Shown here: one piece after another, positions 1 to 64,000 of the stretch
Layout: every line of letters begins with the position of its first letter
Position numbering within the stretch: position 1 is the first letter of the stretch
Position numbers and translations under genes: made by a program
The notes under the pieces: model-generated
Database searches by the model: none
What the model was told of the DNA's origin: nothing
The model's input: only the letters and a program-made list of their open reading frames with translations
Assembly (NCBI GenBank): GCA_034716235.1
Contig: JAYEHH010000032.1
Span: forward strand, 370 to 64,369
Source: Patescibacteria group bacterium
GTDB lineage: Bacteria; Patescibacteriota; Minisyncoccia; CAIUEV01; JAHKAQ01
Reading direction: 5' to 3'
DNA length: 64,000 nucleotides

Positions 1-910
1 GTGTACTTGCCATCGCCTCCGGAATAGGTGCTCCATGAAACATACTGGCAAATCCTTCTTTAATGGCATCATAAGGTAATATGAACCAAGTAGCTCTACC
101 CACTACAGCGGCTACAGTAGTATAGATGATAGCTTTTAATCCATAAGGAATTAAATAAACTGAACCAATTAAAGCTCCAGCTGATCCAGCTACTAAATAT
201 CTGCGATATTCTGTTTTTTTCTCAAATACTCTAATGTCCCAAATATCAGCTTCTAGATCTTGATGAATTTTAGCTAGACTAATAGCTAAATCTTTTTTTA
301 CTTTAGCTAATTTCTTATTAGCTAATTGATAGATAGCTAATCTATTCTTACCTTCTTTAATAGCTTTTTGACTGGTTAGTTTTTGTTGAGCCCCTTCAAA
401 GAAGATAATCAATCCCCAACCTAATAAAGGAGCTTGAAACCAAAATGTAGCTGAAGCAGTAAAATTTAAAAGGACAGCTATAAAACCTAAAACTAAACCC
501 ATTACCATCTTTATATTAGGAGATATTTCTCTCCATTCTTGTAACTGAGCCCTGATCATTCCTTTAAGACCTTGATTCCTTAATTTCTTTTCTTTTTCTT
601 TTCTTAATTTTTCTATTTCATCAAAGATAGTTATTCTAGCTAATAGTTTAATATCATTTTGAATGATTCTTCTATTAGCTCTCTTAAAGTCATTAATCAT
701 TAACTTACGGTATCTATCTAGAGTACCGTAATAGTTTTGTTGAGCTTTAACTAAATATCCTAATCCTTTATCTTTCTTTATGGATTTAAGACCAGTTTTT
801 CTAAGGGTTCCTGTTAAACCAGACTCTGCTTTAAGTTGGGCATCTATGTATTCTGTTCTAGCTTTATTTAATTCTTTGATTCTAGAAGATATTAAAGCAT
901 CGCGTTTCAT
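1..910 (-). CDS. Hypothetical membrane protein, partial (runs off the window start). ATG at 910..908; my by-eye translation MKRDALISSRIKELNKART... stays open to position 1.
   Basis: Minus-strand frame I translated manually. Hydrophobic segment (VMGLVLGFIAVLLNF...GWGLIIFFEG). Absent from the ORF track because it is truncated at the window edge. Confidence 0.45.
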   Translation of the reverse strand, partial: MKRDALISSRIKELNKARTEYIDAQLKAESGLTGTLRKTGLKSIKKDKGLGYLVKAQQNYYGTLDRYRKLMINDFKRANRRIIQNDIKLLARITIFDEIEKLRKEKEKKLRNQGLKGMIRAQLQEWREISPNIKMVMGLVLGFIAVLLNFTASATFWFQAPLLGWGLIIFFEGAQQKLTSQKAIKEGKNRLAIYQLANKKLAKVKKDLAISLAKIHQDLEADIWDIRVFEKKTEYRRYLVAGSAGALIGSVYLIPYGLKAIIYTTVAAVVGRATWFILPYDAIKEGFASMFHGAPIPEAMAST

Positions 911-1062
911 TTTTTTAGTTTTAGTTTTTAGTTATTATTACGTAATAAATTACGTAATAGATTTAATATATTTAAAACATTGATTGTTTGAATTGTAACA
1001 GAGAAATTAGAAAGTTAAAAGTTTTTAAAGTTTTTAAAGCAACAAGGGTTTCTTTTTTTAAT

Positions 1063-1355
1063 GGTCATTCCCGTCCTGCTTGTCACCCCCGCCCCGTATC
1101 AAGTACGGGATAAACTCCAGCGGGAATCCCGAGCAAATTTAGAAGAAACTATTTTGGCAAAGTTTTGTCTAGACGTACCGGGATTCCCGTTTTCCTGCCT
1201 ACCGGCAGGCAGGCACGGGAATGACAGGGAAAAAGGCTGGCTGGCTTGTCTCGCCGAAGGCGGATCACCCTTTGGGTGAGATAATTAGCAATGGACAATT
1301 GATAATGGACAGTGGACAATTGATAATGCCAGCCAGAGGCTGGTCACCCTTTGGG
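1063..1355. repeat. Composite dispersed repeat copy R1: ATTCCCG...CGGGAAT palindromic modules, a GGCTGGCTGG/CCAGCCAG module and ataattgacaatgg word repeats.
   Basis: Nucleotide-level matches to 41614-41843 (partly inverted), 46229-46515, 38531-38598, 27404-27430 and 56143-56350. Preceded by the tandem word gtttttaaag x2 (1021-1040). Confidence 0.75.
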
Positions 1356-1368
1356 TGAAAAATTTCAA

Positions 1369-1932
1369 TTATAATTCCCGCATCATTTTTTTAATTTCTC
1401 GATAATCCGGGATTTCTTGAGCCACTAATTTCCAGAATTTTGGAGAATGATTCAGCTCTTTTAAATGACAAAGTTCATGCACAACCAAATAATCTAAATA
1501 TTTTTGAGGTAAATAAACCACTCGCCAATTAAAATTTAAGTTTCCCATAGAAGAGCAACTCCCCCACCTGGAATGTTGATTCCTAATAGAAACTCGATGG
1601 TATTGAAAATGGTAAAATTTATTAAAATATTCTAGTTTTTTGAGGATTAATCTTCGAGCTCGGTTTTTGTTGTTTAAGTAATTGGTTCGGTTACCTTTTT
1701 GTAAAATTCCGGGAGGTTCCTCTTTGACTTGAGTAATTTTTCTTAGAACCCAATCAGCTTTATTTTTGATAAAATTCTCTAAATAACTTATACGAAACAG
1801 AAATGGTAGAGTAGCGATTAATTCGCCTTTTCTATTTATGGACAATCGCATATATTTTACACCTCGTTTGCGTTTTAAAAAATAAGGGATATTTGTTCCT
1901 TTAAGTTTTATCTGCCTTGCTACAATTTTCAT
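1369..1932 (-). CDS. YgjP-like metal-dependent hydrolase (DUF45 / WLM-type HExxH)
   Basis: C-terminal HELCHLKELNHSPKFW motif typical of DUF45; length 187 aa. Confidence 0.7.
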   Translation of the reverse strand: MKIVARQIKLKGTNIPYFLKRKRGVKYMRLSINRKGELIATLPFLFRISYLENFIKNKADWVLRKITQVKEEPPGILQKGNRTNYLNNKNRARRLILKKLEYFNKFYHFQYHRVSIRNQHSRWGSCSSMGNLNFNWRVVYLPQKYLDYLVVHELCHLKELNHSPKFWKLVAQEIPDYREIKKMMREL

Positions 1933-1989
1933 TTATGAAAACGAAACTATTTAAATTACCAGCTCCTTTTATTTTGATCATCCAAAAAT

Positions 1990-2853
1990 TTATTGATTGT
2001 GCGCCATTTGCTCAATTTTTTGCTTAACAGCTTTAATTATATAATCCGGGGTGGAAGCTCCAGCGCTAATTCCAATAATATCGTTTGGTTTGATTTGTTT
2101 ATTATTAATTTCTGCTGGACTATCAATAAAATAAGTTCGCTTATTAATTTTTTTGGCTATTTGATAAAGTCGGGTTGAATTGGCGCTACTAGGTGATCCA
2201 ATTATTATCATTAAATCTACTTCTTTGGCTAATCTAAAAGCTTCTTTTTGACGATGACGAGTAGCGGTGCAAATAGTATCCAATATTTCTACTTTTAGAT
2301 TAGATTTTTTTAGGCATTTTTTAATTTTTTCGTAATCTTCAATATTTTGAGTGGTTTGAGCAATTAACCCAAATTGTTTTTTATTATTAGTACCTGCCTG
2401 TTTTAAAAAGGAATCTAGCTGAGAAAATTTAGAAATAATAATCCCCTGATTATTTATGGCTGCATTAGTAGCTTGGACTTCAACATGATTCTCATCTCCA
2501 AAAATTAGAACTTGCTTGCCTTCTTGAGCAAGTAGTTTGGCTCTCTCAATAATCTTAGAAACTTTTGGACAGGTAGCATCTACTAAGTTTACTTTTTTAA
2601 AATTAGGCAGGGAAAATATTTTAGGATCACAACCATGAGCGGGAATAATTAAAGTACCCCGCTTTATTGTTTTAGGATCGGTAACTTTATTTATTCCCCA
2701 GGATTTTGTTTCTGCGATGACATGGCTATTGTGTACCAAATCTCCCAGAATTTGGATAGGTGGAGTATATTTTTTATGGTTGGACTTAATAAGGTTGTAA
2801 GCTCTCTTTACTCCTGAGCAAAATCCACCGGAGGTGGCTAAAATTATTTTCAT
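1990..2853 (-). CDS. ispH: 4-hydroxy-3-methylbut-2-enyl diphosphate reductase IspH/LytB
   Basis: MKIILATSGGFCSGVKRA N-terminus and conserved Cys (..HGCDPK.., DATCPKV); 287 aa; 4-nt overlap with the upstream polyprenyl synthase. Confidence 0.85.
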   Translation of the reverse strand: MKIILATSGGFCSGVKRAYNLIKSNHKKYTPPIQILGDLVHNSHVIAETKSWGINKVTDPKTIKRGTLIIPAHGCDPKIFSLPNFKKVNLVDATCPKVSKIIERAKLLAQEGKQVLIFGDENHVEVQATNAAINNQGIIISKFSQLDSFLKQAGTNNKKQFGLIAQTTQNIEDYEKIKKCLKKSNLKVEILDTICTATRHRQKEAFRLAKEVDLMIIIGSPSSANSTRLYQIAKKINKRTYFIDSPAEINNKQIKPNDIIGISAGASTPDYIIKAVKQKIEQMAHNQ

Positions 2854-3923
2854 TTCTTTCTATCTTTAGTCATGTAATCTGCACTTTCTAGAAAAAAATC
2901 ACGAGTTGTTTTTGAAAGTGTAGATTTCAAGATAATATCTTTAGCTTGTACGGATAAATTATTAGCCAATCCATTACAGTAAGTCAAGGCTCCACTGTCT
3001 TTAGCAATTTTCTTAAAGTCGTTCAGCTTTTTCTTGGTGAGTTCTTTGCTTTCTAGAATAGTTTCAATTTTCTTCTTATCTTTAGGTGAAGCATTTTCTA
3101 GAGTTTTTAAAATAATGACCGTTTTTTTGCCCTCTCTTAAATCGGAACCAGCGTCCTTACCTGTTGTTTTTGAATCACTAAAAATTCCTAGAATATCGTC
3201 TCTAATTTGAAAAGCAGTTCCTAATAACACGGCATATTTGCTTAAAACATTTCTTAATTCTGTCTTTCCGTTACCCAACAAAGCTCCCATAAGTAGTGGA
3301 TATTCAATGGTGTATTGGACCGTTTTGTATTTATATATTTTAATAACATCTTTAATGGTAAGGTTTTTTTTAGTGCTTCCTATTACATCCATAATTTCTC
3401 CAGCTTGAGTGTGATTAAACATTGATTGGAATAAGGAACAGGCCTTCATTGTTGGCCGAGCGTCAAATTTACTGCGGTGTAAAACTTTAACAGCAAAAGA
3501 ATAAGCAATGTTTCCGCAAAGAATAGCCAATGATCGTCCAAGCTCTTCTGATTTTTCAACTTTCATCTTCCAGAAAAATTTTTCGTATTCTTTATGAAGA
3601 GTTAATTTTCCTCTTCGCATTTCATCATTATCAATAATGTCATCATGGATGAGTAAGGCACTATGGATTAATTCCATACTCAAAGAGGCGTCCAATATTT
3701 TTTCAGTTCTTCTTTTTCCAGTGGCCAAATAACCATAATACATCAAAATAGAACGAATTCTCTTCCCACCACGTAAAGTAAAATCAGCCACCATTTCAGT
3801 CGCTTCTTTAAGGGTAGGATCTATTTTACTTGCTTCCCGAATTTCTTCCTTAAAGAATTTCCTTAGCCTTTTATTGATTTCCTTCTCCAACTCTTTCATT
3901 ATTTTTTTAAGTTCCGTGCCCAT
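2850..3923 (-). CDS. Polyprenyl diphosphate synthase (IspA/GGPPS family trans-prenyltransferase)
   Basis: First DDxxD motif LIHDDIIDNDEMRRGK and second motif FQIRDDILG. Confidence 0.85.
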   Translation of the reverse strand: MGTELKKIMKELEKEINKRLRKFFKEEIREASKIDPTLKEATEMVADFTLRGGKRIRSILMYYGYLATGKRRTEKILDASLSMELIHSALLIHDDIIDNDEMRRGKLTLHKEYEKFFWKMKVEKSEELGRSLAILCGNIAYSFAVKVLHRSKFDARPTMKACSLFQSMFNHTQAGEIMDVIGSTKKNLTIKDVIKIYKYKTVQYTIEYPLLMGALLGNGKTELRNVLSKYAVLLGTAFQIRDDILGIFSDSKTTGKDAGSDLREGKKTVIILKTLENASPKDKKKIETILESKELTKKKLNDFKKIAKDSGALTYCNGLANNLSVQAKDIILKSTLSKTTRDFFLESADYMTKDRKK

Positions 3924-4107
3924 ATTCGTAAAAGTTATTCTAACTCTATATTATAAAGAATAATTTGAAAAAGTCCACTAAAAAAGCATTAAATTTTTAA
4001 ATTTAGCTACTTGATATTAATTAAAATTTGCCTGAATTCTCTGAGATTGCTATCCTGATTTTAGAACAATGGGATAAAAAGAAGTTAGCAATTTTTAAAG
4101 CAAATTT

Positions 4108-5604
4108 ATGACAATAGAAAAAGTCATAGAGACAGTTAAGCTCAAGAATCAAAATATTGATGAGGATTTTGTGATGAGAGCTTATGAATTTGCTAAAAAA
4201 GCTCATCAGGGGCAAAAAAGAAAAACAGGAGAAGACTACATTCAACATCCTCTAGAAATAGCCTACACCTTGGCCAAACTTGGTTTGGGCTGTAAAACCT
4301 TGGCCAGTGCCCTTCTCCACGATGTACTAGAAGATACAGATTATACTTTAGAACAAATAAAAAAAGAATTTGGTTCAGAGGTGACTTTTATAGTGAAAGG
4401 TCTTACTAAATTAGATGGGATTAAACTTAGAGGTAAAGAAGACGAACATTATTTAGAGAATTTACGCCGAATGTTTTTGGCGATGGGAGCTGATATTAGG
4501 ACAATTATAGTTAAGCTGGTTGATCGTTATCATAATATGCTTACTCTGGACGCTTTATCACCAGATAAACAATATCAAATTGCTAAAGAAACTATGGAAA
4601 TTTATGCTCCTATTGCTAATAGATTAGGAATAGGGGAAATAAAGGGAGCTTTAGAAGATTTGGCTTTTCAATATATGGATCCCAAGAAATATAACGAGGT
4701 TGATAAAATGACCAAAGAAAAATATAAGGAAAGAATGATCCTCATTAATAAAATTATAAAAGAAATTAAAAAAATACTTGGGAAAGAGAAAATAAAGATA
4801 ATTGATATCCATGGACGAGCTAAACATTTATATCGACTTTACCAAAAGCTCAAAAAGCATAACATGGACATTGAAGAAGTTTATGATTTAGTAGCAATTC
4901 GTATTATTGTTCCCGAGATTAAGGATTGTTACGAAACTCTCGGAATAATTCACAAGCATTATCGACCATTAATCAAAAGAATTAAAGATTTTATTTCTTT
5001 ACCAAAACCCAACGGTTATCGATCTCTTCATACTACGGTCTTTACTCTTCAGGGAGATCTGATTGAGATTCAAATAAGGAATCAAGAGATGCATGAAGAA
5101 GCCGAATTTGGGATTGCTGCTCATTGGATTTATTCAGATGAAAAAGTTTTACATAGGTTCTTCCCTGGCCATAGAAAGAAAAGAACAAAAGATTTAAAGA
5201 AACTGAAAAAAGAATTGGCCTGGACCAAACAACTTCAATCATGGCAAGAAGAGGTGGGCTCTGACTCAGAGGAATTTTTTAAAAGTTTAAAAATTGATTT
5301 TCTAGAAAATAGGATTTTTGCTTTTACTCCAGATGGAGACGTTATAGATTTACCCGAAGGAGCAACCCCTATTGATTTCGCTTATGAAGTGCATACAGAG
5401 ATAGGTAACTCGGCCATTGGAGCAAAAGCTGACGATGAAGCGGTACCTTTAAATTACACTATTCAAAATGGTGAAGTAATTAAAATTATAACTCAAAAAG
5501 GAAAAATAACCCCCGATTCCGAATGGTTAGAATTTGTTAGAACTGGTCGTGCTAAAATGAAGATAAGAGAAGTTTTAAGAAAACAGAAACAAGCCGGTTT
5601 CTAA
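4108..5604 (+). CDS. RelA/SpoT-family (p)ppGpp synthetase/hydrolase, short form (HD + synthetase + TGS, no ACT)
   Basis: HD-domain motif (..ALLHDVLEDT..), synthetase region (YRSLHTTV), TGS-like segment near the C-terminus; only 498 aa. Confidence 0.8.
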   Translation: MTIEKVIETVKLKNQNIDEDFVMRAYEFAKKAHQGQKRKTGEDYIQHPLEIAYTLAKLGLGCKTLASALLHDVLEDTDYTLEQIKKEFGSEVTFIVKGLTKLDGIKLRGKEDEHYLENLRRMFLAMGADIRTIIVKLVDRYHNMLTLDALSPDKQYQIAKETMEIYAPIANRLGIGEIKGALEDLAFQYMDPKKYNEVDKMTKEKYKERMILINKIIKEIKKILGKEKIKIIDIHGRAKHLYRLYQKLKKHNMDIEEVYDLVAIRIIVPEIKDCYETLGIIHKHYRPLIKRIKDFISLPKPNGYRSLHTTVFTLQGDLIEIQIRNQEMHEEAEFGIAAHWIYSDEKVLHRFFPGHRKKRTKDLKKLKKELAWTKQLQSWQEEVGSDSEEFFKSLKIDFLENRIFAFTPDGDVIDLPEGATPIDFAYEVHTEIGNSAIGAKADDEAVPLNYTIQNGEVIKIITQKGKITPDSEWLEFVRTGRAKMKIREVLRKQKQAGF

Positions 5605-5606
5605 TT

Positions 5607-6536
5607 TTAGTCTTTGCTAACTAGCTGGATCAATCTATCCAAATCATTCTCATTATAATATTCTAAAATAACTTTACCTCCTTTTTTACTCGTCCTAATT
5701 TGTACTTTTAGACCCAAAGCGTCAGAAAGAATTTTTTCCCTCTGAGCCATCATTGGATTAGAACCGGTGCTTAATTTTCTTTGATGAGATTTCACGTTTA
5801 CCTTGCTGGTAATATTTTCAACGTCTCTCACCGTTAAATTGTCTCTCACCGTTTTTTTATATAAAGCCAATTGAGCTTCTGGGTCGTCTAGGGCTGAAAG
5901 AATTTTTGCATGCCCCTCCCCTATTTTATTATCAATCAGACCTTGCTGAATTTCTTCGGGAAGTCTCAAAAAACGTAATAAATTAGCGATGCTTGATCGA
6001 CTTCGTTTAATTTTTTGCGAAATGTCCTCTTGAGTTAATTGAAAATCTTTGATTAACCTTTGATACGCCTTCCCCTCCTCAATAGGATTAAGGTTTTCCC
6101 TTTGGATATTTTCTGTTAAAGCTAATTCTAGTTTTGATAATTCATCTACTTCTCTTATTATAGCCGGTATTTCTTTTAACCCGGCCAGCTTAGAAGCTTT
6201 AAATCTGCGTTCACCAGCGATTATTTCATAAATTCCAGCTTCTTTTTTGGCTACAACAATGGGCTGCAGAAGTCCATATTCCTTGATAGATTCCATTAAA
6301 GAATCTAGGGGTTCTTCTTTAAAGTTTTGTCGAGGCTGGTTAATATTGGGGATAATTTTTCTCAATTCAATCAAAATTACTCCATTCTTATTCTCTAGAG
6401 ACGCTGGAGAATCTATTCCATCGGTATTTACAACAGAAATTTCTGTTTCTCCTGTTTCCGATTTTTGGGCGAAATCCTGTTTAATTTTATCAGGGATTAA
6501 AGCGGAGAGCCCTCTACCTAAATTTTCTGATTCCAT
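5607..6536 (-). CDS. parB: Chromosome partitioning protein ParB/Spo0J
   Basis: ParB box GERRFKASKLAGL and IPAIIRE motif; located downstream of parA. Confidence 0.85.
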   Translation of the reverse strand: MESENLGRGLSALIPDKIKQDFAQKSETGETEISVVNTDGIDSPASLENKNGVILIELRKIIPNINQPRQNFKEEPLDSLMESIKEYGLLQPIVVAKKEAGIYEIIAGERRFKASKLAGLKEIPAIIREVDELSKLELALTENIQRENLNPIEEGKAYQRLIKDFQLTQEDISQKIKRSRSSIANLLRFLRLPEEIQQGLIDNKIGEGHAKILSALDDPEAQLALYKKTVRDNLTVRDVENITSKVNVKSHQRKLSTGSNPMMAQREKILSDALGLKVQIRTSKKGGKVILEYYNENDLDRLIQLVSKD

Positions 6537-6546
6537 ATTTTTATTT

Positions 6547-7326
6547 TTATATTGTAAAATTATTTTCTTCCATATCCATAATTTCCTTGGCTAAATTATT
6601 ATAAGCTTTAGCACCTTTAGAAAGTTTGGAAAAATTTAAAATAGTTTTTCCAAAGCTAGGTGCTTCAGAAAGCCTAACATTTCTAGGGACAACCGAGTTA
6701 AAAACTTTTCCGGGAAAATTATTTTGGACCTCCTTCACAACTTGACGAGCTAATTTATTCCTTTTGTCATACATGGTTAGTACCGCTCCCATTACTTTTA
6801 GATCAGACTTCAATCCTTTTTTGATAAGACTTATGGTCTCTAGTAACCTGCTTAATCCTTCTAAAGAATAATACTCGCATTGTACGGGGATTATTACTCC
6901 ATCAGAAGCCACCAAACCATTGATGGTAAGTAAATCAAGGCTAGGTGGACTATCAATTATGATATAATCATAATCATTGCGGACAGTCTTTAGTGCATCG
7001 TAAAGACGGTATTCTCGGTTAGAGACATTGGCTAGCTCTATTGAGGCTCCCGATAAATCCACCGAGGAAGGTATTACATCATAGCTGACCGATCCAGTGC
7101 CAATAATTGCCTTCATGGGCGAAAGGTTTCTTATAAGCACATCGTAAACCCCAGATTTTATCTGGTCATTACTAATTCCAACTCCACTGGTAGCATTGGC
7201 CTGTGGATCTAAATCTACTAATAACACTAACCTCCCTTTTTCGGCAAGGTATTGAGATAAATTGACAGCAGTAGTTGTTTTACCAACCCCACCCTTTTGG
7301 TTTACTAGAGAGATTATTTTACCCAT
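6547..7326 (-). CDS. parA: Chromosome partitioning ATPase ParA/Soj
   Basis: Deviant Walker A KGGVGKTTTAVNL; 259 aa. Confidence 0.9.
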   Translation of the reverse strand: MGKIISLVNQKGGVGKTTTAVNLSQYLAEKGRLVLLVDLDPQANATSGVGISNDQIKSGVYDVLIRNLSPMKAIIGTGSVSYDVIPSSVDLSGASIELANVSNREYRLYDALKTVRNDYDYIIIDSPPSLDLLTINGLVASDGVIIPVQCEYYSLEGLSRLLETISLIKKGLKSDLKVMGAVLTMYDKRNKLARQVVKEVQNNFPGKVFNSVVPRNVRLSEAPSFGKTILNFSKLSKGAKAYNNLAKEIMDMEENNFTI

Positions 7327-7439
7327 CTTATCTTTTGTATTTCAATGGCAATATTATCCGTAAAGTGAACTTATTTAAAGATAACATATTTTCATATAAC
7401 AAAAAAGCCTTGAAGATTAAATAAATTAACGGATTTAAT

Positions 7440-8837
7440 TTAAGGAATTAAAATATCTTGGTCCACTTCTCCTTCAAATAGAATTTTCTCTCCCTGAGTA
7501 TTTTTTAAAGTTACTTTAAGATGGGGTGATTTCATTCCAGCCTGTTTTTGAAAATATAATTGGTAGTCAGCTAGATTGACTGACGGAGATAGTTTGTAAG
7601 TAAATGAATAGCTTTTTTTACTGCCTAAGGGGACATAAGCCAGATTTCCGAAAGATATCTTGCCTTTTACTTCTTCAACCACCACATTGTCCTTGGTCAA
7701 CATTGATTCATCAATATAGCCCGTGTCAAAGCCATCGGTATGACTTATTTCAGCACCTTGAGGAGTATAAATTCTTAAATAGCTATGATAATTATCAGTC
7801 ATAAAATCTTTTTTTGTACAAGTGTTGGTATATTGTATTTCTAATTTTACTTGAGGATTAGCTACCTCAGTGGTATCTATATAATAATCTAAAAATCGTT
7901 CCAGACAACGATCGGTTTTTCTGGCTCCCAAGTTTGAATCAACCACCGCTAAATAATCAGTATCTTTAGTGGAAATAATTTCTCCTCCCCAATTATTATC
8001 TAAAACAAAATTTTCTAGCTGGGAATCAAAAAAGAAAAATTGGATGTCCTTTTTATCCAGTAAATCTTTTAATTCGGTTAACATTAAAGCTTGCTCCAAC
8101 TTATTCATCTCCATTAAACGGGCTAAGACTATTTCCATTAAATCTCCCATAATATCTTTTCTTTGATCTTTGGTGGCGCCTCTTTGGTTATATCCCATTT
8201 CAACCTCGTATTCTAGTTTCTCCAAGCAATTATCTTTAGTAAATTCTCCAGCTATCATTGGGAGTTTTACGGAGCCAGTTTTTCCAATAAGATATTCTAA
8301 AACATTGGTTGTGAAACCAATAACTCCATCAATTTTTTCAGTGGGAGTGCTACCTAATTTATAAAATTTAACGGTTTGAGTAGCACTGGTTGGAAAATTG
8401 AATGACCAATTAGAATCTCGTATGCCCCACCCAGAGGCATGTAAATATTTTTTAATAAAATAAGGAGGTTCAATATGTTCTTTTAGATCTCTGTCAAATA
8501 CCGCTGTGTCAAAGGTTTCTCTTTTAACAATCTTTCCTTTATCAATATCTACAACAGCGAAAGAACCAATAAATCCACCGGTGGGTCTTAATTCCATCGA
8601 ATTTTGGAAAAGAAATAAATATTTTTTTGGTGATTCATGCCCACTGAGTTTTTCTATAAAAGCTAGAAAAGTAAGTGGGTTGTCATTATTAAACGAAGGC
8701 TTTATTACCGAATTGGAGCTTCCTTTTGAAACTGGTTCCAAACTTTTTAAGTAATAAACAGTCATGAAAAGTAACACTAGGAATAAAAAAATACCTAACG
8801 AAAATTTTAACCACTTTTTCATTTTAAAATTCTCCAT
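7440..8837 (-). CDS. Hypothetical membrane-anchored exported protein
   Basis: N-terminal transmembrane segment (LKFSLGIFLFLVLLFMTVYYL) then a large soluble region; no recognised catalytic motif. Confidence 0.5.
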   Translation of the reverse strand: MENFKMKKWLKFSLGIFLFLVLLFMTVYYLKSLEPVSKGSSNSVIKPSFNNDNPLTFLAFIEKLSGHESPKKYLFLFQNSMELRPTGGFIGSFAVVDIDKGKIVKRETFDTAVFDRDLKEHIEPPYFIKKYLHASGWGIRDSNWSFNFPTSATQTVKFYKLGSTPTEKIDGVIGFTTNVLEYLIGKTGSVKLPMIAGEFTKDNCLEKLEYEVEMGYNQRGATKDQRKDIMGDLMEIVLARLMEMNKLEQALMLTELKDLLDKKDIQFFFFDSQLENFVLDNNWGGEIISTKDTDYLAVVDSNLGARKTDRCLERFLDYYIDTTEVANPQVKLEIQYTNTCTKKDFMTDNYHSYLRIYTPQGAEISHTDGFDTGYIDESMLTKDNVVVEEVKGKISFGNLAYVPLGSKKSYSFTYKLSPSVNLADYQLYFQKQAGMKSPHLKVTLKNTQGEKILFEGEVDQDILIP

Positions 8838-9654
8838 TTATTAAACGATTTAATCTTTCTTTTATTTTTTTATCACTTAAATTCTCATCCTTAGAATCTT
8901 TTTGCACAGGAGTATCTTTTTGAGGATAGGCAATGAATTCAACTTCAGTCTTTTTCTTTTTATTCTTAGCTATTTTTCTGCCCCATTTTAAATTAGGTTT
9001 TTTATGGATCCAAGGAATTGTTTTTTTCTTGAGGAATATTAGCCAAGTAGTGCCTGCTAACCCTCCCATGATTAAGCCTAAAATAGAAAAATAAATAAAA
9101 TCTGGATAGTTGGTGGTAGCTTTGGTGGGACCATTTAAGATTTTTATTTCTAATTCTTCAGCATTTATAAATTCAGGCAAGGTTTCCTTAAGATTTTGAG
9201 CGGTTTCTAATGAATATAAATAAACGAGGCTGGGATTACTAGCAGTAAGTTTAACAAAAATTAAATTGGTCGCAGTGCTGTTTTTAGTGACAATGGATTG
9301 CCCCCAACTCTTTCTGTCAATTTTCCATTTCTTTTTGTTTGAATTCTTAAATTCCTTAATAGCTGAAAATTCACCTTGGGCAGAGAGGTTATCCAAGTCA
9401 GCGTCAATTCTCTTCTCCACCTGTTCTATAAAGAAATCACTTAAAAGAAAATGTTTGGTAAAATTAAGAGCATAAACAATTTTTTCCTGATTTCGTCTTA
9501 CAGTAATATTGCTTGAATTTGGTTTTTTTTCTAAAATAACAGCCGAAAAACTGGATTGATATTTGGGAAAACCTATTAAGGCTATTATTAAAAATATTGC
9601 TCCACCCAGTAAGGAAAAGAAAATAATCAATTTAACTTTATTGAGTTGATTCAT
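8824..9654 (-). CDS. Hypothetical bitopic membrane protein with Wzz/PCP-like topology (transmembrane segments at both ends)
   Basis: Hydrophobic segments near both N- and C-termini with a central soluble loop; topology resembles polysaccharide chain-length determinants, but no diagnostic motif. Confidence 0.35.
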   Translation of the reverse strand: MNQLNKVKLIIFFSLLGGAIFLIIALIGFPKYQSSFSAVILEKKPNSSNITVRRNQEKIVYALNFTKHFLLSDFFIEQVEKRIDADLDNLSAQGEFSAIKEFKNSNKKKWKIDRKSWGQSIVTKNSTATNLIFVKLTASNPSLVYLYSLETAQNLKETLPEFINAEELEIKILNGPTKATTNYPDFIYFSILGLIMGGLAGTTWLIFLKKKTIPWIHKKPNLKWGRKIAKNKKKKTEVEFIAYPQKDTPVQKDSKDENLSDKKIKERLNRLINGEF

Positions 9655-9730
9655 ATTAGTTAGATGAAAGATTGCTAATTTTCCAGTTGTTTATTTAAAC
9701 ATAGCAATCACCAAAAGACAAGCCATGATT

Positions 9731-11650
9731 TTATTCAACTATTTCTCCTCCCGAGTAATCGACACTAATATCATCTTTTAGTTCGGTGTCAATAGCTTCA
9801 TCGCTTAGTTGATATATTTTTTCCGTAAAAGTATCTGTTCCAGTAAGGGTAGCTTTATTAATTAGGGTCAATGATTGCCCAATCTGATTTTCTTGAGGAG
9901 TAATTGAAACTTGGAAAACGGTTTCCTTAGCTCCAAGTTGAGTTCCTGTTTGAGCAGGAATTTTTCCAGGATTCCAAACAACTTCATGGGTTCTTTCATC
10001 AAAAGTAAGCTCTTTCACCCCAGTAGGATGAAAATTATTTTTCCAATCTACGTAATCAGGCAGACTGGCACGTACCGTCACTTCGGAAATATCATTATTA
10101 ACATTAACAATCTTCCAGTGGATTGTATAACTGGTTTCTTTTCCAACTTTTGGAGGAATAGGACCAAAATTATTAATAATATTATCATTATAGAATCCGG
10201 AATTTTGAAAGAAAACCTTACTATTTACTTTAATTCTTTTTTCATCCGAAGCGATTAGTTTGTTAGTAGCAATAGGAGTAGGAACATCGGGGCTATCAAT
10301 TTGAGCGTTAAAAGAAATTTCAAAATTTTTATCATCTAAACTATCAGCTGGCAGAAAAGAGAGAATATTAAAAGTAAAGGACACGGTGCCCTCCTCTTGT
10401 GGCTTTAGTGTCTGCAATTGAGGAATATTTCCTCCTCTCCAAACAATTTTTCGTTGGCCGAGATTGAAATCACCATTTTCAGATGTAACAGAATTAAAAT
10501 CTATGGCCTTACCTTCTAAGGAGGCGACAATTGTTACATCTTTCATCGGTAAATCACTAGAATTTTTGTATTTAATTTTAACGAGTAAGGAATTGCCTGA
10601 ATCGGCATTCCCCTTTTCATCCAAGCCACTTGATATTTCCTGCTGGATGGTGAGAGGTGAACTTATCATTTCGGTTTGAGCCGATTCTTCTGCTAGGATT
10701 GTAAAGTTCTCGTTGTTTCTTATCCCTATTTGAACGGAAATTATCTTTTTTTCTACGGTAGATCCAATGAGACTCCCATTAATACTTATAGTGGCTTCTT
10801 CGCCGGGCGCAAGCATGGACAATCTAAAAGTATTACTTTCATCTCCCACGGGAGCAATATTGGCCTCTGAATAAGTGAACCCTCCGGGATAATTAAATTG
10901 GGCCTCTATATTTTCCAAATTTTCGTAGGTGTTATTTTTAATGGTTAAAAGATACTCAGCCAAGTCTCCAGAAGTTATTTGGCGAGTAGCTTCCAACTTA
11001 GCCAATATTTTGGAAGACATTACCTTGATTCCTTGACGGACTTTTCGTTCGTTGGTCTTCCCACCGCTTTTATTTTTGTAGATGAGAGTAGCGTTTAAAT
11101 AGGTAATAGCTTGCGCTTTCTCGGTTATTTTTCCTTGGAAAGTAATGGCTCCATTTTTTTGAGCTGACAATTCTCCCAAATTAAATACCATAAAATCTTT
11201 TCCAACATCATCAGCTTGTTTATCGGCCTGAATAATTTCCAGAGATTCAGGGAAAAATATTTTCAATTGGCAGTCTTGCAGGTCAACTCGGTTGTTGTTG
11301 TGGTATAAAAAACTAAAAGAGAACTCTCTGCCCGTCTCCATAGACTCTGGAGTATCAAAAGAAAGTATTACATTGTTTGGTGAAAATTGTCTTGTTTTAT
11401 AAAGATAAAAACCATATCCTCCCAATAAAAATCCTAACAATACAAAAATTCCTATAATAATCTTAAGTAAAGACTTTTTTTGCCCCAAAGTAACCTCATT
11501 TCCTTTTTGCCATTTTTCTTTTTCGGGAGTATTATTTTTCGCTCCTCCCTCTTGAGTATTCTGGGGATTGAGCAAGTTGAAATCGTGAGGACGTTTTTCA
11601 ATTTCGTTTGATTTAGAGCGAAGTTTTTCCTGTAATTTATTGAGTTTCAT
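9731..11650 (-). CDS. Hypothetical large surface/exported protein with N-terminal membrane anchor
   Basis: Charged N-terminus, one transmembrane segment (IIIGIFVLLGFLLGGYGFYLY), ~550 aa extracytoplasmic region rich in S/T/N. Confidence 0.5.
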   Translation of the reverse strand: MKLNKLQEKLRSKSNEIEKRPHDFNLLNPQNTQEGGAKNNTPEKEKWQKGNEVTLGQKKSLLKIIIGIFVLLGFLLGGYGFYLYKTRQFSPNNVILSFDTPESMETGREFSFSFLYHNNNRVDLQDCQLKIFFPESLEIIQADKQADDVGKDFMVFNLGELSAQKNGAITFQGKITEKAQAITYLNATLIYKNKSGGKTNERKVRQGIKVMSSKILAKLEATRQITSGDLAEYLLTIKNNTYENLENIEAQFNYPGGFTYSEANIAPVGDESNTFRLSMLAPGEEATISINGSLIGSTVEKKIISVQIGIRNNENFTILAEESAQTEMISSPLTIQQEISSGLDEKGNADSGNSLLVKIKYKNSSDLPMKDVTIVASLEGKAIDFNSVTSENGDFNLGQRKIVWRGGNIPQLQTLKPQEEGTVSFTFNILSFLPADSLDDKNFEISFNAQIDSPDVPTPIATNKLIASDEKRIKVNSKVFFQNSGFYNDNIINNFGPIPPKVGKETSYTIHWKIVNVNNDISEVTVRASLPDYVDWKNNFHPTGVKELTFDERTHEVVWNPGKIPAQTGTQLGAKETVFQVSITPQENQIGQSLTLINKATLTGTDTFTEKIYQLSDEAIDTELKDDISVDYSGGEIVE

Positions 11651-11668
11651 TTTTATTTTTTTAAATCA

Positions 11669-12412
11669 TTATCCTAAACAATATTTTAGATGATTTAAGA
11701 CTAATCTCCAAGTTTTTTCAGCCACTTCTTTTTCAATGCTTAAGTTTCCAATTTTATTTGGAGATTCTTCTAAGAGATAGTTAGCTAATTTTATAGAACT
11801 GAAATTAGTTTTTTGAATGGCAATATTAGATTGAGAAGGATCATGGCAACAAACAACTCCTCCACTTTCCAGATCATAATAAAGATTGTTTTCTCTGCTA
11901 AAACCTTTACCACAATTAGCACATTTTTTAAGATTTAAACAAAAGCCGGCCGTATTTAATAATTTTAAAGTTAGTCCTGTTTGGTAGAGAGCTAGGCGTA
12001 TGTCTCCTAATTTTACCAAAGCCATTTTTTCTAAATAGTTTTTAGTTAGATTAAAAAGAGCAAGAATTTGTTGGGCGCTATAGACATCTTCTGTTGTTAG
12101 TCTTTCTATTAAAGCTAAACTCTGGTGAAAAACACGATTCTTGGAGGCGGAAAATTTTAAAAAATTGGGTTTCCAAGTTGAAATTGCCCCTGTCAATAAA
12201 TAATTGTCTTGTCTTTTACGAGGAATAAAATAAATTTGAGCAATGCTTCCTGGCTCTAGATGAAATCCTAATTTTGCTTTTGGCTTGCGAGAGCTTTTTG
12301 CAAAAAGCTTAACTTTTCCATAATCTTTGGTTAAGGCTACAAAAAAACTATCAAATTCTCTCGCTTTGAATTTTCTCAGGATAAGACCATGAGTTTTTAT
12401 AATATTATTCAT
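11669..12412 (-). CDS. recO: DNA repair protein RecO
   Basis: N-terminal OB-fold pattern (HGLILRKFKAREFDSFFVALTKDYGKVKLFAKSSRKPK) and a CxxC..CxxC-type zinc motif (CANCGK...CC). Confidence 0.7.
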   Translation of the reverse strand: MNNIIKTHGLILRKFKAREFDSFFVALTKDYGKVKLFAKSSRKPKAKLGFHLEPGSIAQIYFIPRKRQDNYLLTGAISTWKPNFLKFSASKNRVFHQSLALIERLTTEDVYSAQQILALFNLTKNYLEKMALVKLGDIRLALYQTGLTLKLLNTAGFCLNLKKCANCGKGFSRENNLYYDLESGGVVCCHDPSQSNIAIQKTNFSSIKLANYLLEESPNKIGNLSIEKEVAEKTWRLVLNHLKYCLG

Positions 12413-12464
12413 GGATCTTTTAATAACGAACTAATTATGATATTTCTATTTTGAAATTAGCTAA

Positions 12465-15398
12465 CTATGCCTTAGTGATAGCTAATTTGATTGTTTCATC
12501 AGCGATTATCATTTTTCCCTCTAAATCAGTTTTGTCAGGCATTCCTTTCGTTATTTTTTTAGCTAGAGTTTCCTTGGCAATCAAATCTTCAAAACTAGTA
12601 AAGATAGCATTAGCACCAACATAATTAATGGAGATTCTATCATCAAGTTTATAATTTGCTTTTCGACGCATTTCTTGGATGTGTCTAATAATTTCACGGG
12701 CATTGCCTTCTTTTTTAAGCTTGGGTGTAATTTGGATATCTAGCCCAACAATAAGTTTATTCTCTTCCTTGGTTTGAATTTTTTTCAAGGATTTAATTTC
12801 TTTATGTTCTCCACAGGAAAACTGCTTAATATTGGTTTCCTCTTTAATGATTTCCTTAAGTTCCGCATCCTCATAAATATCTTCTTGATTTAGATAAATT
12901 CTTTCTAGTGGTTGACGAACTTTGATGCCAGCTTCAGCTCGAATTCCCAAAACAAGCTTTACAATATTTTGAGCTTTCCGCATTTTCTTTATGAGATCTT
13001 TATCGATTAATTCTTTGTTAGCTTTAGGATAATCAGTAAGATGAACCGACTCTTCTCGGGTTAGATTCTTATAGATATTTTCTGCCATAAAAGGCATAAA
13101 AGGAGCTAATACTTGAGAAAACTTTATTAAAACCTCGTATAAAGTTGCGTAAGCTTCGTTTTTATCATTATCATTTTCACTCTTCCAGAATCTCCGTCGG
13201 CTTCTCCTAATATACCAATTAGAAAGCTTGTCAATAAAGCTAGGTAAAAGACGAGCAGCTTTAGCTATTTGATAGCCATCCATCTTTTTCTCGAAATTAC
13301 TAATCAAAGTATTCAGCTCGGCTAAGATCCAGCGATCTAAAATATGTTTTGGTTCAATTCCTGCCTCTTCAAAATTTAGTTTCTCCTTGGGATCAAATTT
13401 ATCAATTGAAGCATAGGTAACGAAAAAAGAATAAGAATTCCAAAGAGTTGACATAAATTTCTTTTTCACTTCGGCGATTTCTTTAACAGAAAAATTAATA
13501 TTCCGAGCTTCCATGATGGGAGAACTCATGAGATAAAGTCTTAAAGCATCACCTCCATATTCGTCTAGAACAATTTTTGGATCAGTATAATTACCTAATG
13601 ATTTAGACATTTTCTTTCCGTCATCGCCAGAGATTACTCCCGTAGCTACCACATTTTTGAAAGCTGGTTGGTCAATCAGGGCTACGGCAAGAACATGTAA
13701 AACATAAAACCAAGCTCTAGTTTGGGCAATATATTCCGAGATATAATCAGCAGGAAATTTTTGAGAAAAATCTTCTTTATTTTCAAAGGGATAGTGATGT
13801 TGAGCATAAGGCATAGCGCCTGACTCAAACCAGCAATCTAAAACTTGAGGAACTCTCTTGAATGTTCCACCACAATCACATTTAAAATCAACTTTATCTA
13901 TGTAAGGACGATGGTAGTCATCTAATTTTTGACCACTTAGTCGATAAAGTTCTTCGTAAGAACCAACGGCTTTTATTTTTTTACATTTGTCACAACGCCA
14001 AATAGGAATAGCTGTTCCCCAGTAACGATCACGGGCAATATTCCAATCAGGGGCTGACTGGATACCTTTCAAAAAGCGACCATGCTTTAAGAAGTTCGGT
14101 TGCCAATTAATTTTTTCGTTTTCCGTTTCTAGTTTTTTGCGAATTTTATCAATATTAATAAACCAAGCCGGTTGAGTTTTATAAACAAGCTTAGTGTGGC
14201 AACGGTAGCAAAAAGGATAGGAGTGAACCACTTTTTGTTGATTATACAAAATTTTCTTTTCTTCTAGATCGGTAATAATTTTAGGATTAACCTTCCAAAC
14301 ATTTTCTCCCTGCCAAGGACCTTCTTTAAAATTAGCCTGGGAATCTACATTTTCAATAAGAGGAATTTCTTCCTGACGAGATAAATTAAAATCATCTTCC
14401 CCAAAAGCCGGTGCTAGATGAACAATGCCAGTTCCTTCTTTAGTGGAGACAAAATCTCCTAGAAAAACTCGATGCAAATTCTCTTCCTTGCCACTCCTAA
14501 AAGAAAATCCATCGTAGGGAGCGCTATAAGCTATCCCAGCCAATTCACTGCCCTTAATTTCTTCCAGTACTGCGTATTCATCGGTTAACTGATCTATTCT
14601 ATCCTTGGCGATAATAAGAGTCTCTCTCTTTTCGGTTTTTACCCTAACATACTGAATATCTTTCCCAACGGCCAGAGCAGTATTAGCCGGTAATGTCCAT
14701 GGAGTAGTGGTCCAAGCTAAAAGACTATTGTCTTTGTATTGCCCTTCGGTAATTTTGAATTTTACAATTACGGAAATATCTTCTACATCTTTATAGCTAT
14801 CATCCATGGCGATCTCAAAATTAGCCAGTGGCGTTTCACAGCGAGGACAATAAAGTGAGATGCGAGTATCTTCATAAATTAAATCTTTTTCATAAAGTTC
14901 CTTAAAAGCCCACCAAACAGACTCCATGTATCCTTTATCCATGGTGCGGTAAGGATTTTTATAATCTACCCATCGTCCGATTCTACCAATAATTTCTTCC
15001 CATTCTTCAGTCATTTGACTGACTTGTAAACGGCATTCAGTATTAAATTCTTTAATTCCAATTTTAGTTTCAATTTCATTTTTTGATTTAAGCCCCAGTT
15101 TTTTTTCTACTCCATGCTCTGCTGGTAAACCGTGACAATCCCAACCCCAACGGCGATCAACCCGATAGCCTTTCATTGTCCAATATCTAGGGACTACATC
15201 TTTGGCGATAGAAGATAAGATAGTGCCGTAATGAGGTACTCCTGTGGCAAAAGGAGGGCCATCAAAAAAGCTGTAAACCGGAGCTTCGGTTCGGTTTTGG
15301 ATAGAACGCTCAAAAATTTTATTTTCTTTCCAAAATTTAAGAGCTTTTTTTTCTAATTTAATTAAATCTTCTCTGGGATTAACTGAATCAAACATCAA
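12465..15398 (-). CDS. ileS: Isoleucyl-tRNA synthetase, type 2 (eukaryote-like)
   Basis: PPFATGVPHYGTIL (HIGH variant typical of type-2 IleRS), WTTTPWTLP editing motif, KMSKSLGN; 977 aa. Confidence 0.9.
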   Translation of the reverse strand: MMFDSVNPREDLIKLEKKALKFWKENKIFERSIQNRTEAPVYSFFDGPPFATGVPHYGTILSSIAKDVVPRYWTMKGYRVDRRWGWDCHGLPAEHGVEKKLGLKSKNEIETKIGIKEFNTECRLQVSQMTEEWEEIIGRIGRWVDYKNPYRTMDKGYMESVWWAFKELYEKDLIYEDTRISLYCPRCETPLANFEIAMDDSYKDVEDISVIVKFKITEGQYKDNSLLAWTTTPWTLPANTALAVGKDIQYVRVKTEKRETLIIAKDRIDQLTDEYAVLEEIKGSELAGIAYSAPYDGFSFRSGKEENLHRVFLGDFVSTKEGTGIVHLAPAFGEDDFNLSRQEEIPLIENVDSQANFKEGPWQGENVWKVNPKIITDLEEKKILYNQQKVVHSYPFCYRCHTKLVYKTQPAWFINIDKIRKKLETENEKINWQPNFLKHGRFLKGIQSAPDWNIARDRYWGTAIPIWRCDKCKKIKAVGSYEELYRLSGQKLDDYHRPYIDKVDFKCDCGGTFKRVPQVLDCWFESGAMPYAQHHYPFENKEDFSQKFPADYISEYIAQTRAWFYVLHVLAVALIDQPAFKNVVATGVISGDDGKKMSKSLGNYTDPKIVLDEYGGDALRLYLMSSPIMEARNINFSVKEIAEVKKKFMSTLWNSYSFFVTYASIDKFDPKEKLNFEEAGIEPKHILDRWILAELNTLISNFEKKMDGYQIAKAARLLPSFIDKLSNWYIRRSRRRFWKSENDNDKNEAYATLYEVLIKFSQVLAPFMPFMAENIYKNLTREESVHLTDYPKANKELIDKDLIKKMRKAQNIVKLVLGIRAEAGIKVRQPLERIYLNQEDIYEDAELKEIIKEETNIKQFSCGEHKEIKSLKKIQTKEENKLIVGLDIQITPKLKKEGNAREIIRHIQEMRRKANYKLDDRISINYVGANAIFTSFEDLIAKETLAKKITKGMPDKTDLEGKMIIADETIKLAITKA

Positions 15399-15606
15399 GG
15401 TTAAATGTTAAATGTGAATTAATAAAATGATTATTAAAAAATAATCAACACCATTAAAGATGTTCTTTTATAAAGATACCTAATTTTTGAAGAATTTTCA
15501 AGAGAGAAAGACTAGATATCAAAGTAGCAGGATAATATCCTATTTGAACAACATAGAAATGTCCTACTTAGAAATTTGCATGCACATTATAATAGTTTGG
15601 ATAATT

Positions 15607-15643
15607 TAAATAAAAGAAGCCCGTGGCGTTGCCAAAGGCTTCT
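15607..15643 (-). terminator. Rho-independent terminator after the 16538->15656 two-gene unit
   Basis: On the minus strand: GAAGCC-15 nt loop-GGCTTC followed by TTTTATTT, just 3' of the stop at 15656. Confidence 0.5.
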
Positions 15644-15655
15644 GGTTGAAGATTT

Positions 15656-16192
15656 TTAATGAAAGGTCTGTGCTCTTTCGTTTTCATCCGGCTTCTTTTT
15701 CCCTCCCTTCATCCCATGCCGGATTACTCTTACGATGTTATAACTCCAATACTTCCTCCTGAAGTAGTCTATTAAGCTATCTACTTCTTTGTTAAAGCAA
15801 ATAGCTAGAAATAAAACACCACTAGGTTGCTTGACCATCTTGGTTGCATCCGAGAGTGATATTCTATCGTCAATCTCGTTTACTATGAGAACTGTTCCCT
15901 CATATGTTTTAACCAAATAAAACATATTGAGAGTTTCTCCAATTCTTAGAGGGTTAGCTGAGCTGATATTCTCCCATGAATTTTCCTTATATTTTGTATA
16001 AAGATGTCTTGACAATCCGTTGAGCTCTTGGGTTGGGCAAATAGCCATAAAGGAGCCAAGTCCATACTGCTCAATTATGCTAACTATTTCTGCCAGTCGC
16101 TTTTCCATAACGGATTCCTCTACCACAATATTTCCGACTCCTATATCCAGTAGGGATGCTAGATACACTATATTAAACTTTTCTTTATTCAT
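15656..16192 (-). CDS. Hypothetical protein with two copies of a ~55-aa domain; paralogous to the upstream gene
   Basis: Internal repeat (..ICPTQELNGLSRHLYTKYKE.. / ..ICFNKEVDSLIDYFRRKYWSYNIVRVIRHG) matching the upstream protein (..VCSDNEITGLLRYFRERYQEENIVRIIIRE). Confidence 0.6.
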   Translation of the reverse strand: MNKEKFNIVYLASLLDIGVGNIVVEESVMEKRLAEIVSIIEQYGLGSFMAICPTQELNGLSRHLYTKYKENSWENISSANPLRIGETLNMFYLVKTYEGTVLIVNEIDDRISLSDATKMVKQPSGVLFLAICFNKEVDSLIDYFRRKYWSYNIVRVIRHGMKGGKKKPDENERAQTFH

Positions 16193-16538
16193 TTTCCTCT
16201 CCTCCTTTTTTAAGGGTTGTCTGACGTTGTTTTTTATCGTCCTTATCTTTCAGGCTCTTTATTTTGCTGTAAGATTTTTCTCTTTCTCCTTCTTCTCTTA
16301 TTATAATTCTGACAATATTTTCTTCTTGGTACCTCTCCCTAAAATAGCGAAGCAGCCCTGTAATTTCATTATCAGAACAAACAACCAATAGGAAATTAGA
16401 TTCCGATTTTTCAATCTCTTCAGAAATTTTTCCTACTTGTTCTTCTGGATTGATTGATTCTGCAACCAAAATCCCCTCTTTTGCATCTTCTCCCCCTAGC
16501 CGAGTTAAAAAAATCTTGCTAAATCTTTTTTTGCCCAT
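16185..16538 (-). CDS. Hypothetical small protein, single copy of the same domain, acidic/lysine-rich tail
   Basis: 8-nt overlap with the downstream paralog; shared LVVCSDNE..GLLRYFRERY..NIVRII motif. Confidence 0.6.
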   Translation of the reverse strand: MGKKRFSKIFLTRLGGEDAKEGILVAESINPEEQVGKISEEIEKSESNFLLVVCSDNEITGLLRYFRERYQEENIVRIIIREEGEREKSYSKIKSLKDKDDKKQRQTTLKKGGEENE

Positions 16539-17039
16539 TTTCCTCTCCTTCTTTTAAAAGGTTTAAATTTCTATTTAATTAGTAAGGTACTACTAACTAA
16601 GTAGAAATAGCATAAAAATTAGAGATTGTAAATGAAAGAGGGGTTTCTTTTGGAGAGAATTTTTCTTAGATGTATTTAGTGTCGCGATCGTAAGGATAAA
16701 TTGGATGGAAGACTATTGTAGAAAATATTCAATAAAGAGTTAAGTGCCATTCTTTGTATTGCCTTGCTTTTTCATTTCATCCTCGTGGTCAGCAATGTCA
16801 TGTATGTATTTTTCGAAATTATCCATATTATTTATTTGGCGATTTATTTTTTAAAAATCTGTTTAAAAAATCTTCTCGATTCATTGACGCTTGTTTTATT
16901 TCTCTTTTTTTCCTTCTATATTTTTATCAGGAACTGTTTTTTTAGTTTGTGGTTTTTCGGTTTTATTTTTAGATGATGACCAAGATTCAATCTCCATATT
17001 TTAAAAGATGAATTACTAAATATTTTTCTTCTTACGCAT

Positions 17040-17621
17040 TTAACCACCGTATAAATTGTGGTCATTAATGTATTTTGAAATATCTTCTGGAATATATTTA
17101 TTGTATTGCCAATCATGTTTTCTTATCAGCTCCCTTATTTTTGTACTTGATATTTTTATACTAGTTCCGTTGATGATGTCAACATTTTTTTTAGGAAAAT
17201 CATTTGGTAAAATGTTACCCACTCTTTGGGAGACAACAAAGGTTTCTTTGTCTAAAATACTTGGGTTTTCATTGTACAAATTCATAATTCCATCAGAACC
17301 AATAAGTTGAGTTATGGAAACATCTTTTTTCGATTTTATTTCACTCATTATTTCATCTGTATACCTCCCCTTATTATCACTCAGTTCATTATCCAGTAGG
17401 ATGATTGGCAATTCTATTTGGGTTTTCAAATAGGAAACAAACAATTTTCCTAAATTTACTCTATGTCTATACGATATATCTATGATTTTATCCCTGCGTT
17501 TTCCAGAAGGCATTATCCAAAGCTCATCAAACTCTTTTTTTTGCAGTGCTAACCTGATTATTTCAACATGACCATAATGTGGAGGGTTAAATGCACCTGG
17601 AAATAAAAGTACTTTTTTCAT
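17040..17621 (-). CDS. nadD: Nicotinate-nucleotide adenylyltransferase NadD
   Basis: MKKVLLFPGAFNPPHYGHVEI (GxFxPxHxGH nucleotidyltransferase motif). The ORF extends upstream to 17699, but the conserved N-terminus starts at Met27. Confidence 0.8.
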   Translation of the reverse strand: MKKVLLFPGAFNPPHYGHVEIIRLALQKKEFDELWIMPSGKRRDKIIDISYRHRVNLGKLFVSYLKTQIELPIILLDNELSDNKGRYTDEIMSEIKSKKDVSITQLIGSDGIMNLYNENPSILDKETFVVSQRVGNILPNDFPKKNVDIINGTSIKISSTKIRELIRKHDWQYNKYIPEDISKYINDHNLYGG

Positions 17622-17729
17622 AATGTTGTGCGAAAGTAAAAAGAAAAATATTTTTTGAATGGTGTATTCATTGTTATATGATATGATTTGGTTTTTCAAT
17701 TTTTCAAATAGATAACTATTCGAGGTATC

Positions 17730-18179
17730 TTATTTGTCCTTCTTAGTATTTATTCTGCACGAATCAATGAGCTTGATTGCGTCTTGGTAGCCAAGAAATC
17801 TACCACCAACAACCTGTTTGTCTGGTCTATCATCAAAATAATGTTCTCCAAAATCACGAATCTCTTTTTCTATTGTTGAATTTATTGTAATAGTTTCATT
17901 TGATAGTTGGCATAGAATTTTATGGTCTTCCTCACCATTCTCAACCGATTCGACCATGCCTATTGGCTCCACATCTATAGTATCTCCTGAAGTGAGTGAT
18001 TTTGATGTTATCACGTAGCAATCAAGTTGATCTCCGTCGCCACTAATCGTATCTAACAAAAAACCATAGGCATAAGGATAGGGCTTGTACACTTTTTTTA
18101 TTCCTATCTGTTCAAGTGTTTGCTCATTATAGATAGGTCTTTGATCTGTTCCCGCGTCTACTTCAATAAATGCTTTCAT
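17730..18179 (-). CDS. ppa: Inorganic pyrophosphatase (family I)
   Basis: DGDQLDCYVI resembles the DGDPLDVLV active-site motif; 149 aa. Confidence 0.8.
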   Translation of the reverse strand: MKAFIEVDAGTDQRPIYNEQTLEQIGIKKVYKPYPYAYGFLLDTISGDGDQLDCYVITSKSLTSGDTIDVEPIGMVESVENGEEDHKILCQLSNETITINSTIEKEIRDFGEHYFDDRPDKQVVGGRFLGYQDAIKLIDSCRINTKKDK

Positions 18180-18241
18180 AAAATGTTGTTAGAAGTTTTT
18201 AAAAAATTTTGCTACAACTACTTATCACACAAACCTTTAAC

Positions 18242-19735
18242 CTACCCCACCATTTTCATCGCCTCCTCAATTCTTTCTAGGGTCTTATCTTTCCCTAAAA
18301 CCCAAGCACATTCAAAAGGGCTAGGACTTTTCTGTTGTCCTGTTAAAGCAACCCTTAATGGCCATAGCAATTCGCCCTTTTTTTCTTTTGCTACCTCCAG
18401 CAATTTATTTTCAAGAGATTGAATAGTGTATTCTTTCTCAGGGATATTATTTATAGTCTCTTTTGCTTTCTCTAGATTTTTAATAATAGTTTGATTATCC
18501 ATATCTTTCCATTTTAGCAAATCCTTAGAATAATCAATTTTTTCCTCAACTAAATATTCTATATCTTCTAGTAATTCTGAAAGCTTGCTGATTCTTTCTT
18601 TTTGGATAGTGATGACTTTCTTTAGTTTTGTCTCATCCATGATTATATTTTGCTCTTTAAGATATTTTTTGGCGACTTTAAACAAATGATCAACGCTAAT
18701 TGCTTTTAAATATTGAGAGCCTACCCAGTCTAGGTGCCCATAATCAAATTTGGCTCCGGCCTTATTAATTTTTTTGATATCAAATTGGTCAATTAGCTCT
18801 TGTTTAGAAAAAATTTCTTGAGTTGTTTTAGGATTCCACCCTAAAAGCGCGATATGGTTTAAAATTGCTTGGGGAAGATAACCCTTTTTGATAAAATCAC
18901 GAATTCCCACATCGCCATCTCGTTTACTTAATTTCTTTCCGTTCATGTTGAGGAGTTGGGGCAGATGACCGAACTTAGGAATTTTCCAACCAAAGGCTTG
19001 ATAAATTAAAATATGTTTAGGAGTTGAAGATAGCCACTCCTCTCCTCTTAAAATATGAGAGATTTTCATTAGGTGATCATCAACTACTACTGCTAAGTGA
19101 TAAGTTGGATAACCATCAGATTTTAACAATATTTGGTCATCAACCAGCTTGTTTTCAATTGCTATTTTGCCTCGAATTAAGTCATTGAATTCGGTTGTTC
19201 CTTCTGCCGGCACGTTTAAACGGACAACGTAGGGTTCTTTTTTCCTTAATCTCTCTTCAATTTCGCTTTTAGGCAGATGGAGGCAATGTTTATCATACTT
19301 GGGAGCTTGTTTTCTTTTTTGCTGCTCTTTCCTCATTTTTTCCAATCGTTGAGGAGAACAAAAGCAGTAATAGGCCTGCCCTTTGTCAATTAGTTTTTGA
19401 ACATATTTTCTAAAAATAGCTAATCTTTTAGATTGAATGTAATGTCCGTAATTTCCCTTTTCAACTATTTTATCCTGAGCATCTAAATCTATTCCTTCAT
19501 CCCATTCAAGCCCAGCCCATTTTAACGATTTAATTAAATCTTCGGTTGCCTTTTCTACGAAACGATTACGATCAGTATCTTCTAAACGAACTATAAACTG
19601 GCCGTTATTTTTTTTGGCGAAAAGAAAATTAGTCAGGGCGGTACGTAGAGTGCCAATATGAGTAAAACCGGTAGGAGATGGAGCAATCCTAACTCGTATT
19701 TTGGGTGACTGGTTAGAAGAGTTTAAAGTTTTCAT
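18242..19735 (-). CDS. gltX: Glutamyl-tRNA synthetase
   Basis: RIAPSPTGFTHIGTLRTAL (HIGH region) and KLSKR (KMSKS); 497 aa. Confidence 0.9.
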   Translation of the reverse strand: MKTLNSSNQSPKIRVRIAPSPTGFTHIGTLRTALTNFLFAKKNNGQFIVRLEDTDRNRFVEKATEDLIKSLKWAGLEWDEGIDLDAQDKIVEKGNYGHYIQSKRLAIFRKYVQKLIDKGQAYYCFCSPQRLEKMRKEQQKRKQAPKYDKHCLHLPKSEIEERLRKKEPYVVRLNVPAEGTTEFNDLIRGKIAIENKLVDDQILLKSDGYPTYHLAVVVDDHLMKISHILRGEEWLSSTPKHILIYQAFGWKIPKFGHLPQLLNMNGKKLSKRDGDVGIRDFIKKGYLPQAILNHIALLGWNPKTTQEIFSKQELIDQFDIKKINKAGAKFDYGHLDWVGSQYLKAISVDHLFKVAKKYLKEQNIIMDETKLKKVITIQKERISKLSELLEDIEYLVEEKIDYSKDLLKWKDMDNQTIIKNLEKAKETINNIPEKEYTIQSLENKLLEVAKEKKGELLWPLRVALTGQQKSPSPFECAWVLGKDKTLERIEEAMKMVG

Positions 19736-19772
19736 TTGTTTAACTCAATCGAAAAAAATTAAATAGAAAAAA

Positions 19773-20726
19773 CTATCCCCTTATTACTGCAAAAGTAATA
19801 TAGCTAATATAGGTGAGAATAAATATAGCTCCCTGCCATCTTTCTAGAGTACGCCTTTTCCCAATAAAAATAAAAATAAAAAGTAAAAAACTAGATAAAA
19901 TGACCATCCCCAAATCAACATTACTATTAGTCTGAAAAGCTAGAGGGGCTACGGTGGCACTAATTCCTAAAACCCATAAGAGATTAAAGATGTTGGAGCC
20001 AACAATATTACCAATAGCAATTTCAGCATTTTTTTTGTAAGCGGCTACTGCCGAAGTGGCTAGTTCCGGTAGAGAAGTACCAATGGCTACAATAGTTAAA
20101 CCAACCAAAGTCTTGCTTAACCCTAAAAGTTCAGCAAAATGAATAGCTCCATTAATAATCCACTTACCTCCAAGAGTTAGACCAACTAGGCCAATAACAA
20201 TAAAAATGATTGATTTAAGAGTACTAAATTCTTTTATGTTATTCTTGTCCTTCCCACCTATTTTGGCTATTCCAAAGGTATAATAAATAAAAATAATAAA
20301 AAGCACGAATAAAACTAACCCGTCAATTCTAGAAAGAACGGAAATCTCCATTTTATCAATTAATAAATCGTTAGCTAGGACACCTACTAGCAGAGCAGCC
20401 AGTAATGAAAAAGGTATTTCTTTCCAAACGGTATTTTTTTTGATAGCTAGGGGATAAATTAATGCTGAAACTCCTAAAATTAAAAGAACATTAGAGATAT
20501 TACTTCCAAAAACATTGGCGATGGCTAGTTCTGTTTCGCCGGATCCGGTAGCGAAAAGGTTAACCAGTAATTCTGGAGCAGAAGTTCCAAAGGAAACAAT
20601 AGTAAGCCCAATAACTATATTAGAAATTTTCAATTTTTTAGCAACAGAGGCTGATCCATCAACTAAAAGACCAGCACCTTTAATTAAAGCTACAAAGCCT
20701 AAAACGAAAAGAACAGTAATTAACAT
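19773..20726 (-). CDS. Ca2+/Na+ antiporter (CaCA family, YrbG-like)
   Basis: Two alpha-repeat signatures GTSAPEL and GTSLPEL; polytopic membrane protein. Confidence 0.85.
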   Translation of the reverse strand: MLITVLFVLGFVALIKGAGLLVDGSASVAKKLKISNIVIGLTIVSFGTSAPELLVNLFATGSGETELAIANVFGSNISNVLLILGVSALIYPLAIKKNTVWKEIPFSLLAALLVGVLANDLLIDKMEISVLSRIDGLVLFVLFIIFIYYTFGIAKIGGKDKNNIKEFSTLKSIIFIVIGLVGLTLGGKWIINGAIHFAELLGLSKTLVGLTIVAIGTSLPELATSAVAAYKKNAEIAIGNIVGSNIFNLLWVLGISATVAPLAFQTNSNVDLGMVILSSFLLFIFIFIGKRRTLERWQGAIFILTYISYITFAVIRG

Positions 20727-20949
20727 TCAGATATATTAAAAATTAGGTGTTTAATTATTATCTTTCTCCTAGGATTACTTTGATTTCTTTTTTCCATATT
20801 GATAAATATTAAAAACTAAAAAGCAAATTCTTTTTGCAAATTTATTGTTATTATACTACCGTTTACCTTTTTGTAAAATTTTAATTTTATTTTATTTTTA
20901 AAATCTGCTATGCTTTGAAAGGAAAAATTTAATTATTAAACTAAAATTT

Positions 20950-21219
20950 ATGGCTTATTCATTGGAAAATCCTAAGAGATTTAATAGGATACCCGATCAT
21001 ATTTTTGAGAGAATAGCATATAACGCTTTGAATATGATAGAGAAAGACAAAAAAGCCGAAGCCTTGAAAGTGTTAGAAGATGAAAAATTTAGAAAAAAAG
21101 CTACTCAATTCTGGGAAGGAAAATTTATTGGAGATGATTCAACAAAAGCCGAGATTGAATTGGCAAAGGGATTAAAAATAAGATTGGAAGAAGAGCTTAA
21201 AGACAATGATTTAACTTAA
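20950..21219 (+). CDS. Hypothetical small charged protein
   Basis: 89-aa ORF in an otherwise non-coding gap; no recognised motif. Confidence 0.35.
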   Translation: MAYSLENPKRFNRIPDHIFERIAYNALNMIEKDKKAEALKVLEDEKFRKKATQFWEGKFIGDDSTKAEIELAKGLKIRLEEELKDNDLT

Positions 21220-21243
21220 TAAAGATTATAGATATTTTTTAAA

Positions 21244-21290
21244 CTAAAAAAGCCCGCCTCACTATTTAAAAAAATAGATAAAGCGGACTT
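21244..21290. terminator. Possible bidirectional terminator: imperfect hairpin flanked by A6/T6 runs, between the small ORF and the 23S 3' end
   Basis: aaaaaaGCCCGCCTCACTATTT aaaaaa ATAGATAAAGCGGAC tttttt. The stem is imperfect. Confidence 0.3.
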
Positions 21291-21632
21291 TTTTCAATTC
21301 TCTAAAGTAATATAATCTCCGTAAATTAGCTAAAAACAAATTAATTGCGGTAAACGATCTATTAGTAATGCTTGGCTGAACGTGTTACCACGCTTACACC
21401 TACATCCTATCAACCTCGTCATCTTCGAGGAGATCTAAGCCTAATCTTGGGTTGGGCTTCGCGCTTATATGCTTTCAGCGCTTATCCACATCCGACTATA
21501 GCTACCCAGCAATGCCCTTGGTAGGGACAACTGGTACACCAGAGGTCGATTCATCCCGGTCCTCTCGTACTAGGGATGAGATCCCTCAAGCTTTCTCGCG
21601 CCTATGGAAGATAGGGACCAACCTGTTTTACA

Positions 21633-21664
<32 letters not shown>

Positions 21665-21679
21665 TTGGCGAACAGCCAA

Positions 21680-21726
<47 letters not shown>

Positions 21727-22364
21727 AGTAGCGAACAGCCTCGTCTATATGAGCTATCGGAGGCTACCACTCTGTTATCCCCGGGGTAACTTTTATCTGC
21801 TGAGCTTCCGCGATCCTACGATCCACGGTCGGATCACTAAATCCCGCTTTCGCGACTGCGCGACCTATAAGTCTTGCAGTAAAGCCGGCATCTGCTTTTG
21901 CGCTATCAGTCCGATTTCCATCCGGACCTAGCCGACCTTTGTGAACGACTCCGTTACAATTTGGGAGTCGAGCGCCCCACTCAAACTACCCACCAGACAC
22001 TGTTCCCGAGCTGGTGTTTAGTTACCTCTGGTAAATTTCACTGTTTCACATTTAATCAAGAAATCCCCAAAACATAGCTAAACATCAGCTCAAGGTTAGA
22101 ACTACACGATTCACAGGGTGGTATTTCACTGATGACTCCATCTATCCCAAAGGATAAATCTCAAAGTCTCCCACCTATACTGAGCAATAAATTGTATAGA
22201 TCAATGTCAAGCTGTAGTAAAGCTCCACGGGGTCTTTCCGTCTTTCCATAGGCAAACGGCATCTTTACCGCTACTGCAATTTCACCGGGTCCTTCGTTGA
22301 GACAGTCTCCAAGTCGTTACCCCATTCGTGCAGGTCTGAACTTACCAGACAAGGAAATTCGCTC

Positions 22365-22722
22365 TGTTTTGTTAATCTTTATGTCACCATAAAGCACGGA
22401 CTATATCTTTCCGCTAAATTTAAGTCAAAAAATTTAGGCGGATTCAGCGTTTAGTCTCTGAGGATTCTAAAAATCTTTTTTAGTCTTTCCTGCTGATTAT
22501 CTGGCACCTCGGATCTTTTCCGAGAATTACTGATAACTTTTTTACTTGGCATAGCTTTATAAAAATCTATGGAATAACTATACCATAGTAGTCTCAGATT
22601 TTCCAGATTTTCCAGCATATAGCTGAATGTTTTAGGACATCTTAATAATTTAAGATAGGCAGCGTTAATAATATAATTGTTCCAGTCCTTTTGGAATCTA
22701 AATATTAAATTCCAAAACCTTA
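22365..22722 (-). other. ~357-nt insertion in 23S between AAGGU and AGCGAAAUUCC (E. coli ~1917 region): candidate ORF-less group I intron or intervening sequence
   Basis: Core flanks align with E. coli 23S; the inserted sequence has no rRNA homology and contains internal repeats (cagattttccagattttccag) and hairpins. Confidence 0.5.
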
Positions 22723-22914
22723 GAACAATTATAGTTATTGCTGACGTTCACCGGGGCTTCAGAGATTGGCGTTAACCGCTCTCGTTAACCTTCCGGCACT
22801 GGTCAGGGGTCAGCCCCTATACATCCCCTTACGGGTTAGCAGGGACCTATGTTTTTGATAAACAGTCGCCCGGAGTCTTTAGCTGTGGCCGACGAATGTA
22901 CTGAATGGTGAATC

Positions 22915-23213
22915 CGAACTAGATAATTATCTGGTTCGGATTGTATGTGGGTTATTAATATTTTATTATGCTTTCTAACAAAGCGTTGCTAGGGTGCATA
23001 AAACGGTGACAATCGTCCAAAGTAGAAAGCCTATTAAAGGCATCTCTGCTAGGCCAATTGCCGTGCTCATCATCTTCTTTGTTCTTCCTTTCATATTGAT
23101 CCTCCTCCTCTAATTTCAATTTAAAAAACATAATTTACCCACACTTACCTTTTTTATTTTTTCTCCTTTCCTAAATCCATTTAGATTTCTTGGATTTAGA
23201 TTTTAAAGTTCAA
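22915..23213 (-). other. ~300-nt expansion of 23S helix 63 closed by a 15-bp inverted repeat (gtactgaatggtgaa / ttcaccattcagtac)
   Basis: Flanks align to E. coli 23S ~1700-1750; perfect inverted repeat at 22900-22915 and 23213-23229. Confidence 0.6.
22975..23094 (-). CDS. 39-aa hydrophobic peptide ORF (MKGRTKKMMSTAIGLAEMPLIGFLLWTIVTVLCTLATLC) inside the 23S helix-63 insertion, in rRNA sense, with GGAGGAGGA SD
   Basis: Manual translation of the minus strand: GGAGGAGGAtcaatATG...TAG. Basic N-terminus plus a single transmembrane-like segment, as in type I toxins. Confidence 0.3.
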   Translation of the reverse strand: MKGRTKKMMSTAIGLAEMPLIGFLLWTIVTVLCTLATLC

Positions 23214-24453
23214 TTCACCATTCAGTACACTGTCGGCAGGCCTTATCCCGAAGTTACGGCCGCTATTTTGCCGAGTTCCTTAACGAAGGTTCTCCCGTTC
23301 ACCTTGGGCTACTCGCCCTACCCACCTGTGTTGGTTTAAGTACGGATTAAACCTAAATATTTTCACAAAGCTTTTCCAGGAAGTCTATTCGCTCGAATCT
23401 GTTCCACTTGCGTTTCACATTTTTCCGCACCTTTTAAAAAGATGAAGAAACGTCAAACCATTAAGACGCTCAAGTTAGCTGACTTCGCACTTTGCTACAA
23501 CTTAGATTTAAGTCAAGGAATATTAACCTTGTGCCCATCGACTACGCTTTTCAGCCTCGCCTTAGGACCGACTAACCCTGGGCTGATTATCATCGCCCAG
23601 GAAACCTCAGGTTTTTGGTGGAAAGGAATCTAACCTTTCTTGCGGTTACTCATACCAACATTCTCTCTTCCATTAGCTCCACTAAAACTCACATTTTAGC
23701 TTCACAGCGCATGGAATGTTCTCCTACCCCGCCATACTCTAAAAAGAATATGACAGCCATAGTTTCGGTACTATGTTTGAGCCCCATTATATCTTCGGCG
23801 CGGAACGACTAGACTAGTGAGCTGTTACGCACTCTTTAAAGGAATGGCTGCTTCTAAGCCAACCTTCTAGCTGTTTAAGAAGTTCTACATCCTTTTCCAC
23901 TTAACATAGATTAGGGACCTTAACTAATGGTCTGGGCTGTTTCCCTTTCGTAAATGAAGCTTAGCCCCCACTTACTGACTCGTTAGACTTGTATATTGGA
24001 ATTCGGAGTTTGGTTGAGTGCCCTAGACAAAAGTCATGGATACTCATTCAGTGCTCTACCTCCAATACCAACTATCTAACGGCTATACCTAGATATATTT
24101 CGGAGAAAACCAGCTATCGCCGAGTTCGATTAGCATTTCACCTCTAACCACAGCTCATCCCAGCGTGTTGAACGGCGCTTGGGTGCGGACCTCCACCGCT
24201 TTTTAAGGCGGCTTCATCCTGGCCATGGCTAGCTCACTCGGCTTCGGGTCTGACCCTAACGACAGGGGGCGCCACTTAAGACTCGCTTTCGCTGCGGCTC
24301 TTCCGCCTAGACGGATTAACCAAGCCGTTAAAATCAACTCGTTGGTTCGTTCTGCAAAAAGCACGCGGTCACCGGCTCAAAAAAAACTTGAGCGGGCTCC
24401 CACTCGTTGTAAGCACACGGTTTCAGAAACTATTTCACTTCCCTTTCGGGATA

Positions 24454-24495
<42 letters not shown>

Positions 24496-25401
24496 AAAGT
24501 GTATTTAGTCTTACCGGGTTAGTACCGGCAAATTCACCTGGAATTTCTCTAGTTCCAGGCTACTCAAGATAAAATAACTCAGAGTGATTAATTGTTTTCG
24601 CCTACAGGACTTTTACCTTCTAAGGTAAGCCTTTCCAGGCATTTTTGGCTAACAACTAATGCTTTTTACTCTGCCAATACTAAAAGTTGTAAAAGCACAA
24701 TAAAATTATACTTTTACAATTTCAGTTCGGACGCTATTGAACTTATTACCCTCAGTAAAAACTGAGTTTGGACTTTTCCCCGTTCGCTCGCCGCTACTTA
24801 GGGAATAACTATTGTTGTTTTTTCCTTCGGCTACTAAGATGTTTCAATTCGCCGAGTATGCTTTTTACTCCTATGTATTCAGAGTAAAATTCTATTCAAA
24901 AATGAATAGAGGGTTTCCCCATTCGGAAATTCCCGGATCAAAGCTTGCTTGACAGCTCCCCGAGACTTTTCGCAGCCTGCTACGCCCTTCATCGCCACTT
25001 TGTACCAAGGCATCCACCATATGCTCTTATAACCACAATTTATTAGTGTTTTTAGCTAATTCACAAAGATTATTTGTAAATTAATTGCAATCACTTAAAT
25101 ACCATTTTGCCTAATAATTGTTTTTAACCACAATCTCCAAACAACTATTATTAAAATAAATTGTTAAAGTCCATTATGTGGCCTAAAAGGTAGTTTTTAA
25201 AAATAAAAACCGCTTTTCAAGCCGCTAATTCTTTAAAATAAATTAGACCCAAAAACTAGCCAAGGAACAGCTCTTAATAAATTCTCAATAAAATAATACT
25301 ATAAAAATTATTATAGCAATAAATAAGTTAGTGTCAACTGAATGTAAACCAACCTCTAATCTCTAAATTAATAAATAGACAATTCAGAGCTTATAATTTC
25401 T

Positions 25402-25836
25402 TTATCCTCTCCGCCTCTTCTTCAACACCTTAAGCTTAACAAGCTCTTTTTTTAATCTAGCCTCCGCTTCAACGGTAGCAACTTTAGAAATATTTTCTTT
25501 ATTTTTCAAAGCCTCTTCGGCTTCTGCCTTAGCTTTTAAAATTAATTTTTCGCTCATCTCTTCAACCCTATCAGCCGAGTTGGCAAAGATACTCACTTCG
25601 TCATTATCTACCTCTACGAATCCTTCCGTGGTAACCAAAAATGATTTTTCACCCCCGGCTTTCTTTTTTAGGTAAATTTCCCCAAGGCTAATAACCCCCA
25701 CTAACGATTCATGCCCGGGCAGAATGGTAATCTGACCTACCGTGGTTGGAAGAGTTATTTGACTTATTTCTTCACTGTAAACTACTTTTTCTGGAGTAAC
25801 TATTTTAAACTGGATTGTCTTTGAATCTTCAGACAT
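25402..25836 (-). CDS. atpC: F1 ATP synthase epsilon subunit
   Basis: Position after atpD; N-terminal beta-sandwich pattern (..TPEKVVYSEEISQITLPTTVGQITILPGH..). Confidence 0.85.
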   Translation of the reverse strand: MSEDSKTIQFKIVTPEKVVYSEEISQITLPTTVGQITILPGHESLVGVISLGEIYLKKKAGGEKSFLVTTEGFVEVDNDEVSIFANSADRVEEMSEKLILKAKAEAEEALKNKENISKVATVEAEARLKKELVKLKVLKKRRRG

Positions 25837-25865
25837 AAAAATTTAAAATTATAGAAAATTTAAAA

Positions 25866-27485
<1,620 letters not shown>

Positions 27486-27489
<4 letters not shown>

Positions 27490-28457
27490 TCCAAGGCTAC
27501 CATACCTCCGCTAATTTCTGCCAATTCTGAAGTAATAGCTGCCTGCCTAGCTTGGTTATATTGTAAATTAAAATTATAAATCATGTCGGTGGCTGTATCG
27601 CTAGCATTTTTCATGGTGAGCATTCTCGCTGAAAATTCAGAAGCCTGAGACTCTAGGAAGGCTTGATAAATCTGACCTCCTACTATTTTAGGTAAAATAA
27701 TATCTAAAATCTTTCTTCGGCTTGGCTCAAAGGTGTAATATTTTTGGCTTACTTCCTTTCTAACTTCTTCCATTCCTCCTTTTTCTGGGCCCTCGTCACC
27801 CAATTCTTCCAATTGTTTCTCTAAATCCTTTCTTGAAATTGGAAGAACTTGCCTTAAACGAGGTTTATTGGATACCGTTGAAATAAAATCGGTATAAGCT
27901 ACGATAACTTTATCATATTTTTTTTCGATATAACCATCAATGGCTATTTTAGCAACTGGGTCTAAATCACCAAGGGATGATTGTTCGTTTAACTCGGTAA
28001 AAGAAGCGGTTAAATTTTGACGAGCCTTTAGCATTTCTTCTTGTCCCTTTTTCCCTACGGCGATTATGTCAATCTCCGCCTCGGCAATATCAATTCTTGG
28101 CAAAAACTTTTTCCCCCAAATTCTGTTAACCATCATATTGTAAGGATCTTTAATGTTGGAAAGAACCTTACGGGTTAATTGATAATTTAACCCTCCACAC
28201 AATCCTTTATTGGAAGTAATCAAGATTATGCAAATTTTTCTAGCATCACGAAGTACTAAAAGAGGATGAGCCGTTTTTACCGATTCTGTTATTCTAGTTA
28301 AAATCTCCCAAGCTGTTTGACTATATTCACGCGTAGATACGGCATGGTCAATAATCCGCTTCATTTTTGAAGCAGCTATCATTTCCATCGCCTTAGTAAT
28401 CTTCTTGGTGCTTTTAATTGATTTTAATCTAGCGCGTAATTGCTTGGTATTAGCCAT
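27486..28457 (-). CDS. atpG: F1 ATP synthase gamma subunit
   Basis: MANTKQLRARLKSIKSTKKITKAMEMIAASKMKR N-terminus and C-terminal ...QARQAAITSELAEI typical of gamma. Confidence 0.9.
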
Positions 28458-28496
28458 TATAGGAATGTCTATTGTTAAACTCTTCGTTTGATAAAA

Positions 28497-30041
28497 TTAA
28501 TCTTTACTCTTTTGAGGCGCTGTCATGTCCCCTTCTTTAACTTGGCTTTTTACAAAATCTGCTAAAACTTCCTTAATTTTCTGGTGGCTTTTATCATCTA
28601 AGATTCCTTCTTTCTCTATCTTTTCAATAACTTTATTCAACTTTATTTCAGCAATTTCTAGCCATTGTTTTTCATACTCTTTTACTTTATCTACCTTGAT
28701 TTTATCAAAAGCTCCTTCATTGGTTGCTAAAACGGAAAGCATTTGATGAGACATCTTCATACCATCGCCTTGGTCCTGCTTAATAATTTCCGTTAGTCGT
28801 TTTCCTCTTCTGATTTGCTTCTTGGTAGTTTTATCTAGATCTGAAGAAAATTCAGCAAAGGTTGCCATTTCTCGAAATTGAGCTAAATCCAAACGCATTT
28901 TACCAGCCACTGTTTTAACTGCTTTAGTTTGAGCAGCTGATCCTACCCTAGACACAGAGAGACCAATATTAATTGCCGGCTTAATCCCTTGATGAAAAAG
29001 ATCCGATTCTAAATAAATCTGTCCATCCGTGATAGAAATTACATTAGTAGGAATATAGGCAGAAACATCACCCGCCTGAGTTTCAATGATGGGTAGGGCA
29101 GTCAAGGTGCCACCTCCACTTTTCTCTCCTAGACAAGCAGCTCGTTCTAATAATCTGGAATGGATATAGAAAATATCTCCCGGGTAAGCTTCTCTTCCCG
29201 GTGGCCTTCTTAATAAAAGAGAAATTTGACGATAGCTCCAGGCGTGCTTGCTTAAATCATCATAAACAATCAAAACATCCTTGCCTTGATCCATAAAATA
29301 CTCTCCAATAGCACAACCAGCGTAAGGAGCAATATAAGAAAGGGCTGCTGGCTCAGAAGATCCAGCCAAAACAATAATCGTATGTTTTAAAGCGTCTTTC
29401 TTCTCTAGTTCAGCCACGATTCTAGCCACTTTTGATTTTTTCTGACCGATAGCTACATAGATACAGATACAATTTTGTCCCTTTTGATTAATAATTGCAT
29501 CAATAGCAATGGTTGTTTTCCCCGTTTGTCTATCTCCAATTATTAATTCTCTTTGTCCTCTACCAATAGGAATCATTAAATCAATGGCTTTAATACCAGT
29601 TTGCAAAGGAGCAGTAACCGGTTTTCTGGCAATAACGCCCGGAGCAATTTTTTCAACAGGATAAAATGTTTTACTGGTAATTTCTTCTTTATTATCCAGA
29701 GGACGACCCAAGGGATTAACCACCCTGCCAATCATTTTGTTGCTCACTGGAATTGATAAGACCTTGCCGGTAGATTTAACAATATCTCCAGCTTTAATTT
29801 TGGAAGAATCACCTAGAATAATTGCCCCCACATTGTCTTCCTTCAAATTTAAAACAACTCCATAGATATCATTTCCAAAATCTAAGAGTTCCGAATTCAT
29901 TGCCTCAGGCAACCCAGAAATGACAGCTACTCCATCTCCTATCTCTACAATTTCACCGATTGCCTCAGCCGTTGTCTCTGTTTTTAACTGGCTAATTTCT
30001 TTTTTTAAAAACTCAATGATTTGATCTTTTTGAGAAGCCAT
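28497..30041 (-). CDS. atpA: F1 ATP synthase alpha subunit
   Basis: Walker [12 protein letters not shown]; 514 aa. Confidence 0.95.
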
Positions 30042-30077
30042 ATTCTAATTTAAACTATTTAAAATTTCCGTTTGCTC

Positions 30078-30482
30078 TTAATTATTTCTTAAATTTTCTT
30101 TAAGTTTTTTAAGAACGGAAGAAATTGATGAATCTATTAAATGATGTCGAAAAATAAGTTTTGTTCCTCCTAGCAACTTGGAATCTTTCTTGGAACTAAC
30201 CAGTATTTGTTGCTGAGGATTTCTTGTTTGAATGATCTTTTCAATTTTTTCCTTTGGATTCAAGCCTGCATATTTTACAAAAGCTTTTAGAGAAAAATTC
30301 TCGTTTGATGAATAGTATTCCTCAACATAATTGATTATAAATTGTAAATTTTTCAACTGATGGTGTTTTCTTAAAAGATCTATAAAATTCCTACTTATTT
30401 TTTCCGTTGCCATTTTTTCTCTAGATGATTCTTCAACTAATTCGCATAAAGCAACAGCATATTTTCTAGCGGTAATGGTCAT
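30078..30482 (-). CDS. atpH: F1 ATP synthase delta subunit (OSCP), short
   Basis: Position between atpF and atpA; 134 aa. Start overlaps the atpF stop. Confidence 0.6.
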   Translation of the reverse strand: MTITARKYAVALCELVEESSREKMATEKISRNFIDLLRKHHQLKNLQFIINYVEEYYSSNENFSLKAFVKYAGLNPKEKIEKIIQTRNPQQQILVSSKKDSKLLGGTKLIFRHHLIDSSISSVLKKLKENLRNN

Positions 30483-30988
30483 GAGCCTATTTTATGATTA
30501 ACAGAATCTATTAATTCTTGATCTAGTTTTTTCCGATCAACATCTTGTAAATTTCTTTGAATAACTTTTTCTGACAAAGTTATTACTAGCTCTCCCAATT
30601 CTTTTTTAGCTTCGTCAATTAAACCTTTTCTCTCTTGTTTAACCATTTCCTTGGCCTCTTTTTTAATTTCTTCAGATTCCGCAATAGCTTCTCGTCTTAT
30701 TCTCTCCCTGTCTTTATCCATTTGGATTTTAGTATCTTTAATAATTTGAGTAGCTTCTTTTTCCGATTGAGTAATTTTTTTCTCAATCTCTAAACGTACA
30801 TTTTCCATTCTTTTATTTATGGCATCCGCTTCCCTCAAACTTTTCTTAATTTTCTTTCTTCTTTTTTCCAAAACATTAAGAATTGGTTTATAGAGAAAAT
30901 AGTAAAGGATAGCCAATAAAAGAGAGAAATTAATAATTTGGGCAATAAGAATTTTCCAGTCGATCCCTAATTTTTCTATTAGTTCCAT
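30479..30988 (-). CDS. atpF: Fo ATP synthase subunit b
   Basis: N-terminal transmembrane segment then a long charged coiled-coil; operon position. Confidence 0.8.
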   Translation of the reverse strand: MELIEKLGIDWKILIAQIINFSLLLAILYYFLYKPILNVLEKRRKKIKKSLREADAINKRMENVRLEIEKKITQSEKEATQIIKDTKIQMDKDRERIRREAIAESEEIKKEAKEMVKQERKGLIDEAKKELGELVITLSEKVIQRNLQDVDRKKLDQELIDSVNHKIGS

Positions 30989-31069
30989 ACTTTAAAATAA
31001 TTAAATACAAGCGGTAGTAGCGAGCTCGAAACTCGCTACTACTTAGGATTTTACTTAATTTGTTTTACC

Positions 31070-31321
31070 TTAAACAAATTTAATGATAAGGGCTACCACT
31101 AAAGCGTAAATTGCGATTGCCTCTGCAAAAGCGATAGCTAGAATCATAGCTCCTTGAATTTTAGAAGCTGCCTCAGGATTTCTGCCAATTGCTTTCATAG
31201 CCTGTTGTGCTAAAAATCCAATAGCAATTGATGGGGCAACTCCTCCAAGCGCTATGGCTAGGGCGCTAGCTAGGTCTTTCATCTGAAATCCTGTTTCTAC
31301 TACTTGTTTTGCTTCTTCCAT
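31070..31321 (-). CDS. atpE: Fo ATP synthase subunit c
   Basis: 83-aa two-helix proteolipid with GxGxGxG-like glycine-rich helix 1 and the conserved acidic residue in helix 2 ([12 protein letters not shown]). Confidence 0.9.
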
Positions 31322-31366
31322 TGTAGCTTAAATTAATAATTATTTATTTAATAATACATCTTATGC

Positions 31367-32110
31367 TTATGCTTGGGAATGAGCCTCAGTGGCCATTTTA
31401 ATAAAGACCAAAGAAAGCATGGTAAATACCAAAGCTTGAATAAAGCCTACAAAAATTTCTAATCCGTAAAAGGGTAAGGGGGCAATATAAGGAGCTAACA
31501 TAGTCATTACTACCAATAAAACTTCTCCGGCGAAAACATTGCCAAAAAGTCGAAAACTGAAAGAAATAATTTTAGCAGTTTCACCAACTATCTCTAAAAT
31601 TCCTACAAAAAAATTAACCGGATTTGAGAAATCAAAGAATTTTTTTAAGTAACTAAAGGTTCCCAGGCTAAACATACCGAATATTTGAGCTAAAAGGACT
31701 GAAATAATTGCCCAGCTTAAAGTGGCATTCAGATCTGAATTGACACTTCGAAAAATTGGCACAAAGACTTCATGGCCATTCTCAATTTCGTTGAAACCAA
31801 TTGAGCCTATCCCCGGTAAAAGTCCAAACCAGTTAGAAATGATTATAAAAATAAAAAGAGTAGCCAATAGAGGAAAATATTTTTTAGTTTTTTTTCTATC
31901 TTGCCAAACTGTATTGAAAAAATTAAAAAGCCCTTCAATAATGAGCTCTAATAAGTTTTGGATACCATGAGGGACTGTTTTTATTTTTCTGGTTCCGAAA
32001 TAAGCCAAGAGGGCTAATAAAATTACCACTATCCAGCTGGTAAGTAAGGTATTGGTTATAGGAAATCCTCCTAACTCAAATAATTTTTCGGCTGATAAAG
32101 AAATATGCAT
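31367..32110 (-). CDS. atpB: Fo ATP synthase subunit a
   Basis: Polytopic membrane protein with the conserved Arg-containing helix (SFSFRLFGNVFAGEVLL). Confidence 0.9.
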   Translation of the reverse strand: MHISLSAEKLFELGGFPITNTLLTSWIVVILLALLAYFGTRKIKTVPHGIQNLLELIIEGLFNFFNTVWQDRKKTKKYFPLLATLFIFIIISNWFGLLPGIGSIGFNEIENGHEVFVPIFRSVNSDLNATLSWAIISVLLAQIFGMFSLGTFSYLKKFFDFSNPVNFFVGILEIVGETAKIISFSFRLFGNVFAGEVLLVVMTMLAPYIAPLPFYGLEIFVGFIQALVFTMLSLVFIKMATEAHSQA

Positions 32111-32195
32111 CGGGCTTGAAGACTAAAAAGTTTTAATAAAAAACCTCGCGTTCTATTTGGCCACGCACTATCGTAAAAATCCTCGTTATTAAAAT

Positions 32196-32435
32196 TTATT
32201 CAAAATATTTTCTAAGTTTTACCACTAAAAAAATGCTTGAAAAGATAATTGCTAAAAGGACTAATAATAAAAGTAAGAACGGTTCTGAATTAAATCTATT
32301 GTCTAACCATCTACCCAGCACTACCGCTCCAACTAATGGTATAACTATAACATAGCCCAAAATAAACGCAACTTCCGAAATTCCTATTTCTCCAAGCTTG
32401 TCTTCCGTTTTCTTTTTATTGTTGGAAATTTTCAT
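32196..32435 (-). CDS. AtpZ/AtpI-like small membrane protein preceding atpB
   Basis: 79 aa with two transmembrane segments; operon position. Confidence 0.45.
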   Translation of the reverse strand: MKISNNKKKTEDKLGEIGISEVAFILGYVIVIPLVGAVVLGRWLDNRFNSEPFLLLLLVLLAIIFSSIFLVVKLRKYFE

Positions 32436-32441
32436 TAAAAT

Positions 32442-33440
32442 TTATCCCTTTCTTTGTTTCCACCACACTAACAGTGGCGAAGCTAAAAAAATTGAAGAGT
32501 AAGTTCCAGAAATTATTCCCGCCATTAGAGCCAATACAAAATAGAAAGTACTTTGTCCTCCAAAGAATAAGATACAAGTCAGCACCGCTAAAGTTGTCAT
32601 TGAGGTGTTGATTGAACGCACCAAGGTTTCATTCACGCTTTTATTGACCACTTCACCAAAATTTCTATCGCCACTCTTTAAAACATTTTCTCTAATCCTA
32701 TCAAGAATAACAATAGTGTCATTAACTGAATAGCCCAAAATAGTTAATAGGGCAGCAATAAAAAAGGTGTCTATCTCTACTCCACTAAAGTGTCCTAAAA
32801 CAGCAAATAATCCTAGAGTAATTAAAATATCATGCATTAAGGCAATAATGGCAACAATTCCATAACGAAATGATTCATACTTGTTAATTTGGCTAGAAAC
32901 CCCTCTAAACGCCCAGGCAATGAAAGCAATAATGGCCAACAGAACTATTACTCCAGCCACCTTGGATTTCTCTCGCAATTCTTTACCAATAGAAGGACCA
33001 ATAGAATCAAATTTTACTTCGGCGACTAATTCTTTACCATCTTCAGCTAAATGCTCTTGAACTTCGGCCGTTTTTTCCTTTATTTTTTTTAATGCTTTTT
33101 GATGAGTCTTCTCGTCCATAGCTTTTAATTTCAGAATAACTTCTCTTTCCCCGATTTTTTGAATAGTAACTTTTCCATATTTTTCAGAATTTTCAGTATC
33201 AGTTACTCCTAAAACAGTTTCTTGAGCATTATTCTCTTCAGTATTTGGGCTAAAATCACTCAAGGCTTTCTCTATTTGTTCGTTGGTGAGTCTTTCTTTC
33301 GAAAATTCAAGTCTCATTAAGGATCCTCCAGTAAAATCAACCCCTGGTTTTAATCCCCAAACAATTAAAGCCAAGATACTCAAACCTACTAATATTGAGG
33401 ACAAAGTGAACCAGATCTTATTTTTAGCAATAATATTCAT
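32442..33440 (-). CDS. secF: Protein translocase subunit SecF
   Basis: Six-transmembrane SecF core with a periplasmic domain; follows secD. Confidence 0.85.
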   Translation of the reverse strand: MNIIAKNKIWFTLSSILVGLSILALIVWGLKPGVDFTGGSLMRLEFSKERLTNEQIEKALSDFSPNTEENNAQETVLGVTDTENSEKYGKVTIQKIGEREVILKLKAMDEKTHQKALKKIKEKTAEVQEHLAEDGKELVAEVKFDSIGPSIGKELREKSKVAGVIVLLAIIAFIAWAFRGVSSQINKYESFRYGIVAIIALMHDILITLGLFAVLGHFSGVEIDTFFIAALLTILGYSVNDTIVILDRIRENVLKSGDRNFGEVVNKSVNETLVRSINTSMTTLAVLTCILFFGGQSTFYFVLALMAGIISGTYSSIFLASPLLVWWKQRKG

Positions 33441-33451
33441 ATTTAATTAAC

Positions 33452-35128
33452 TTATTTTTTGCGCTTAAAACCAATGACCAATTTATCTTTCAAGAATATC
33501 TCTAAAAATTCTAAAATATTTCTAGTAACAAAAACTGCCGTAAACATACTCAAAGTAATTCCAATTCCTAAAGTAATTGCAAAGCCCTTAACCATTCCGG
33601 TACCTAAGCTTGTTAAAACTACACAAGTAATTAGGGTTGATATGTTTCCATCTCTAATGGATGGCCACGCCCTCTTAAAGCCGTTGCTAATCGCTAGCTT
33701 AACGGAACGTCCTTCTTTTAATTCTTCCTTAATGCGTCCAAAAATAAGGATGTTAGCATCCACCGCCATTCCTACCGAAAGAATAAAACCGGCAATGCCC
33801 GAAAGAGTTAAGGTAATTCCTAAAATTTTAAAAACGGCCACGATAGCAACGGCATAAAAACTTAAGGAAATAACCGCTACCAATCCGCAGATTAAATAAA
33901 AAGTTAGCATAAAACCAGAAACTAAGCTTATTCCAAGTAAGCCAGCCGTTAAACTTTTCTTCAAGGAAGATGCTCCTAAGGAAGCTCCTACTTTTTCTTG
34001 GCTAATCAATTCAATTGGAACCGGTAAAGCTCCAGCATTTAATCTTTTAGCCAATTCCTTGGCCTCGGTGATATCTCCAGAACCAGTGATAACCGCTCTT
34101 CCGTCGGCAATAACGGTTTGGACAACTGGAACGGTAATAGGTGCTCCGTCTAGAAAAATAGCTAATCGTTTACCAACATTTCTTTCGGTAATCTCCCTAA
34201 ACATCTTCTTTCCTTCATCATCAAACTGAAGAGAAACTTGAGGCTCTTGAGTATTTTGATTAAAAATAACCGCTGCTTGCTTTAAATTTTTTCCAGTAAG
34301 CGGAGTTAATTTAAATGGCTGAGTAGCAACTTCTTTTTTTGTTTCGTCAACAGTTTTAAATAAAATGTGGCTTATTTTAACTTCTTGCTGGCCATCAATT
34401 TCTCTCTCGTCAGTTTTCTTAAGAAGATGATAGCCAAATTGAGTTTGAACTAGATTTGGCCAAACAGAATCTTTAGTAAAGTCTTTGTTGAAAGCCACTT
34501 CTTCAAATTCGGGTACCATAGCTTCTTTTCCGAAGAATCCTAAATCTCCACCTTGGTCTTTGTTGGCAACATCGGCAGAATTTTCCTGAGCAAGTTTAGC
34601 AAAATCTTCACCGTCTAAAGCTTTCCCCAAAATAGCTTCTGCCTGAGTTTTGCTTTGCTGATTGGTTTCTTTAGCTATTTCTTGTTCTTCTGGAGTTAAT
34701 TGTAGAGCTTCTTCATCATTTTCTTCCCGAAAATCAAGCACAGGGGTTTCGCCTATCATGGCGATAGCTGCCTCAACATTAGTAACCCCTGCCAAATCTA
34801 CAATGATACGATATTCCTCACCAGATTTATTGGTTAAAATTTGAGGTTCAGAAACTCCATAAGCGTTAACCCTTCTTTCAATAACGTCTCGAATACCACT
34901 CAAGCTTTCTGTCAAACTATCCGAAGGAATACTTGACATATCCGCCCGATAAACCAGGTGAGCTCCTCCTTGCAAGTCAAGTCCCAACTTTATTTTTAAT
35001 TCCCTTAAGGTTTGACCGACAGGCTTTCCCAACAAATTAAAATCTGGCATTTTGGGTGAAGCCACGGCTCCAGCAACTAAAGTTAATAGAATTATAGCTA
35101 GAATGTTAAGATAAATTTTTTTATTCAT
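33452..35128 (-). CDS. secD: Protein translocase subunit SecD
   Basis: 558 aa; large periplasmic domain plus C-terminal RND-like transmembrane bundle (..AGFILSVGMAVDANILIFGRIKEE..). Confidence 0.85.
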   Translation of the reverse strand: MNKKIYLNILAIILLTLVAGAVASPKMPDFNLLGKPVGQTLRELKIKLGLDLQGGAHLVYRADMSSIPSDSLTESLSGIRDVIERRVNAYGVSEPQILTNKSGEEYRIIVDLAGVTNVEAAIAMIGETPVLDFREENDEEALQLTPEEQEIAKETNQQSKTQAEAILGKALDGEDFAKLAQENSADVANKDQGGDLGFFGKEAMVPEFEEVAFNKDFTKDSVWPNLVQTQFGYHLLKKTDEREIDGQQEVKISHILFKTVDETKKEVATQPFKLTPLTGKNLKQAAVIFNQNTQEPQVSLQFDDEGKKMFREITERNVGKRLAIFLDGAPITVPVVQTVIADGRAVITGSGDITEAKELAKRLNAGALPVPIELISQEKVGASLGASSLKKSLTAGLLGISLVSGFMLTFYLICGLVAVISLSFYAVAIVAVFKILGITLTLSGIAGFILSVGMAVDANILIFGRIKEELKEGRSVKLAISNGFKRAWPSIRDGNISTLITCVVLTSLGTGMVKGFAITLGIGITLSMFTAVFVTRNILEFLEIFLKDKLVIGFKRKK

Positions 35129-35131
35129 ACT

Positions 35132-37948
35132 TTATACTTTCTTTCCACAACACTTTTTATACTTTTTACCACTGCCACAGGGGCAAGGGTCATTCCGACC
35201 AATTTTTTCAGCTTCCCTGATTGGGATAGCCGTTGTTTCCTCCGCCTCAGCAGAGCTTCCTGCGGATTCCTTAACTTCATTGTTTTTAAAAAATCCACTG
35301 CGGTTGGCATCTGCTCCTTTTAATTGGAGATTAGTGGGCATTTTACTTTCTTTTCCCAAGACTGGTTTAGACTCTGCTTTGTCTTGAACCCCCTCATTGC
35401 CCTCTTGGCTCTTAGACGCAATTTGAATTTTAAAGAGGGTCTCTACTGTATTTAGGCGAATATTTCCTAAAAAATTCTGAAACATATCAAAACCTTCTTT
35501 CTTATATTCTACCAGTGGATCTCGTTGACCGTAGCCCCGCAATCCGACTCCCTCTCTTAAATATTGCATATTATCTAAATGTTCCATCCATAAAGTATCG
35601 GAAGTTCTTAGCATAACTGCTCTTTCTAATTTTCTCAAGGCGTCGGATCCAATTACAGCTTCCTTGGCTTGATAAACCTTAAGAGCATAGTTAATAATTT
35701 CCTTCTTAAGTTGCTCTTGCTTCTCCTTAATATCTATTTGCTGATCTTTGACAATTTTCTCTAATTTTTCTTTCAAGGTTTTTCCAGCAGTAAAAAGCGA
35801 TTGACAATATTCAAAAATCTCCTGAAGATTCCAATTCTTTGCATCTTCTGCTCGAGTATGAAAAGAAACAAAATCACCAACCACTTTTTCCATTGTGTTC
35901 AGTAGCTCATTTTTTTCAACAAGCCCTAAAAGGTTGCGCCGTCTTTTTTGATAAATAGTTTCTCGTTGATGATTGATTACATCATCGTATTCTAGGACAT
36001 GTTTTCTAATATCAAAATTAAAGCCTTCAATTTTCTTTTGAGCTGATTCAATAGAACGACTAATGAGTTTATTTTCAATGGGCTGATCTTCTGGTAAGCC
36101 TAAGGTGTCCATAATTTTTTTAATCTTTTCCGAACCAAATCGCTCCATTAATTCGTCTTCTAGGGAAACATAAAACTGAGAACTACCTGGGTCTCCCTGT
36201 CTTCCAGAACGACCTCTAAGCTGATTATCAATGCGCCGAGCTTCGTGGCGTTCAGTGCCAATAATATGCAGACCTCCTGCTTTCACTACTCCTTTTCCCA
36301 ATTTAATATCGGTTCCTCTTCCAGCCATATTGGTAGCAATGGTTACCACTCCAGATCTTCCCGCCCGAGTAATAATTTGAGCTTCTCTTTCGTGATTTTT
36401 AGCGTTTAAAATTTCATATTCAACACCTTCCCGGTCTAGATATTTGGATAGGGTTTCTGATTTATCTACCGAAATGGTCCCTACTAAAACTGGTTGCTTC
36501 TGCTGATGCCTAGCTTTAATGTCTGCCACTATAGCATTAAATTTTCCAGCTTCATTTTTGTAAATCTTGTCTGGATAATTAATTCTAATCATTTTCTGGT
36601 GAGTGGGGATGCTCAAAACATCTAATTTATAAACTTTAGAAAATTCTTCCGCCGAAGTAAGAGCAGTACCGGTCATACCGGATAGTTTTTTATAAAGACG
36701 GAAATAATTCTGAAAAGTAATGGTTGCCAGAGTTCGGCTTTCCCGTTGTACTTTAACACCCTCCTTAGCCTCTAAAGCTTGATGGAGCCCCTCAGAAAAG
36801 CGACGACCAGGCATTAATCTTCCCGTAAAGTCATCCACAATCATCACTTCTCCATCTCTTACTACATACTGTTTGTCTTTTTTGAAAATAGCATGGGCCT
36901 TTAAGGCCTGATGTAGATGATGCACGTAACGCATCTGCCCAGATAAATAAAGATTATCAATCCCTAGAATCTTTTCCACCTTACTAATTCCTTTATCGGT
37001 TAAAGTAACCGCCTGCATTTTTTCATCAATATTGTAATCTTTATCTAAAATCAATTTAGGAACAACTTTCGCAAATTTTAAATAAAGCTTGGTAGATTCT
37101 GCATCAGGAGCAGAAATGATAAGCGGAGTTCTAGATTCATCAATCAAGATATTATCAACTTCGTCCACCACGGCAAAATTAAGATAATCCTTTCGAAACA
37201 TCTTGGTTTGGTCTTGATCTTTATTTTCTTGCCCTTGTTTTTTCTTTTCCTCTTTAGCTAGAGCTTTAAGATCTCTAATTTGAACCGTTTGCTCAAGACT
37301 AGGTGCCATATTGTCACGCAAATAATCAAAACCGAATTCATTATTGGTTCCATAAGTAATATCAGCACGATAAGCTTCTTGCCGAGTAACTGGTCGGAGA
37401 TTTTCATATTCAATGCTAGCCTCATCGGTATCTGAAGCTACTTCTTGATCGTAAAAGTAAGCCGTATCATGCTGAACACAGCCCACCGAAAGTCCTAGAA
37501 AACTATAAACGGTTCCCATCCAATTGGTATCTCTGCGAGCTAAATAATCATTAACCGTGATAATGTGAACCCCTTTTCCTTCAAGGGCGTTAAGATAAAC
37601 TGCGAAAGTAGCCGCTAAAGTTTTTCCTTCACCGGTCTTCATTTCAGCAATTTTTCCTTGATGCAGAGCAATACCTCCAAGTAGCTGAGTATCGTAAGCC
37701 CGTTGTCCAATGGTTCTCTTACCAGCTTCTCGGCAAACCGCAAAAGCTTCTGGCAAAAGTTTATTTAGTGACTCTCCCTGTTTAATCCTTTGCTTGAATT
37801 CGGAAGTTTTTTCTTTAATCTGTTCGTCGGATAGTTGCTTAAACTGTTTTTCCCATTCATTTATTTTGACAATCCAAGGCTGAATTTTTTTTAACTCCTT
37901 GGTATTGGGGTCACCAAAAACGCTGGATATTTTAGATAAAAAACTCAT
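35132..37948 (-). CDS. secA: Preprotein translocase ATPase SecA
   Basis: DEAD-like motor motifs (MKTGEGKTL, VDEVDNILIDE), C-terminal zinc finger CPCGSGKKYKKCCG; 938 aa. Confidence 0.95.
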   Translation of the reverse strand: MSFLSKISSVFGDPNTKELKKIQPWIVKINEWEKQFKQLSDEQIKEKTSEFKQRIKQGESLNKLLPEAFAVCREAGKRTIGQRAYDTQLLGGIALHQGKIAEMKTGEGKTLAATFAVYLNALEGKGVHIITVNDYLARRDTNWMGTVYSFLGLSVGCVQHDTAYFYDQEVASDTDEASIEYENLRPVTRQEAYRADITYGTNNEFGFDYLRDNMAPSLEQTVQIRDLKALAKEEKKKQGQENKDQDQTKMFRKDYLNFAVVDEVDNILIDESRTPLIISAPDAESTKLYLKFAKVVPKLILDKDYNIDEKMQAVTLTDKGISKVEKILGIDNLYLSGQMRYVHHLHQALKAHAIFKKDKQYVVRDGEVMIVDDFTGRLMPGRRFSEGLHQALEAKEGVKVQRESRTLATITFQNYFRLYKKLSGMTGTALTSAEEFSKVYKLDVLSIPTHQKMIRINYPDKIYKNEAGKFNAIVADIKARHQQKQPVLVGTISVDKSETLSKYLDREGVEYEILNAKNHEREAQIITRAGRSGVVTIATNMAGRGTDIKLGKGVVKAGGLHIIGTERHEARRIDNQLRGRSGRQGDPGSSQFYVSLEDELMERFGSEKIKKIMDTLGLPEDQPIENKLISRSIESAQKKIEGFNFDIRKHVLEYDDVINHQRETIYQKRRRNLLGLVEKNELLNTMEKVVGDFVSFHTRAEDAKNWNLQEIFEYCQSLFTAGKTLKEKLEKIVKDQQIDIKEKQEQLKKEIINYALKVYQAKEAVIGSDALRKLERAVMLRTSDTLWMEHLDNMQYLREGVGLRGYGQRDPLVEYKKEGFDMFQNFLGNIRLNTVETLFKIQIASKSQEGNEGVQDKAESKPVLGKESKMPTNLQLKGADANRSGFFKNNEVKESAGSSAEAEETTAIPIREAEKIGRNDPCPCGSGKKYKKCCGKKV

Positions 37949-37987
37949 AATTAAAATCAGTTACTGGTCAATCTTCCAGATTATTAA

Positions 37988-38341
37988 TTAAAACCTAGCT
38001 CCTTCGTCGATAGAAAACTTTTTCTTAATACTAATGGCTCCCCTTCTTTCAATGGTTTGACGCTTCTCTTTCTTTCTTCTGATTTGATCACTTAATCCGT
38101 CACGCGCTAAATCAAAAGCTGCCTTGATTGTTTTAGCCTTAGCGTCTCCAATGTAACGGGAGCCAGGGACTCTAAGCTGAATCTCTACTCGATAAATTCC
38201 TCTTTTATCTTTTTCAATCTCCATTTCAATACTTACCGTTTGATTTTTAAAATACTTTTGCAACTTTGCAATCCTTACTCGGATATAATGTTTAACTTTT
38301 TCCTTCACCTTCAATCCATTTAGATAGAATTTAACTTTCAT
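37988..38341 (-). CDS. hpf: Ribosome hibernation promoting factor (RaiA/HPF, short form)
   Basis: 117 aa; YfiA-family pattern (..IEMEIEKDKRGIYRVEIQLRVPGSRYIGDAKAKTIKAAFDLARDGL..). Confidence 0.7.
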   Translation of the reverse strand: MKVKFYLNGLKVKEKVKHYIRVRIAKLQKYFKNQTVSIEMEIEKDKRGIYRVEIQLRVPGSRYIGDAKAKTIKAAFDLARDGLSDQIRRKKEKRQTIERRGAISIKKKFSIDEGARF

Positions 38342-38530
38342 AGTTTTTTTGATTTAAACTTAAAATTAAAATTGAATTCCATTTTTATACTATTACAATA
38401 AAAATTTATTTACAAATAAAATAACAACTTTCATTCCCGCTTTTTTAAATTAGGGTTACCTTCTTTGTAAAAATCCTCTAAACTTATTAGAAAGATTGTC
38501 GAATATGACTTAAGAGACCCGCCTAAACTA

Positions 38531-38598
38531 GCAGGGATTCTGAGCAAATTTAAAAGACTCGAACATAATTGGTCATTCCCGTCTCCGCGGGAATGACA
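38531..38598. repeat. Repeat copy R3 in the divergent hpf/uvrA promoter region: gcagggattctgagcaaatttaaaag module plus palindrome ggtcattcccgtctccgcgggaatgacat
   Basis: ATTCCC-N8-GGGAAT palindrome; the module matches 1121-1145. Confidence 0.7.
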
Positions 38599-38768
38599 TA
38601 TCTTAAGGTTTTTTCTAGATATACCAAGATTCCTGTCGAAATTTATCTTATACTTGATGTGGGGAAGGAAAAAACATGCTGTAATAAAACTTTTTTAAAT
38701 TTCCAGAAAAATAAGCTCTACCACTAATTTTTGAAAAATGATAACTTTTATGTTATAATAACCAAGTT

Positions 38769-41582
38769 ATGAAAAAAATTATTATTCGCGGAGCACGAGA
38801 ACATAATCTCAAGAATGTCAACCTCAAATTACCTCGGGGCAAGTTTATTGTTTTTACAGGAGTTTCTGGTTCAGGCAAATCAACTCTAGCCTTTGATACT
38901 ATTTTTGCTGAAGGTCAAAGACGCTATCTTAAAAGCCTTTCTAGTTATGCCCGTCAATTTCTAAGCCAGGTAGGAAAGCCAGACATGGATTTAATAGAGG
39001 GTCTTTCTCCAACTATATCTATAAATCAAAAGACTGTTGGGCGAAATCCTCGTTCTACCGTAGGAACCGTCACGGAAATATACGATTATTTAAGGCTTCT
39101 CTTTGCTAAAATAGGCACCCCCTTTTGCCCTCGTTGTGGAACAGAAATTAAAAAAAATTCGTTAGAAGAAATAATTAAAGAGATCTCAAAAGAATTTAGA
39201 GAGCGTGCTCAAATTCAAATCTATGCCCCAGTAAATTGTAAAACAAAAGAAGAATGTCAAACCGTTTTGGGTAATCTTTATGAACAAGGTTTCGCTAAAG
39301 TCATTATCAATGGAGAATTAGTAAAGCTCTCTACTTATCGTTTTCTGCAATTCAAAAATCCTGCTCCTTACAAAATGAAAGTTTTAATAGATGAATTAAA
39401 ACTTAATTCTAAAAATTCGGGGAAATTGGCCGAAAGTCTTGAGCGCGCCTTAAGAACAGGGAAAGAAAAAGTTGTAATCACCCAAGGTAAAAAAGTTAAA
39501 AGCTTTGGCCGAAATATGAAGTGTCCCAATTGTGGTTACCGTTTGAAAAAAATTGAGCTAAATTCTTTTTCTTTCAATAGCCCTAACGGAGCTTGTCCCG
39601 TTTGTAACGGTCTTGGAAAACAAATGCAGGTATCTCTTAAGCTAATAATGCCTGACCTTTCTAAAACCATAGGTCAAGGGGGAATTTTTCCTTATAGTTA
39701 TCGTCGTAATAAATATTTCATTCAATTTGTTAATTCAGCGGCTAGAGTTCTAGACATTTCTTTGAATACTCCCTTAGGAAAAATTCCCCGATCCCAACTT
39801 AATAAATTACTTTTGGGGAAAGGAAAACCAATAGTTATAAAAATTAAAGAGGCTCATCACCCTACTAAGGCTCAAGCCGTTACTTTCCCTGGAATAATTA
39901 AGTATCTAGAAAATTATTATCACAACACTGAATCTAAACAAATTAAAAAAGAGATTGAGAAATATATGATTAAGAGAACTTGTCCTGCTTGCCATGGAGC
40001 TCGTCTTAAGCCTGACAGTCTTCTTATAAAAATTAAAGGAAAAAATATAAGCGAAATTGCTAATCGCTCTATTAAAGATTTAATTAAGTTTTTCCGCACG
40101 CTCAAGTTTACTCAGGGGCAAGAGCTGGTTGCTAAACGAATCAAACAAGAAATAGTTAGCCGTCTGACTTTTTTAAATAATGTAGGATTACCGTATTTAA
40201 CTTTAGATCGTTCTTCGGCTACTTTGGCAGGAGGTGAATTTCAAAGAATTCGTTTAGCCAGTCAAGTTGGAACAGAGTTGACAGAAGTAATCTATATTTT
40301 AGACGAACCTTCCATCGGCCTACACGCTAGAGATAACAAAAAATTATTGGCTATTCTAAAAAAATTAAGAGATGCCGGCAATACAGTCATTGTTATTGAG
40401 CATGACAAGGAAACCATGCTTAACGCTGATTGGCTGACCGACATTGGACCTGAAGCTGGAGAAAACGGTGGTAGAATTATAGAAAATGGTCCGTTGAAAA
40501 AAGTTTTACGGAGTAAAAAATCGCTAACGGTTCAATATTTAAAGGGAGAGATTAAAGTTGAGATTCCTCGCAAAAGAAGAACTCCTTCTAAAAAGAAGCT
40601 GATTATTTCGGGAGCTCAAGAGCATAATTTAAAAAATATACAAGTAGAAATACCTTTGGAGGTTATGACTTGTATTACGGGAGTTTCCGGATCGGGGAAG
40701 TCAACTCTAGTTAATAATATTATTCACCGTAAACTGGCTAATTATTTTTATCATTCCATTGCCCAACCGGGAAAACATAGGAAAATAGAAGGATTGCAAT
40801 TTATTGATAAAGTTGTAGGGATAGACCAGTCACCTATTGGACGCACTCCCCGCTCTAATCCGGCAACTTATACCAAGGTGCTTGCTCCCATCAGACAACT
40901 ATTTGCCTCCACTCCGGCTGCTCAAATTAAAGGATTTACTCCCGGTCAGTTTAGCTTCAATATGACAGGTGGTCGTTGTGATAATTGCCAAGGGGCAGGA
41001 TTTCTAAAAGTAGAAATGCAATTTTTGCCAGATGTTTATGTACCTTGTGATGTTTGTAAGGGGAAACGTTTTAAAAAAGAAATTTTAAAGGTAAACTATC
41101 AGGGAAAGAATATAGCTGATGTTTTAGCAATGACGGTCAATGAGGCTGCTCGATTTTTTTATCAGACACCTCAAGTTTACAACATATTAGCGGTAATTCA
41201 AGAAGTGGGTCTGGGTTACATTAAACTAGGACAATCGGCCACCACTCTTTCTGGGGGAGAAGCTCAGCGAATTAAGTTAGCTTCTGAACTGGCCAAGAAA
41301 CCAACCAATAAAACTTTCTACATTCTGGATGAGCCGACAACCGGCCTTCATTTTGAAGATATTAAAAAATTGCTAACCGTTATCCAAAAATTGGTTGATC
41401 AAAAAAATACCGTTTTAATGATTGAGCATAATTTAGATGTTATAAAATCAGCCGATTGGATTATTGATCTTGGGCCAGAAGGTGGCGAACAAGGTGGTAA
41501 AATTGTTGCTCAGGGAGCACCAGAAAAAATTATTAAAAACGCTAAAAGCTATACTGGAAAATATCTTAAGGGATATCTTTAA
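38769..41582 (+). CDS. uvrA: Excinuclease ABC subunit A
   Basis: Two ABC ATPase modules (GVSGSGKST twice, LSGGE signatures), zinc-finger cysteines; 937 aa. Confidence 0.95.
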
Positions 41583-41613
41583 AGTTTTTGATTATTATGG
41601 TACAGTAGAAATG

Positions 41614-41843
41614 AGTTCATAAAGTGACTAGCTACTAAGTAGCTAGTCATTCCCGTGCCTGTCTGCCGTGAGGTAGAAAGGCAGGAATCCCGGTACGTCT
41701 AGACAATTCCTTGCCAAGTTAGTTTCTTCTAAATTTGCTTGGGACCCCCGCTGGAGTTTATCCCGTACTTGATACGGGGCGGGAATGACAGGGGAAAAAG
41801 CTGGTTGGAGTTTTACCCAGTAGATGTGGGACGGGAATGACCA
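41614..41843. repeat. Repeat copy R4 (mosaic, partly inverted relative to R1) immediately 3' of uvrA
   Basis: Begins with gttcataaagt and the palindrome gactagctacttagtagctagtc. Modules cccgccccgtatcaagtacgggataaactccagcggg and cgtctagacgtaccgggattcc are in inverse orientation to R1; the gggaatgacaggggaaaaagctgg module is direct. Confidence 0.75.
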
Positions 41844-41894
41844 TAAACTAGTTACAATCAATGCCTTTTAAAAACAAAAAATAATTAATTAACC

Positions 41895-42266
41895 ATGCTA
41901 GGAGTTGTTTCTTATTATTTCGCAAGTCTTTCAACAAAAGTAAGCAGTTGGACAATTAAACTTTTATTTTTTTGGTTAATTGAAGGACCTAAAAAATATT
42001 GGAAAAAAGTTTTTACTCTCTCAGTCGCCTTTGAAAGTGTTTGGGCTACTTTAATAACTTTCCGTTATTTTTTCAAACCTCTCTACCAAGATTATTCTAT
42101 CATTGGCCGAATTATTGGTCCCCTTTTTAGATTGGGACGCATACTCATAGGCATTGGCATGCATTTTGTTCTGTTAGCTAGTTATACTGTTGTCTTTTTA
42201 GGATTGTGTTTTGTCTGTTGGGGGGCACCGTTTTTCTTTATTATAAATTTATTCATTTGGCATTAA
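41895..42266 (+). CDS. Hypothetical small polytopic membrane protein
   Basis: 123 aa, about 3 hydrophobic helices; directly upstream of the Clp-like gene. Confidence 0.4.
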   Translation: MLGVVSYYFASLSTKVSSWTIKLLFFWLIEGPKKYWKKVFTLSVAFESVWATLITFRYFFKPLYQDYSIIGRIIGPLFRLGRILIGIGMHFVLLASYTVVFLGLCFVCWGAPFFFIINLFIWH

Positions 42267-42305
42267 AAATTAATCCGTTTTTTAAATAGCTAGTTTCACC
42301 ATTTT

Positions 42306-45047
42306 ATGCAATCAACAAAACCTAAAATAAAACCAATAAGTTGTTCTCAGTGCAAAGGAGCTGGTTGGATTGGAGAAATGAACAATACTTGCCCTGCTTG
42401 CAAGGGAATTGGCTATGCAGAAGAAGTGCGTGGAGTCCAACTTTATTGGGGAAGAAAGATGCGAGGCATGCCCCCTTCCCTTAGAAAATCTCTGGCTAAT
42501 TTTTCTTGGATTGTTAAAACAGTGACTTCTAGTCTTTGTGCCCTATTTATTTTCATTGGATTGATAAATTTGATTGATAATCTCAAAGGACATCCCAATT
42601 TGACCTTTGACTTTAATTTAATTTTTGACATTTTCTTCGCCGGCTATGCCACGGCCCCTCTCTGGCTAGGGATTGTATTATTAATAATTCTTTATTTCCA
42701 CAAAGCTATTTATCAAAAACCAGAAATTATCTCTTTTGATAATCCATACTATTCTTTCGTTTTAACCGAAAATTTAAATGAGATAGCCAAACCTAGTACC
42801 TCCACAATAGATATCTCCAAGTCAGCAAGTACAGCCACAATAAAGGTAATCAATACTGCTTTAGATTCAGCTCTTAAACACAAACAAAATCCTCACTTGA
42901 TTCATCTACTTTTTTCCTTGATGCAGAATAAAGAGATAGTAGAGTTATTTTTTAAACTAGAGATACCACCGAAAGCTTTTTTAGAAGATGTCGCTAAAGT
43001 GTTGGGAAAAATAGAACCACTAAATGCCTCTGCAGCTTTAAATGGTAACTTTAAAAAATACTTGCTAAAAACTTTCTGGAGCGCCCTGACCGCTGAAAGC
43101 TCTTTTATAAAACCGGCTCACCTCTTACTGGCCATTATGGAATCTAGAGATTTAAAGCAAGTACTCAACAAATATGCTGTTAAGGCAGATGACTTCCAAA
43201 ATATTTTACTTTGGATGAAATATAAGAACATAAGATCGACCAACTTCTTGAGCAGGGATTCTTTTCAAAAGCCTCCTCACCATATTATGAATAGAAGTTG
43301 GAGTGCGACAGTCACTAAGACATTAGATCAATTCAGTACCGACATAACCGATTATGCCCGAGTAGGAATGTTGCTTCCACTTGTTAATAGAAAGCGAGAA
43401 ATAAGAATGATAACTCGGGTTCTTCAGCGAAGTGCTAAAAACAATGCCTTAATTATTGGCGAGGAAGGAAGCGGACGAGATGCTATTGTTAGAGGAATAG
43501 CTCGTAAAATAATCAAAAATGAAGTTCCTTCTTCTTTATTTGATAAAAGAATTGTTAAATTAAATTTGGGAGCTTTAGGAACTGGCTCTGATGGTGAACT
43601 CTTGAAAAGAAGGATTGAGGTCATAATGCAGGAAGTGGTCCGAACTCAAAATGTAATTATTTATATTCCCAATATTCACGAATTGGCCAAGATTCAAAAT
43701 TCTGCCTCCTTAGATATAATTAGTTTTCTAACTCCTCTTTTTTCTAAAAGAGTTATCCAAATTATTGGATCTACAACCCCTCAAGCCTATCGAGAAATTG
43801 TTGAGCCTCGGGGAGGATTCTCTCAGACTTTTGATATTATAAAAGTAAAAGAACTATCACCGGAACATTCCTTGAAAGTTCTTTCCATTCAAGTTCCTCT
43901 ACTAGAAAGAGAAAACAATGTTTTAATTTCTTATCGGGCTTGCCAAGAAGCTATTCAACAATCCAACCAATTCATTGTTAATCGCCTACTACCTCAAAAA
44001 GCTCTGAATGTTTTAACGGAAGCTATTGTGCGAGCCAAAGATGTGAAGGGAAAGAATTTAGTGACCGAAGCAGAAATTCAAGAAGTATTTTCTGAAAAGA
44101 CGGGCATCCCCATTACAAAAATTGGACAAGGAGAAGCTGAAGAATTATTGAAACTAGAAACAAAAATTAGAGCCAAGGTGGTTGGACAAGAGCTGGCCGT
44201 AAAAAATGTAGCGGACGCAATCCGAAGAATGAGGGTGCGCATTGGCGAAAAAGAAAGACCGATAGCTGTTTTTATGTTTCTGGGCCCCACAGGAGTTGGC
44301 AAGACTGAATTAGCTAAAACTTTAGCGGAAATATACTTTAAATCTCGTAAGAATATGATTCGTATTGATATGAGTGAATTATCCAGCCCTTATGATGTAG
44401 AACGAATGATTGGCGGTCCTAATAGCAATAGGGCTGGATTATTAACTGGCAAGGTGCGTCGCAACCCTTTCTCTCTGATTTTGTTAGATGAATTTGAGAA
44501 AGCCGATCGTGCTATCTGGGATATCTTCCTGCAAATTTTTGATGACGGCCGGGTAACAGACGGGAAAGGAAGGGTAGTAAATTTCACCAACACAATTATT
44601 ATTGCTACTTCCAATGTGGGCTCAAGAATAATTTTGGAAAAACTTCAAGGAGGCCAAAGTAATAAAATAATTAAAGCATTAGTTAAAACAGAACTCTTGA
44701 AAATATTCCGCCCTGAATTTTTGAACCGCTTTGATGACATTATAACTTTCAATGCTCTTTCTCATGAAAATATTAAACAAATAGCAAAATTAGAGCTCAA
44801 GTCTCTTAATAAGAGATTAGAGGAAGAACAAGGAATTACCATAAAATTAACAGACGAAGCTCTGGATTATTTAGCCAAGATAGGTTATAGTCCTGAATTC
44901 GGAGCTCGCTTTCTTAAAAGAACCATCCGAGAAAAGATTGAAGATGTTCTGGTGATTGGTATTTTGAAGAAACAGCATAACCGAGGAGATATTGTTACTA
45001 TAACGAGAGAAATGCTAGAGAAACCAGGAAGAGTAGAAGGTTCATAA
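42306..45047 (+). CDS. Membrane-anchored ClpC/ClpA-family AAA+ ATPase: N-terminal zinc ribbon (CSQC...CPAC) plus transmembrane segments plus Clp_N repeats; ATPase-dead D1, intact D2
   Basis: D1 Walker A is GEEGSGRDA instead of GEPGVGKTA and Walker B is YIPNIH instead of FIDEIH. D2 has GPTGVGKTELAKTLA and LILLDEFEKA. No long M-domain. Confidence 0.75.
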   Translation: MQSTKPKIKPISCSQCKGAGWIGEMNNTCPACKGIGYAEEVRGVQLYWGRKMRGMPPSLRKSLANFSWIVKTVTSSLCALFIFIGLINLIDNLKGHPNLTFDFNLIFDIFFAGYATAPLWLGIVLLIILYFHKAIYQKPEIISFDNPYYSFVLTENLNEIAKPSTSTIDISKSASTATIKVINTALDSALKHKQNPHLIHLLFSLMQNKEIVELFFKLEIPPKAFLEDVAKVLGKIEPLNASAALNGNFKKYLLKTFWSALTAESSFIKPAHLLLAIMESRDLKQVLNKYAVKADDFQNILLWMKYKNIRSTNFLSRDSFQKPPHHIMNRSWSATVTKTLDQFSTDITDYARVGMLLPLVNRKREIRMITRVLQRSAKNNALIIGEEGSGRDAIVRGIARKIIKNEVPSSLFDKRIVKLNLGALGTGSDGELLKRRIEVIMQEVVRTQNVIIYIPNIHELAKIQNSASLDIISFLTPLFSKRVIQIIGSTTPQAYREIVEPRGGFSQTFDIIKVKELSPEHSLKVLSIQVPLLERENNVLISYRACQEAIQQSNQFIVNRLLPQKALNVLTEAIVRAKDVKGKNLVTEAEIQEVFSEKTGIPITKIGQGEAEELLKLETKIRAKVVGQELAVKNVADAIRRMRVRIGEKERPIAVFMFLGPTGVGKTELAKTLAEIYFKSRKNMIRIDMSELSSPYDVERMIGGPNSNRAGLLTGKVRRNPFSLILLDEFEKADRAIWDIFLQIFDDGRVTDGKGRVVNFTNTIIIATSNVGSRIILEKLQGGQSNKIIKALVKTELLKIFRPEFLNRFDDIITFNALSHENIKQIAKLELKSLNKRLEEEQGITIKLTDEALDYLAKIGYSPEFGARFLKRTIREKIEDVLVIGILKKQHNRGDIVTITREMLEKPGRVEGS

Positions 45048-45150
45048 AGTTCATAAAGTTTGTAAAGTTCGTAAAGTTTTCAGGGTTAAGAATAGCGAGA
45101 TAAAGACTTGATAACTTTATAAACTTTACAGACTTTTCACTTTCTAACTT
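45039..45150. repeat. Repeat copy R5: 9-mer word array gttcataaa/gtttgtaaa/gttcgtaaa x4, then the inverted partner ctttataaactttacag and a ctttctaactttataacc module
   Basis: The same words recur at 41611, 46231, 46394-46428, 56143 and 1021-1040. Confidence 0.7.
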
Positions 45151-45161
45151 TATAACCTCTC

Positions 45162-46238
45162 GTGAATATCTTATCCATCGAAACATCTTGTGATGAAACT
45201 GCTTTCGCTATTGGAGCCGTGCAAAACGGTCATTTTAAGCTTTTAGCAAACACCGTCTCATCTCAAGTCAAAGTTCATCAAAAATTCGGTGGTGTGGTTC
45301 CTAATTTATCTGCCAGAGAACACTTAAAAAATTTCAAGCCACTGCTAGATAAAACATTGACTCAAGCTGGTATTCCCCTCAAAGAAATTGATTGTTTTAG
45401 TGTTGCTCCCGGTCCGGGACTTATTCCGGCTCTTTTAGTAGGAACATCTATCGCTAAAACTTTAGCCTTTTATCATCAGAAACCCTTAGTTCCCATTCAT
45501 CATTTAGAAGGACACACTTACGCTACTTGGCTAAAGAAAAATGGAGAGTTGAGAGATGACATTGCTTTTCCCGCTTTGGTTTTAATAGTTTCCGGAGGAC
45601 ATACCCAACTAATGCTGATGCAAGACCATTTGCATTACGAAATACTCGGCAGAACTTTGGACGATGCAGTTGGAGAAGCTTTTGACAAAGTGGCTAGAAT
45701 TTTAGAATTAGGTTACCCCGGAGGTCCTTTGATTGAAAAAATAGCTCAAAAAGGTAATCCAGAAAAGTTTCAACTTCCTAGACCGATGATCAATTCTGAT
45801 AATTTAGATTTTAGTTTCTCGGGATTAAAAACTGCCGTCCTTTATGTCGTGAAAGAATATCTTGAGAAAAAGGAAATGGTCCCGACCGCTGATATGGCCG
45901 CTTCTTTTGAGCAAGCCGTTGTTGATACCTTAATAGCCAAAACGCAAAAAGCGGTTAATACTTACAACCCTCAGTCATTAATTTTGGCAGGAGGAGTAGC
46001 TGCTAATACAAAAATAAGGGAAGCTTTTATTGAAATTGCTCAGAAACGAAACAAAGCAAAAGAATACTCAAATTACTATCCCCTACAAGCTTACGTCCCA
46101 GAATTAAAATTCTGCGGTGACAACGCTGCCATGCAATTACCGGCAGTATTTTTTAGATTAGAAAAGTATGGGAAGAAGAAGTATCGGGAGGGGTGGAGAG
46201 ATGTGGAGGCTGAGGCTAATTGGGGGCTCAGTTCATAA
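45162..46238 (+). CDS. tsaD: tRNA N6-threonylcarbamoyladenosine synthase TsaD (Kae1/YgjD)
   Basis: MNILSIETSCDETAFAI N-terminus and conserved His pairs (HHLEGH); 358 aa. Confidence 0.9.
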   Translation: MNILSIETSCDETAFAIGAVQNGHFKLLANTVSSQVKVHQKFGGVVPNLSAREHLKNFKPLLDKTLTQAGIPLKEIDCFSVAPGPGLIPALLVGTSIAKTLAFYHQKPLVPIHHLEGHTYATWLKKNGELRDDIAFPALVLIVSGGHTQLMLMQDHLHYEILGRTLDDAVGEAFDKVARILELGYPGGPLIEKIAQKGNPEKFQLPRPMINSDNLDFSFSGLKTAVLYVVKEYLEKKEMVPTADMAASFEQAVVDTLIAKTQKAVNTYNPQSLILAGGVAANTKIREAFIEIAQKRNKAKEYSNYYPLQAYVPELKFCGDNAAMQLPAVFFRLEKYGKKKYREGWRDVEAEANWGLSS

Positions 46239-46515
46239 AGTTGAAAAGTTTAGATAATTGATAATTGACAATGGATAATTGATAATTAATGAATAATGAA
46301 TATCTTAAATAATTTTTCACCCAGAGGGTGATCCGCCTTCGGCGAGACAAGCCAGCCAGCCTCGCCGAGTCTAGGCGGGCCTCTGGCTGGCAATTAAGGA
46401 ATACTTTATAAACTTTACGAACCTTCTAACTTAACCATGAAGGCTTTATTAAATGGGTGGGAAGTGGTTTAATAAAAAGAGATAGAGAATAAGAATTATA
46501 TAATTAATTACTTAT
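46229..46515. repeat. Repeat copy R6 at the left boundary of the defense island
   Basis: Contains the gttcataaagt word, the ataattgacaatggataattgataat module, the inverted GGCTGGCTGG/tcgccgaaggcgg module (matches 1245-1285), ctttataaactttacgaaccttctaactt, then ttattaaatgggtgggaagtggtttaat...agaattatataattaattacttat. Confidence 0.75.
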
Positions 46516-46525
46516 ATTTAAAATT

Positions 46526-48343
46526 ATGCCAAATTATTTCGTCAATCAAAGAAATATTAGTGCGTTACTTCAAAACATTAAGGACGAAGATATTGTAATC
46601 CCAGAAATTCAGAGACCTTTTGTTTGGGAGAGTAAAAAAGTTCGTAATCTTATGGACTCATTGTATCAGGAATTTCCAATAGGTTATATTATTACATGGA
46701 AAAATCCAAATATAAGACTAAAAAATGGAAGAATGAGCGAGGGAAAACAAGTTATAATAGATGGACAACAAAGAATTACCGCTTTAATGGCTGCGATCTT
46801 GGGACGAGAAATTATAGACAAAGAGTATCAAAAAAAGAGGATTCGGATTTCCTTTAATCCATTGAAAGAAAAGTTTGAAACATTAACTCCTGTTATTGAA
46901 AAAAATAGTGAATGGATAAGCGATATTTCAGAATTTTTTAAAACTAGAAATAATATTTTTAATTTTACTGCTAATTTTTGTAAAAAAAATAATTTTACCG
47001 AAAAACAAAAAATCAAGACTCAGCAAAGTCTAACAAAATTACTAAACATGGAGGATAAGTTTATTGGAATTATTGAGCTTGATGCAAATTTAGATATTGA
47101 TGATGTAACGGAAATATTTGTTAGAATTAATGATGCTGGGACTCCCCTTTCACAAGCAGATTTTGCAATGAGTAAAATTGCCTCATACGAACCAACATCA
47201 GACCATTTGTTTGGAGTGAATTTAAGAAAGTCTATTGATTATTTTGCTCATCTATCTCAAACACCACATTTTCTTGAAGATATTGGAAGAAACGATAAAG
47301 AGTTTAGCCGAACAGAATATTTGCTAAAAATGAAATGGGCCGGGAAGGAATTGGATAATATATATAATCCAAACTATAAGGATATTTTAAGAGTAAGTTT
47401 CATTAAGGAATTTAATAGAGGGAAAATTAGCGATCTTGTGAAGCTTTTATCTGGACAAAATTTTAAAACAAGAAATTATGATCAAAAAATACAAGAGAAA
47501 TCATTCTTGGCTTTAAAAAATGGAGTCCTTGACTTTATAAATGAAAATCATTTTAAGAAATTCCTTATTATTTTACAATCAGCTGGAATTATTGATTCAA
47601 AACTTATTAATTCACAGAGCGTTCTAAATTTTGCCTATATTGTCTATTTAAAACTTAGAAAAGATGGAATGGCAAATAATTTAATTGGGAAATATACAAA
47701 AAAATGGCTTGTTCTTTCAATTTTGACTGAAAGATATTCAGCCTCACCAGAATCTACGATGGATAAGGATATTAAAGATATTAATAAATATGGAATTAAA
47801 AAAGTTATTGCAAAGATTGAAGAGGCGGACATGTCATCAACTTATTGGAATATTGGACTTGTACAAAATTTAAACAGGGCGATAATTTCAAGCCCATTTT
47901 TAAGCCTCTTTTTTATAGCACAGATATGCTCTAAGGATAAAGCTTTATTCTCCGAATCGGTTTTAATCGATCAACTCGTTAGCATAAAAGGAGACGTCCA
48001 TCATATTTTCCCCAAAAATTATCTTCAAAAAGCAGGGTTTGGAATAAGTAAATATAATCAAATTGCAAATTTTGTTTATTTACAACAAGAAGTAAATATA
48101 ACAATAGGAGATAAACCACCAGGACAATATTTTAGCCGAGCATTGAATCAATGTGATAATAAAACTTTGGATAGTGGAAGTATTGGAGAAATTACAGACA
48201 AGAAAAAATTGATAAAAAATTTAGAAATAAATTCTATCCCAACTGATATTTTTGAAATGGATATTACTAATTATGATGAATTTTTAGAAAAAAGACGGAA
48301 ATTAATGGCAAAGAAAATTGAAAAGTTTTATAAAAGTTTATAG
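46526..48343 (+). CDS. GmrSD-like type IV (modification-dependent) restriction endonuclease: N-terminal DUF262 (ParB-like NTPase) plus C-terminal DUF1524 (His-Me/HNH-like nuclease)
   Basis: PEIQRPFVW...IIDGQQRITAL (DGQQR hallmark of DUF262); C-terminal DVHHIFPKNY...N...N (DUF1524 signature); 605 aa. Confidence 0.75.
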   Translation: MPNYFVNQRNISALLQNIKDEDIVIPEIQRPFVWESKKVRNLMDSLYQEFPIGYIITWKNPNIRLKNGRMSEGKQVIIDGQQRITALMAAILGREIIDKEYQKKRIRISFNPLKEKFETLTPVIEKNSEWISDISEFFKTRNNIFNFTANFCKKNNFTEKQKIKTQQSLTKLLNMEDKFIGIIELDANLDIDDVTEIFVRINDAGTPLSQADFAMSKIASYEPTSDHLFGVNLRKSIDYFAHLSQTPHFLEDIGRNDKEFSRTEYLLKMKWAGKELDNIYNPNYKDILRVSFIKEFNRGKISDLVKLLSGQNFKTRNYDQKIQEKSFLALKNGVLDFINENHFKKFLIILQSAGIIDSKLINSQSVLNFAYIVYLKLRKDGMANNLIGKYTKKWLVLSILTERYSASPESTMDKDIKDINKYGIKKVIAKIEEADMSSTYWNIGLVQNLNRAIISSPFLSLFFIAQICSKDKALFSESVLIDQLVSIKGDVHHIFPKNYLQKAGFGISKYNQIANFVYLQQEVNITIGDKPPGQYFSRALNQCDNKTLDSGSIGEITDKKKLIKNLEINSIPTDIFEMDITNYDEFLEKRRKLMAKKIEKFYKSL

Positions 48344-48375
48344 TAATAATTTTCTAATCAGAGAGCAGAAAGCTC

Positions 48376-48777
48376 TTACTCCTTATCAGGCAATCTATCA
48401 TCTTTTTTTCTTTGATAATAAGTATTCTTATTTAAACATCTGTTTATAATATTTTCCATGTGCCAATAAGTGTAATTGCCATATCTAAAATAAATCTGTT
48501 TTGTTTTGTAAAAATAATCCTCGTATCCTGACTGGTCAATGTAATTAGCAAGCTCTAAGTATAATTTGTTATCAACTTTTTCTTGGACAATATATTCATG
48601 GGGCCATGTTTTAGCATAAGTTTTTGCAGGCGTCCAATTAGAATTTTTAATAAATAATTTTAAATTATTGGGGAGTAGTACTCTATCAAACATCGCCTTT
48701 ATTTTTTTACTATGAAGAAATATTAAAACCTTTTTGATTGTAGCTATAGTATTGTTGATTACTTTAGTTTCATCCAT
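48376..48777 (-). CDS. Hypothetical aromatic-rich small protein, convergent with the GmrSD-like gene
   Basis: 133-aa ORF, no recognised motif. Confidence 0.35.
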   Translation of the reverse strand: MDETKVINNTIATIKKVLIFLHSKKIKAMFDRVLLPNNLKLFIKNSNWTPAKTYAKTWPHEYIVQEKVDNKLYLELANYIDQSGYEDYFYKTKQIYFRYGNYTYWHMENIINRCLNKNTYYQRKKDDRLPDKE

Positions 48778-48930
48778 GCTGAATCTAAAGTGGATTCCAT
48801 AAGTTGCATATTCTTTTAATCAAAAATACATTATTTATTTCAATAAGTATAGTAAGTTATAATTTAAAATAGCTGAACAGAATTCTTAATTTATAATCTA
48901 GAATTTGTAATCTAAAATCTCTCAAGACTT

Positions 48931-48970
48931 GATTAAATGGGTAGAAAGTGGCTTAATGGGGAGGAGAATT
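48931..48970. repeat. Repeat copy R7 (gattaaatgggtagaaagtggcttaatggggagg module)
   Basis: Near-identical to 55962-55997 and similar to 46447-46476. Confidence 0.7.
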
Positions 48971-49095
48971 GCATGGTTAATTGGTTATCAATGAAAATGC
49001 TATAAAGTTTTTATTAAGATTATAATTAAGAGAATAATTCAGGTAGGGTTTTTTGCAAAAATTAATGTGCTTTTTAATTATTTTATATAAATTCA

Positions 49096-52014
49096 ATGAG
49101 AGTTAATATCAAGGAAATCAGGAGAATAATTAAATCTGATGTTATTAAGCCTAGAATTGAAGAATATTTACAGAAAAGAAAAAGTGGAGACGAGCAGCAA
49201 TGGAACGAGGAATATAAATGGGATCCAAAAATATTGCCTGCAACACATAAGGAATTTATCAAGGAAAGAGACATTCTTAAAAAAATTGAAATTCTTCAAA
49301 AAAATAATCCAAACGAAGGATCCTTTGTGAGTTATATGGACTTGGACGATCTCAATAAATTTGCTAAGGAAAAAACAAAGCAAGCCACAAAGTTGATGGA
49401 AAACTTATTGAATGGAAAAAAGAATATTGCTAAACGCATTGATTATTTTAGGGATGAGACGAAAAAAGTGGATGAAAAAATTAAATTAGGAACACCCTTA
49501 TTTGGTTACATTATGGCGGTATTCAATTCCAGTAAATATCCAACTTATAAAAATTCAACCTTTATGGCTCTCAAAAAGCTCATTGGAAAAAGACAAGAAT
49601 GGAGTTCTATGAGTGTTGGCGAGAAATATCAAACATTTACTGACCTGTGCCATGAAATGGGCAAATTGCTGAAGCCAGAACTTGAAACTGTAAATATCAG
49701 AGGTATTGAGGTCAAGCCAGGAAGGACTGCTCTGGATGGTCAAGACTTTTTCTATATTCTTGAAGATCGTTATAATAGAGAGAGATATTTCCCCGAACTT
49801 GTTAAATTTCTTGAACAAGCCAAGGCAAGCAATCTTACAACAAAGCAATACCGAAAGGATTATATGAATTGTAAAGTGAGGATAAGTTTTGGAAAAGTAA
49901 GCTCTGCACAAACACCCTGGATTAGTTTTTTATCCGGTGACAATAAATTACAGAAGGGAATTTATCCAGTCTTTCTTTTTTATAAAAGTATAAATAAATT
50001 ATTTCTAGCATATGGTATAAGTGAAATAAGTGAACCCGAACAAATTTGGAACATTGTTGGAAAAGAAACAATTGAAGATTATTTTATTGAAAATTTCAAC
50101 TCGGAGCCAGAGAGATATGGCAGTTCTTATGTTTATAAAGTATACGATGTGAAAAACATTGATAATTTAAATCAAGAACAAATGGAAAATGACTTGAAAA
50201 ACATAATTAATGAATATAAAAAACAACTTGAAGAAACTCCAAAAATTCAATACTGGACAATTTCTCCGGGGGAAGATGCAAAGCACTGGGAGGAGTTCTA
50301 TCAAAAAGGGATCATTGGAGTCGGCTGGGATAAAACAAAAGATCTCTTACAATATAAAAATAAAAAAGAAATTCAAAAGGTTGCGAAAAACTTATTTGGA
50401 TTAAAAACTAATGCCAGCAATACTGCCCAAGCTTGTTTGGATTTTTCTAGAACAATGAGAATTGGGGATATTTTAATTGTCAAAAAGGGAATTCATGAAT
50501 TGGTCGGCTATGGAAAGGTAACTTCAGATTATATTTATGATGCAAGGAGGAAGACATATAAACACATACGAAATGTGATGTGGATTAAAAAGGGAAATTG
50601 GAAGATAGATAAAGAGATTATTCATCCTGCATTAAAAACTTTAACTAACATAACTCCGTATGAAGGTTATGCCCAAGAATTATTGGGCATAATGGACGAA
50701 AGTAATATTGATGGAAAAAATTACTGGTGGATTAATGCAAATCCAAAAATTTGGAATTTAACAGAGGCGGAAGTCGGTTCCAAACAAATATATACAAGCC
50801 ATAATGAGGCCAAGAATCCCAGAAGAATTTATAGTTATTTTAAAGAGGTTAAGCCGGGCGACATTATGTTTGGATATATAACAAGTCCTGACAAACAAAT
50901 TACTTCAATATGCAAAATAACCAAAGGGTTATATGAGAACAAAGAGGGGGAAGTGATTGAATTTGAAAAAACTGAGACTTTACAAAATCCAATTTTGTGG
51001 AATGAATTGAAAAATGAAGAAAGTTTGAAAAATTGCGAACCAATTAAGAACAATCAAGGAAGTTTGTTTAAAATAAGCAAAGAAGAATATGAAACCATTA
51101 GATATTTGATTGATGAGAAAAATATTTTCACGAAAGAAAAAATTGAAAAATATATAAAAAAGGATGCTCTAGACAAATTATTTATTTCAGAAAATGAATT
51201 TGATAATATAGCCCAAAATATTGAAAGAAACAAAAATATCATTCTGCAAGGCCCTCCCGGAGTTGGCAAAACTTTTCTTGCAAAAAGGTTGGCTTATTAT
51301 TTGATTGGATACAAAGACGTAAACAAGGTACAATCTATCCAATTTCATCAATCATATTCATATGAAGATTTCATGCAAGGTTACAGGCCCAATGAAAAAG
51401 GAAAATTTGATCTTGTTAATGGAATATTTTTCAGATTTTGTCAGAAAGCTAAAAATGATCCAAACAATAAGTATTTCTTCTTGATAGATGAAATAAATAG
51501 AGGAAATCTGAGCAAAATTTTTGGTGAATTAATGATGCTTATTGAAAAAGATAAACGGGGTAAAGATTTTGCTATACCTTTAACATATTCCCAAGATGAC
51601 AGAGAAACATTTTATGTGCCAGAAAATGTTCATTTGATTGGGACTATGAACACAGCTGATAAATCACTTGCGATGGTAGACTATGCTTTGCGAAGAAGAT
51701 TTAATTTTATTTTTCTGAAACCAAAATTTAATAACAGCTTTAGTTCATTCCTAGAAAATATGGGAGTTAAAAAGATTATTATTAAAGCGATAGTTGAAAA
51801 AATAAGCAAACTAAATGAGATGATAATTAATGATGATAATAATCTTGGAAAAGGATATCAAATTGGTCATAGTTTTTTCTGTCCTCAGAGAAAAAGTAAA
51901 TATGACGAAGAATGGTTTAAGAATATTGTCAAATACGAAATTGAACCATTGCTCGAGGAGTATTGGTTTGATAGTGAGAAAAAATTTAATGAAGCGAAGA
52001 ATTTATTAAACTGA
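49096..52014 (+). CDS. mcrB: McrB-like GTP-specific AAA+ motor with a long N-terminal extension: DUF3578-like (MrcB-N) module plus two EVE/PUA-like modules
   Basis: AAA+/GTPase motifs GPPGVGKTF, FFLIDEINRGN, GTMNTADKS (NTAD signature of McrB), RRRF. N-terminal VRISFGKVSSAQTPWISFLSGDNKLQKGIYPVFLFY fits the DUF3578 pattern. An EVE-like segment runs YWWINANPKIW...GDIMFGYITSPDKQITSICKI...; an earlier similar module runs YWTISPGEDAKHWEEF...GDILIVKKG. Confidence 0.8.
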   Translation: MRVNIKEIRRIIKSDVIKPRIEEYLQKRKSGDEQQWNEEYKWDPKILPATHKEFIKERDILKKIEILQKNNPNEGSFVSYMDLDDLNKFAKEKTKQATKLMENLLNGKKNIAKRIDYFRDETKKVDEKIKLGTPLFGYIMAVFNSSKYPTYKNSTFMALKKLIGKRQEWSSMSVGEKYQTFTDLCHEMGKLLKPELETVNIRGIEVKPGRTALDGQDFFYILEDRYNRERYFPELVKFLEQAKASNLTTKQYRKDYMNCKVRISFGKVSSAQTPWISFLSGDNKLQKGIYPVFLFYKSINKLFLAYGISEISEPEQIWNIVGKETIEDYFIENFNSEPERYGSSYVYKVYDVKNIDNLNQEQMENDLKNIINEYKKQLEETPKIQYWTISPGEDAKHWEEFYQKGIIGVGWDKTKDLLQYKNKKEIQKVAKNLFGLKTNASNTAQACLDFSRTMRIGDILIVKKGIHELVGYGKVTSDYIYDARRKTYKHIRNVMWIKKGNWKIDKEIIHPALKTLTNITPYEGYAQELLGIMDESNIDGKNYWWINANPKIWNLTEAEVGSKQIYTSHNEAKNPRRIYSYFKEVKPGDIMFGYITSPDKQITSICKITKGLYENKEGEVIEFEKTETLQNPILWNELKNEESLKNCEPIKNNQGSLFKISKEEYETIRYLIDEKNIFTKEKIEKYIKKDALDKLFISENEFDNIAQNIERNKNIILQGPPGVGKTFLAKRLAYYLIGYKDVNKVQSIQFHQSYSYEDFMQGYRPNEKGKFDLVNGIFFRFCQKAKNDPNNKYFFLIDEINRGNLSKIFGELMMLIEKDKRGKDFAIPLTYSQDDRETFYVPENVHLIGTMNTADKSLAMVDYALRRRFNFIFLKPKFNNSFSSFLENMGVKKIIIKAIVEKISKLNEMIINDDNNLGKGYQIGHSFFCPQRKSKYDEEWFKNIVKYEIEPLLEEYWFDSEKKFNEAKNLLN

Positions 52015-52019
52015 TTTTT

Positions 52020-53057
52020 ATGGAGATACCTATAATAAATATATATTACCTACTTTGTTATGCTTGGGATAAACTTGAAGAAAAAGATGTTGTTAACGTA
52101 AAAGAAGAAGATCACACTAAGTTACTTGATCTTTTTGCAAAGATATTAATTAACGGAATGAATCATCTAATCAGGAAAGGATTGGACAGAAATTACATTG
52201 ATATCAAAGAAGATTCAAAGAGAATTAAGGGAAAGATTAATTTCAATGAAACACTGAAAAGGAACTTGTTGGTACGATGTGAAATTAGTTGCGAATTCGA
52301 CGATTTTAGTTACAACATTCTTCACAACAGAATTATTAAAACAGTGATTGGAGGATTAGTTAGAAATGATGAGGTGGATCAGGAGCTGAGGGACGAATTG
52401 AATAAAATCTATCGATTATTGAAAGAGATTGATGAGATAAGGCTTTCCTCAAAAATATTTAATGCTGTAAAATTAAACAGAAATAATTACTTTTATGATT
52501 TTCTGATCAAGGTATGTAGGCTGATATATGAAAATTATTTAATCACGGAAGAAACGGGCAAGGGGAAATTTAGAGATTTTATAAGAGACGAAGTAAAAAT
52601 GAGAATGCTCTTCGAAGATTTTGTTAGGAATTTTTATAGAAAAGAACAAAACGAATTTTCTGTAACAAGGGAATTGATTGCATGGAATGTTAAGGCTGAG
52701 AATGATGAAGATATGAGTTATATGCCGAGAATGGAAACCGATATATCGCTAAAATCAAAAAGTAAAAAAATAATAGTTGATACAAAATATTATAAAGAGG
52801 CCATTAAGGGTCAATATAAGAATAAAGAAAAGTTAATATCCAATAATTTATATCAAATGTTTGCCTACATAAATAATATAGAAAACAAAGGAGGTCTAAA
52901 TAAAAAATGTACTGGAATATTACTTTACCCAACAGTTAAAAAAGATTTGGATTTAAAATATAAAATACCAAATCATAACTTACAAATTAAAACAATAAAT
53001 CTAAATCAAGAATGGAAAAAAATTCATAAAGACTTATTAAGTGTAATTATGACTTGA
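52020..53057 (+). CDS. mcrC: McrC-like PD-(D/E)xK nuclease partner of McrB
   Basis: Starts 5 nt after the mcrB stop; McrC signature D-x-K in IIVDTKYYK with upstream acidic residues and QMFAY. Confidence 0.7.
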   Translation: MEIPIINIYYLLCYAWDKLEEKDVVNVKEEDHTKLLDLFAKILINGMNHLIRKGLDRNYIDIKEDSKRIKGKINFNETLKRNLLVRCEISCEFDDFSYNILHNRIIKTVIGGLVRNDEVDQELRDELNKIYRLLKEIDEIRLSSKIFNAVKLNRNNYFYDFLIKVCRLIYENYLITEETGKGKFRDFIRDEVKMRMLFEDFVRNFYRKEQNEFSVTRELIAWNVKAENDEDMSYMPRMETDISLKSKSKKIIVDTKYYKEAIKGQYKNKEKLISNNLYQMFAYINNIENKGGLNKKCTGILLYPTVKKDLDLKYKIPNHNLQIKTINLNQEWKKIHKDLLSVIMT

Positions 53058-53131
53058 AAATCCCTATGTTTATAAATTTTAAAAACAATTTAGAATAGAA
53101 GATAATCATCTATTTATATTTATATAACCCA

Positions 53132-54349
53132 ATGCAACAATTTTCTCATTCAAAATTACAAACCTATGAAAGATGTCCCCTGCAATATAAGCTCCAATAC
53201 CTCACCAATCTAAAGCCGGAGCAGGAAGAGACAATAGAAGCCTTTGTGGGTAGCCGGGTCCATGAGACTCTGGAACTTCTTTATCGTGATCTACTGCGAA
53301 CAAAACTAAATTCTTTAGCTGATCTTTTAAAGTTCTATGATAAAATTTGGAGAGTAAACTGGAGCAATGACATAGTTATCAATAATAAAGAATTTAAAAA
53401 GAAACATTACTTTGATCTTGGAAAAAAATGTATTAAAAATTATTATGAAAAATATAGCCCTTTTGATCAGGATCAAACAATTGGAATTGAGAAGAGGATT
53501 AATTTACAATGGGGAGACATTGGAATAGTGGGATACATTGACCGTTTAGCTAGAGACAGCCAGGGTATTTATTCTATCCATGATTATAAAACGGGTGCCA
53601 TCATGGAACAGAAGTACGCAGATCAAGATCGTCAGCTAGCCTTGTATTCAATTGCCGTTAAGGAAAACTTTAGAGAGGCCAAAGAGGTAAGGTTAATTTG
53701 GCATTTTGTAGCTTATGGCGAAGATGTTATCTCGAAACGGACAAATAAGGAATTGGCTAAGCTAAAAAATGAAATGCTGTCCCTTATTGAAGAAATTAAT
53801 CTTGCAGAAAAAGAAGATAATTTTCCAGCCAAAGAAACTAAATGTGAATGGTGCGGATATTGGCAGTATTGCCCAAAGAAAAAGCATTTATTCAAAACAG
53901 AAAAACTTCCAAAAAATAAATACCTACAAGATAGTGGAGTAAAACTAGCAAAAAAGTATATTAATTTATCACAACAAAGAACTGTCATAAACAAACGAGC
54001 TAAAACTAAGGGGGAAATAATTAAGCAAGAAATGCTAAAGATTCAAGAAGCTATCCTAAAATATACCCAGAAACATAAAATAGATGTCTTGGCGGGAGAA
54101 AAAATGCTTGTAGCTATTAATAAGAGTAAGAACTATACCTTCCCTACAAAAACTACTGACATTGAAAAATACACTGAATTGGAAAATTTATTGAAAAAAA
54201 GTAAGTACTGGAACGGTGTATCTTCCGTCAATGCCCAAAAAGTTAGTCAATTATTGGAAGATGATGGGATTGACAGTAGATTAAAGCAGAAAATTATTGC
54301 CCTTGCTCCACTTGAAGAATCTACTAACTTATCAATCAGAAAAAAGTAA
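53132..54349 (+). CDS. Cas4/RecB-like PD-(D/E)xK nuclease with 4-Cys cluster and ~150-aa C-terminal extension
   Basis: N-terminal SKLQTYERCPLQYKLQY, GYIDRL, IHDYKTG (D..D-x-K), QLALYSIA (QxxxY), CEWCGYWQYC. Confidence 0.7.
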   Translation: MQQFSHSKLQTYERCPLQYKLQYLTNLKPEQEETIEAFVGSRVHETLELLYRDLLRTKLNSLADLLKFYDKIWRVNWSNDIVINNKEFKKKHYFDLGKKCIKNYYEKYSPFDQDQTIGIEKRINLQWGDIGIVGYIDRLARDSQGIYSIHDYKTGAIMEQKYADQDRQLALYSIAVKENFREAKEVRLIWHFVAYGEDVISKRTNKELAKLKNEMLSLIEEINLAEKEDNFPAKETKCEWCGYWQYCPKKKHLFKTEKLPKNKYLQDSGVKLAKKYINLSQQRTVINKRAKTKGEIIKQEMLKIQEAILKYTQKHKIDVLAGEKMLVAINKSKNYTFPTKTTDIEKYTELENLLKKSKYWNGVSSVNAQKVSQLLEDDGIDSRLKQKIIALAPLEESTNLSIRKK

Positions 54350-54910
54350 ATGGAGCTTCTAGAGAAAACCATCAAGCATATAGAAAAAAAGAAAAGGGAT
54401 AATTCTAATAAAAAAGAGCTATTGGCAAACAACAGACATCCTAAATCTGCCCATTATTATAAAAAGGAATGGTCATTTATTGAGTTTGTACCAGCTAGAG
54501 AAAATATTACCTATCAGTTACAGTATTTAGAGTATATGACCAATTTATACAATGACTACCAAATGTATTTAACGATTGAATCTTTACATTGCAAGAACAT
54601 GATGATTACCATTGCCTCAATAATGGAATGTGCCCTCTATGACCTCTTGTATCAGTTAGCCAGAAAAAGGTCAGATATTGGTTTTGATGAAAGAGAAGAT
54701 TTTTTAGCAATGATTGATTTAGGGTTTCGGGGAGGTTTACTTAATGAACAAATGAAAAATTTGCTACATGAGCTTCGGAAAGTTAGAAATTTTGTGCATA
54801 TTTCTAATTTGGAGCATAAAGAATACGAAGCTTATGATATTGAGCAAGTAAACAACTATATTATACTTTTAGATAATTTTAAGGATAGAGTTAGGGAGAA
54901 GATTAAATGA
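54350..54910 (+). CDS. Hypothetical protein translationally coupled (TAAATG) to the upstream nuclease; possible HEPN-like Rx4-6H motif
   Basis: C-terminal LHELRKVRNFVHI fits R-x6-H; the start codon abuts the upstream stop. Confidence 0.3.
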   Translation: MELLEKTIKHIEKKKRDNSNKKELLANNRHPKSAHYYKKEWSFIEFVPARENITYQLQYLEYMTNLYNDYQMYLTIESLHCKNMMITIASIMECALYDLLYQLARKRSDIGFDEREDFLAMIDLGFRGGLLNEQMKNLLHELRKVRNFVHISNLEHKEYEAYDIEQVNNYIILLDNFKDRVREKIK

Positions 54911-54950
54911 AAATAATTAGGGTTATACTCCCCTGCTGCATTCTTTCTTA

Positions 54951-54976
54951 AAAGAATTACGTAATTAATTACTTAC
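54951..54976. repeat. Repeat copy R8 (aagaattacgtaattaattacttacc module)
   Basis: Identical 26-mer at 56013-56038; variant at 46491-46515. Confidence 0.7.
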
Positions 54977-55031
54977 CAGTAACCCCACTTCCAAAAACAA
55001 TTCTAAAATAACATAGATTAATAGAATCTGA

Positions 55032-55922
55032 ATGCCTCCAAAACCTAAAAAAATAGATGTTGATGTTAATGATTTTTTCAGAAGAATTGTTAGATTAAAA
55101 AAGAAAAAGAAATTTGCAAATTTCTTAAAATTTATTAAACGAGTACCAAAACAATCCCCTTTAAATGACTCTCTCGTATTCATTCAAAATTGTAATTGTT
55201 TTTATTATGCAACAGCTAAGCAATGGAAGAATAAATTTGGAAGAAAAGTAAAAGATGATGCGCAACCATTGATCGTATTAGTTCCATTTGGTCCCGTTAT
55301 GTTCGTATATGATATTAAGGATACCAAGGGAAAATCTCTAGATAAAAAAAATTTGTTTTGGTGGAAAGAAAAAGAAGGATATTTTCACGAAAGTATTTAT
55401 TTGAACACAGCCAATAACTGTAAGAATGTTGGGATAGATTATCGTATTGGTAAAAAAGAACAGTATATATTTAAAGAGGGTCTACAGACTTTCGGATATG
55501 CTGGAAAAAATATAAATAATAACTTACGTAAAATTGAACTACATCCTAAATATCAAAATGGAATCAATATAAAAGAAACTTATGGAGTATTATGCCATGA
55601 GTTGGCTCATCATTTGCTTGGGCATTTGGGAGAAATAAAAATTGAGATACCAGTGCAGATGAGTTTATTTTCATCTAAGGTCAACGTCCGTCACAAAAAA
55701 ATAGCTCCGAGTGGTAGAGAGTCTATTGATGATAATATTAAAGAGCTTGAAGCCGAATTAACTGCTTGGATAGTATTTTCCTGTTGGGGTATGGAAAAAA
55801 ACTCAGAAGCATACATGGCAAATTGGCTGATAGATAGCAATGATGCAAAAGAAATAAACTATCCCTTAGTTTTTAAGGTAGCTGGAACGATTAAGCGAAT
55901 GGCGCTCGGTAAAATTGCGTAA
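55032..55922 (+). CDS. ImmA/IrrE-type (M78-like) HExxH zinc metallopeptidase with N-terminal region weakly resembling the ArdC-N ssDNA-binding domain
   Basis: CHELAHHLLGH (HExxH...H); N-terminal FYYATAKQWKNKFGRKVKDDAQPLIVL resembles the ArdC-N TFKQA..GG.VRKGEKG..VV consensus. Confidence 0.5.
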   Translation: MPPKPKKIDVDVNDFFRRIVRLKKKKKFANFLKFIKRVPKQSPLNDSLVFIQNCNCFYYATAKQWKNKFGRKVKDDAQPLIVLVPFGPVMFVYDIKDTKGKSLDKKNLFWWKEKEGYFHESIYLNTANNCKNVGIDYRIGKKEQYIFKEGLQTFGYAGKNINNNLRKIELHPKYQNGINIKETYGVLCHELAHHLLGHLGEIKIEIPVQMSLFSSKVNVRHKKIAPSGRESIDDNIKELEAELTAWIVFSCWGMEKNSEAYMANWLIDSNDAKEINYPLVFKVAGTIKRMALGKIA

Positions 55923-55961
55923 AGAAATATATCAGTACAATTATCCCAAACATACTATTTG

Positions 55962-56038
55962 GCTTGATTAAATGGGTAGAAAGTGGCTTAATGGGGAGGG
56001 AAATAGAGAAAAAGAATTACGTAATTAATTACTTACCA
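55962..56038. repeat. Repeat copy R9 (both R7 and R8 modules) at the right edge of the island
   Basis: gattaaatgggtagaaagtggcttaatggggagg...aagaattacgtaattaattacttacc. Confidence 0.75.
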
Positions 56039-56142
56039 CCACTAAAACAATAATCTATTCAAAATAATAATTCAAAATAATAATTCAAAATACCTACAGG
56101 ACTGGAAAAATATAGTTGCTAATGCTAATCTAAAACTAAGTT

Positions 56143-56350
56143 CGTAAAGTATAACTTCTAACGTTTCGTCTAGGCGTCCCGGGATTTCCGTCCGGCATGC
56201 GCCAGATTACATTTTCCTGCCTACCGGCAGGCAGGAAGCTTTAGCGAAGACTGGTCATCCCCTGGATGAAAAATTGAAAATTAGAAATTGAAAATTATAA
56301 TAAAGTATTCCTTAATTGAAAATTGTGAATTGAAAATTGAAAATTCTCTT
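56143..56350. repeat. Repeat copy R10 upstream of valS: gttcgtaaagt word, cgtctaggcgtcccgggatttccg, exact ttttcctgcctaccggcaggcagg module, then a ttgaaaat word array
   Basis: The 24-mer ttttcctgcctaccggcaggcagg is identical to 1189-1212. Confidence 0.75.
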
Positions 56351-56351
56351 T

Positions 56352-58736
56352 ATGTCCAAACTTCTCACCGAAAAATATAACTTTGAGCGAATAGAAAACC
56401 AATGGAAAAAATTCTGGGAGGATAAACAATTATTTAAGTTTCGCTACAACAACCAGAAACCATTCTTTGTTGTGGACACTCCTCCCCCTTATGTTTCAGC
56501 CGATCATCTGCATGCCGGCCATATCATGTCTTATGCTCAAGCCGAATTTATTGTGCGCTACAAAAGAATGCGGGGCTATAATGTCTTCTACCCAATGGGC
56601 TTTGACGACAATGGCTTACCCACCGAGAGATTTGTAGAAAAGAAATATAATCTAAATAAGGGCAAAATAAAACGCTCAGAATTTATTAAAATTTGTTTGA
56701 AAGAGACTAAAAAGGGTTCCCTGGCTTACAAAAAGTTATGGAACGATTTAGGAATTTCAGTTGATTGGAGCAAAACTTACAGCACCATTAGCCCCTTGGC
56801 TGTAAAAGTTTCTCAGCGATCAATTATCGATCTCTATAAAAAGAAAGCTCTTTATAGAGGTGAATCTCCAATTTTATGGTGCCCTTCCTGTCGAACAGCT
56901 ATCGCTCAAGCCGATCTAGAAGACGTAGAAATAGAATCTCAAATGAATTACCTAAAATTCAAATCTGGCAAGAAAGGCTTAATCATAGCTACAACCAGAC
57001 CAGAGCTTCTTCCTGCTTGCGTAGCTCTCTATATTAATCCTGGAGATAAACGATATACCAACCTAGTAGGCAAGAAAGCGCAGGTACCACTTTTTAAACG
57101 TTCCGTTCCCATAAAAACAAGCTCGGAAGTGGTTATGGATAAAGGCACTGGAATAATGATGGTTTGCACTTGGGGTGATCAAGAAGATTTAGCTAAATGG
57201 AAAACCGATAAATTAGACACTCGACATATCTTAGAACAAGACGGTCGATTAAATAAATTGGGTGGCAAATATCAGGGATTGAAAATAAAAGTTGCTCGTC
57301 AGCAAATTATTGATGATCTTAAAAAGGGTGATTATTTGATTAAGCAAGAATCAATTAAGCATTCCGTGAATGTTCATGAAAGATGTGGCACTCCTGTAGA
57401 ATTGATTCCCAGCAAGCAATGGTTTATTAGAATTATCAATTTAAAAAAGAAATGGTTGGAATATAAAGATAAATTAAATTGGCATCCGGCTAGAATGGCC
57501 AAAGATTATCAGATGTGGGTGGATTCTCTAAAATGGGACTGGTGTGTCTCAAGACAGCGTTATTACGGGGTCCCCTTCCCCCTTTGGTATTGTGCTAAAT
57601 GCAAAACTCCAATTTTTGCTACCGAAAAAGATTTGCCGGTCAATCCTATAGAAGAAGCTCCTTCAATTAAAAAATGTCCTAAATGTGGTCACACTAAATT
57701 TGAACCAGAAACCGATGTTCTAGATACATGGGCAACTTCTTCCTGCACCCCTTTCCTCCTAAAAGAATTAGTTAGAGATGAAAAAGTAAAAGAAAAACTT
57801 TTTCCAGCTACTTTAAGGCCAAACGCTTTTGAAATTATAAGAACTTGGGACTTTTATTCAATTGTTAAAAGCCACTATCATTTTGGCAAATTACCCTTTA
57901 AAAATATTATGATTTCCGGACATGGGCAGGATGAGCAGGGAAGAAAATTTTCCAAAAGATTAAACAATTACGACCCTTCTGATAAATTACTTAAAAATTG
58001 GGGGGCGGATGCTATTAGATATTGGGCTACTGGATCTTCTTTGGGACAAAATTTACGATTTAACCCTAAAGAAGTTAAAAAAGGTAAAAGAACTACCACT
58101 AAGCTTTGGAATGTAGGTAGATTTTTAGCAATTAATTCCGAGGATTCTACTTTAAAAAACATTAAAACCGCTACTACTCTAGAATATGCTGACATTTGGA
58201 TTATTGAGGAATTAAATAAAACAATTCAGCAAGTAACTGAAGCTTTTGAAAATTATGCTTACGCTAAAGCCAAAAACGAGTTAGATTCTTTTTTCTGGTC
58301 TAAATTAGCCGATTATTACATTGAATTTATCAAATATCGTCTTAATGGTGACAAAAAAGAGTCCCGAGATATGGCTCAAACTACTCTTTCCACCGTCTTC
58401 CTGTCTGTTTTAAAAATGTATGCTCCCCTCCTACCTTTTATAACTGAAGAGATCTACCAAGATTTATTTAAAAAAACCGAAGCCAGGGAGAGCATTCATA
58501 TTAGCGATTGGCCTAAAATTATAAAAATTAAAACATCCACCGATATTAAAGATTTTCAAGAAGCTCTAGATGCCATTAACGAAATCAGAAAGTACAAGAC
58601 TACTCAGGGAATATCTTTAGGATTTGAGTTAGAAGAATACTCCTTAAAGACCAAAGTTAACCTTCCCAAATATCAAGAACTCATTAAAAATGCCATTAAG
58701 GTAAAACAATTATTGCCCGAAATTAAAAGTTCTTGA
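56352..58736 (+). CDS. valS: Valyl-tRNA synthetase (class Ia aaRS). The alternative in-frame ATG at 56337 lies inside the word repeat.
   Basis: [14 protein letters not shown] (HIGH), IVRYKRMRG (ValRS-like), editing-domain [24 protein letters not shown] resembling E. coli ValRS [37 protein letters not shown], KFSKR (KMSKS variant). Confidence 0.7.
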   Translation: [794 protein letters not shown]

Positions 58737-58817
58737 TTCTCCTTAAAAAATTCGGTATACTTTTTATAGAAATTAACAACGAACTAAATTGTTCAATTTT
58801 TAACTTGTAATATTCAT

Positions 58818-59384
58818 TTGATCATGGCTAAAGCAAAAAAATCTTTTCTCCAAAAATTAATCGGCAAAGAAGACGAGGTAGAAGAACAGGTTGACTATGA
58901 GACAGGTACTGCCGAAGACATGGGACAAAAAATAGATATTCAAGGAGACCAAATGCCCCCTCAAGAAGGGCAAGAGGGACAAATGCCCCAAGGAGGACAA
59001 CCACCCCAACAAGCAGGTGATAACCGTAGTAGTAATGAATGGGTGGCTGATCAGGAAGGACAATTGACTATTGACGTTTATCAGACAGAAACCGACATTG
59101 TTATTAAGTCTACCATCGCTGGAGTTAAACCAGAAAATTTAGATGTACAAATTAATAATGACATGGTTACCATTAAGGGAGAACGAAAACAAGAAGAAGA
59201 GATTAACGAAGAAGATTTTTATTATCAAGAATGTTATTGGGGATCCTTCTCTAGATCAATTATCTTGCCCGTAGATGTTCAAGCTAATAAAGCAGAAGCT
59301 ACTATGAAAAATGGCATTCTCACCATAAGATTACCCAAAGCAGACTCTGCCCAATCAAGAAAAATTCAAGTAAGAGGATACTAA
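58818..59384 (+). CDS. Small heat shock protein (Hsp20/alpha-crystallin) with Q/P/G-rich N-terminal extension
   Basis: Alpha-crystallin domain (DVYQTETDIVIKSTIAGVKPENLDVQINNDMVTIKGER...ATMKNGILTIRLPK). Confidence 0.85.
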   Translation: MIMAKAKKSFLQKLIGKEDEVEEQVDYETGTAEDMGQKIDIQGDQMPPQEGQEGQMPQGGQPPQQAGDNRSSNEWVADQEGQLTIDVYQTETDIVIKSTIAGVKPENLDVQINNDMVTIKGERKQEEEINEEDFYYQECYWGSFSRSIILPVDVQANKAEATMKNGILTIRLPKADSAQSRKIQVRGY

Positions 59385-59400
59385 GTGTGTTTAAAAAAGT

Positions 59401-61254
59401 GTGTTTAAAAAAAAATTAAAATTTCTAAAACTTGTACCTGGAAGTAAAAAAGAAAGAAGGAGCTTATTCCTCTTGTCGGGATTATTTGTAATTATCCTAG
59501 TTTTTTTTATTTTTGCAGAGCTTTATCATGTTTACCAAAATAGAATTTACCCTCACATTTCTATAGCCGAAACATCCTTGGGATCTTTAGCCAACGAAAC
59601 AGCTAAAAATACTCTTGATAAAAAAGTAAATTTTTTAGAGCAAAAACAAATAATTCTTAGCAATAAAGAAAAGACAATTAAAACCTCTTTAACAGAATTA
59701 GGGATTCAGCTAGATCGAGAACGAATGCTCTCAATAGCCTATGAGGCTGGAAGAAAAGGAAATGTTTTGCAGAATATTTTAACGGTAATCGAAAATAGTA
59801 TTTTAGGCTTTGAGATACCTCTTTATTTTAAAGTTGATGAGAAACAAATTGATACTTTTATCTCCCAAGAATTAGAATCGTCCAGCCGAGCGCCTCAGTC
59901 TTCAGAAGTTATCTATCAAGATGGCTATTTTAAAATTACACCATCCAGAGATGGGCAAGGGATAGATTCTTTTTCCCTAGCTGCTCAAATAATGGAATGT
60001 TTGGACAATCCCAATCAAATCAATATTAACCTTCCTCCTGAAATTATAAAAAAACCTAAAATAGAAGAGCAACAAGCAATTAAAGCCAGAAACAAGGGTA
60101 ATAATATGTTAGCAACGATACCTAATTTTATTGCTGAAGATAAATATTGGACCACTGATAGAGATACTATTGCTAGCTTTATAATGTTTAAAAAAGTTCT
60201 TCGTCCTCATTTTAAACAAACAGGATTTAATCCTTCTGAAGATAATATCACTACTTATATTTATTCCTCACTTTCTGGAATTTATCCTGAAAAAGTCGAT
60301 GAAAGCTACCAGCTAGAAATGACATTTAATGAAAGCGCTATTAGAGATTATCTAAATAGTGTTGCTCCGGGAATTGAACAACCAGCTATTAACGCTGTCT
60401 TGGGATTTGAAAATGAAAAATTAGTAATTCTGGCCGAGAGTCATGATAAAAGAAGTTTAAACATAGAAGAAAGCATTGCCACTATAATAGAAAAAATAAT
60501 AGCTAGGCAAAGCCCTATTGAATTAATTGTTAGCAGAGAAGAAGCTTTAATTTCTCAAGAAACTATTGGGGCCTTAGGAATAGAAACACTGGTCGGCAAA
60601 GGAGAGTCAAATTTTTCAAGATCTCCAAGAAATAGAAGACATAATATTGCTACTGGAGCTAGTAAATTTAATGGTACGGTAATTGCGTCAGGAGAGACTT
60701 TTTCTTTTTTAACAATTTTAGGGCCGGTTACCGCTGCCACCGGGTATCTTCCAGAATTAGTAATCAAGGCTAATAAAACTGTTCCTGAATATGGAGGTGG
60801 TATGTGCCAAGTATCTACTACCGCCTTTCGAGGAGCTGTAAACTCCGGTTTTGAAGTTATTGAAAGGGTGAGTCACGCTTATCCAGTTAGTTATTATTCG
60901 CCTCAGGGTAGTGATGCTACAGTTTATATTCCTAGTCCTGATTTAAAATTTATTAACAATACTCCGGCTCATGTTTTGGTTCAAACAAAAATTGTTGGAA
61001 ATATTCTAACCTTTGAGTTTTATGGAACTCACGACGGGCGACGGGTTGAAACTATCGGTCCTATCACCTACGATAGAAAACCGGATGGAGCCATGAGAGC
61101 TAAATGGACTCAAAAAGTTTATAGAGCTGACGGTTCTCTCTTGTTGGAAAAAATATTTTTAAGTAAATACAATTCACCTAGCAAATATCCTCACCCGGGA
61201 GAAGAAGAAGATGAGGACAAAGATAAAGATAAGAAAAAGAAAAAGAAGCATTAA
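59401..61254 (+). CDS. VanW-family protein with N-terminal membrane anchor (GTG start inferred)
   Basis: VanW domain GGGMCQVSTTAFRGAVNSGFEVIERVSHAYPVSYYSPQGSDATVYIPSPDLKFINNT; acidic/lysine-rich tail. Confidence 0.75.
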   Translation: MFKKKLKFLKLVPGSKKERRSLFLLSGLFVIILVFFIFAELYHVYQNRIYPHISIAETSLGSLANETAKNTLDKKVNFLEQKQIILSNKEKTIKTSLTELGIQLDRERMLSIAYEAGRKGNVLQNILTVIENSILGFEIPLYFKVDEKQIDTFISQELESSSRAPQSSEVIYQDGYFKITPSRDGQGIDSFSLAAQIMECLDNPNQININLPPEIIKKPKIEEQQAIKARNKGNNMLATIPNFIAEDKYWTTDRDTIASFIMFKKVLRPHFKQTGFNPSEDNITTYIYSSLSGIYPEKVDESYQLEMTFNESAIRDYLNSVAPGIEQPAINAVLGFENEKLVILAESHDKRSLNIEESIATIIEKIIARQSPIELIVSREEALISQETIGALGIETLVGKGESNFSRSPRNRRHNIATGASKFNGTVIASGETFSFLTILGPVTAATGYLPELVIKANKTVPEYGGGMCQVSTTAFRGAVNSGFEVIERVSHAYPVSYYSPQGSDATVYIPSPDLKFINNTPAHVLVQTKIVGNILTFEFYGTHDGRRVETIGPITYDRKPDGAMRAKWTQKVYRADGSLLLEKIFLSKYNSPSKYPHPGEEEDEDKDKDKKKKKKH

Positions 61255-61279
61255 ATATAATAAAAATAATAATTAAAAA

Positions 61280-63076
61280 ATGGAAATTCTCAAGAAATAC
61301 GCCAATTACATCGCAGTAGCTATGTTAGTTCTAATGTTTTTTCTTTCTATTGGAAGTATGAAAAACGATTCTGCCATCCGCGATGAAATGCCTCATATCG
61401 TAGCTGGATATTCTTACCTCACTAAAGCCGACTACCGTATTAACCCCGAGCATCCTCCCCTAATAAAACAACTATGTGCCTTGCCATTATTATTCTTAGA
61501 TATAAATTTTCCAGATACTAATCCTGCTTGGAAAGACCATGTTAATGATCAATGGGCGTTAGGAGACATTTTTCTGTATCAATCAGGCAATGATGCTGAC
61601 CAAATGCTTTTTTGGGGAAGAATTCCTATTGTCCTGTTGATGTTACTTGCCGGTTGGATAATTTTCATTTGGACTAATGAGATATTCAAAAACAAATTAG
61701 CGGGGTTAATTGGGGTAACTCTTTTTGCCCTATCTCCTAACATTATTGCCCACGGACGATTTATTACTACCGACATGGGAGTGGCTACTTTTTCAGTTTT
61801 TGCTCTTTATTCTTGGTGGAAATTTCTCAAAAATCCTTCCTGGATTAAATTTAGTATAGCTTTTATACTACAGGCCTGTCTTCACTTGACTAAATTTTCT
61901 AGCCCTCTGTTTCTCCCAGTGATTGGTATAATGGCAATAATGGCTATTTTCGCCTATCAACAAAAATGGAGCTTAAGTAAACGAATAAAAATATACATCG
62001 GAGCAACCGTTATTGCTACCATACTTGCTTATGTTATTGTCGGAGCTTGGTACCAAGCTGCTAGTTATAAAATGCCACTAGCCGTTCAACAACAATTAAT
62101 TGAAGAGTCTACTTTTGACACTGATTTTAAGAATGCTGGATTAGCTACCAAGCTTACCAAGATGACTGAAATTCCGATTTTGAGACCGTATGTACAGTAT
62201 CTTCTCGGATTTATTATGGTGGCTACTCATGCTTCTTACGGTCATTCTACTTATTTCATGGGAGAGGTTGGCCAAAATTGGTCCGAGTATTATTTCATCG
62301 CCTATCTATTGAAAGAACCTTTAGCTTCTCAAATCTTCCTGGGGCTGGCATCTCTTATTTTAATAGGCGTTATCTTTAAATTTTTAAAAGCTAACCCCAA
62401 AAAGAAAGATTTTCAGGAAGCCTTTAAGAAATACAACATTTTCATTGCTTTTGGCGTGTTGATTATTCTCTACCTTATCTTGGGAATGAAAGCTAAGCTT
62501 CAGCTAGGTATTCGTTATATTATTCCTATTTTTTTCTACCTTTATATTATGATTGGTGGATTAATGGCTCATCAAATAGACCAACTCAAAAAAACGAACC
62601 GAGGCCTTTATAAATTTAGTTTAGGAATAATTATAGTCCTAATGGCTTGGCTTGGCTTGGCTAATTTCAAAAACTATCCTCATTATTTAGCCTATTTTAA
62701 CGAAACCATCGGCGGTCCTGAGAATGGTTGGAAATACTTGATAGATTCCAACATAGATTGGGGCCAAGATTTACGCAGACTTAAAAGTTATCTTGACGAA
62801 AATAATATTCAGAATATTAAAATAGATTATTTTGGAGGAGGAAATCTTAATTATTATCTTGGAGAAGGAAATTATGAGCTTTGGGGCTTTGATAGAGGGC
62901 CTACTACCGGTTGGCTAGCTGTTTCTATAAATGCCATCCAATGGAATTCGGCTAACACGGAAGATAAATCAAGCTATCACTGGCTAACAAGTAATCATGA
63001 ACCAGTAGCAAAAATTGGATATTCTATTTTTGTGTATCATTTGCCAGAAAAAGAATCTGAAGAGGAAGCTAAATAG
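61280..63076 (+). CDS. GT39/GT83-like (PMT/ArnT-family) membrane glycosyltransferase
   Basis: Polytopic; conserved DE motif in the first loop (IRDEMPHIVAGYSYL); 598 aa. Confidence 0.65.
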   Translation: MEILKKYANYIAVAMLVLMFFLSIGSMKNDSAIRDEMPHIVAGYSYLTKADYRINPEHPPLIKQLCALPLLFLDINFPDTNPAWKDHVNDQWALGDIFLYQSGNDADQMLFWGRIPIVLLMLLAGWIIFIWTNEIFKNKLAGLIGVTLFALSPNIIAHGRFITTDMGVATFSVFALYSWWKFLKNPSWIKFSIAFILQACLHLTKFSSPLFLPVIGIMAIMAIFAYQQKWSLSKRIKIYIGATVIATILAYVIVGAWYQAASYKMPLAVQQQLIEESTFDTDFKNAGLATKLTKMTEIPILRPYVQYLLGFIMVATHASYGHSTYFMGEVGQNWSEYYFIAYLLKEPLASQIFLGLASLILIGVIFKFLKANPKKKDFQEAFKKYNIFIAFGVLIILYLILGMKAKLQLGIRYIIPIFFYLYIMIGGLMAHQIDQLKKTNRGLYKFSLGIIIVLMAWLGLANFKNYPHYLAYFNETIGGPENGWKYLIDSNIDWGQDLRRLKSYLDENNIQNIKIDYFGGGNLNYYLGEGNYELWGFDRGPTTGWLAVSINAIQWNSANTEDKSSYHWLTSNHEPVAKIGYSIFVYHLPEKESEEEAK

Positions 63077-63083
63077 AAAATAC

Positions 63084-63956
63084 TTAATTTTTATTTGTTT
63101 CTTCTGTTTTCTCTTGTTTTTCTTGATCCTCTTGCTTCTTTTTAAATTCTTTTTTTAGATTCTCGCAATCATCGAAAAATCTATAGTAAACTTTATCGGT
63201 AATCCTAAGATCAACATACTCAATACAAATTCTATCTTCAGGATTAATTTCATTGTTTAAAATTATTTTAAGAGCTTCTGATTGAGCCAAGAGGGAAAAA
63301 TTAGTATTGAACAAAATTAGCCAGCCTTCAGCAGTTTTGCCTTTAATTTCTGAAGCCGATGGTAACGGAATAAATAACTCTTTAATCTCAACCTTATTTT
63401 TTGCACTAATAACTTTTTTAACATCTCGAATAAACTGAAGCTGATCTTGAGTGCTTATTCCCTTGCCTATTTCTATTTGGCTATTAGACTCGTCATGAAT
63501 TATTTCCGCCTCCGCACCGTATTTGGGCAAGTCATACAGAGGAATTCTAGCTAAAGCCATCCCATTTTTATCTAAAGGAGTGCAGCTATTTTGTCCACAA
63601 ACCAAAATTACGGTAGCTTTTTTGCTAATGGTTACTTCCAATTTTCCAAAAAGAATCTTTTTAATTTGCACATTTCCAAAGCTCTTCATTTTTTCCAGAA
63701 TAGCCACCTCCATTCTCCTTTTCTTTAAAAAAAAGAAATGACCTTGAGGAAAAATTCCCCAATGTTTTTCTTCTATAAACTGTTGCAACACCTCCTCAAC
63801 GGCTTGTTTTTCTTCTTGGCAATCTCCTTTAAAAATAATTTCTTCCACCGTTAATAGTGGAGAGAAGAATATAAAATAGACTAAAGCAACACCAGCCAGG
63901 ATCAAAGATAAACGATATCCTAACAAACCCAGTTTAGTTTTACGCCCAGAAACCAA
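63084..63956 (-). CDS. Possible FtsQ/DivIB-like bitopic protein (N-terminal transmembrane segment plus POTRA-like segment); lysine/glutamate-rich tail
   Basis: Transmembrane LGYRLSLILAGVALVYFIFF followed by LTVEEIIFKG; weak assignment. Confidence 0.35.
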   Translation of the reverse strand: MVSGRKTKLGLLGYRLSLILAGVALVYFIFFSPLLTVEEIIFKGDCQEEKQAVEEVLQQFIEEKHWGIFPQGHFFFLKKRRMEVAILEKMKSFGNVQIKKILFGKLEVTISKKATVILVCGQNSCTPLDKNGMALARIPLYDLPKYGAEAEIIHDESNSQIEIGKGISTQDQLQFIRDVKKVISAKNKVEIKELFIPLPSASEIKGKTAEGWLILFNTNFSLLAQSEALKIILNNEINPEDRICIEYVDLRITDKVYYRFFDDCENLKKEFKKKQEDQEKQEKTEETNKN

Positions 63957-64000
63957 TAAATTTTTCGTGCGTAAATCAATTTTTGGTTTTCTGCGACGAC

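Follow-up and report, generated by a model that had tools for sequence, protein, structure and literature searches.

What are the GC-rich palindromes that recur between the genes of this bacterium, and do the intergenic repeats listed with them belong to one family? The 64-kb stretch of DNA analysed here, called the window throughout, comes from a metagenome-assembled genome (MAG) of a member of the Patescibacteria related to Moranbacteria, and the original prediction had placed ten or more intergenic sites in a single modular repeat family. Our analysis indicates that the GC-rich intergenic palindromes are hairpin repeats of a known class, the kind already described in Neisseria as dRS3/NTS and "Ssn-related motifs" (SRMs), and that their copies in the window are paired, nested and recently inserted. 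The listed repeats are no single family but at least four kinds of thing, namely six units of GC-rich dRS3/NTS/SRM-type hairpins, each with a 5'-GTCAT head, a stem-loop and an ATCC tail; other GC hairpin modules common to the window and related metagenomic contigs; AT-rich arrays with a 7-9-nt period that flank the GC modules; and two resident upstream motifs, a promoter-like box and a TTACGTAAT box, which stand outside the repeat family.

The repeats are real and far above chance, with blastn E-values down to 5e-44 and motif counts well in excess of those in shuffled sequence. An inverted repeat of 145 nt connects 1081-1225 with 41646-41790 at 88% identity (blastn, E 5e-44), and 27354-27393 matches 56306-56345 in inverted orientation over 40 nt at 97.5%. 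The module reported at 1245 and, inverted, at 46326 was recovered as 46 nt at 98% identity between 1234-1279 and 46317-46362 (inverted), and the identical 24-mers lie at 1190-1213 and 56212-56235. GTCATTCCCG has eight exact copies in the window, and nine matches were obtained with one mismatch against 1.6 expected. The headline pattern of the prediction, ATTCCCG-N8-CGGGAAT, has zero matches in the window; the two palindromes with the quoted 8-nt spacers do exist as ATTCCC-N8-GGGAAT, at 27408 and 38575, and are the two exact window matches to the 20-bp dRS3 pattern, with none expected and none seen in 100 shuffles. All eight strong GC hairpins in the window are intergenic, 0.8 being expected from an intergenic share of about 9% of the sequence. 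The AT word arrays proved to be genuine tandem arrays in Tandem Repeats Finder, and the flanking genes had been named correctly (uvrA, the ClpB-like gene, tsaD, hpf and atpG/atpD).

By sequence and by structure, the GC-rich modules are members of the dRS3/NTS SRM class. The Neisseria dRS3/NTS repeat and the generalised SRM are targets of the GIY-YIG nuclease SsnA, which is specific for single-stranded DNA (Chenal et al. 2025, PMC11893778); the NTS consensus is CGTCATTCCCGCGMAVGCGGGAATCYRG, for which the authors tolerate one mismatch, and the published SRM pattern reads HGTCWYN(0-2)YYVSBRHN(0-5)WNVSBRGN(0-2)RNCYNB (PMC11893778). An SRM is an oriented short hairpin that opens with a 5'-GTCAT head, continues through a GC stem of 7-8 bp into a loop and the return stem, and closes with an ATC-C tail; in this genome it occurs in four states: a canonical singlet, two heads-out doublets, decayed copies, and mosaic clusters with AT arrays. 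The singlet, GGTCATTCCCGCGAAGGCGGGAATCCCG, is a near-canonical SRM/NTS hairpin at 27404-27431 on the plus strand between atpG and atpD. It contains the exact dRS3 match (27408-27427) and differs from the NTS 28-mer at two positions (1 and 27), the authors' cut-off being one mismatch and no match being expected even at three. The same singlet is found at the end of an independent Logan contig (L015).

A covariance model, R1, was built from 51 distinct SRMs, all from loci outside the window, which are 98% paired and carry compensatory changes in six of the eight stem pairs. R1 finds six units in the window, all at listed repeat sites and with both doublets heads-out, scoring 36.7 bits at 27404 (E 7e-9), 28.7 at 1179-1226 (E 2.4e-6), 18.3 at 38574 (38574-38598 on the minus strand, E 0.0045), 14.2 at 1081-1131 (E 0.09), 14.1 at 41645 (E 0.1) and 10.0 at 41740 (E 1.9). 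Three of them have E <=0.005; the other three, with E of 0.1-2, carry 23-30-nt loop inserts. The published regular expression gave zero strict matches in the window. The singlet misses it only at the first base, a G where H is required, and when the first base and the last two are dropped from the pattern one window match is obtained against 0.06 in shuffles. The loops of the other window units are far above the N(0-5) of the pattern, and most window units fall outside it because of their 23-30-nt loop inserts with further hairpins, the consensus of the long-loop module being GTCAYYCCCGC-CCCGTATCAAGTACGGG-ATAAACTCCA-GCGGGARTCC. Strict matches are present in four contigs that share the window's repeat modules (L150, L151, L157 and L164). 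Ssn requires the GTC that immediately precedes the palindrome in order to cut, and the C that directly follows it in order to bind (PMC11893778); both are kept in five of the six window units, the exception being the symmetric palindrome at 38572-38597, which has G after the stem.

Four of the SRM units make up two heads-out inverted doublets of ~146 nt, A (1081-1226) and D (41645-41790), with extra hairpins nested in the loops and a conserved, AT-rich 47-nt spacer, an architecture resembling that of REPINs and MITEs. Unit 1 of doublet A (1081-1131, plus strand) carries a 27-nt loop insert with the CCCGTATCAAGTACGGG hairpin (1093-1109), and its R1 score is low because the insert is penalised; 40-50 nt of this unit are 94-100% identical to five loci of Thermodesulfobacteriota/Syntrophaceae MAGs (L024, L035, L050, L067 and L077). 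The spacer that follows (1132-1178, 32% GC) is conserved in other window copies and in metagenomic relatives (alignment A3), matching L157/L151 over 76 nt at 89% and L164 over 74 nt at 86%. Unit 2 (1179-1226, minus strand) has a 23-nt loop insert with a CCTGCCT-ACCGGC-AGGCAGG hairpin (1194-1213); its 24-mer is the one recurring identically at 56212, and the unit matches the Syntrophaceae locus L024 at 21 of 22 nt. An extra solitary head, GGTCATTCCCGTCCTGC (1063-1079, plus strand), pairs with 1209-1225 and thereby closes a 164-nt hairpin, 1063-1226, with a dG of -78.1 and a z of -8.6.

Downstream of uvrA, doublet D comprises a long-loop SRM homologous to unit 2 of A (41645-41692, plus strand), which belongs to the 145-nt inverted repeat shared with doublet A, then the spacer (41693-41739, alignment A3) and a unit homologous to unit 1 (41740-41790, minus strand) with the CCCGTA hairpin and a 37-mer identical to 1088-1124. 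The same extra head adjoins doublet D at 41831-41843, in a stretch (41780-41843) together with the head-plus-flank module CGGGAATGACAGGGGAAAAAGCTGGTTGG (29 nt at 90%). This module is also present at 1216-1244, there adjoining the other unit; its side of the doublet differs between A and D, indicating exchange at the heads, and module flanks are swapped between copies. Spurious 72-aa ORFs are created by the doublets (1061-1279 and 41643-41861). A protein search with the one spanning doublet A, meant to count public copies, returned zero homologues, and no peptide translations of such repeats (IPAKAGIQ and others) were found in the literature.

The divergent hpf/uvrA spacer holds a decayed doublet at 38505-38597 (repeat family D2), with a tail remnant GCAGGGATTCTGAGCAAATTT, a spacer and the symmetric palindrome GTCATTCCCG-TCTCCG-CGGGAATGAC (38572-38597), which includes the exact dRS3 match at 38575. 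The one-mismatch head at 38430 was excluded from the family; it is what remains of a terminator present in a relative (L180). As for a replication origin at this strand-switch spacer (S3), DnaA boxes are at chance level, with no cluster there. Adjoining the singlet at site S2, 27432-27489 consists of a spacer homologue, AACAAATTGAGAAAG, and then, where a second unit would stand, the palindrome GTAGAGACGGGTTTCAAACCCATCTCTAC (repeat family D2, alignment A3). A decayed fragment of a doublet at site S9 (56160-56270) retains a spacer/tail remnant GTCTAGGCGTCCCGGGATTTCC, a TTCCTGCCTACCGGCAGGCAGGAA hairpin and a small GTCATCC-CCT-GGATGA hairpin; it shares the identical 24-mer with doublet A and has a perfect 8-bp hairpin. 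A second class of GC modules, 1234-1358, flanks an AT array (1280-1328) and is made of GGCTGGCTGG...GCCGAAGGCGG plus TCACCCTTTGGGTGA, and of CCAGCCAGAGGCTGG plus TCACCCTTTGGGTGA; it matches L157 over 32 nt at 100% and L164 over 37 nt at 97% and has a predicted fold of dG -51.9 (z -4.5). The GC core of site S6 (46311-46391, 64% GC) combines an inverted copy of the 1234-1279 module with a GCCAGCCAG...CTGGCTGGC hairpin.

The AT arrays form a layer of their own. Site S5 (45036-45161), which was listed with the family, contains AT arrays only, GTTCATAAA x4.3 and inverted AACTTTATA x5 in Tandem Repeats Finder, which together make an AT-only long hairpin at 45040-45156 (dG -38.4, z -6.8); its first repeat supplies the clpB stop codon, and the array is absent from the orthologous spacer of a relative (L182). 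At S6 the left arrays (46231-46302) consist of the GTTCATAAAGTT word and GATAATT x5, with inverted partner words at 46402-46430 and the junction word CAATTAAGGAATA at 46391. The arrays at S2 (27299-27393) have 18-nt and 7-nt periods, end in the same junction word CAATTAAGGAATA and have an inverted 40-nt copy at 56306-56345. Directly upstream of a class-I aminoacyl-tRNA synthetase gene, the S9 array (56270-56345, TTGAAAA x about 10) contains a TTGAAA-16-TATAAT promoter-like site. Three further sites, 48928-48969, 54950-54978 and 55961-56035, were rejected as family members; they represent the promoter-like box and the TTACGTAAT box, and the latter is conserved in a relative in which no SRM was found.

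Within the clusters, GC-rich hairpins (57-68% GC) alternate with AT-rich spacers (17-36% GC), the segments of S1 running 20 / 61 / 32 / 62 / 63 / 32 / 62% GC and those of S6 and S9 behaving alike. In NIMEs, dRS3-type inverted repeats flank repeat segments of 50-150 bp with a G+C wave (Bentley et al. 2007, PMC1797815); both the inverted repeats and the wave were found here, in short arrays of 2-4 units. The idea of dRS3-like, NIME/MITE-like mosaics that may mark recombination or protein-binding sites was essentially right, as judged from the NTS-like 28-mer, the covariance model, the G+C wave, the swapped flanks and the position of the clusters around a defence-gene island with a variable cassette. 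Their density, taken to be unusual for a small genome, is not, since an enrichment of SRMs in symbionts with small genomes has been reported (PMC11893778).

Outside the window, copies in Thermodesulfobacteriota/Syntrophaceae MAGs are 95-100% identical to the modules (39-42 nt at 100%, 50 nt at 94-96%), the conservation across phyla being at the level of modules and not of whole elements. SRM hairpins are also present in MAGs of other Patescibacteria (candidate phyla radiation, CPR). Metagenome contigs of low GC content (L150, L151/L157 and L164) carry the doublet in a simple 103-nt form with the same spacer, and heads-out doublets were seen in Daviesbacteria, Liptonbacteria and Thermodesulfobacteriota/Syntrophaceae MAGs, with a partial one in a Saccharimonadales MAG; among adjacent SRM pairs in independent loci, 7 of 13 are heads-out. 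A metagenome scan with GGGAATCCCGARCAAATT gave 32 matches, of which L150, L151/L157 and L164 are clear family members and the rest chance. The 17-mer has >120 genome matches, but a search space of 596 Gb should yield about 70 by chance; the count is not significant in itself and becomes so only through the conserved flanks. Scans of viral contigs for the doublet spacer and the twin-hairpin module yielded only chance matches in coding sequence, and a phage carrier is therefore not supported.

Comparison with relatives places the elements among recent arrivals. The spacer downstream of uvrA measures 312 nt here, 200 nt with a different doublet in a relative with 88% identical UvrA, and 146-147 nt, hairpin-free, in relatives with 76% identical UvrA; the hpf-uvrA spacer measures 427 nt here against 135-164 nt in relatives. 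With the clpB-tsaD spacer included, all three are empty or otherwise occupied in the 88% and 76% UvrA relatives, a presence/absence polymorphism from which we conclude that the elements are recent insertions. An SRM search over 25 kb of relatives found none. Repeat clusters bracket a defence-gene island, at which a contig of another assembly, identical elsewhere in the overlap, has a different cassette.

The class assignment raises the question of a partner nuclease. Ssn binds and cuts NTS as single-stranded DNA (PMC11893778). A Candidatus Liptonbacteria MAG carries a gene for an Ssn-family GIY-YIG nuclease flanked heads-out by SRMs, one of them long-looped, and at 7 of 7 viral-contig ssn loci SRMs lie within 100 nt of the gene. 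The 64-kb window yielded no GIY-YIG/ssn gene (ssn being a single-domain GIY-YIG, cd10448) by Pfam on ORFs or by tblastn of the whole window with GIY-YIG sequences, and no transposase or RAYT in the Pfam scans of ORFs; these scans covered ORFs of >=80 aa judged to be genes and one 79-aa ORF. Among the other loci covered by the search, tblastn with Ssn-like sequences matched L007 alone, and no small GIY-YIG ORF adjoining CCCGTA hairpins was found. Ssn is a proven nuclease that modulates transformation and is not known to act as a transposase (PMC11893778, discussion); spread by Ssn is therefore conjecture.

Several other readings have to be weighed. Within the repeat clusters, Logan contigs of this organism break off or diverge, as might be expected of collapsed or chimeric repeats, but chance similarity or an assembly artefact has a negligible probability in view of the blastn E-values and motif counts given above, the occurrence of the same elements in unrelated public assemblies, and an independent Logan assembly that is 100% identical over S2, S5 and the left part of S6, which excludes an artefact of assembly. 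An RNA-level role, in which the hairpins serve as terminators, 3'-end stabilisers, processing sites or small RNAs and are repeated since many operons need them, would agree with their very stable folds (z -4 to -9), with the position of several at gene 3' ends and of one inside the atp operon, and with AT arrays that supply stop codons and promoter-like hexamers. We nevertheless regard it as rather unlikely to be the explanation, because a hairpin with a T-run is found in two modules only, 38597-38572(-) and 46331-46317(-), terminator-like sites are not above shuffles, and the units point either with or against transcription and are found in a divergent promoter region too. Moreover, the relatives' orthologous spacers manage without the elements and the same modules occupy unrelated contexts in other phyla. 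The repeats match no Rfam family either: at the gathering threshold and E <=0.05 only the 23S rRNA and its group I intron match window-wide, and over 900-1400 nothing credible appears at E <=10.

Transposition of a familiar type is harder still to reconcile with the data. Ordinary cut-and-paste MITEs, whose GTCATTCCCG ends would be terminal inverted repeats (TIRs) for the DDE transposase of an insertion sequence elsewhere in the genome, would account for the inverted ends, small size, strong folding, intergenic sites and presence/absence differences between relatives. The inverted ends are, however, accompanied by no target-site duplication at 1063/1226, 1081/1226 or 41645/41790, no transposase was found among the window ORFs, and conservation across phyla is modular rather than whole-element. 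The "ends" themselves are complete hairpin units that also occur alone (27404) and, with co-varying stems, in many phyla, so that recognition of a hairpin fits better than recognition of duplex TIRs, and MITEs appear quite improbable. A REP/REPIN system, with the hairpins as REPs and the doublets as REPINs kept by a RAYT (an IS200/IS605-type Y1 transposase), would match the anatomy exactly, as conserved 5' heads, inverted doublets and mosaic clusters are those of REPs, REPINs and BIMEs. REP heads are GTAG or GGAG, unlike the GTCAT of the window; no Y1_Tnp/RAYT is present among the window ORFs, and the gene that such hairpins enclose in other genomes encodes a GIY-YIG nuclease. A REP/REPIN system proper is consequently very unlikely, even though the Ssn paper draws the same analogy (PMC11893778).

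The reading that we favour, at a probability of roughly 65%, is that the elements are SRM-class hairpins and doublets, presumably targeted by Ssn, that spread by a hairpin-directed process and exchange modules at their heads. The hairpins would extrude in single-stranded DNA, either the lagging-strand template or incoming transforming DNA, where an Ssn-family GIY-YIG nuclease, with its gene elsewhere in the genome, would bind them and nick one strand. The doublets may be gene-less miniatures of an SRM-ssn-SRM unit that spread through a hairpin-directed process, while the conserved heads would serve as crossover points, leading to module shuffling and aiding the exchange of adjacent cassettes, among them the defence island that lies between tsaD and the gene for the tRNA synthetase. 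The stable RNA hairpins formed at the ends of genes would probably be a side effect and not the reason for the elements.

It is tempting to go further and to speculate, though we consider this doubtful, that heads-out SRM doublets might be non-autonomous mobile elements of an Ssn-based system, moving within genomes and between phyla (Patescibacteria episymbionts and Thermodesulfobacteriota/Syntrophaceae of the same anoxic habitats) and gaining in size when a hairpin unit inserts into another unit's single-stranded loop. The near-identical modules would then offer a means of following DNA exchange of CPR bacteria with their hosts or neighbours, and the NIME-like clusters would be crossover points for defence-cassette swaps in CPR genomes.

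The findings place a documented single-stranded-DNA hairpin repeat system, the NTS/SRM-Ssn system of Neisseria (2025), in a Patescibacteria genome, and the window observations bear on how SRMs multiply. They add features that a search with the published pattern would overlook, namely long-loop and nested units, and heads-out doublets with a conserved spacer, the doublets resembling gene-less SRM-ssn-SRM miniatures, together with clear insertion differences between close relatives and near-identical modules in distant phyla. These results suggest that SRMs are undercounted in genome surveys relying on the published pattern. In the annotation of such MAGs, long spacers, contig breaks and spurious 72-aa ORFs find their explanation in these elements.

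Set against known systems, the window elements resemble MITEs such as the Correia elements of Neisseria and the Rickettsia palindromic elements in size (about 100-160 nt), inverted ends, strong folding, intergenic or gene-end-overlapping sites and spurious ORFs, but differ in having no target-site duplication and ends that are autonomous hairpin units; to our knowledge they have no sequence relation to either. With the REP/REPIN/BIME-RAYT systems of Enterobacteria and Pseudomonas they have in common the conserved 5' head of the hairpin, a replicating unit in the form of an inverted doublet, the mosaic clusters and a single-copy partner gene with hairpins on either side; the head is another one, and the partner elsewhere is a GIY-YIG nuclease instead of a Y1 transposase, with none in the window. 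NIMEs and minimal mobile elements (PMC1797815) are alike in their AT-richer spacing segments, G+C wave and shuffled modules and in adjoining strain-variable restriction or defence cassettes, whereas the window clusters have 2-4 units rather than long arrays, their spacers are short-period AT tandem arrays rather than RS-element families, and the host is a Patescibacterium. Compared with dRS3/NTS/SRM repeats, the tail is CCCG instead of CYRG, most units carry 23-30-nt hairpin-bearing loop inserts where the published loop is 0-5 nt, and the units form doublets with a conserved 47-nt spacer and no ssn in 64 kb. The likeness extends to the core sequence (27404-27431 agreeing with the NTS consensus at all but 2 of 28 positions), the GTC head, the C tail and a hairpin whose stems co-vary; both kinds of repeat cluster between genes and are found in symbiotic bacteria with small genomes. 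In other genomes, one CPR MAG among them, an ssn gene stands between these hairpins in heads-out arrangement.

The repeats that the original prediction had described are real, as judged from self-comparison, motif counts, hairpin placement and independent Logan contigs, and both chance similarity and an assembly artefact are excluded as explanations. Sensitive self-comparison of the window gave an inverted match of 145 nt between 1081-1225 and 41646-41790 (88%, E 5e-44), further inverted matches between 1234-1279 and 46317-46362 (98%) and between 27354-27393 and 56306-56345 (97.5%), and identical 24-mers at 1190 and 56212. GTCATTCCCG is present in eight exact copies and ATTCCC-N8-GGGAAT in two, compared to none expected, and all eight strong GC hairpins are located in intergenic DNA (~9% of the sequence), compared to an expectation of 0.8. 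Logan contigs from an independent assembly (run SRR26901930) are 100% identical across the clusters S2 (~27300-27489) and S5 (~45036-45161) and the left part of S6 (~46229-46515), and tend to stop inside repeats, as multi-copy sequence would. The pattern proposed for the family, ATTCCCG-N8-CGGGAAT, is absent from the window as written, and the ten intergenic sites that had been assigned to it are a mix of at least four unrelated sequence classes.

Searching for the repeat sequence itself retrieved a study (PMC11893778) in which the Neisseria transformation sequence (NTS), including dRS3, was defined as CGTCATTCCCGCGMAVGCGGGAATCYRG and generalised to Ssn-related motifs (SRMs), hairpins that SsnA, a small GIY-YIG nuclease, binds and cuts in single-stranded DNA. 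The segment 27404-27431 is the NTS 28-mer with two mismatches. A covariance model was built from 51 distinct strict SRMs, taken from non-window loci only to avoid circularity, in which 98% of stem positions are paired, six of the eight pairs display compensatory changes, and the GTCAT head and ATCC tail are invariant. With filters off, this model matched the window at 27404-27431 (+, 36.7 bits, E 7e-9), 1179-1226 (-, 28.7 bits, E 2.4e-6), 38574-38598 (-, 18.3 bits, E 0.0045), 1081-1131 (+, 14.2 bits, E 0.09), 41645-41692 (+, 14.1 bits, E 0.1) and 41740-41790 (-, 10.0 bits, E 1.9), the weaker scores being due to loop inserts of 23-30 nt.

Four of these units form two doublets, A (1081-1226) and D (41645-41790), each a heads-out inverted SRM pair flanking a 47-nt AT-rich spacer. 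Together with an extra upstream head (1063-1079), copy A is predicted to fold into one long hairpin (1063-1226, dG -78, z -8.6). Nested hairpins occupy the loops, one unit having CCCGTATCAAGTACGGG and the other CCTGCCT-ACCGGC-AGGCAGG. The head-plus-flank module CGGGAATGACAGGGRAAAAAGSCTGG adjoins unit 2 in copy A and unit 1 in copy D, as exchange at the conserved heads would give. GC hairpin modules of another class (GCCAGCCAGAGGCTGG with TCACCCTTTGGGTGA, and others) are also part of the clusters, as are tandem arrays with a 7-9-nt period (GTTCATAAA, GATAATT and TTGAAAA), and these AT arrays pair with each other across the GC cores in the predicted folds. Modules of 57-68% GC thus alternate with spacers of 17-36% GC, the same alternation as the G+C wave of neisserial intergenic mosaic element (NIME) arrays (PMC1797815).

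ORFs of 72 codons span both doublets (1061-1279 (+) and 41643-41861 (-), MVIPVLLVTPAPYQVRDKLQRES...); they have no homologues in the protein collection and are almost certainly spurious. The 13-mer CAATTAAGGAATA occurs three times at junctions of AT arrays and GC modules (27381-27393, 46391-46403 and 56306-56318 (-)), and a longer form, TTAAGGAATATCTTT, matches the last uvrA codons of L180, a contig from a close relative, without a difference (4688-4702, E 0.008), which hints at a gene-end piece carried along during copying of the composite but may be coincidence. Two perfect palindromes with 11-bp stems lie outside the SRM family, TGACTAGCTACTAAGTAGCTAGTCA (41625-41649), overlapping the head of doublet D, and GTAGTAGCGAGCTCGAAACTCGCTACTAC (31014-31042), between two atp genes.

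The window encodes UvrA at 38769-41582, and its nearest relatives by this protein are 88% (L180) and 76% (L181 and L182) identical, the nearest named ones being Candidatus Moranbacteria (~63%). Orthologous spacers were taken from the contigs encoding these relatives. Downstream of uvrA, the window has 312 nt, L180 has 200 nt with a different heads-out doublet, and L181/L182 have 147/146 nt with no GC hairpin. The hpf-uvrA spacer is 427 nt in the window and 164/135 nt in L181/L182, L180 having different upstream genes, and the clpB-tsaD spacer, 114 nt consisting entirely of 9-mer arrays in the window, is 76 nt in L182 with no arrays. The SRM model found no SRM in 25 kb of L180, L181 and L182. 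On this spacer comparison, recent insertion of the window elements is the best-supported reading. The doublet type of L180, GTCTTTGCGAG...CGAAGCAATCC, is also present in metagenomic contigs L157 and L164.

Upstream of uvrA, L180 carries three tandem paralogous small ORFs, each followed by a terminator-like AGCGGGAATGAAAGAACAACTTTCGKCCCGCTTTTTT (L180 690-735, 1165-1215 and 1760-1810). Of these terminators the window retains just one, reduced to its 3' half (38425-38447), with hpf on the opposite strand there instead; a one-mismatch head at 38430 was consequently rejected as a family member and is a terminator remnant. A sign change in GC skew (~38300-40000) and a flip in gene orientation from minus to plus at the hpf/uvrA spacer suggest an origin or a terminus of replication; matches to the DnaA box are no more frequent than expected by chance and form no cluster at this spacer, and parA/parB lie at 5.6-7.3 kb.

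Across 185,579 species genomes (596 Gb), CCCGTATCAAGTACGGG has at least 120 matches, a count that alone proves nothing, since ~70 chance matches are expected for a 17-mer. Among the matches listed, the flanks are kept nearly everywhere, in a few recurrent contexts. One of these, TGGAT-...-ATGAC, is a bona fide SRM and occurs in Sulfuricurvum, Elusimicrobia, Daviesbacteria and Saccharimonadales. The whole long-loop unit, GTCAYYCCCGC-CCCGTATCAAGTACGGG-ATAAACTCCA-GCGGGARTCC, has matches of 39-50 nt at 94-100% identity in Syntrophaceae/Thermodesulfobacteriota MAGs, and one of the matching contigs also carries the CCTGCCTACCGRCAGGCAGG hairpin. A metagenome scan with the unit tail and spacer revealed that several low-GC contigs (L150, L151/L157 and L164) carry a simple 103-nt doublet, with the same heads, tails and spacer as the window doublets and loops of just 4-6 nt. 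The twin-hairpin module is also common to the window and these contigs, L164 also sharing the GTTCATAAAGTTTGTAAAGTT words. Since each of the two window doublets has both inserts in its loops, the elaborated form itself was duplicated in this genome.

One viral contig, retrieved with the hairpin pattern, carries a gene for a GIY-YIG protein of 96 aa (Pfam PF01541, E 2.7e-14), and strict SRMs lie heads-out on both sides of this gene. All seven viral-contig loci encoding relatives of this protein have model matches within 100 nt of the gene, as a single heads-out unit on each side or as heads-out doublets. Profile search gave at least 7,998 relatives, one annotated as Candidatus Liptonbacteria, a CPR lineage (GCA_016212635.1), where the ssn homologue (L179, 7001-7291) lies between uvrA and uvrB, with an SRM(+) on one side (6961-6988), a long-loop SRM(-) on the other (7301-7341) and two further heads-out doublets on the contig. 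Given these heads-out SRMs around ssn genes elsewhere, the window doublets have the SRM-ssn-SRM geometry minus the gene, and we infer an origin from a unit of this kind. Doublet D directly follows uvrA in the window; this shared neighbourhood may be coincidence or a preferred one.

A low-GC (29-32%) defence island (46526-55922), from tsaD to a class-I aminoacyl-tRNA synthetase (aaRS) gene, is flanked by clusters S6 and S9 (~56143-56350) and bracketed by a 75-nt direct repeat (46442-46514/55961-56035, 81%). It encodes GmrSD, a 133-aa ORF, a McrB-like AAA protein with an EVE domain, McrC, a PD-(D/E)XK nuclease and two further ORFs. The Logan contig L001 is 100% identical to the window where they overlap, up to the AT array past tsaD, beyond which it has two other genes instead, one MutH-like and one a putative methyltransferase by eye. 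Such cassette variation recalls the minimal mobile elements known from Neisseria, a likeness that, from one short contig, is only suggestive.

Two boxes at these sites lie outside the repeat family and resemble resident motifs of a regulatory or promoter type. The TTACGTAAT box (931-966, 54950-54978 and 56010-56038; degenerate copy at 46489-46517) is kept downstream of tsaD in L182, where no SRMs were found. It is palindromic, of the form AATTACGTAATTAATTAC(TTACC), lies repeatedly ahead of genes and also occurs at 10100-10131 in L182 and 1394-1421 in L001; it is a candidate operator for a DNA-binding protein. The 37-42-nt box CTTGATTAAATGGGTAGAAAGTGGCTTAATGGGGAGG (46444-46485, 48928-48969 and 55963-56004) lies 80-370 nt upstream of the plus-strand genes for GmrSD, the McrB-like protein and the aaRS, and could be read as a promoter-like TTGATT-17-CTTAAT.

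The window (34.7% GC) otherwise contains ordinary housekeeping genes. Its 23S rRNA gene (21341-25040) measures 3,700 nt, compared to the 2,925-nt model, and is split by a group I intron (22377-22717) along with other insertions; with no 16S, 5S or tRNA gene within the 64 kb, the rRNA genes are unlinked.

Taken together, the best-supported reading is that the repeats are SRM-type single-stranded DNA hairpins that were inserted recently, form doublets and recombine at their heads. The window encodes neither a transposase nor a RAYT, and no GIY-YIG protein. Mobilisation as DDE-type MITEs is disfavoured by ends that are autonomous hairpin units and by the lack of any visible target-site duplication, and a REP/RAYT system by a different head sequence and by the partner gene elsewhere, which encodes a GIY-YIG nuclease. 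A primary role in RNA is also disfavoured: T-runs are few, units occur in both orientations, relatives do without the elements, and the repeats have no Rfam match. For the SRM-type reading, it is plausible that an Ssn nuclease acts on the window hairpins in this organism, as evidence from other genomes would suggest.

The resemblance to the dRS3-type class of Neisseria, noticed in the original prediction, was correct, and the system is a real, well-structured member of the class first described there. To that class it adds long-loop and nested units, doublets with a conserved spacer, insertion differences among close Patescibacteria and near-identical modules across phyla.

Follow-up and report, generated by a model that had tools for sequence, protein, structure and literature searches.

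The insert in the 23S rRNA gene examined here is, with a probability that we put at roughly 85%, a HEG-less group I intron at L1931 in the 23S of a Patescibacteria (CPR) bacterium. The intron is 353 nt long, occupies positions 22364–22716 on the minus strand of the window (the whole 64-kb stretch of DNA that was analysed), starts with UUUGGAAUUU and ends with AACAAAACAG. Introns at this site are known in Simkania, Thermotoga, Synechococcus and organelles (PMC1995217). Among CPR 23S insertions, 45% have been classed as group I introns and position 1931 (23IS7) is a recurrent LAGLIDADG_1 site, with I-ShaI, an endonuclease from a 23IS7 (1931) intron, having been characterised; the same paper gives no intron secondary structure or exon pairing (PMC11270868). 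The intron of the window shares with 23IS7 its host group, site, Rfam group I class and LAGLIDADG_1 association, except that the copy described here is ORF-less. Since 23S introns at 1931 are already catalogued in CPR, the present one belongs to a well-documented kind of element. For a CPR 23S gene the intron is ordinary, and it stands out only by an additional guide segment, which base-pairs with the exon sequence of helix 69. The annotation as such is routine and adds one more organism to the CPR bacteria, already numerous, whose rRNA genes are interrupted, a condition of importance to both rRNA-based surveys and gene calling.

Host gene, insertion site and ribozyme core

The 23S rRNA gene was located at 21341–25040 by a full-length match to RF02541 (model positions 1–2925, 2318.8 bits). 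Both the gene and the intron lie on the minus strand, which is a correction of strand to the first-pass annotation. Since the gene measures 3700 nt against a model of 2925 positions, it carries ~775 nt of insertions, and the intron accounts for 353 of these extra bases. The 23S gene is a solitary one, no 16S rRNA, 5S rRNA or tRNA gene having been found in the 64-kb window; its neighbor on the 5' side is an F-type ATP synthase operon (25866–30041, minus strand). The best named homologs of the neighbouring AtpD (ATP synthase beta) belong to Candidatus Moranbacteria and other Patescibacteria (81–85% identity), and the host is a Patescibacteria (CPR) bacterium. In domain I, after model position 312, the gene contains a further insertion of ~58 nt that the bacterial LSU model lacks (~24669–24726, minus strand). 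A c-di-GMP-II riboswitch candidate at 22111–22180 (minus strand) scored 26.7 bits (E 0.013), below the gathering score of 53.5, and falls within conserved 23S sequence; it was dismissed as almost certainly a chance match.

Alignment of the exons showed that the conserved 23S sequence runs to ...GUUCUAAGGU and picks up again at AGCGAAUUUCCUUGUC..., and that only one cut restores the conserved rRNA, namely an intron running from 22716 down to 22364, with a U before it and a G as its last base. When the residues of E. coli K-12 rrlB (2904 nt) were counted directly, the flanks, ...CUAAGGU | AGCGAAUUUCC, fell at U1931|A1932. Because the U of AAGGU is residue 1931 and the next A is residue 1932, the site is L1931 and not the "1917-region" to which the insertion had been assigned. 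A site number of 1925 was also discarded, as it derived from an E. coli O157 rrl copy that is only 2898 nt long. The 1917 label would suit the Coxiella burnetii introns, which, as cited in PMC11270868 and PMC1995217, are located at L1917 and L1951; these are likewise bacterial 23S group I introns of the helix 69–71 region, but they occupy other sites and belong to other intron lineages.

Metagenome contigs were scanned for the rare helix-69 variant of this organism (AACTATAATTGTTCTAAGGT), which yielded 99 loci. An intron-less metagenomic 23S allele (L158; FUWD013289706.1), 99.4% identical to the window in exon 1 and 96.9% in exon 2, joins position 22717 straight to 22363 and lacks exactly 22364–22716. 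It continues for ~180 nt past the 3' end of the 23S, where the spacer is a different one and contains a hairpin resembling a terminator; therefore, it represents genomic DNA, and its being a spliced RNA is excluded. The site of insertion is known to the nucleotide, as are the two ends of the intron. Accordingly, the first-pass annotation had recognised a real insertion but misplaced its ends (22365–22722, ~357 nt), and the flanks that it quoted were right except for exon 2, which here reads GAAUUUCC.

A search against Rfam returned a match to the group I intron family RF00028 at 22377–22717 (minus strand) with 64.8 bits, compared with a gathering score of 50 (E 4e-14), and the match spans the whole model (positions 1–253 of 253). 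Its 3' end at 22377 could not be taken as the boundary, being 13 nt short of the true 3' splice site at 22364 established by the exon alignment and the intron-less allele. Group II models, which had been suggested alongside RF00028, gave no match at E≤1 within 21200–25200, and no RNA family other than group I matched the insert at E≤1. The MFE z-score of the insert is −6.1.

All of the core helices from P3 to P9 were located, including the P3/P7 pseudoknot, so that the core pairing and the terminal G anticipated for a group I intron are both present. On the minus strand, with intron nucleotides numbered from the 5' splice site, the core displays the following features: (i) P3 is formed by AUUCAGC (22622–22628, nt 89–95) and GCUGAAU (22442–22448, nt 269–275); (ii) P4 is formed by UGCUGG (22612–22617, nt 100–105) and UCAGCA (22491–22496); (iii) P5 (UCUGG/CCAGA) is built around a 98-nt P5 extension (22500–22607, nt 110–217), the latter sharing 76% identity with its counterpart in the HEG-bearing intron L002; (iv) P6/P6a is a hairpin with a 3-nt loop (22462–22490, nt 227–255), at the site that holds a LAGLIDADG ORF in relatives; (v) the 5' strand of P7, GAGACUA (22452–22458, nt 259–265), contains a bulged A260, and its 3' strand, UAGUCC, follows directly on J8/7 (AAAGAUA; together 22398–22410, nt 307–319); (vi) P8 is a hairpin at 22411–22441 (nt 276–306) that shows compensatory differences from the relative L127; and (vii) P9 is a hairpin capped by a GUGA tetraloop (22377–22394, nt 323–340). 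The 13-nt 3' tail, AUUAACAAAACAG (22364–22376), includes a UAACA motif that the intron has in common with its relatives and closes with the terminal G (omega-G, G353) at 22364.

To evaluate the core, 25 ORF-less L1931 introns were aligned and the core structure was projected onto them from the intron of the window. Across P3–P9, 89.3% of the cells were paired, compared with 33–42% in slid controls; changes on both sides were seen in 24 of the 38 pairs, and the covariation score was reached by none of 500 shuffles. Double changes affected five of the seven P3 pairs, and P4 was paired in 100% of cells. Within P7 the G–C pairs are invariant and one pair switches from U–A to C–G. The G261–C318 pair of P7, next to the bulged A260 and invariant in 25 of 25 sequences, is a candidate guanosine-binding site.

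The first-pass annotation had left the choice between an ORF-less group I intron and an intervening sequence (IVS). RNase III-processed 23S intervening sequences are found at hairpin tips (helices 25 and 45), where they are closed by a long stem and are devoid of a ribozyme core; like the intron, they constitute extra 23S sequence that is absent from relatives. An element of that description does occur in the same gene, as implied by the earlier designation of the intron as a second insertion: ~325 nt at ~22901–23225 (minus strand), ~200 nt upstream of the intron in the RNA and at a helix tip at Rfam LSU model position ~1760 (helix-63 region). Its closing stem of ~22 bp is long, its MFE is −112 kcal/mol (z −9.4), it matches no Rfam family, and its interior differs in three relatives with 96% identical 23S (L137, L127 and L177). 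This first insertion has the appearance not of an intron but of an expansion segment or an intervening sequence of the RNase III type, and the IVS description suits it better than the 353-nt insert. The presence of such a neighbor is the one point in favor of regarding the 353-nt insert, too, as an RNase III-excised intervening sequence or a plain expansion segment. We consider this extremely improbable, as the insert scores above the RF00028 threshold, contains a covarying P3–P9 core and is homologous to HEG-bearing introns; moreover, it interrupts a conserved single-stranded junction (1925–1935) and not a hairpin tip, and no long stem joins its ends. The group I alternative is borne out by the RF00028 score, the complete P1–P10 anatomy, the U at −1, the terminal G and the P3–P9 covariation, and also by the existence of HEG-bearing homologs and of an intron-less allele that breaks at the predicted splice sites.

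The missing endonuclease and the relatives of the intron

The earlier remark that the insert contains no long ORF holds. The longest ORF on the RNA strand has 55 aa (22451–22618), ends in ...PDNQQERLKKIFRILRD and gave no Pfam match. It was not accepted as a gene: its ...DNQQERLK... corresponds to the part of an endonuclease frame that overlaps P4'/P6, and all that the 55 aa represent is the two ends of that frame, which coincide with ribozyme helices. A tblastn search over the 64-kb window matched only these two structural frame ends and no endonuclease body. P6 in the intron of the window closes at once with its 3-nt loop, where the relatives hold the LAGLIDADG gene.

Homologous introns of 590–790 nt that contain a single-motif LAGLIDADG ORF were identified at six loci (L002, L055, L111, L041, L030 and L117), and the ORFs of L002 and L055 match Pfam LAGLIDADG_1 at E ~1e-23. 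In these relatives the ORF begins in the P5 region, reads P4'/P6 as ...DNQQERLK..., occupies the loop of P6 and has its end, ...FLESSET..., in the stretch covering P6'/J6-7/P7. Homology of the window's intron to the HEG-bearing L002, L055, L111 and L041 was evident by blastn and in alignment A1, and its ribozyme is 76% identical to that of L002 over 156 nt. The intron is hence an ORF-less relative of the L1931 LAGLIDADG family and not a mobile member of it. In common with the known HEG-bearing L1931 introns, it is inserted after U1931, has a complex P5 region and contains the same P4/P6/P7/J8-7 sequences; its length of 353 nt, compared with 650–700 nt in the known introns, is due to the lack of an endonuclease gene. 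As a separate observation, the LAGLIDADG ORF is located in the P8 loop in L019 and L082 and in the P6 loop in L002, L055, L111 and L041, which means that L1931 introns acquired the endonuclease gene in more than one of their peripheral loops.

Three loci whose 23S is 95–98% identical to that of the window (L127, at 2095–2370, L137 and L177) contain a 276-nt version of the intron. The first 60 nt of this version are identical to those of the 353-nt intron, a short hairpin takes the place of the 98-nt P5 extension, and compensatory changes are found in P5 and P8. The exchange of the P5 extension between such close relatives indicates that the extension is dispensable or easily swapped in this lineage. 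Given that it encodes no endonuclease, the intron is now inherited vertically. A cycle of homing endonuclease gain and loss has been described (PMC1995217), and the intron of the window, the 276-nt version and the intron-less relative form the pattern expected late in it. The occurrence of close relatives with an ORF-less intron and of one with no intron is consistent with the phase of loss in the homing cycle. The lineage thereby offers a clean example of the endonuclease-loss stage: ORF-less at 353 nt, ORF-less at 276 nt and intron-less within one lineage, with the HEG present in more distant relatives.

The 5' domain and the predicted splicing pathway

The 5' domain (minus strand) begins directly after the 5' splice site with P1a, a hairpin at 22690–22716 (nt 1–27). 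It is followed by the 5' strand of P2, AGGAC (22685–22689, nt 28–32), whose partner GUCCU lies at 22634–22638 (nt 79–83). Between the two strands of P2 are three elements: (i) a 12-nt exon-binding guide, E' (UGGAACAAUUAU; 22673–22684, nt 33–44), (ii) the internal guide sequence CGCU|GCCU (22657–22664, nt 53–60), as read from the sequence, and (iii) the P2.1 hairpin (22639–22656, nt 61–78). E' is complementary at 12 of 12 positions to the exon segment E (AUAAUUGUUCUA; 22721–22732, E. coli 1916–1927), which comprises the loop and the 3' strand of helix 69. The internal guide sequence is perfectly complementary to AGGU|AGCG, the ligated junction. Its GCCU half (22657–22660) and the exon residues A1928-G-G-U1931 (22717–22720) make a 4-bp P1 that includes a U1931–G57 wobble and places the 5' splice site after U1931 (22717); the CGCU half, directly 5' of the P1 guide, and AGCG of exon 2 (A1932–G1935, 22360–22363) make a 4-bp P10.

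This 5' domain was evaluated in a second, anchored alignment (A2) of 41 introns with the same architecture (class B, see below). Over the whole domain 97.6% of the cells were paired, compared with 35–48% when slid, the register of P2.1 having been picked to maximise pairing. All five basal pairs of P1a showed double changes across the 41 introns. Compensatory variants of P2 were found as UGAC/GUCA, AGAC/GUCU and GGGC/GCCC; a separate tally of this pair gave 34 for GGAC/GUCC, four for UGAC/GUCA, one each for AGAC/GUCU, GGGC/GCCC and GGAC/GUUC, and two mismatched. The guide motif is kept in all of the 41 introns. Because the exon bases that it contacts are invariant, P1 rests on complementarity and conservation of the motif and not on covariation.

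The E/E' pairing, on the other hand, covaries with the exon across the 41 introns. At the three exon columns that vary, 116 of the 117 cells were paired with E', and none of 10000 shuffles of the exons among the introns matched that value. Helix-69 3' strands reading aacggucc, aaucgucc, aacugucc and aaccgucc are accompanied by the E' sequences GGGACUGUU, GGGACGAUU, GGGACAGUU and GGGACGGUU, respectively, and the strand of this window, aauuguuc, by GGAACAAUU. In the present intron the complementarity of E' reaches nt 50 (22667) with one exon base bulged, which amounts to up to 17 pairs; pairing of that length would come at the expense of the guide sequence and is therefore probably only transient. 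A P1 made from the hairpin that follows the splice site, together with a long exon-complementary segment, was considered and rejected: U1931 would face a 3x3 mismatch, and the base preceding GAC covaries with GUCN' and not with the exon. The GCCU guide was preferred.

In secondary-structure terms the E/E' helix, P1 and P2 cross, and in the model that we propose they would coexist in one fold. The E/E' helix, P1, P2.1 and P2 would meet in a near-perfect four-way junction, with P1a bridging the other ends of P1 and P2.

These features lead us to infer that the intron splices, as the first-pass annotation reasonably supposed, and from the sequence the following pathway may be proposed. E' (12 nt, and up to 17 nt here) would first pair, in the precursor, with the loop and 3' strand of helix 69, open this helix and hold the 5' exon. 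GCCU would then pair with AGGU and bring U1931 opposite G57, at the junction of the E/E' helix, P1, P2.1 and P2, and a free guanosine bound at the G261–C318 pair of P7 would attack the bond after U1931. Subsequently, CGCU would pair with exon 2 to form P10, the terminal G would enter the guanosine site and the exons would be ligated. The ligated junction would read UUCUAAGGU|AGCGAAUUUCC, and helix 69 would refold after ligation.

A comparable problem is posed by the Tetrahymena thermophila LSU intron (L1925), for which Woodson and Cech reportedly described an exon hairpin, P(−1), that competes with intron-exon pairing. In that intron the 3' strand of helix 69 is itself said to be the substrate of a single guide in P1. 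The intron of the window must likewise capture the 3' strand of helix 69; unlike the Tetrahymena intron, it has a separate 12-nt segment to bind helix 69 and a second, 4-nt guide that forms P1 six bases downstream.

Two points are potential weaknesses in this splicing scheme, namely that P1 has just 4 bp and that the E' extension, as seen in the MFE fold, could compete with the guide. The first of these is relevant to the idea that the intron is unable to self-splice and depends on a trans-acting protein, which could be a host factor or a LAGLIDADG maturase whose gene lies elsewhere in the genome. The LAGLIDADG protein of the T. neapolitana L1931 intron has been reported as a maturase or maturase-like protein that aids splicing (PMC3984707), and the intron of the window, which differs in encoding no LAGLIDADG protein, has lost its ORF. 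Nevertheless, no LAGLIDADG gene lies within the 64-kb window, and the intron retains a full P4–P6 with the P5 extension and a GNRA-capped P9, the usual RNA-only stabilisers; we therefore think a requirement for such a protein unlikely.

A further reading, which we judge slightly less likely still, is that the element is a group I intron by descent but is left unspliced and kept in the mature 23S as an expansion near helix 69. This has a precedent, as the L1931 intron of Simkania negevensis is reported to be unspliced according to the title of a study cited in PMC11270868. In the present case, however, the core helices, the guide, the U at −1 and the terminal G are all intact. Compensatory changes keep the helices paired even between relatives with 95–98% identical 23S, and changes of this type between close relatives point to ongoing selection on the ribozyme fold. 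Furthermore, E' covaries with the exon, which would be relevant only if the exon is recognised, and CPR 23S insertions have been reported to be removed from transcripts (PMC11270868). We thus favor the reading of a group I intron that splices.

Class A and class B introns and elements devoid of P4–P6

To place the 5' domain in context, we scanned one genome per species for 23S sequences that run up to U1931 and continue with any base but A, and obtained at least 120 loci. The matches listed were mostly from MAGs of Patescibacteria, with other phyla represented too. L1931 introns were found to have two 5' architectures. Class A introns contain a 7-bp P1 guide (GCCUUAG) a few bases past the splice site. 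This class fits the published description of L1931 introns, which is of introns with no P2 and with a 7-bp P1 (GCCUUAG). Class B accounted for 39 of 121 L1931-type sequences among the matches listed (120 scan loci and this window), and the 5' domain of the window's intron is hence common to at least 38 other introns. The class B order from 5' to 3' is P1a, (N)GACU, E' directed against exon residues 1916–1927, a linker of 7–72 nt, GCU(G/A)CCU, P2.1 and GUC(N'). Thus, unlike the known L1931 introns, that of the window has a P1a, a P2/P2.1 pair, a helix-69-binding segment and a P1 of only 4 bp. No equivalent of E' was detected in class A introns, in which the best 12-nt window gives 7–10 pairs, compared with 12 in 27 of 35 class B introns.

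Our search of the accessible literature gave no description of the class B 5' arrangement, which is weak evidence of novelty. Tentatively, and at somewhat less than even odds, we propose that class B is a structural subclass of L1931 introns, mostly of Patescibacteria, with a two-part guide made of a 12-nt segment that invades helix 69 and a 4-nt P1 guide within a P2-closed loop, organised around a four-way junction, and with sister elements that lack P4–P6. The long guide could allow HEG-independent, site-specific reverse splicing into 23S rRNA. If confirmed, the combination of a covarying intron-exon helix and an embedded guide would be an extra route to a splice site that is buried in a stable rRNA hairpin, and the same 5' arrangement could help to explain how related elements manage without P4–P6. 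The helix-69-binding 5' domain and the P4–P6-less elements of other genomes are the only aspects that deserve follow-up.

The sister elements were observed in other CPR genomes as L1931 elements of 178–254 nt with a class B 5' domain, P3, P7, P8, P9 and a terminal G. The P4–P6 domain is wholly absent from them and a linker of ~9 nt (UAACGAGAG-like) joins P3 to P7. They comprise L034 (1124–1301) and likewise L078, L091, L009, L102, L108, L035, L092, L027, L020, L021, L033, L067, L113 and L086. The Rfam group I model did not match the L034 element even at E≤10, and our literature search gave no description of natural group I introns that are devoid of P4–P6. Covariation was nonetheless seen in P3, P8 and P9 of these elements, with 86.9% of the cells paired compared with 32–43% when slid.

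Two minor observations on class B concern the splice sites themselves. The base opposite U1931 (alignment A2, columns 16 and 49) is A in 21 and G in 20 of the 41 introns, the intron of the window having G; about half of class B would therefore form a U–A pair at this position and not the usual U–G wobble. In addition, three class B introns (L058, L073 and L121) seem to end in U or C, and not in G, before AGCGAA, with boundaries drawn from a simple exon pattern.

Follow-up and report, generated by a model that had tools for sequence, protein, structure and literature searches.

The single 23S rRNA gene in the stretch of DNA analysed here (64 kb, referred to below as the window, with all positions counted from its first letter) carries at helix 63 a 338-nt insert composed of an RNA frame that is conserved among close relatives and a cargo that differs between them. 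We read it, with a probability of about 55%, as an intervening sequence (IVS)-type insert at the tip of helix 63, which would be excised by RNase III, whose cargo would be exchanged by recombination and whose short open reading frame (ORF) would be a passenger. This reading builds on the observed position and structure of the insert, the compensatory maintenance of its clamp, the variability of the alleles and the orphan status of the ORF. The feature had been picked out in an initial annotation as an insertion clamped by an inverted repeat and encoding a toxin-like peptide; it is real, and the structural half of that interpretation is sound, while the toxin half is unsupported.

Host and genomic context

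The complete 23S rRNA gene occupies positions 21341–25040 on the minus strand (Rfam LSU_rRNA_bacteria, 2318.8 bits) and is 3700 nt long against the 2925 positions of the model. It lies directly downstream of atpD/atpC, and no tRNA, 16S or 5S gene is found within the 64-kb window, nor a 5S gene downstream of the 23S. The AtpD protein shares 72–79% identity with proteins from MAGs of Paceibacteria, Parcubacteria, Moranbacteria and other Patescibacteria, and judging from these identities the host is an uncultivated, ultra-small CPR bacterium (Patescibacteria, Parcubacteria-like) that has no close representative genome. Its genomic GC content is ~0.34. The same organism is seen in Logan run SRR26901930 (L001), in a contig that ends 221 nt into the 23S gene, and a route through synteny, using 80 genome loci with relatives of AtpD, gave none with a 23S gene nearby. 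There is no rnc gene (encoding RNase III) within the 64-kb window, and a check for a replication origin at the strand switch near 38–39 kb found no enrichment of DnaA boxes.

Position and RNA anatomy of the insert

Two alignments place the insert at helix 63. In a sub-alignment to the Rfam model, 325 inserted bases stand in place of the 8-nt helix-63 loop, and in a pairwise alignment with E. coli rrlH the insert falls between E. coli positions 1712 and 1757. The whole helix runs from 22888 to 23237 on the minus strand, with a base stem formed by GCCGAC (23237–23232) and GUCGGC (22893–22888) that encloses 338 extra nucleotides, 22894–23231. The insertion of ~300 nt that the initial annotation had assigned to this helix is therefore confirmed by rRNA alignment, the means it had proposed for defining the boundaries.

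Immediately inside the base stem lies the clamp helix, whose 5' arm spans 23214–23231 and whose 3' arm spans 22895–22912, both on the minus strand. In the RNA these arms pair over 18 bp (23231–23214 with 22895–22912), and C22894 forms a one-base bulge between the clamp and the 6-bp base stem (23237–23232 with 22893–22888). The 15-mer GTACTGAATGGTGAA, which had been noted earlier as a perfect 15-bp inverted repeat, is indeed exact and forms part of this 18-bp helix; it occurs in exactly two copies in the 64-kb window, at 22898–22912 (plus strand) in the 3' arm and at 23214–23228 (minus strand) in the 5' arm, against a chance expectation of ~0.07 matches even when two mismatches are allowed. The element as a whole has an MFE of -105.2 kcal/mol, with z = -8.3 relative to shuffles.

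Between the clamp arms lies an interior of 301 nt (22913–23213, minus strand), for which three further helical features are predicted. Just inside the clamp, both the MFE and the centroid structures contain a 5' internal hairpin (AAAUCUAAAUCC...GGAUUUAGG; 23166–23208, minus strand). An 8-bp long-range stem, GUGUGGGU/ACCCACAU, joins 23137–23144 with 22945–22952 (both minus strand) and encloses the ORF region. Finally, a 3' hairpin of the form UCCGAACCAGAU-AAUU-AUCUAGUUCGGA (22913–22940, minus strand) adjoins the 3' clamp arm and has a counterpart at the same position in all three of the alleles described below. The conserved flank of the element is GGGATAAGGCCTGCCGACAGTGT, and TTCAGTACATTCGTCGGCCACAGC could serve as a further search key for alleles.

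The insert shows little else that would tie it to a known genetic element. Rfam families gave only chance-level matches (E ≤ 5) in the window's cargo or in the L082-type cargo described below, and there is no covariance match to a group I intron in the helix-63 insert at E ≤ 5. A scan of both strands, which covered sigma-70-type consensus sites, found no promoter- or terminator-like site in the insert. The cargo has no match to phages or plasmids by blastn, a scan of viral contigs with a degenerate flank-plus-clamp pattern was likewise negative, and neither the 64-kb window nor the ~1.5 Mb of loci retrieved holds a further copy of the insert. A degenerate homing-endonuclease remnant was considered and dropped, there being no family match, and an analogy with integron cassettes (an ORF followed by a hairpin) was dropped when no evidence for it was found.

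Alleles of helix 63 in close relatives

A metagenome scan with the 38-nt 5' flank led to three JGI contigs (L082, L083 and L084), the 23S genes of which are 95–98% identical to that of the window outside helix 63 and the interior of an intron. Together with the window they define three alleles of helix 63, of 338 nt (window), 268/269 nt (L082, L083 and L085–L092) and 80 nt (L084). The L082-type allele is also present on eight more contigs from ENA and JGI, and its 269-nt copies are all identical. In L082 and L083 the interior differs from that of the window and holds AGAGGA, 7 nt, an ATG and 50 codons (MENKREIGFFETPIGRFTTFLRIKLNDFFTSHEPPYPPPPTISEEEKDRG); downstream of these comes a 12-bp hairpin. 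In L084 the 80 nt between the base-stem arms comprise the clamp, a short internal loop and a 10-bp hairpin, with no ORF. The more distant relatives L096 and L098, at 74–86% identity, have an ordinary short helix 63. The window allele itself was not found in other accessible assemblies, the same-organism contig L001 covering only the first 221 nt of the 23S gene. Exact look-ups of ORFs from the window 23S gene (the 39- and 58-aa ORFs of the insert, a 49-aa ORF spanning its flank, and spurious ORFs of 63 and 115 aa) found none on record, and the look-up of a spurious 61-aa ORF led to no contigs other than uninformative ones and those of the L082 type.

What is kept between these alleles is the RNA frame. 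When the clamp of the window is set against those of the L082 and L084 alleles, four pairs differ, three by compensatory double changes and one by a change from A-U to G-U, so that all 18 pairs are kept and none is broken. The claim that this is a stem of the kind bordering IVSs excised by RNase III thus holds, as a long perfect helix that has undergone compensatory changes across alleles. In the 3' hairpin the similarity between L082 and L084 is significant, and the window has a recognisable CCGAA...UUCGG stem at the same position, the sequence similarity of which is not significant taken alone. The cargos, by contrast with this frame, are unrelated. The best local alignment between them at the DNA level covers 22 nt of a purine-rich leader (p 0.13–0.31), the two cargo peptides and the 58-aa ORF are mutually unrelated, and the L082-type cargo is not significantly structured (z = -0.9). 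With the clamp and hairpin kept, the cargos unrelated and helix 63 short in distant relatives, the helix-63 element therefore consists of exchangeable cargo within a conserved RNA frame, the clamp and 3' hairpin, and is confined to one narrow lineage. As to the cargo itself, the 10 L082-type copies are all identical and so provide no evidence about selection.

The same comparison bears on the idea that the insert is a miniature transposable element (MITE-like), with the 15-bp repeat as its terminal inverted repeats. A perfect inverted repeat of 15–16 bp does stand at the ends, and transposon-type insertions with inverted repeats are known from 23S genes of Nostoc and Deinococcus (PMC2672173). 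An inverted repeat is, however, the only one of the usual marks that is present: no target-site duplication flanks it, there is no second copy in the window or the fetched loci, and neither phages nor plasmids gave a match. Moreover the 80-nt allele, which is free of cargo, retains the repeat through compensatory changes; the repeat therefore behaves as an rRNA helix and not as transposon ends. We regard a MITE as the most improbable of the explanations considered.

Reading frames within the cargo

Within the insert, and in the sense of the rRNA, the Shine–Dalgarno (SD)-like sequence GGAGGAGGA (23100–23108, minus strand) is followed after 5 nt by an ATG (23094–23092) and 39 codons (22975–23094, minus strand), the product being MKGRTKKMMSTAIGLAEMPLIGFLLWTIVTVLCTLATLC, an orphan with one transmembrane-like stretch. 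This arrangement, reported in the initial annotation, is as described, and it is not readily produced by chance. In shuffles of the window insert preserving local composition, a sense ORF of at least 39 codons beginning with ATG arose in 10–15% of cases, and such an ORF together with an SD pentamer in only 0.5–1.2% (~0.01). For the L082-type cargo, an allele found independently, the corresponding probabilities are ~0.006 for an ORF of at least 30 codons with an SD and ~0.0008 for one of at least 50 codons. The GGAGGAGGA motif is also predicted to be mostly unpaired, with a mean of 0.85 compared with 0.39 for the whole element.

By its codon usage, its absence from the sister alleles and its lack of homologues, the 39-aa ORF nevertheless does not behave as a protein-coding gene. 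Its codon score of -0.11 corresponds to the 1.5th percentile of real gene windows and to the median of spurious ORFs, a measure that has limited power over 39 codons, and its GC3 is 0.47 against 0.28 in host genes. The peptide has no homologue in a word-indexed search of 5.8 billion protein clusters, and an exhaustive phmmer search of 1.84 billion representatives gave no true homologue and two repeat artefacts. P0001, a Sushi-repeat protein, and P0002, in which the match is spread over five weak stretches, were both rejected as homologues. Searches of Pfam and NCBIfam, which include models for Hok, Ldr, TisB and Fst, gave no match for the ORFs of either cargo even at E ≤ 5, and this places the ORFs of both cargos outside the S23p/23S_rRNA_IVP family. 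The 39-codon ORF also shares its region with others, namely a 58-codon ORF that overlaps it in a different frame of that strand (22955–23131, minus strand) and is hydrophilic, orphan and without an SD, and a 39-aa ORF in antisense within the insert (22994–23113, plus strand).

Conservation, which had been suggested earlier as a check, holds for the clamp and the 3' hairpin in all three alleles; the L082-type allele has an SD-led ORF unrelated to that of the window, the 39-aa ORF is absent from the sister alleles and L084 has no ORF at all. The 39-codon ORF has neither relatives nor support for a toxin-like nature and is therefore most probably a passenger that an rRNA intervening sequence carries along, serving no maintained function in the host; it could be what remains of captured coding DNA or a frame that is open by chance. 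We infer that it is neither translated nor functional.

The toxin interpretation took the 39-aa peptide, on account of its architecture, for an rRNA-embedded type I toxin (Hok/Ldr/TisB/Fst-like). The peptide does have a basic N-terminus, a net charge of +3 and one hydrophobic stretch consistent with a single transmembrane helix (maximum 19-residue Kyte–Doolittle value of 2.27), and the RNA that carries it is strongly folded, its 5' and 3' ends being paired. Hydrophobicity of this order is common among the short ORFs of the AT-rich window, 12% of which reach a hydropathy of 2.0 and 25% of which reach 1.6, so a transmembrane-like short ORF has a base rate of 12–25%. Other marks of a type I toxin were looked for and not found. 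There is no match to a toxin family in Pfam or NCBIfam and no homologue, the scan for sigma-70-type consensus sites gave no promoter-like site from which an antisense antitoxin RNA could be made, and the SD is predicted to be open (85% unpaired) and not sequestered. The codon usage is that of spurious ORFs, the L082-type 50-aa peptide is hydrophilic and acidic, and the third allele has no ORF; with a hydrophilic product in the sister allele, the toxin reading is left unsupported and in our view very improbable.

A broader proposal is that the cargo ORFs are genuine mini-genes. RNase III would release an RNA of ~300 nt, the ends of which would be protected by the clamp, and this abundant small mRNA would be translated from its SD, giving a 39-aa membrane peptide from the window allele and a 50-aa acidic peptide from the sister allele; helix 63 would on this view serve as a landing site at which peptide cassettes can be exchanged, with the rRNA promoter setting the strength of their expression. 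Several observations speak for this. An SD and a sense ORF occur in two unrelated cargos, with the low shuffle probabilities given above (~0.01 in the window; 0.006 to 0.0008 in the L082 type). The SD of the window would not be lost on excision, as it lies ~105 nt inward of the clamp, and it is predicted to be unpaired (0.85). The L082-type ORF combines a host-like GC3 of 0.22 with a codon score in the intermediate range, the cargo around it has no more structure than expected by chance, and the product of the ORF has been called as a gene by both the JGI and the ENA gene callers, appearing as P0003 in the protein collection. A few host genes use strong SDs, and SD recognition therefore probably exists in this organism.

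Other evidence speaks against it. Neither peptide has a homologue beyond identical copies, none being found for P0003 either, and the 10 L082-type copies do not vary. In codon usage the window ORF resembles spurious ORFs, and the overlapping 58-aa and antisense 39-aa ORFs indicate that the region is simply poor in stop codons. SDs are scarce in the host, where they occur at the longest-ORF start of 2 of 42 genes and, with internal starts allowed, in perhaps 6–8 of the 42, and according to the accessible part of one survey about half of Parcubacteria are without an anti-SD (PMC9297842). The L084 allele does without any ORF; in the bacteria studied, excised IVS RNA is labile and the ORF of the Coxiella IVS is apparently not translated in vivo (PMC4990558); and a membrane peptide made in step with rRNA synthesis would probably be harmful. 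We consider mini-genes unlikely. In its fullest form, in which helix 63 is a hot-spot and the frame carries exchangeable, SD-led and strain-specific peptide cassettes that are driven by the rRNA promoter, released by RNase III and translated, the window cargo yielding a membrane peptide, the proposal is rather doubtful.

The passenger reading has its own difficulty here, namely that a sense ORF with an SD-like leader occurs in both cargo types, which is improbable under shuffles. The accessible SD of the window, the unstructured L082-type cargo and the host-like GC3 of its ORF fit coding cassettes that are real, or were until recently, better than purely neutral filler.

Excision or retention of the insert

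Since the insert has no promoter or terminator of its own, it would be co-transcribed within the pre-23S rRNA. The clamp duplex of ~24 bp would form a natural and near-ideal substrate for RNase III, and so the insert is probably cut out without religation, which would give a functional, fragmented 23S rRNA, by analogy with the IVSs of helices 9, 25 and 45. Recombination at this helix, which is dispensable and lies on the surface, would account for the exchange or replacement of cargo between strains.

The alternative is that the mature 50S subunit keeps the insert as an expansion segment of helix 63, projecting from the solvent side, in which case the ORF would be irrelevant. The eukaryotic expansion segment ES27L is located at helix 63, where its long helical protrusion on the solvent side is tolerated. 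In L084 the 80 nt simply lengthen the helix into a rod, as is typical of an expansion segment, and the compensatory changes that keep the clamp and hairpin are those expected of a structure that matters in the mature particle. Helix 63 lies on the surface and is dispensable, having been lost in many CPR lineages according to the available part of the relevant survey (PMC9297842). Against a specific structural role stands the swapping of 230–300 nt of non-homologous cargo between near-identical strains. In addition RNase III could hardly be kept away from a perfect duplex of ~24 bp, and a surface-exposed GGAGGAGGA could titrate anti-SD sequences. Retention is in our judgement unlikely, and excision as an IVS remains the reading that we prefer.

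Comparison with known systems

Classical IVSs replace a terminal loop of the 23S rRNA by an extended stem-loop, are distributed sporadically between strains and are excised by RNase III, and their canonical sites are helices 9, 25 and 45 (PMC4990558). Our comparison set comprised those of Salmonella (helices 25/45), Leptospira, Yersinia and Campylobacter, the helix-9 IVSs of alphaproteobacteria and that of Coxiella burnetii, which lies in helix 45 and has an S23p ORF. The helix-63 insert resembles these in that the loop of a surface helix, a terminal loop of the 23S, is replaced by an extended stem-loop, in its complementary borders (the 18-bp clamp and 6-bp base stem) and in its sporadic, strain-specific distribution, with three alleles among close strains. 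It shares with some of them a sense ORF of doubtful translation (PMC4990558), and with the Coxiella 23S gene the presence of a group I intron beside the insert in the same gene.

The differences are equally clear. Helix 63 lies outside the canonical IVS sites (helices 9, 25 and 45; PMC4990558), which counts against the preferred reading, although a canonical site is a frequent property of IVSs and not a strict requirement; excision by RNase III is proposed here by analogy with those systems. Unlike the IVSs that encode S23p/23S_rRNA_IVP proteins, the ORFs found here are orphans of 39–50 aa, and unlike classical IVSs the cargo is wholly different between strains with ~97% identical rRNA while the frame is kept. 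The helix-63 site, the frame-plus-cargo organisation and the small orphan SD-led ORFs thus set the element apart from classical IVSs.

Insertion sequences in CPR rRNA genes were reportedly described by Brown et al. in 2015. In the accessible portions of more recent surveys (Tsurumaki et al. 2022, 2024; PMC9297842, PMC11270868), 77–82% of CPR 23S genes are stated to have insertions of at least 100 nt, at frequent sites named 23IS1–14. About half of these insertions are group I introns, many with LAGLIDADG genes, and the remainder are uncharacterised and suggested to include RNase III-type IVSs, the IVS-like ones being linked to known sites; helix 63 is usually reduced or lost (23Gap2). The present insert comes from the same host group and fits the class that is neither a group I intron nor a carrier of an annotated ORF, as far as that class is set out in the available text (PMC11270868). 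It differs from the insertions covered there in that helix 63 is expanded and not lost. Small SD-led orphan ORFs are not described in the accessible part of the survey, which annotated ORFs through Pfam domains. The statement in the initial annotation that a mini-gene in rRNA is not a standard feature needs qualifying, since 23S intervening sequences with ORFs (S23p) are documented, as are CPR rRNA insertions that bear ORFs in the portions of the surveys available (PMC4990558, PMC11270868).

Three further groups invite comparison. The first is ES27L, with which, on established knowledge, the insert shares the same helix of large-subunit rRNA. Whereas ES27L stays in the mature ribosome and shows conservation within lineages, the cargo described here varies from strain to strain and has at its borders a perfect duplex of the type usual for excised elements. 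The second is made up of rRNA-encoded peptides that have been proposed elsewhere, such as the 'E-peptide' mini-gene of E. coli 23S rRNA and the mitochondrial humanin and MOTS-c. These too are short sense ORFs with a ribosome-binding-like leader inside an rRNA gene, but they have only 5–24 codons and lie in conserved core rRNA, while the ORF here lies in a dispensable and exchangeable insert. The third is that of the type I toxins Hok, Ldr, TisB, Fst and Ibs, which the window peptide resembles in its small size, its basic end with one hydrophobic helix and its structured carrier RNA with paired ends. It differs from them in having no family match or antisense RNA signals, an open SD, a location inside an rRNA gene and a hydrophilic sister peptide.

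Implications

Insertions are common in CPR rRNA genes, and those other than group I or II introns are largely uncharacterised. At the locus described here, near-identical strains provide a clean natural series that runs from an empty frame to cargo A and cargo B, and these alleles indicate that recombination is tolerated at the tip of helix 63, the RNA frame being selected and the cargo free. The one point that calls for attention is that ORFs led by an SD recur in cargos unrelated to each other. If these ORFs are translated, they would represent a new route by which bacteria with tiny genomes obtain strain-specific peptides, and would revive the old question of whether the ORFs of IVSs are ever used. 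If they are untranslated, the element is one more rRNA IVS, at an unusual helix, and would be useful mainly for rRNA annotation and in helping to explain assembly breaks inside CPR 23S genes.

Other extra segments of the 23S gene

The same gene contains, as a separate element, a group I intron at 22364–22717 on the minus strand (Rfam Intron_gpI, 64.8 bits, match 22377–22717), which alignment to E. coli rrlH places after E. coli position 1931, the L1931 site. The intron of the window has no ORF, and relatives L088 and L089 have a LAGLIDADG ORF there, which makes it a standard member of the CPR insertions. Compared with E. coli rrlH, the 23S gene of the window also has smaller extra segments at 24645–24766 and 22015–22081. 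Its extra segments other than the helix-63 insert and the intron are conserved in relatives, which confines the variability to helix 63 and the interior of the intron.

Further insertions within the gene for 23S rRNA

The 23S rRNA gene carries lineage-specific extra sequence relative to Escherichia coli at two further places, 24645-24766 (-), in domain I, where there are 70 and 26 additional nt, and 22015-22081 (-), where 67 nt follow E. coli position 2213. In contrast to the helix-63 cargo, both are kept in the relatives with 97% identical 23S genes. A group I intron also occupies the E. coli L1931 site (22364-22717, -), and its interior is not the same in the window, L082 and L084, the last two being contigs with other helix-63 alleles. 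The window copy has no ORF; in relatives whose 23S is ~97% identical, a LAGLIDADG homing-endonuclease ORF (MSADNQQERLKIIGWIVGYTDGEGCF...) begins within the same intron, the corresponding positions being 2859-3011 of contig L088, 2839-2973 of L089 and 1806-2105 of L094. The L1931 intron region is also a frequent break point of assemblies.

Surroundings of the 23S rRNA gene and strand organisation

The 23S gene is unlinked and is flanked by atpC and a Na+/Ca2+ exchanger gene (20727-25401), with no 16S, 5S or tRNA genes within the 64-kb window. The related contig L085 has, between its 23S and exchanger genes, four short genes of 75-180 aa on the minus strand, none of which has a Pfam match; these are absent from the window. 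At ~37950-38770 the cumulative GC skew switches together with the direction of the genes, which lie on the minus strand to its left and on the plus strand to its right. A replication origin would show this pattern, but DnaA-box matches show no enrichment, and none falls inside this interval.

Shine–Dalgarno use

Within the window, a strong Shine–Dalgarno (SD) leader at the start of the longest ORF is clear only for two adjacent genes, 15656-16192 and 16185-16538 (both -), whose leaders read AAGGAGGAGAGGAAAATG and AAGGAGAGGAAAATG, respectively. The two look paralogous and have no Pfam match. Nearly all remaining genes have AT-rich leaders lacking an SD, with SD-like motifs also present at a few possible internal starts, as in Hsp20 (58953) and RelA/SpoT (4171).

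Other gene content

The low-GC stretch at 46526-54349 (0.29-0.32) is a probable defence island, encoding a GmrSD-like protein, a 972-aa McrB-like protein with AAA_5, EVE and MrcB_N domains, McrC and a PD-(D/E)XK nuclease. Elsewhere, a SecD homologue (33452-35128, -) has a PPIC-type rotamase (parvulin) domain inserted at residues 151-241, which is an unusual fusion.

Follow-up and report, generated by a model that had tools for sequence, protein, structure and literature searches.

Gene content of the tsaD-valS interval

We analysed a 64,000-nt stretch of Patescibacteria DNA (contig JAYEHH010000032.1), referred to here as the window, in which the interval between the conserved genes tsaD and valS is filled with anti-phage genes. 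Comparison of related contigs established that the content of this interval varies between co-existing strains. The island is AT-richer than its surroundings (GC 0.26-0.33 vs 0.35-0.38 in the flanks), and most of its units are headed by a leader of ~78 nt, designated A.B after its two parts. Matches to the leader were scored with R1, a model built from 25 JGI copies only and thus foreign to the window. The features are as follows.

45162-46238, + strand: tsaD, left conserved anchor (Pfam TsaD, 5e-89)
46231-46316, unstranded: AT-rich array of 7-9-mers (GTTCATAAAGT / GATAATT units), with a related array at 1283-1327
46317-46392, unstranded: GC-rich palindromic module of the mosaic family, 98% complementary to 1234-1279 and 85% to 1332-1364
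46444-46517, + strand: A.B copy 1, full length, diverged (R1 45 bits, E = 7.5e-13, model positions 1-78)
46526-48343, + strand: GmrSD-like (DUF262) type IV restriction protein, cassette 1 (Pfam GmrSD_N, 4.8e-33; PADLOC HEC-05)
48376-48777, - strand: 133-aa orphan ORF, antisense to the array
48826-48927, unstranded: spacer common to both haplotypes, directly 5' of leader copy 2
48928-48990, + strand: A.B copy 2, with intact A and degenerate B (AGAATTGCATGGTTAATTGGTTA) (R1 E = 4.4e-5 over 48928-48973)
49096-52014, + strand: McrB, cassette 2 (Pfam, PADLOC; NCBIfam McrB, 413 bits, residues 678-965)
52020-53057, + strand: McrC (Pfam McrBC, 1.6e-42; NCBIfam McrC equivalog, 361 bits, cutoff 338)
53124-54349, + strand: right joint (53124-53131) and PD-(D/E)XK RecB/Cas4-like nuclease (53132-54349; Pfam PDDEXK_1, 1.7e-32)
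54350-54910, + strand: HEPN-fold protein (186 aa), the constant partner of the PD-(D/E)XK gene
54948-54978, + strand: B box copy 3, without A (R1 E = 6.5e-5)
55032-55922, + strand: 296-aa HExxH protein (HELAHHLLGH motif), no family assigned
55963-56038, + strand: A.B copy 4, the best copy, "empty" in the window haplotype (R1 61.6 bits, E = 5.2e-18)
56039-56351, unstranded: AT-rich tandem units (56052-56090, 56261-56351) and a GC-rich module (56163-56260), running up to valS
56352-58736, + strand: valS, right conserved anchor, here of a xenologous type (NCBIfam NF009687, 970 bits, cutoff 738)

Every gene named in a first-pass annotation of this DNA was recovered, although as seven ORFs rather than the six cargo genes counted there. 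The DUF262/GmrSD_N part of the proposed GmrSD-like nuclease was borne out, but its DUF1524 part had no match at E <= 0.01. The proposed McrBC system with a multi-reader McrB was confirmed by MrcB_N, EVE and AAA_5 domains in McrB (Pfam, PADLOC) and by the McrC equivalog next to it. The reader region extends over MrcB_N (residues 239-376), a PDC-S02-like domain (385-533) and EVE (542-669), besides the AAA_5 GTPase domain. Relatives of the GmrSD-like protein lie behind an A.B leader in one contig (L092, 73% identity) and behind a B box in another (L150, ~79% nucleotide identity). The orphan ORF had no family match in Pfam, PADLOC or NCBIfam; its homologues occur in L088 (69% amino acid identity) and in L150-L153, 3' of the HEPN gene (76% nucleotide identity). 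For the HExxH protein, Pfam returned a weak SprT-like match below cutoff (7.8e-4), and PADLOC, NCBIfam and PDB sequences gave no match.

A domain search of the seven island ORFs detected no recombinase, transposase or methyltransferase (MTase) domains, and no mobility genes were present among 10 further window ORFs tested. The earlier statement that the island lacks an integrase or transposase thus stands. That it lacks a methyltransferase is true of the window haplotype only, as an alternative haplotype encodes an N4/N6 MTase.

Two repeat families at the locus

The first-pass annotation described copies of one modular repeat family in every gap between units. The repeats are real, but they belong to two families, and they fill four of the six gaps; no repeat lies within the 33-nt gap between the GmrSD-like gene and the orphan or within the 74-nt gap between mcrC and the PD-(D/E)XK gene. 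One family is a mosaic that combines AT-rich arrays of 7-9-mers with GC-rich palindromic modules and recurs across the window, with sites outside the island at 1000-1365, 27350-27460, 38570-38600, 41646-41850 and 45050-45150. Its stretch ahead of valS (56039-56351) matches 1162-1213 and 27348-27400 and includes the best sigma70-like match, TTGAAA-16-TATAAT at 56274-56301. In a generic sigma70 scan, promoter-like sites were no commoner in the AT-rich DNA of the window than in shuffled sequence. We also observed a 145-nt MITE-like element, bounded by GTCATTCCCG and CGGGAATGAC, at 1081-1225 and 41646-41790.

The other family is the A.B leader. Part A consists of TTTATT or TTGATT, a 17-nt spacer and TGgTTTAAT; the -35 and -10 blocks do not vary between copies and are set at a fixed spacing, with the central 7 nt of the spacer freely variable. 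This is the geometry of a sigma70 promoter with an extended -10, and A is accordingly a putative promoter. A purine-rich stretch separates it from part B, a palindromic box (AATTACGTAATTAATTAC) composed of overlapping 12-nt palindromes (GAATTACGTAATTAATTACTTAC). Part of the invariance of B in alignment A1 reflects ascertainment, because the JGI copies were retrieved with an exact 20-mer.

R1 matched the window four times (E = 5e-18, 7.5e-13, 4e-5 and 6.5e-5), and every match fell on the + strand of the island; the other 54 kb held no significant match, the next best having E = 0.05. Three copies of module A were observed vs 0.02 expected, and five matches to module B vs 0.01. The GmrSD ATG begins 9 nt past the end of copy 1. 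Copy 2 sits 106 nt 5' of mcrB, and its positions 48928-48964 equal 55963-55999 of copy 4 at 37/37 nt. B box copy 3, located 54 nt 5' of the 296-aa gene, matches 56010-56038 at 29/29 nt.

The B 20-mer was found in at least 120 JGI contigs. The full leader was present in 35 copies, several per contig and uniformly oriented, and was co-directional with the downstream ORF in 23 of the 26 JGI copies having one. Hallmark R-M, GmrSD, AIPR or Abi-ATPase domains occurred in 14 of 20 downstream proteins, and three more of the 20 were nuclease- or Abi-like. Between B and the start codon lie anywhere from 0 to about 290 nt, and many unrelated first genes begin ATGCC directly after B. In L008, from a species whose tsaD DNA is only 72% identical, B occupies the same site 3' of tsaD and matches at 24/24 nt. 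Elsewhere in Patescibacteria (L018, L053, L123, L126), B forms a perfect palindrome of 32 nt, its 13-nt inverted arms set around a 6-nt TACGTA spacer; in A.B only one of the arms is conserved, the second being degenerate. A and B each also stand apart (48928, 54948, L009 1986, L011 9447).

Downstream of B in 11 loci lies a 58-aa ORF of AbrB/MazE fold (Pfam MazE_antitoxin, 2.9e-7), which is the first gene ahead of MTase/REase, MmeI-like and further defence genes and in many related contigs starts 2-10 nt after the box. From this arrangement, B is most likely the operator of the 58-aa protein, its predicted ligand, and the placement of the box before many unrelated defence cassettes suggests one regulator for the whole array. 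No AbrB-like gene is encoded in the 64-kb window and the copy in contig L011 is a pseudogene, so a regulator acting in trans would have to be encoded at another site of the genome.

Cassette content differs between strains

Contigs L001 (Logan SRR26901930) and L009 (JAYEHE010000174.1) equal the window at 100% over 45049-46316, tsaD included, and are unrelated to it afterwards. In place of the GmrSD-like gene and the orphan they carry a type II R-M system, an N4/N6 MTase with a MutH-like REase, and in place of McrBC a NucS-like nuclease of 346 aa. The order is B box, MutH-like REase and N4/N6 MTase, degenerate A, shared spacer (48826-48964), full A.B and NucS-like gene, after which the haplotype rejoins the window at 53124, 8 nt ahead of the PD-(D/E)XK ATG. 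The shared spacer is 99.3% identical between L009 (2035-2173) and the window despite the different cassettes on either side, and the GC-rich module at 46317-46392 is missing from the alternative haplotype. A third contig, L011, equals the window at 100% up to 56036 and continues with cassettes for PLD-SNF2, an Eco57I-like MTase and RNase H; after these come another B and the AbrB-like pseudogene. All breakpoints (46316/7, 48826, 48964/5, 53124 and 56036/7) fall at a module edge; the left one, 46316/46317, lies in the AT-rich array, outside A.B.

The gene order of the window was confirmed independently by L002, L003 and L012. As L001 and L012 derive from a single sequencing run, one sample contains both cassette types. 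The contigs with the alternative haplotype were assembled from short reads, the MAG into which L009 and L011 were placed ('Zixiibacteriota') is certainly the wrong bin for them, and the A.B-to-valS junction is known from the window's own contig alone. Many metagenome contigs end within A.B or ~100 nt into the PD-(D/E)XK gene. The NucS-like cassette has at least four different upstream neighbours, and some joints are imprecise: 28 nt of the NucS-like gene are kept before a different cassette in L088 and L110.

Cassette exchange at this locus is real. The comparison across relatives proposed in the first-pass annotation yielded alternative cargo between the repeats (L001, L009, L011), and its picture of a slot between conserved genes, free of mobility genes and with defence cassettes that differ by strain, holds in the same contigs. 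Synteny of tsaD extends to L004 and L018, where the slot contains housekeeping genes and is empty, respectively, and where the ValS at the same position is 31% (L004) or 28% (L018) identical to that of the window.

The PD-(D/E)XK and HEPN genes, formerly listed as exchangeable cargo, are instead a conserved anchor, the pair remaining constant while the upstream genes change. The PD-(D/E)XK family is 55-80% identical across Patescibacteria. Its ATG is abutted by at least five unrelated upstream genes in other contigs, all of which terminate within the same ~12 nt (AAATAAATCATC|ATG), and an identical 185-aa HEPN protein was found in seven contigs with upstream genes of five kinds. The right joint of the variable part is the PD-(D/E)XK start codon, and no repeat. 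In other lineages, too, the HEPN gene is followed by a B-like box. The defence hotspot upstream of the PD-(D/E)XK gene also occurs in lineages without A.B (L136, L146), so variability does not depend on the leader.

How the cassettes may be shuffled

We consider it probable (about 0.6) that this locus, whose defence cassettes vary by strain, has in A.B a portable promoter-operator and is shuffled by homologous recombination. A.B heads most cassettes or operons, and its near-identity across cassettes and strains would supply short tracts of homology. Together with the outer anchors (tsaD, valS) and the inner anchor (PD-(D/E)XK and HEPN), these tracts could serve recombination with DNA of related strains, by which single cassettes would be replaced, added or dropped with no need for a dedicated recombinase; this would be the logic of the Neisseria minimal mobile elements, applied cassette by cassette. 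That the repeats mediate the exchange is suggested by the positions of the breakpoints. The observation in the first-pass annotation is, overall, partly confirmed and its interpretation partly supported: repeats do lie at joints, as repeat-mediated exchange would have it, but the right joint of the variable part has none. The right-hand joints are remarkably precise, and plain homologous recombination leaves the first arrival of new cassettes unexplained.

This precision, to within a few nt at the PD-(D/E)XK start, is one of several features that would suit A.B, or B alone, as a site-specific recombination site served by an unlinked recombinase, as in integrons, CALINs or pdif, with the island as a gene-capture array. 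The 32-nt palindrome with its TACGTA spacer has the geometry of a tyrosine-recombinase core site, A.B keeps one arm of it with the other degenerate, copies within the array are uniformly oriented, haplotype identity stops at 56036, exactly where the conserved arm ends, and ATGCC follows B directly in many unrelated genes. We nevertheless regard such a site as unlikely. Cassettes are not flanked by two sites, the right joint being a gene start that lacks both A and B; the left breakpoint at 46316 is outside A.B; the scars vary in length, as with the 28 nt of the NucS-like gene; and the distance from B to the start is not fixed. No recombinase is encoded in the island or the 10 other ORFs tested, and the leader shows neither an attC-like R''/R' motif nor a conserved hairpin (RNAalifold -5 kcal/mol, 0 compensatory pairs). 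Homologous recombination is the more probable mechanism. The same folding result, with 0 compensatory changes among 19 predicted pairs in 25 sequences, argues strongly against a structured cis-regulatory or small RNA. Such an RNA, for which a conserved ~78-nt element in 5' leaders with a purine-rich stretch between A and B could speak, is hardly credible, as Rfam matches in the window are confined to the rRNA and its intron.

It is quite improbable that this is an ordinary horizontally acquired defence island, with the repeats as neutral genome-wide filler that marks breakpoints through assembly or alignment breakage. Mosaic arrays and modules do occupy many housekeeping intergenic gaps of the window, assemblers do break in A.B or shortly into the PD-(D/E)XK gene, and other lineages have the hotspot but no A.B. 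Filler would not, however, place all four significant R1 matches in the island, face the downstream gene so consistently, or persist 3' of tsaD in L008 while tsaD diverges. The L001 junction shares only ~12 nt, less than a k=31 chimera would need, and each haplotype is supported by independent assemblies from different runs. We are still more doubtful that A.B is a non-autonomous, MITE-like transposable element (cf. Correia elements) with an outward-facing promoter, inserted repeatedly before defence genes: it is a short, multi-copy, promoter-like block adjoined by GC-rich MITE-like modules, yet alignment reveals neither terminal inverted repeats nor target-site duplication, its left edge merges into variable AT-rich arrays, A and B are found separately, and no transposase is associated with it.

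Comparison with known systems

In Proteobacteria and their prophages or satellites, diverse strain-variable defence systems likewise occupy hotspots at fixed positions flanked by core genes. Exchange at the proteobacterial hotspots is usually tied to mobile elements, unlike in the island described here, and these hotspots are not known to have a shared leader or repeat at each system boundary.

Anti-phage systems are also carried by the cassette arrays of chromosomal integrons and CALINs (bioRxiv 10.1101/2024.07.02.601686; PMC12614218), which similarly comprise co-oriented, defence-enriched cassettes separated by a short conserved element and reshuffled in order between strains. In contrast to integrons, the island lacks IntI and attC-type sequence or structure, its units each have a promoter-like block where integron cassettes are promoterless, its cassettes are large multigene operons of up to about 7 kb, and its right joint is not a repeat.

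The controller (C) proteins and C-boxes of type II R-M systems (PMC2175313, PMC3874152) offer a parallel for B, as a small DNA-binding protein gene heads the R-M operon with a palindromic box immediately 5', a layout suited to autoregulation and delayed nuclease expression. The candidate regulator differs in having an AbrB/MazE rather than an HTH fold, with putative binding, and in its absence from the 64-kb window, and the box is repeated before unrelated cassettes (GmrSD, NucS-like, AIPR, type I R-M).

The intergenic mosaic elements and dRS3 repeats of Neisseria (PMC3898611) resemble the window-wide mosaic in forming intergenic arrays of short, modular, reshuffled repeats, and two of the GC-rich modules fit the dRS3 form ATTCCC-N8-GGGAAT. 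The analogy drawn in the first-pass annotation does not carry over to the joints, since both of these modules (27408, 38575) lie outside the island, and the joint repeat is not a bracketing inverted repeat. A.B lacks the terminal 6-bp inverted repeats of dRS3 and is directional and promoter-operator-like; the link of dRS3 to filamentous-phage integrase is not seen here.

The closest logic is that of the Neisseria minimal mobile elements (Saunders & Snyder 2002, as defined in PMC3898611), which also lack mobility genes and whose exchange is ascribed to homologous recombination in conserved flanks. Here the host is a Patescibacteria bacterium, for which natural transformation is presumed, and the conserved PD-(D/E)XK and HEPN pair forms an inner anchor within the array. 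The slot is moreover subdivided, with a directional 78-nt leader on most cassettes, so that single cassettes may assort independently.

Gene content of the tsaD-valS interval

Sequence comparison between strains supports the reading of the interval between tsaD and valS (~46229-56350, hereafter the island) as an exchangeable, repeat-jointed defense slot similar to the minimal mobile elements (MMEs) of Neisseria. The surrounding window has a GC content of ~34%, is chromosomal, and encodes ParAB, ATP synthase, SecDF, RecO and a 23S rRNA interrupted by a group I intron. Seven ORFs are located between the flanking genes, together with copies of a directional leader of ~78 nt, A.B, composed of a promoter-like part (A) and a palindromic box (B).

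Features of the island, in window positions
45162-46238: tsaD, left flanking gene
46444-46517: A.B
starting at 46526: DUF262/GmrSD_N protein (GmrSD_N, 4.8e-33; PADLOC HEC-05 matched in three stretches)
133-aa orphan ORF, on the strand opposite to the array
48928-48990: A with a degenerate B
McrB (AAA_5, 5.8e-24; MrcB_N; PDC-S02-like segment; EVE)
McrC (McrBC PF10117, 1.6e-42; NCBIfam McrC equivalog, above cutoff)
53132-54349: PDDEXK_1 (Cas4/RecB-like) nuclease, 405 aa
186-aa protein with a HEPN fold
54948-54978: B alone
starting at 55032: 296-aa protein with a HELAHHLLGH (HExxH) motif
55963-56038: A.B
56352-58736: valS, right flanking gene (NCBIfam valine--tRNA ligase, 970 bits)

An AAA+ GTPase with N-terminal reader domains is paired with McrC, as defines a type IV McrBC system, and the 186-aa protein combines the four-helix up-and-down fold with the Rx4-6H motif of HEPN proteins. 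The 296-aa protein, which the first-pass annotation called ImmA/ArdC-N-like, had a single, sub-threshold profile match (SprT-like, 19.7 bits against a cutoff of 25.6) and no relative in NCBIfam, PADLOC or PDB sequences, and a sequence search retrieved no close solved structure for the PD-(D/E)XK protein. The gene list of the first-pass annotation was correct, except that it counted six ORFs rather than seven and included a DUF1524 domain; Pfam reported no GmrSD_C (DUF1524, HNH-like nuclease) in the DUF262 protein at E <= 0.01. Its statements that integrases, transposases and methyltransferases are missing agree with our searches, as Pfam, PADLOC and NCBIfam detected no recombinase, transposase or methyltransferase domain in the window's own seven island ORFs, and a search that covered 10 further window ORFs besides the island revealed no integrase domain. 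The window contains no tRNAs that could serve as integration targets. An Rfam scan of the whole window matched only the 23S rRNA and the group I intron and left the repeats unmatched. The 23S rRNA gene (21341-25040) exceeds the Rfam model length by ~775 nt, with the intron at 22377-22717.

Alternative arrangements of the slot

An exact look-up of the TsaD protein led to the Logan contig L001 (run SRR26901930), which is 100% identical to window positions 45049-46316, is unrelated beyond them, and carries a MutH-family gene. A complete alternative allele is present in contig L009, which includes the 3' end of tsaD and the AT-rich array as far as window position 46316. Behind them come a B box, a MutH-like restriction endonuclease and an N6_N4 methyltransferase (minus strand), a degenerate A, 139 nt that correspond to window 48826-48964, a complete A.B and the gene of a 346-aa NucS_C-like nuclease. 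L009 rejoins the window 8 nt before the PD-(D/E)XK ATG, and its PD-(D/E)XK is 96% identical to that of the window. L001 and L009 have restriction-modification and NucS-like genes where the window has GmrSD, the orphan ORF and McrBC. Contig L011 corresponds to window 54852-56036 and diverges directly after B, continuing with genes for a PLD-SNF2 helicase, an Eco57I/TaqI_C-type methyltransferase and an RNase H-like protein, then a 135-aa ORF, a further B and an AbrB-like pseudogene. In these alternatives tsaD is 100% identical to that of the window, and the breakpoints fall at module edges. The variable cargo that the first-pass annotation proposed between tsaD and valS is thus present in L001, L009 and L011, and the core of its MME-like reading is supported: flanks are conserved, whole-gene cassettes differ between strains, and joints carry repeats.

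The gene order of the window was independently confirmed by contigs L002 (46190-53303), L003 and L012 (49091-55992). L001 and L012 originate from one run, and therefore both cassette types co-occur in one sample. A chimeric assembly was rejected as the source of L001, as only ~12 nt are shared at the junction and the same junction occurs in the independently assembled L009. The comparative evidence comes from short-read assemblies throughout, and the junction of A.B to valS was seen only in the window's own contig. L009 (JAYEHE010000174.1) and L011 (JAYEHE010000357.1) are deposited in a 'Candidatus Zixiibacteriota' MAG, GCA_034659415.1, and are binning contaminants judging from their GC of 0.32-0.34 and their 100% identity to the window in the shared parts.

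In more distant relatives, the order SecA-S30AE-UvrA-p121-ClpB-TsaD ... ValS-HSP20-VanW is common to the window and contig L004 (53-68% amino acid identity). The L004 slot contains glmS-cofD-hexapeptide transferase, tsaD and valS are 29 nt apart in L018, and the surrounding synteny is kept in both. The window valS is of the NF009687/PRK13208 type, and its product shares only 31% and 28% identity with the bacterial-type ValS proteins of L004 (14728-17406) and L018 (5283-7967), respectively, which are encoded at the corresponding syntenic position. Compared with the 53-68% of its neighbors, this looks like a xenologous in-place replacement, and the variable segment may therefore extend through valS.

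The PD-(D/E)XK and HEPN pair

Within the array, the PD-(D/E)XK gene represents a conserved anchor. The genes abutting its start codon are of at least five unrelated kinds (McrC, NucS-like, two GmrSD types and AIPR), and homology at this right-hand joint begins ~8-12 nt before the ATG. Among seven contigs with an identical 185-aa HEPN partner, the upstream gene is of five different kinds and always ends in ...AAATAAATCATC|ATG. The pair stays constant while the genes upstream of it change, and its earlier treatment as variable cargo is not supported. Metagenome contigs typically break ~100 nt into the PD-(D/E)XK gene, a pattern characteristic of an assembly graph that branches. Between CPR classes, the identity of the pair is 65-80%, against ~50% for TsaD. 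In Magasanikbacteria and in contig L146 defense genes again precede it, although A.B is lacking there, and a B-like box is also located downstream of the HEPN gene in other lineages.

The order of a GmrSD-type gene, a 405-aa PD-(D/E)XK gene and a HEPN gene recurs in several lineages of Patescibacteria (L150-L153, L092, L081, L146, L136), and the three may form one system. The first two abut in L146 (7685-11230) and have an IS3 element between them in L136 (7051-11805); in the window, the orphan ORF and McrBC separate GmrSD from the pair.

Repeats of the window

Two distinct kinds of repeat occur in the window, an intergenic mosaic and the A.B composite. The mosaic consists of AT-rich arrays of 7-9-mers (GTTCATAAAGT, GATAATT, GAAAATT) and GC-rich palindromic modules, and occupies many intergenic gaps, including those of housekeeping genes (1000-1365, 27350-27460, 38570-38600, 41646-41850, 45050-45150, 46231-46430 and 56039-56351). 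The dRS3 form ATTCCC-N8-GGGAAT has two matches in the window, at 27408 and 38575. Neither is within 46229-56350 and none is at a cassette site, and the analogy to dRS3 and NIME repeats of Neisseria drawn by the first-pass annotation fails here.

A GC-rich element of 145 nt, bounded by GTCATTCCCG...CGGGAATGAC and MITE- or NIME-like in appearance, forms an inverted pair at 1081-1225 and 41646-41790 (88% complementary), with fragments at 27405-27444, 38570-38597 and 56163-56235. The 3' ends of uvrA, the clpB-like gene and tsaD lie inside GTTCATAAAGT units (41612-41625, 45040-45080 and 46231-46245, respectively), so that the AT-rich arrays include the stop codons of these genes.

The consensus of A is CTT(T/G)ATTAAAT-N7-AAGTGG(T/C)TTAAT, and B is GAATTACGTAATTAATTACTTAC, built of the overlapping palindromes AATTACGTAATT and GTAATTAATTAC. 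The window contains three copies of A against 0.02 expected and five matches to B against 0.01 expected. A search of the window with R1, a sequence model built from 25 JGI copies of A.B only, returned exactly four significant matches, all in the island and all on the + strand; the same model recovered the expected A.B copies in L008, L009 and L011. The repeats of the island are thus real, as first described; two gaps, GmrSD/orphan and McrC/PD-(D/E)XK, contain none, and the description of every inter-unit gap as repeat-filled was therefore overstated. A diverged palindromic B-like box (TTACGTAATAAATTACGTAA) at 931-973, 28 nt upstream of the start of the minus-strand ORF 2-910, is the sole B-like site of the window outside the island.

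Distribution of the A.B leader

A.B is a repeat family that extends beyond this locus, with copies across JGI contigs and in L008, where B is 24/24 identical at the same position downstream of a tsaD that is 72% identical in DNA. Scanning JGI metagenomes with a B 20-mer retrieved at least 120 contigs. Among the matches listed, the full 78-nt A.B is present in 35 copies on contigs with a GC of 0.29-0.35, often several per contig and in one orientation. Alignment of 25 distinct copies showed CTTTATTAAAT and AAGTGGTTTAAT to be nearly invariant with exactly 7 variable nt between them, and the stretch from A to B to be variable and purine-rich; part of the invariance of B among these copies stems from the use of the B 20-mer to find them. 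In its geometry (TTTATT, 17 nt, TGgTTTAAT), A matches a sigma70 promoter of the extended -10 type.

Leader and gene run in the same direction in 23 of the 26 copies having a downstream ORF, again among the JGI matches listed, where 14 of 20 scanned proteins downstream of A.B contain hallmark defense domains: four GmrSD variants, type I HsdM/R/S, PLD-SNF2 together with Eco57I-like methylases, AIPR, and AAA_21/AAA_15. Three more of the 20 are nuclease- or Abi-like. In L092, a 73%-identical homologue of the window GmrSD is located directly behind A.B. When GTDB species representatives were scanned for module A, only two contigs matched, L009 and L011, both from the same population as the window. 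Viral contigs yielded no A, and two B matches without informative context.

An ATGCC (Met-Pro) start is shared by several unrelated genes that come first behind B, namely those at 46526 and 55032 in the window, L009 2220, L119 124, L079 1968 and L129 ~7130. Only 2 of the 44 window ORFs have this start, both of them leader-preceded island genes, and conservation of the leader may include the start codon.

A.B as a structured RNA was rejected (consensus fold of -5 kcal/mol, 0 compensatory pairs, no Rfam match). B is a poor candidate for a DNA-uptake signal (DUS/USS), as its four copies in 64 kb, every one of them within the island, give far too low a density. A generic promoter and terminator scan was uninformative in AT-rich DNA (64 sites against 53 +/- 8 expected).

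The B box and a candidate controller

In 11 loci, a 58-aa ORF (Pfam MazE_antitoxin, AbrB/SpoVT fold, 2.9e-7) starts 2-10 nt behind B and heads N4/N6-MTase and MutH-like REase, MmeI-like, MazG-like or RadC-like genes. Such loci occur in diverse CPR contigs (L019, L041, L046, L057, L078, L081 at 6970-7146, and L102), and the AbrB-like pseudogene of L011 (9475-9650) has two in-frame stops, TGA and TAA. No AbrB-like gene was detected in the window by tblastn, despite its four B boxes. A literature search found no paper containing the leader motif, and neither the conserved defense-cassette leader nor the AbrB-type protein that is its candidate controller appears to have been described before.

A perfect 32-nt palindromic version of B, GTAAGTAATTAATTAC|GTAATTAATTACTTAC, with 13-nt arms and a TACGTA spacer, occurs in higher-GC CPR contigs from JGI (L018 10841-10872, L053 6233-6264, L123 3628-3659 and L126 4499-4530), where it adjoins a tRNA-Lys gene or terminator-like hairpins.

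Mechanism of cassette exchange

We propose that A.B is a portable promoter-operator leader that heads each defense unit. Homology tracts, through which cassettes could be replaced one by one by homologous recombination, would be provided by tsaD, valS, the PD-(D/E)XK and HEPN pair, and the leader itself, owing to its identity across units and strains. Exchange by a site-specific mechanism would account for the precision of the right-hand joints and for the 13-6-13 geometry of the full B palindrome, which is like that of a recombinase core site. However, no recombinase was detected among the island genes and 10 other window ORFs, the breakpoint at 46316 is outside A.B, and the scars vary in length, and we regard a site-specific mechanism as unlikely. 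These three observations favor homologous exchange, although the precise right-hand joints leave room for another mechanism. One such scar is seen in L088 (~2600-2690, minus strand) and L110 (471-560), where A.B and the initial 28 nt of the NucS-like gene (ATGCCACAAGATATAAAAATT..GGAAG) precede a different cassette of 360/363 aa.

A more far-reaching interpretation is that A.B marks an unrecognized gene-capture platform of Patescibacteria, integron-like and dedicated to defense. The insertion site would have the B core (13-6-13) as its left side and the precise AAATAAATCATC|ATG joint as its right side; an unlinked recombinase, or the Cas4-like PD-(D/E)XK and HEPN pair that is always adjacent, might supply the dedicated machinery; and one AbrB-fold controller binding the B boxes would switch the whole array. 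We consider this interpretation improbable.

Discussion

Patescibacteria (CPR) constitute a large part of bacterial diversity and have tiny genomes, mostly without CRISPR; to our knowledge, little is known of how they manage phage defense. If the exchangeable slot proposed here is correct, at least one CPR lineage stores its defense repertoire as a modular array, the units of which are swapped between co-existing strains and each tagged by one recognizable 78-nt leader. Just as attC sites serve as a search handle for integron cassettes, the leader would then be a handle for new defense genes in uncultured bacteria ('guilt by leader'), and a single small AbrB-fold regulator with its box would be a possible master switch for many unrelated defense systems. 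Episymbiotic bacteria are thought to scavenge DNA, and the MME concept would reach from naturally competent pathogens to them.

The island differs from integrons and CALINs in that no IntI-type integrase was detected in it or in 10 other window ORFs, and in that the attC boxes RYYYAAC/GTTRRRY and a conserved fold are absent from the A.B consensus. Restriction-modification controller proteins are encoded behind their own C-box at the operon head (PMC2175313, PMC3874152). The loci related to the window resemble them in having a small regulator gene behind a palindromic box at the head of a defense operon, but the C-protein is a helix-turn-helix (Xre-type) protein, whereas the candidate in these loci has the AbrB/SpoVT fold (MazE_antitoxin). 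Cassette-by-cassette homologous exchange would correspond to the Neisseria MME as defined in PMC3898611, from which the island differs by its additional joints, which are internal and directional.
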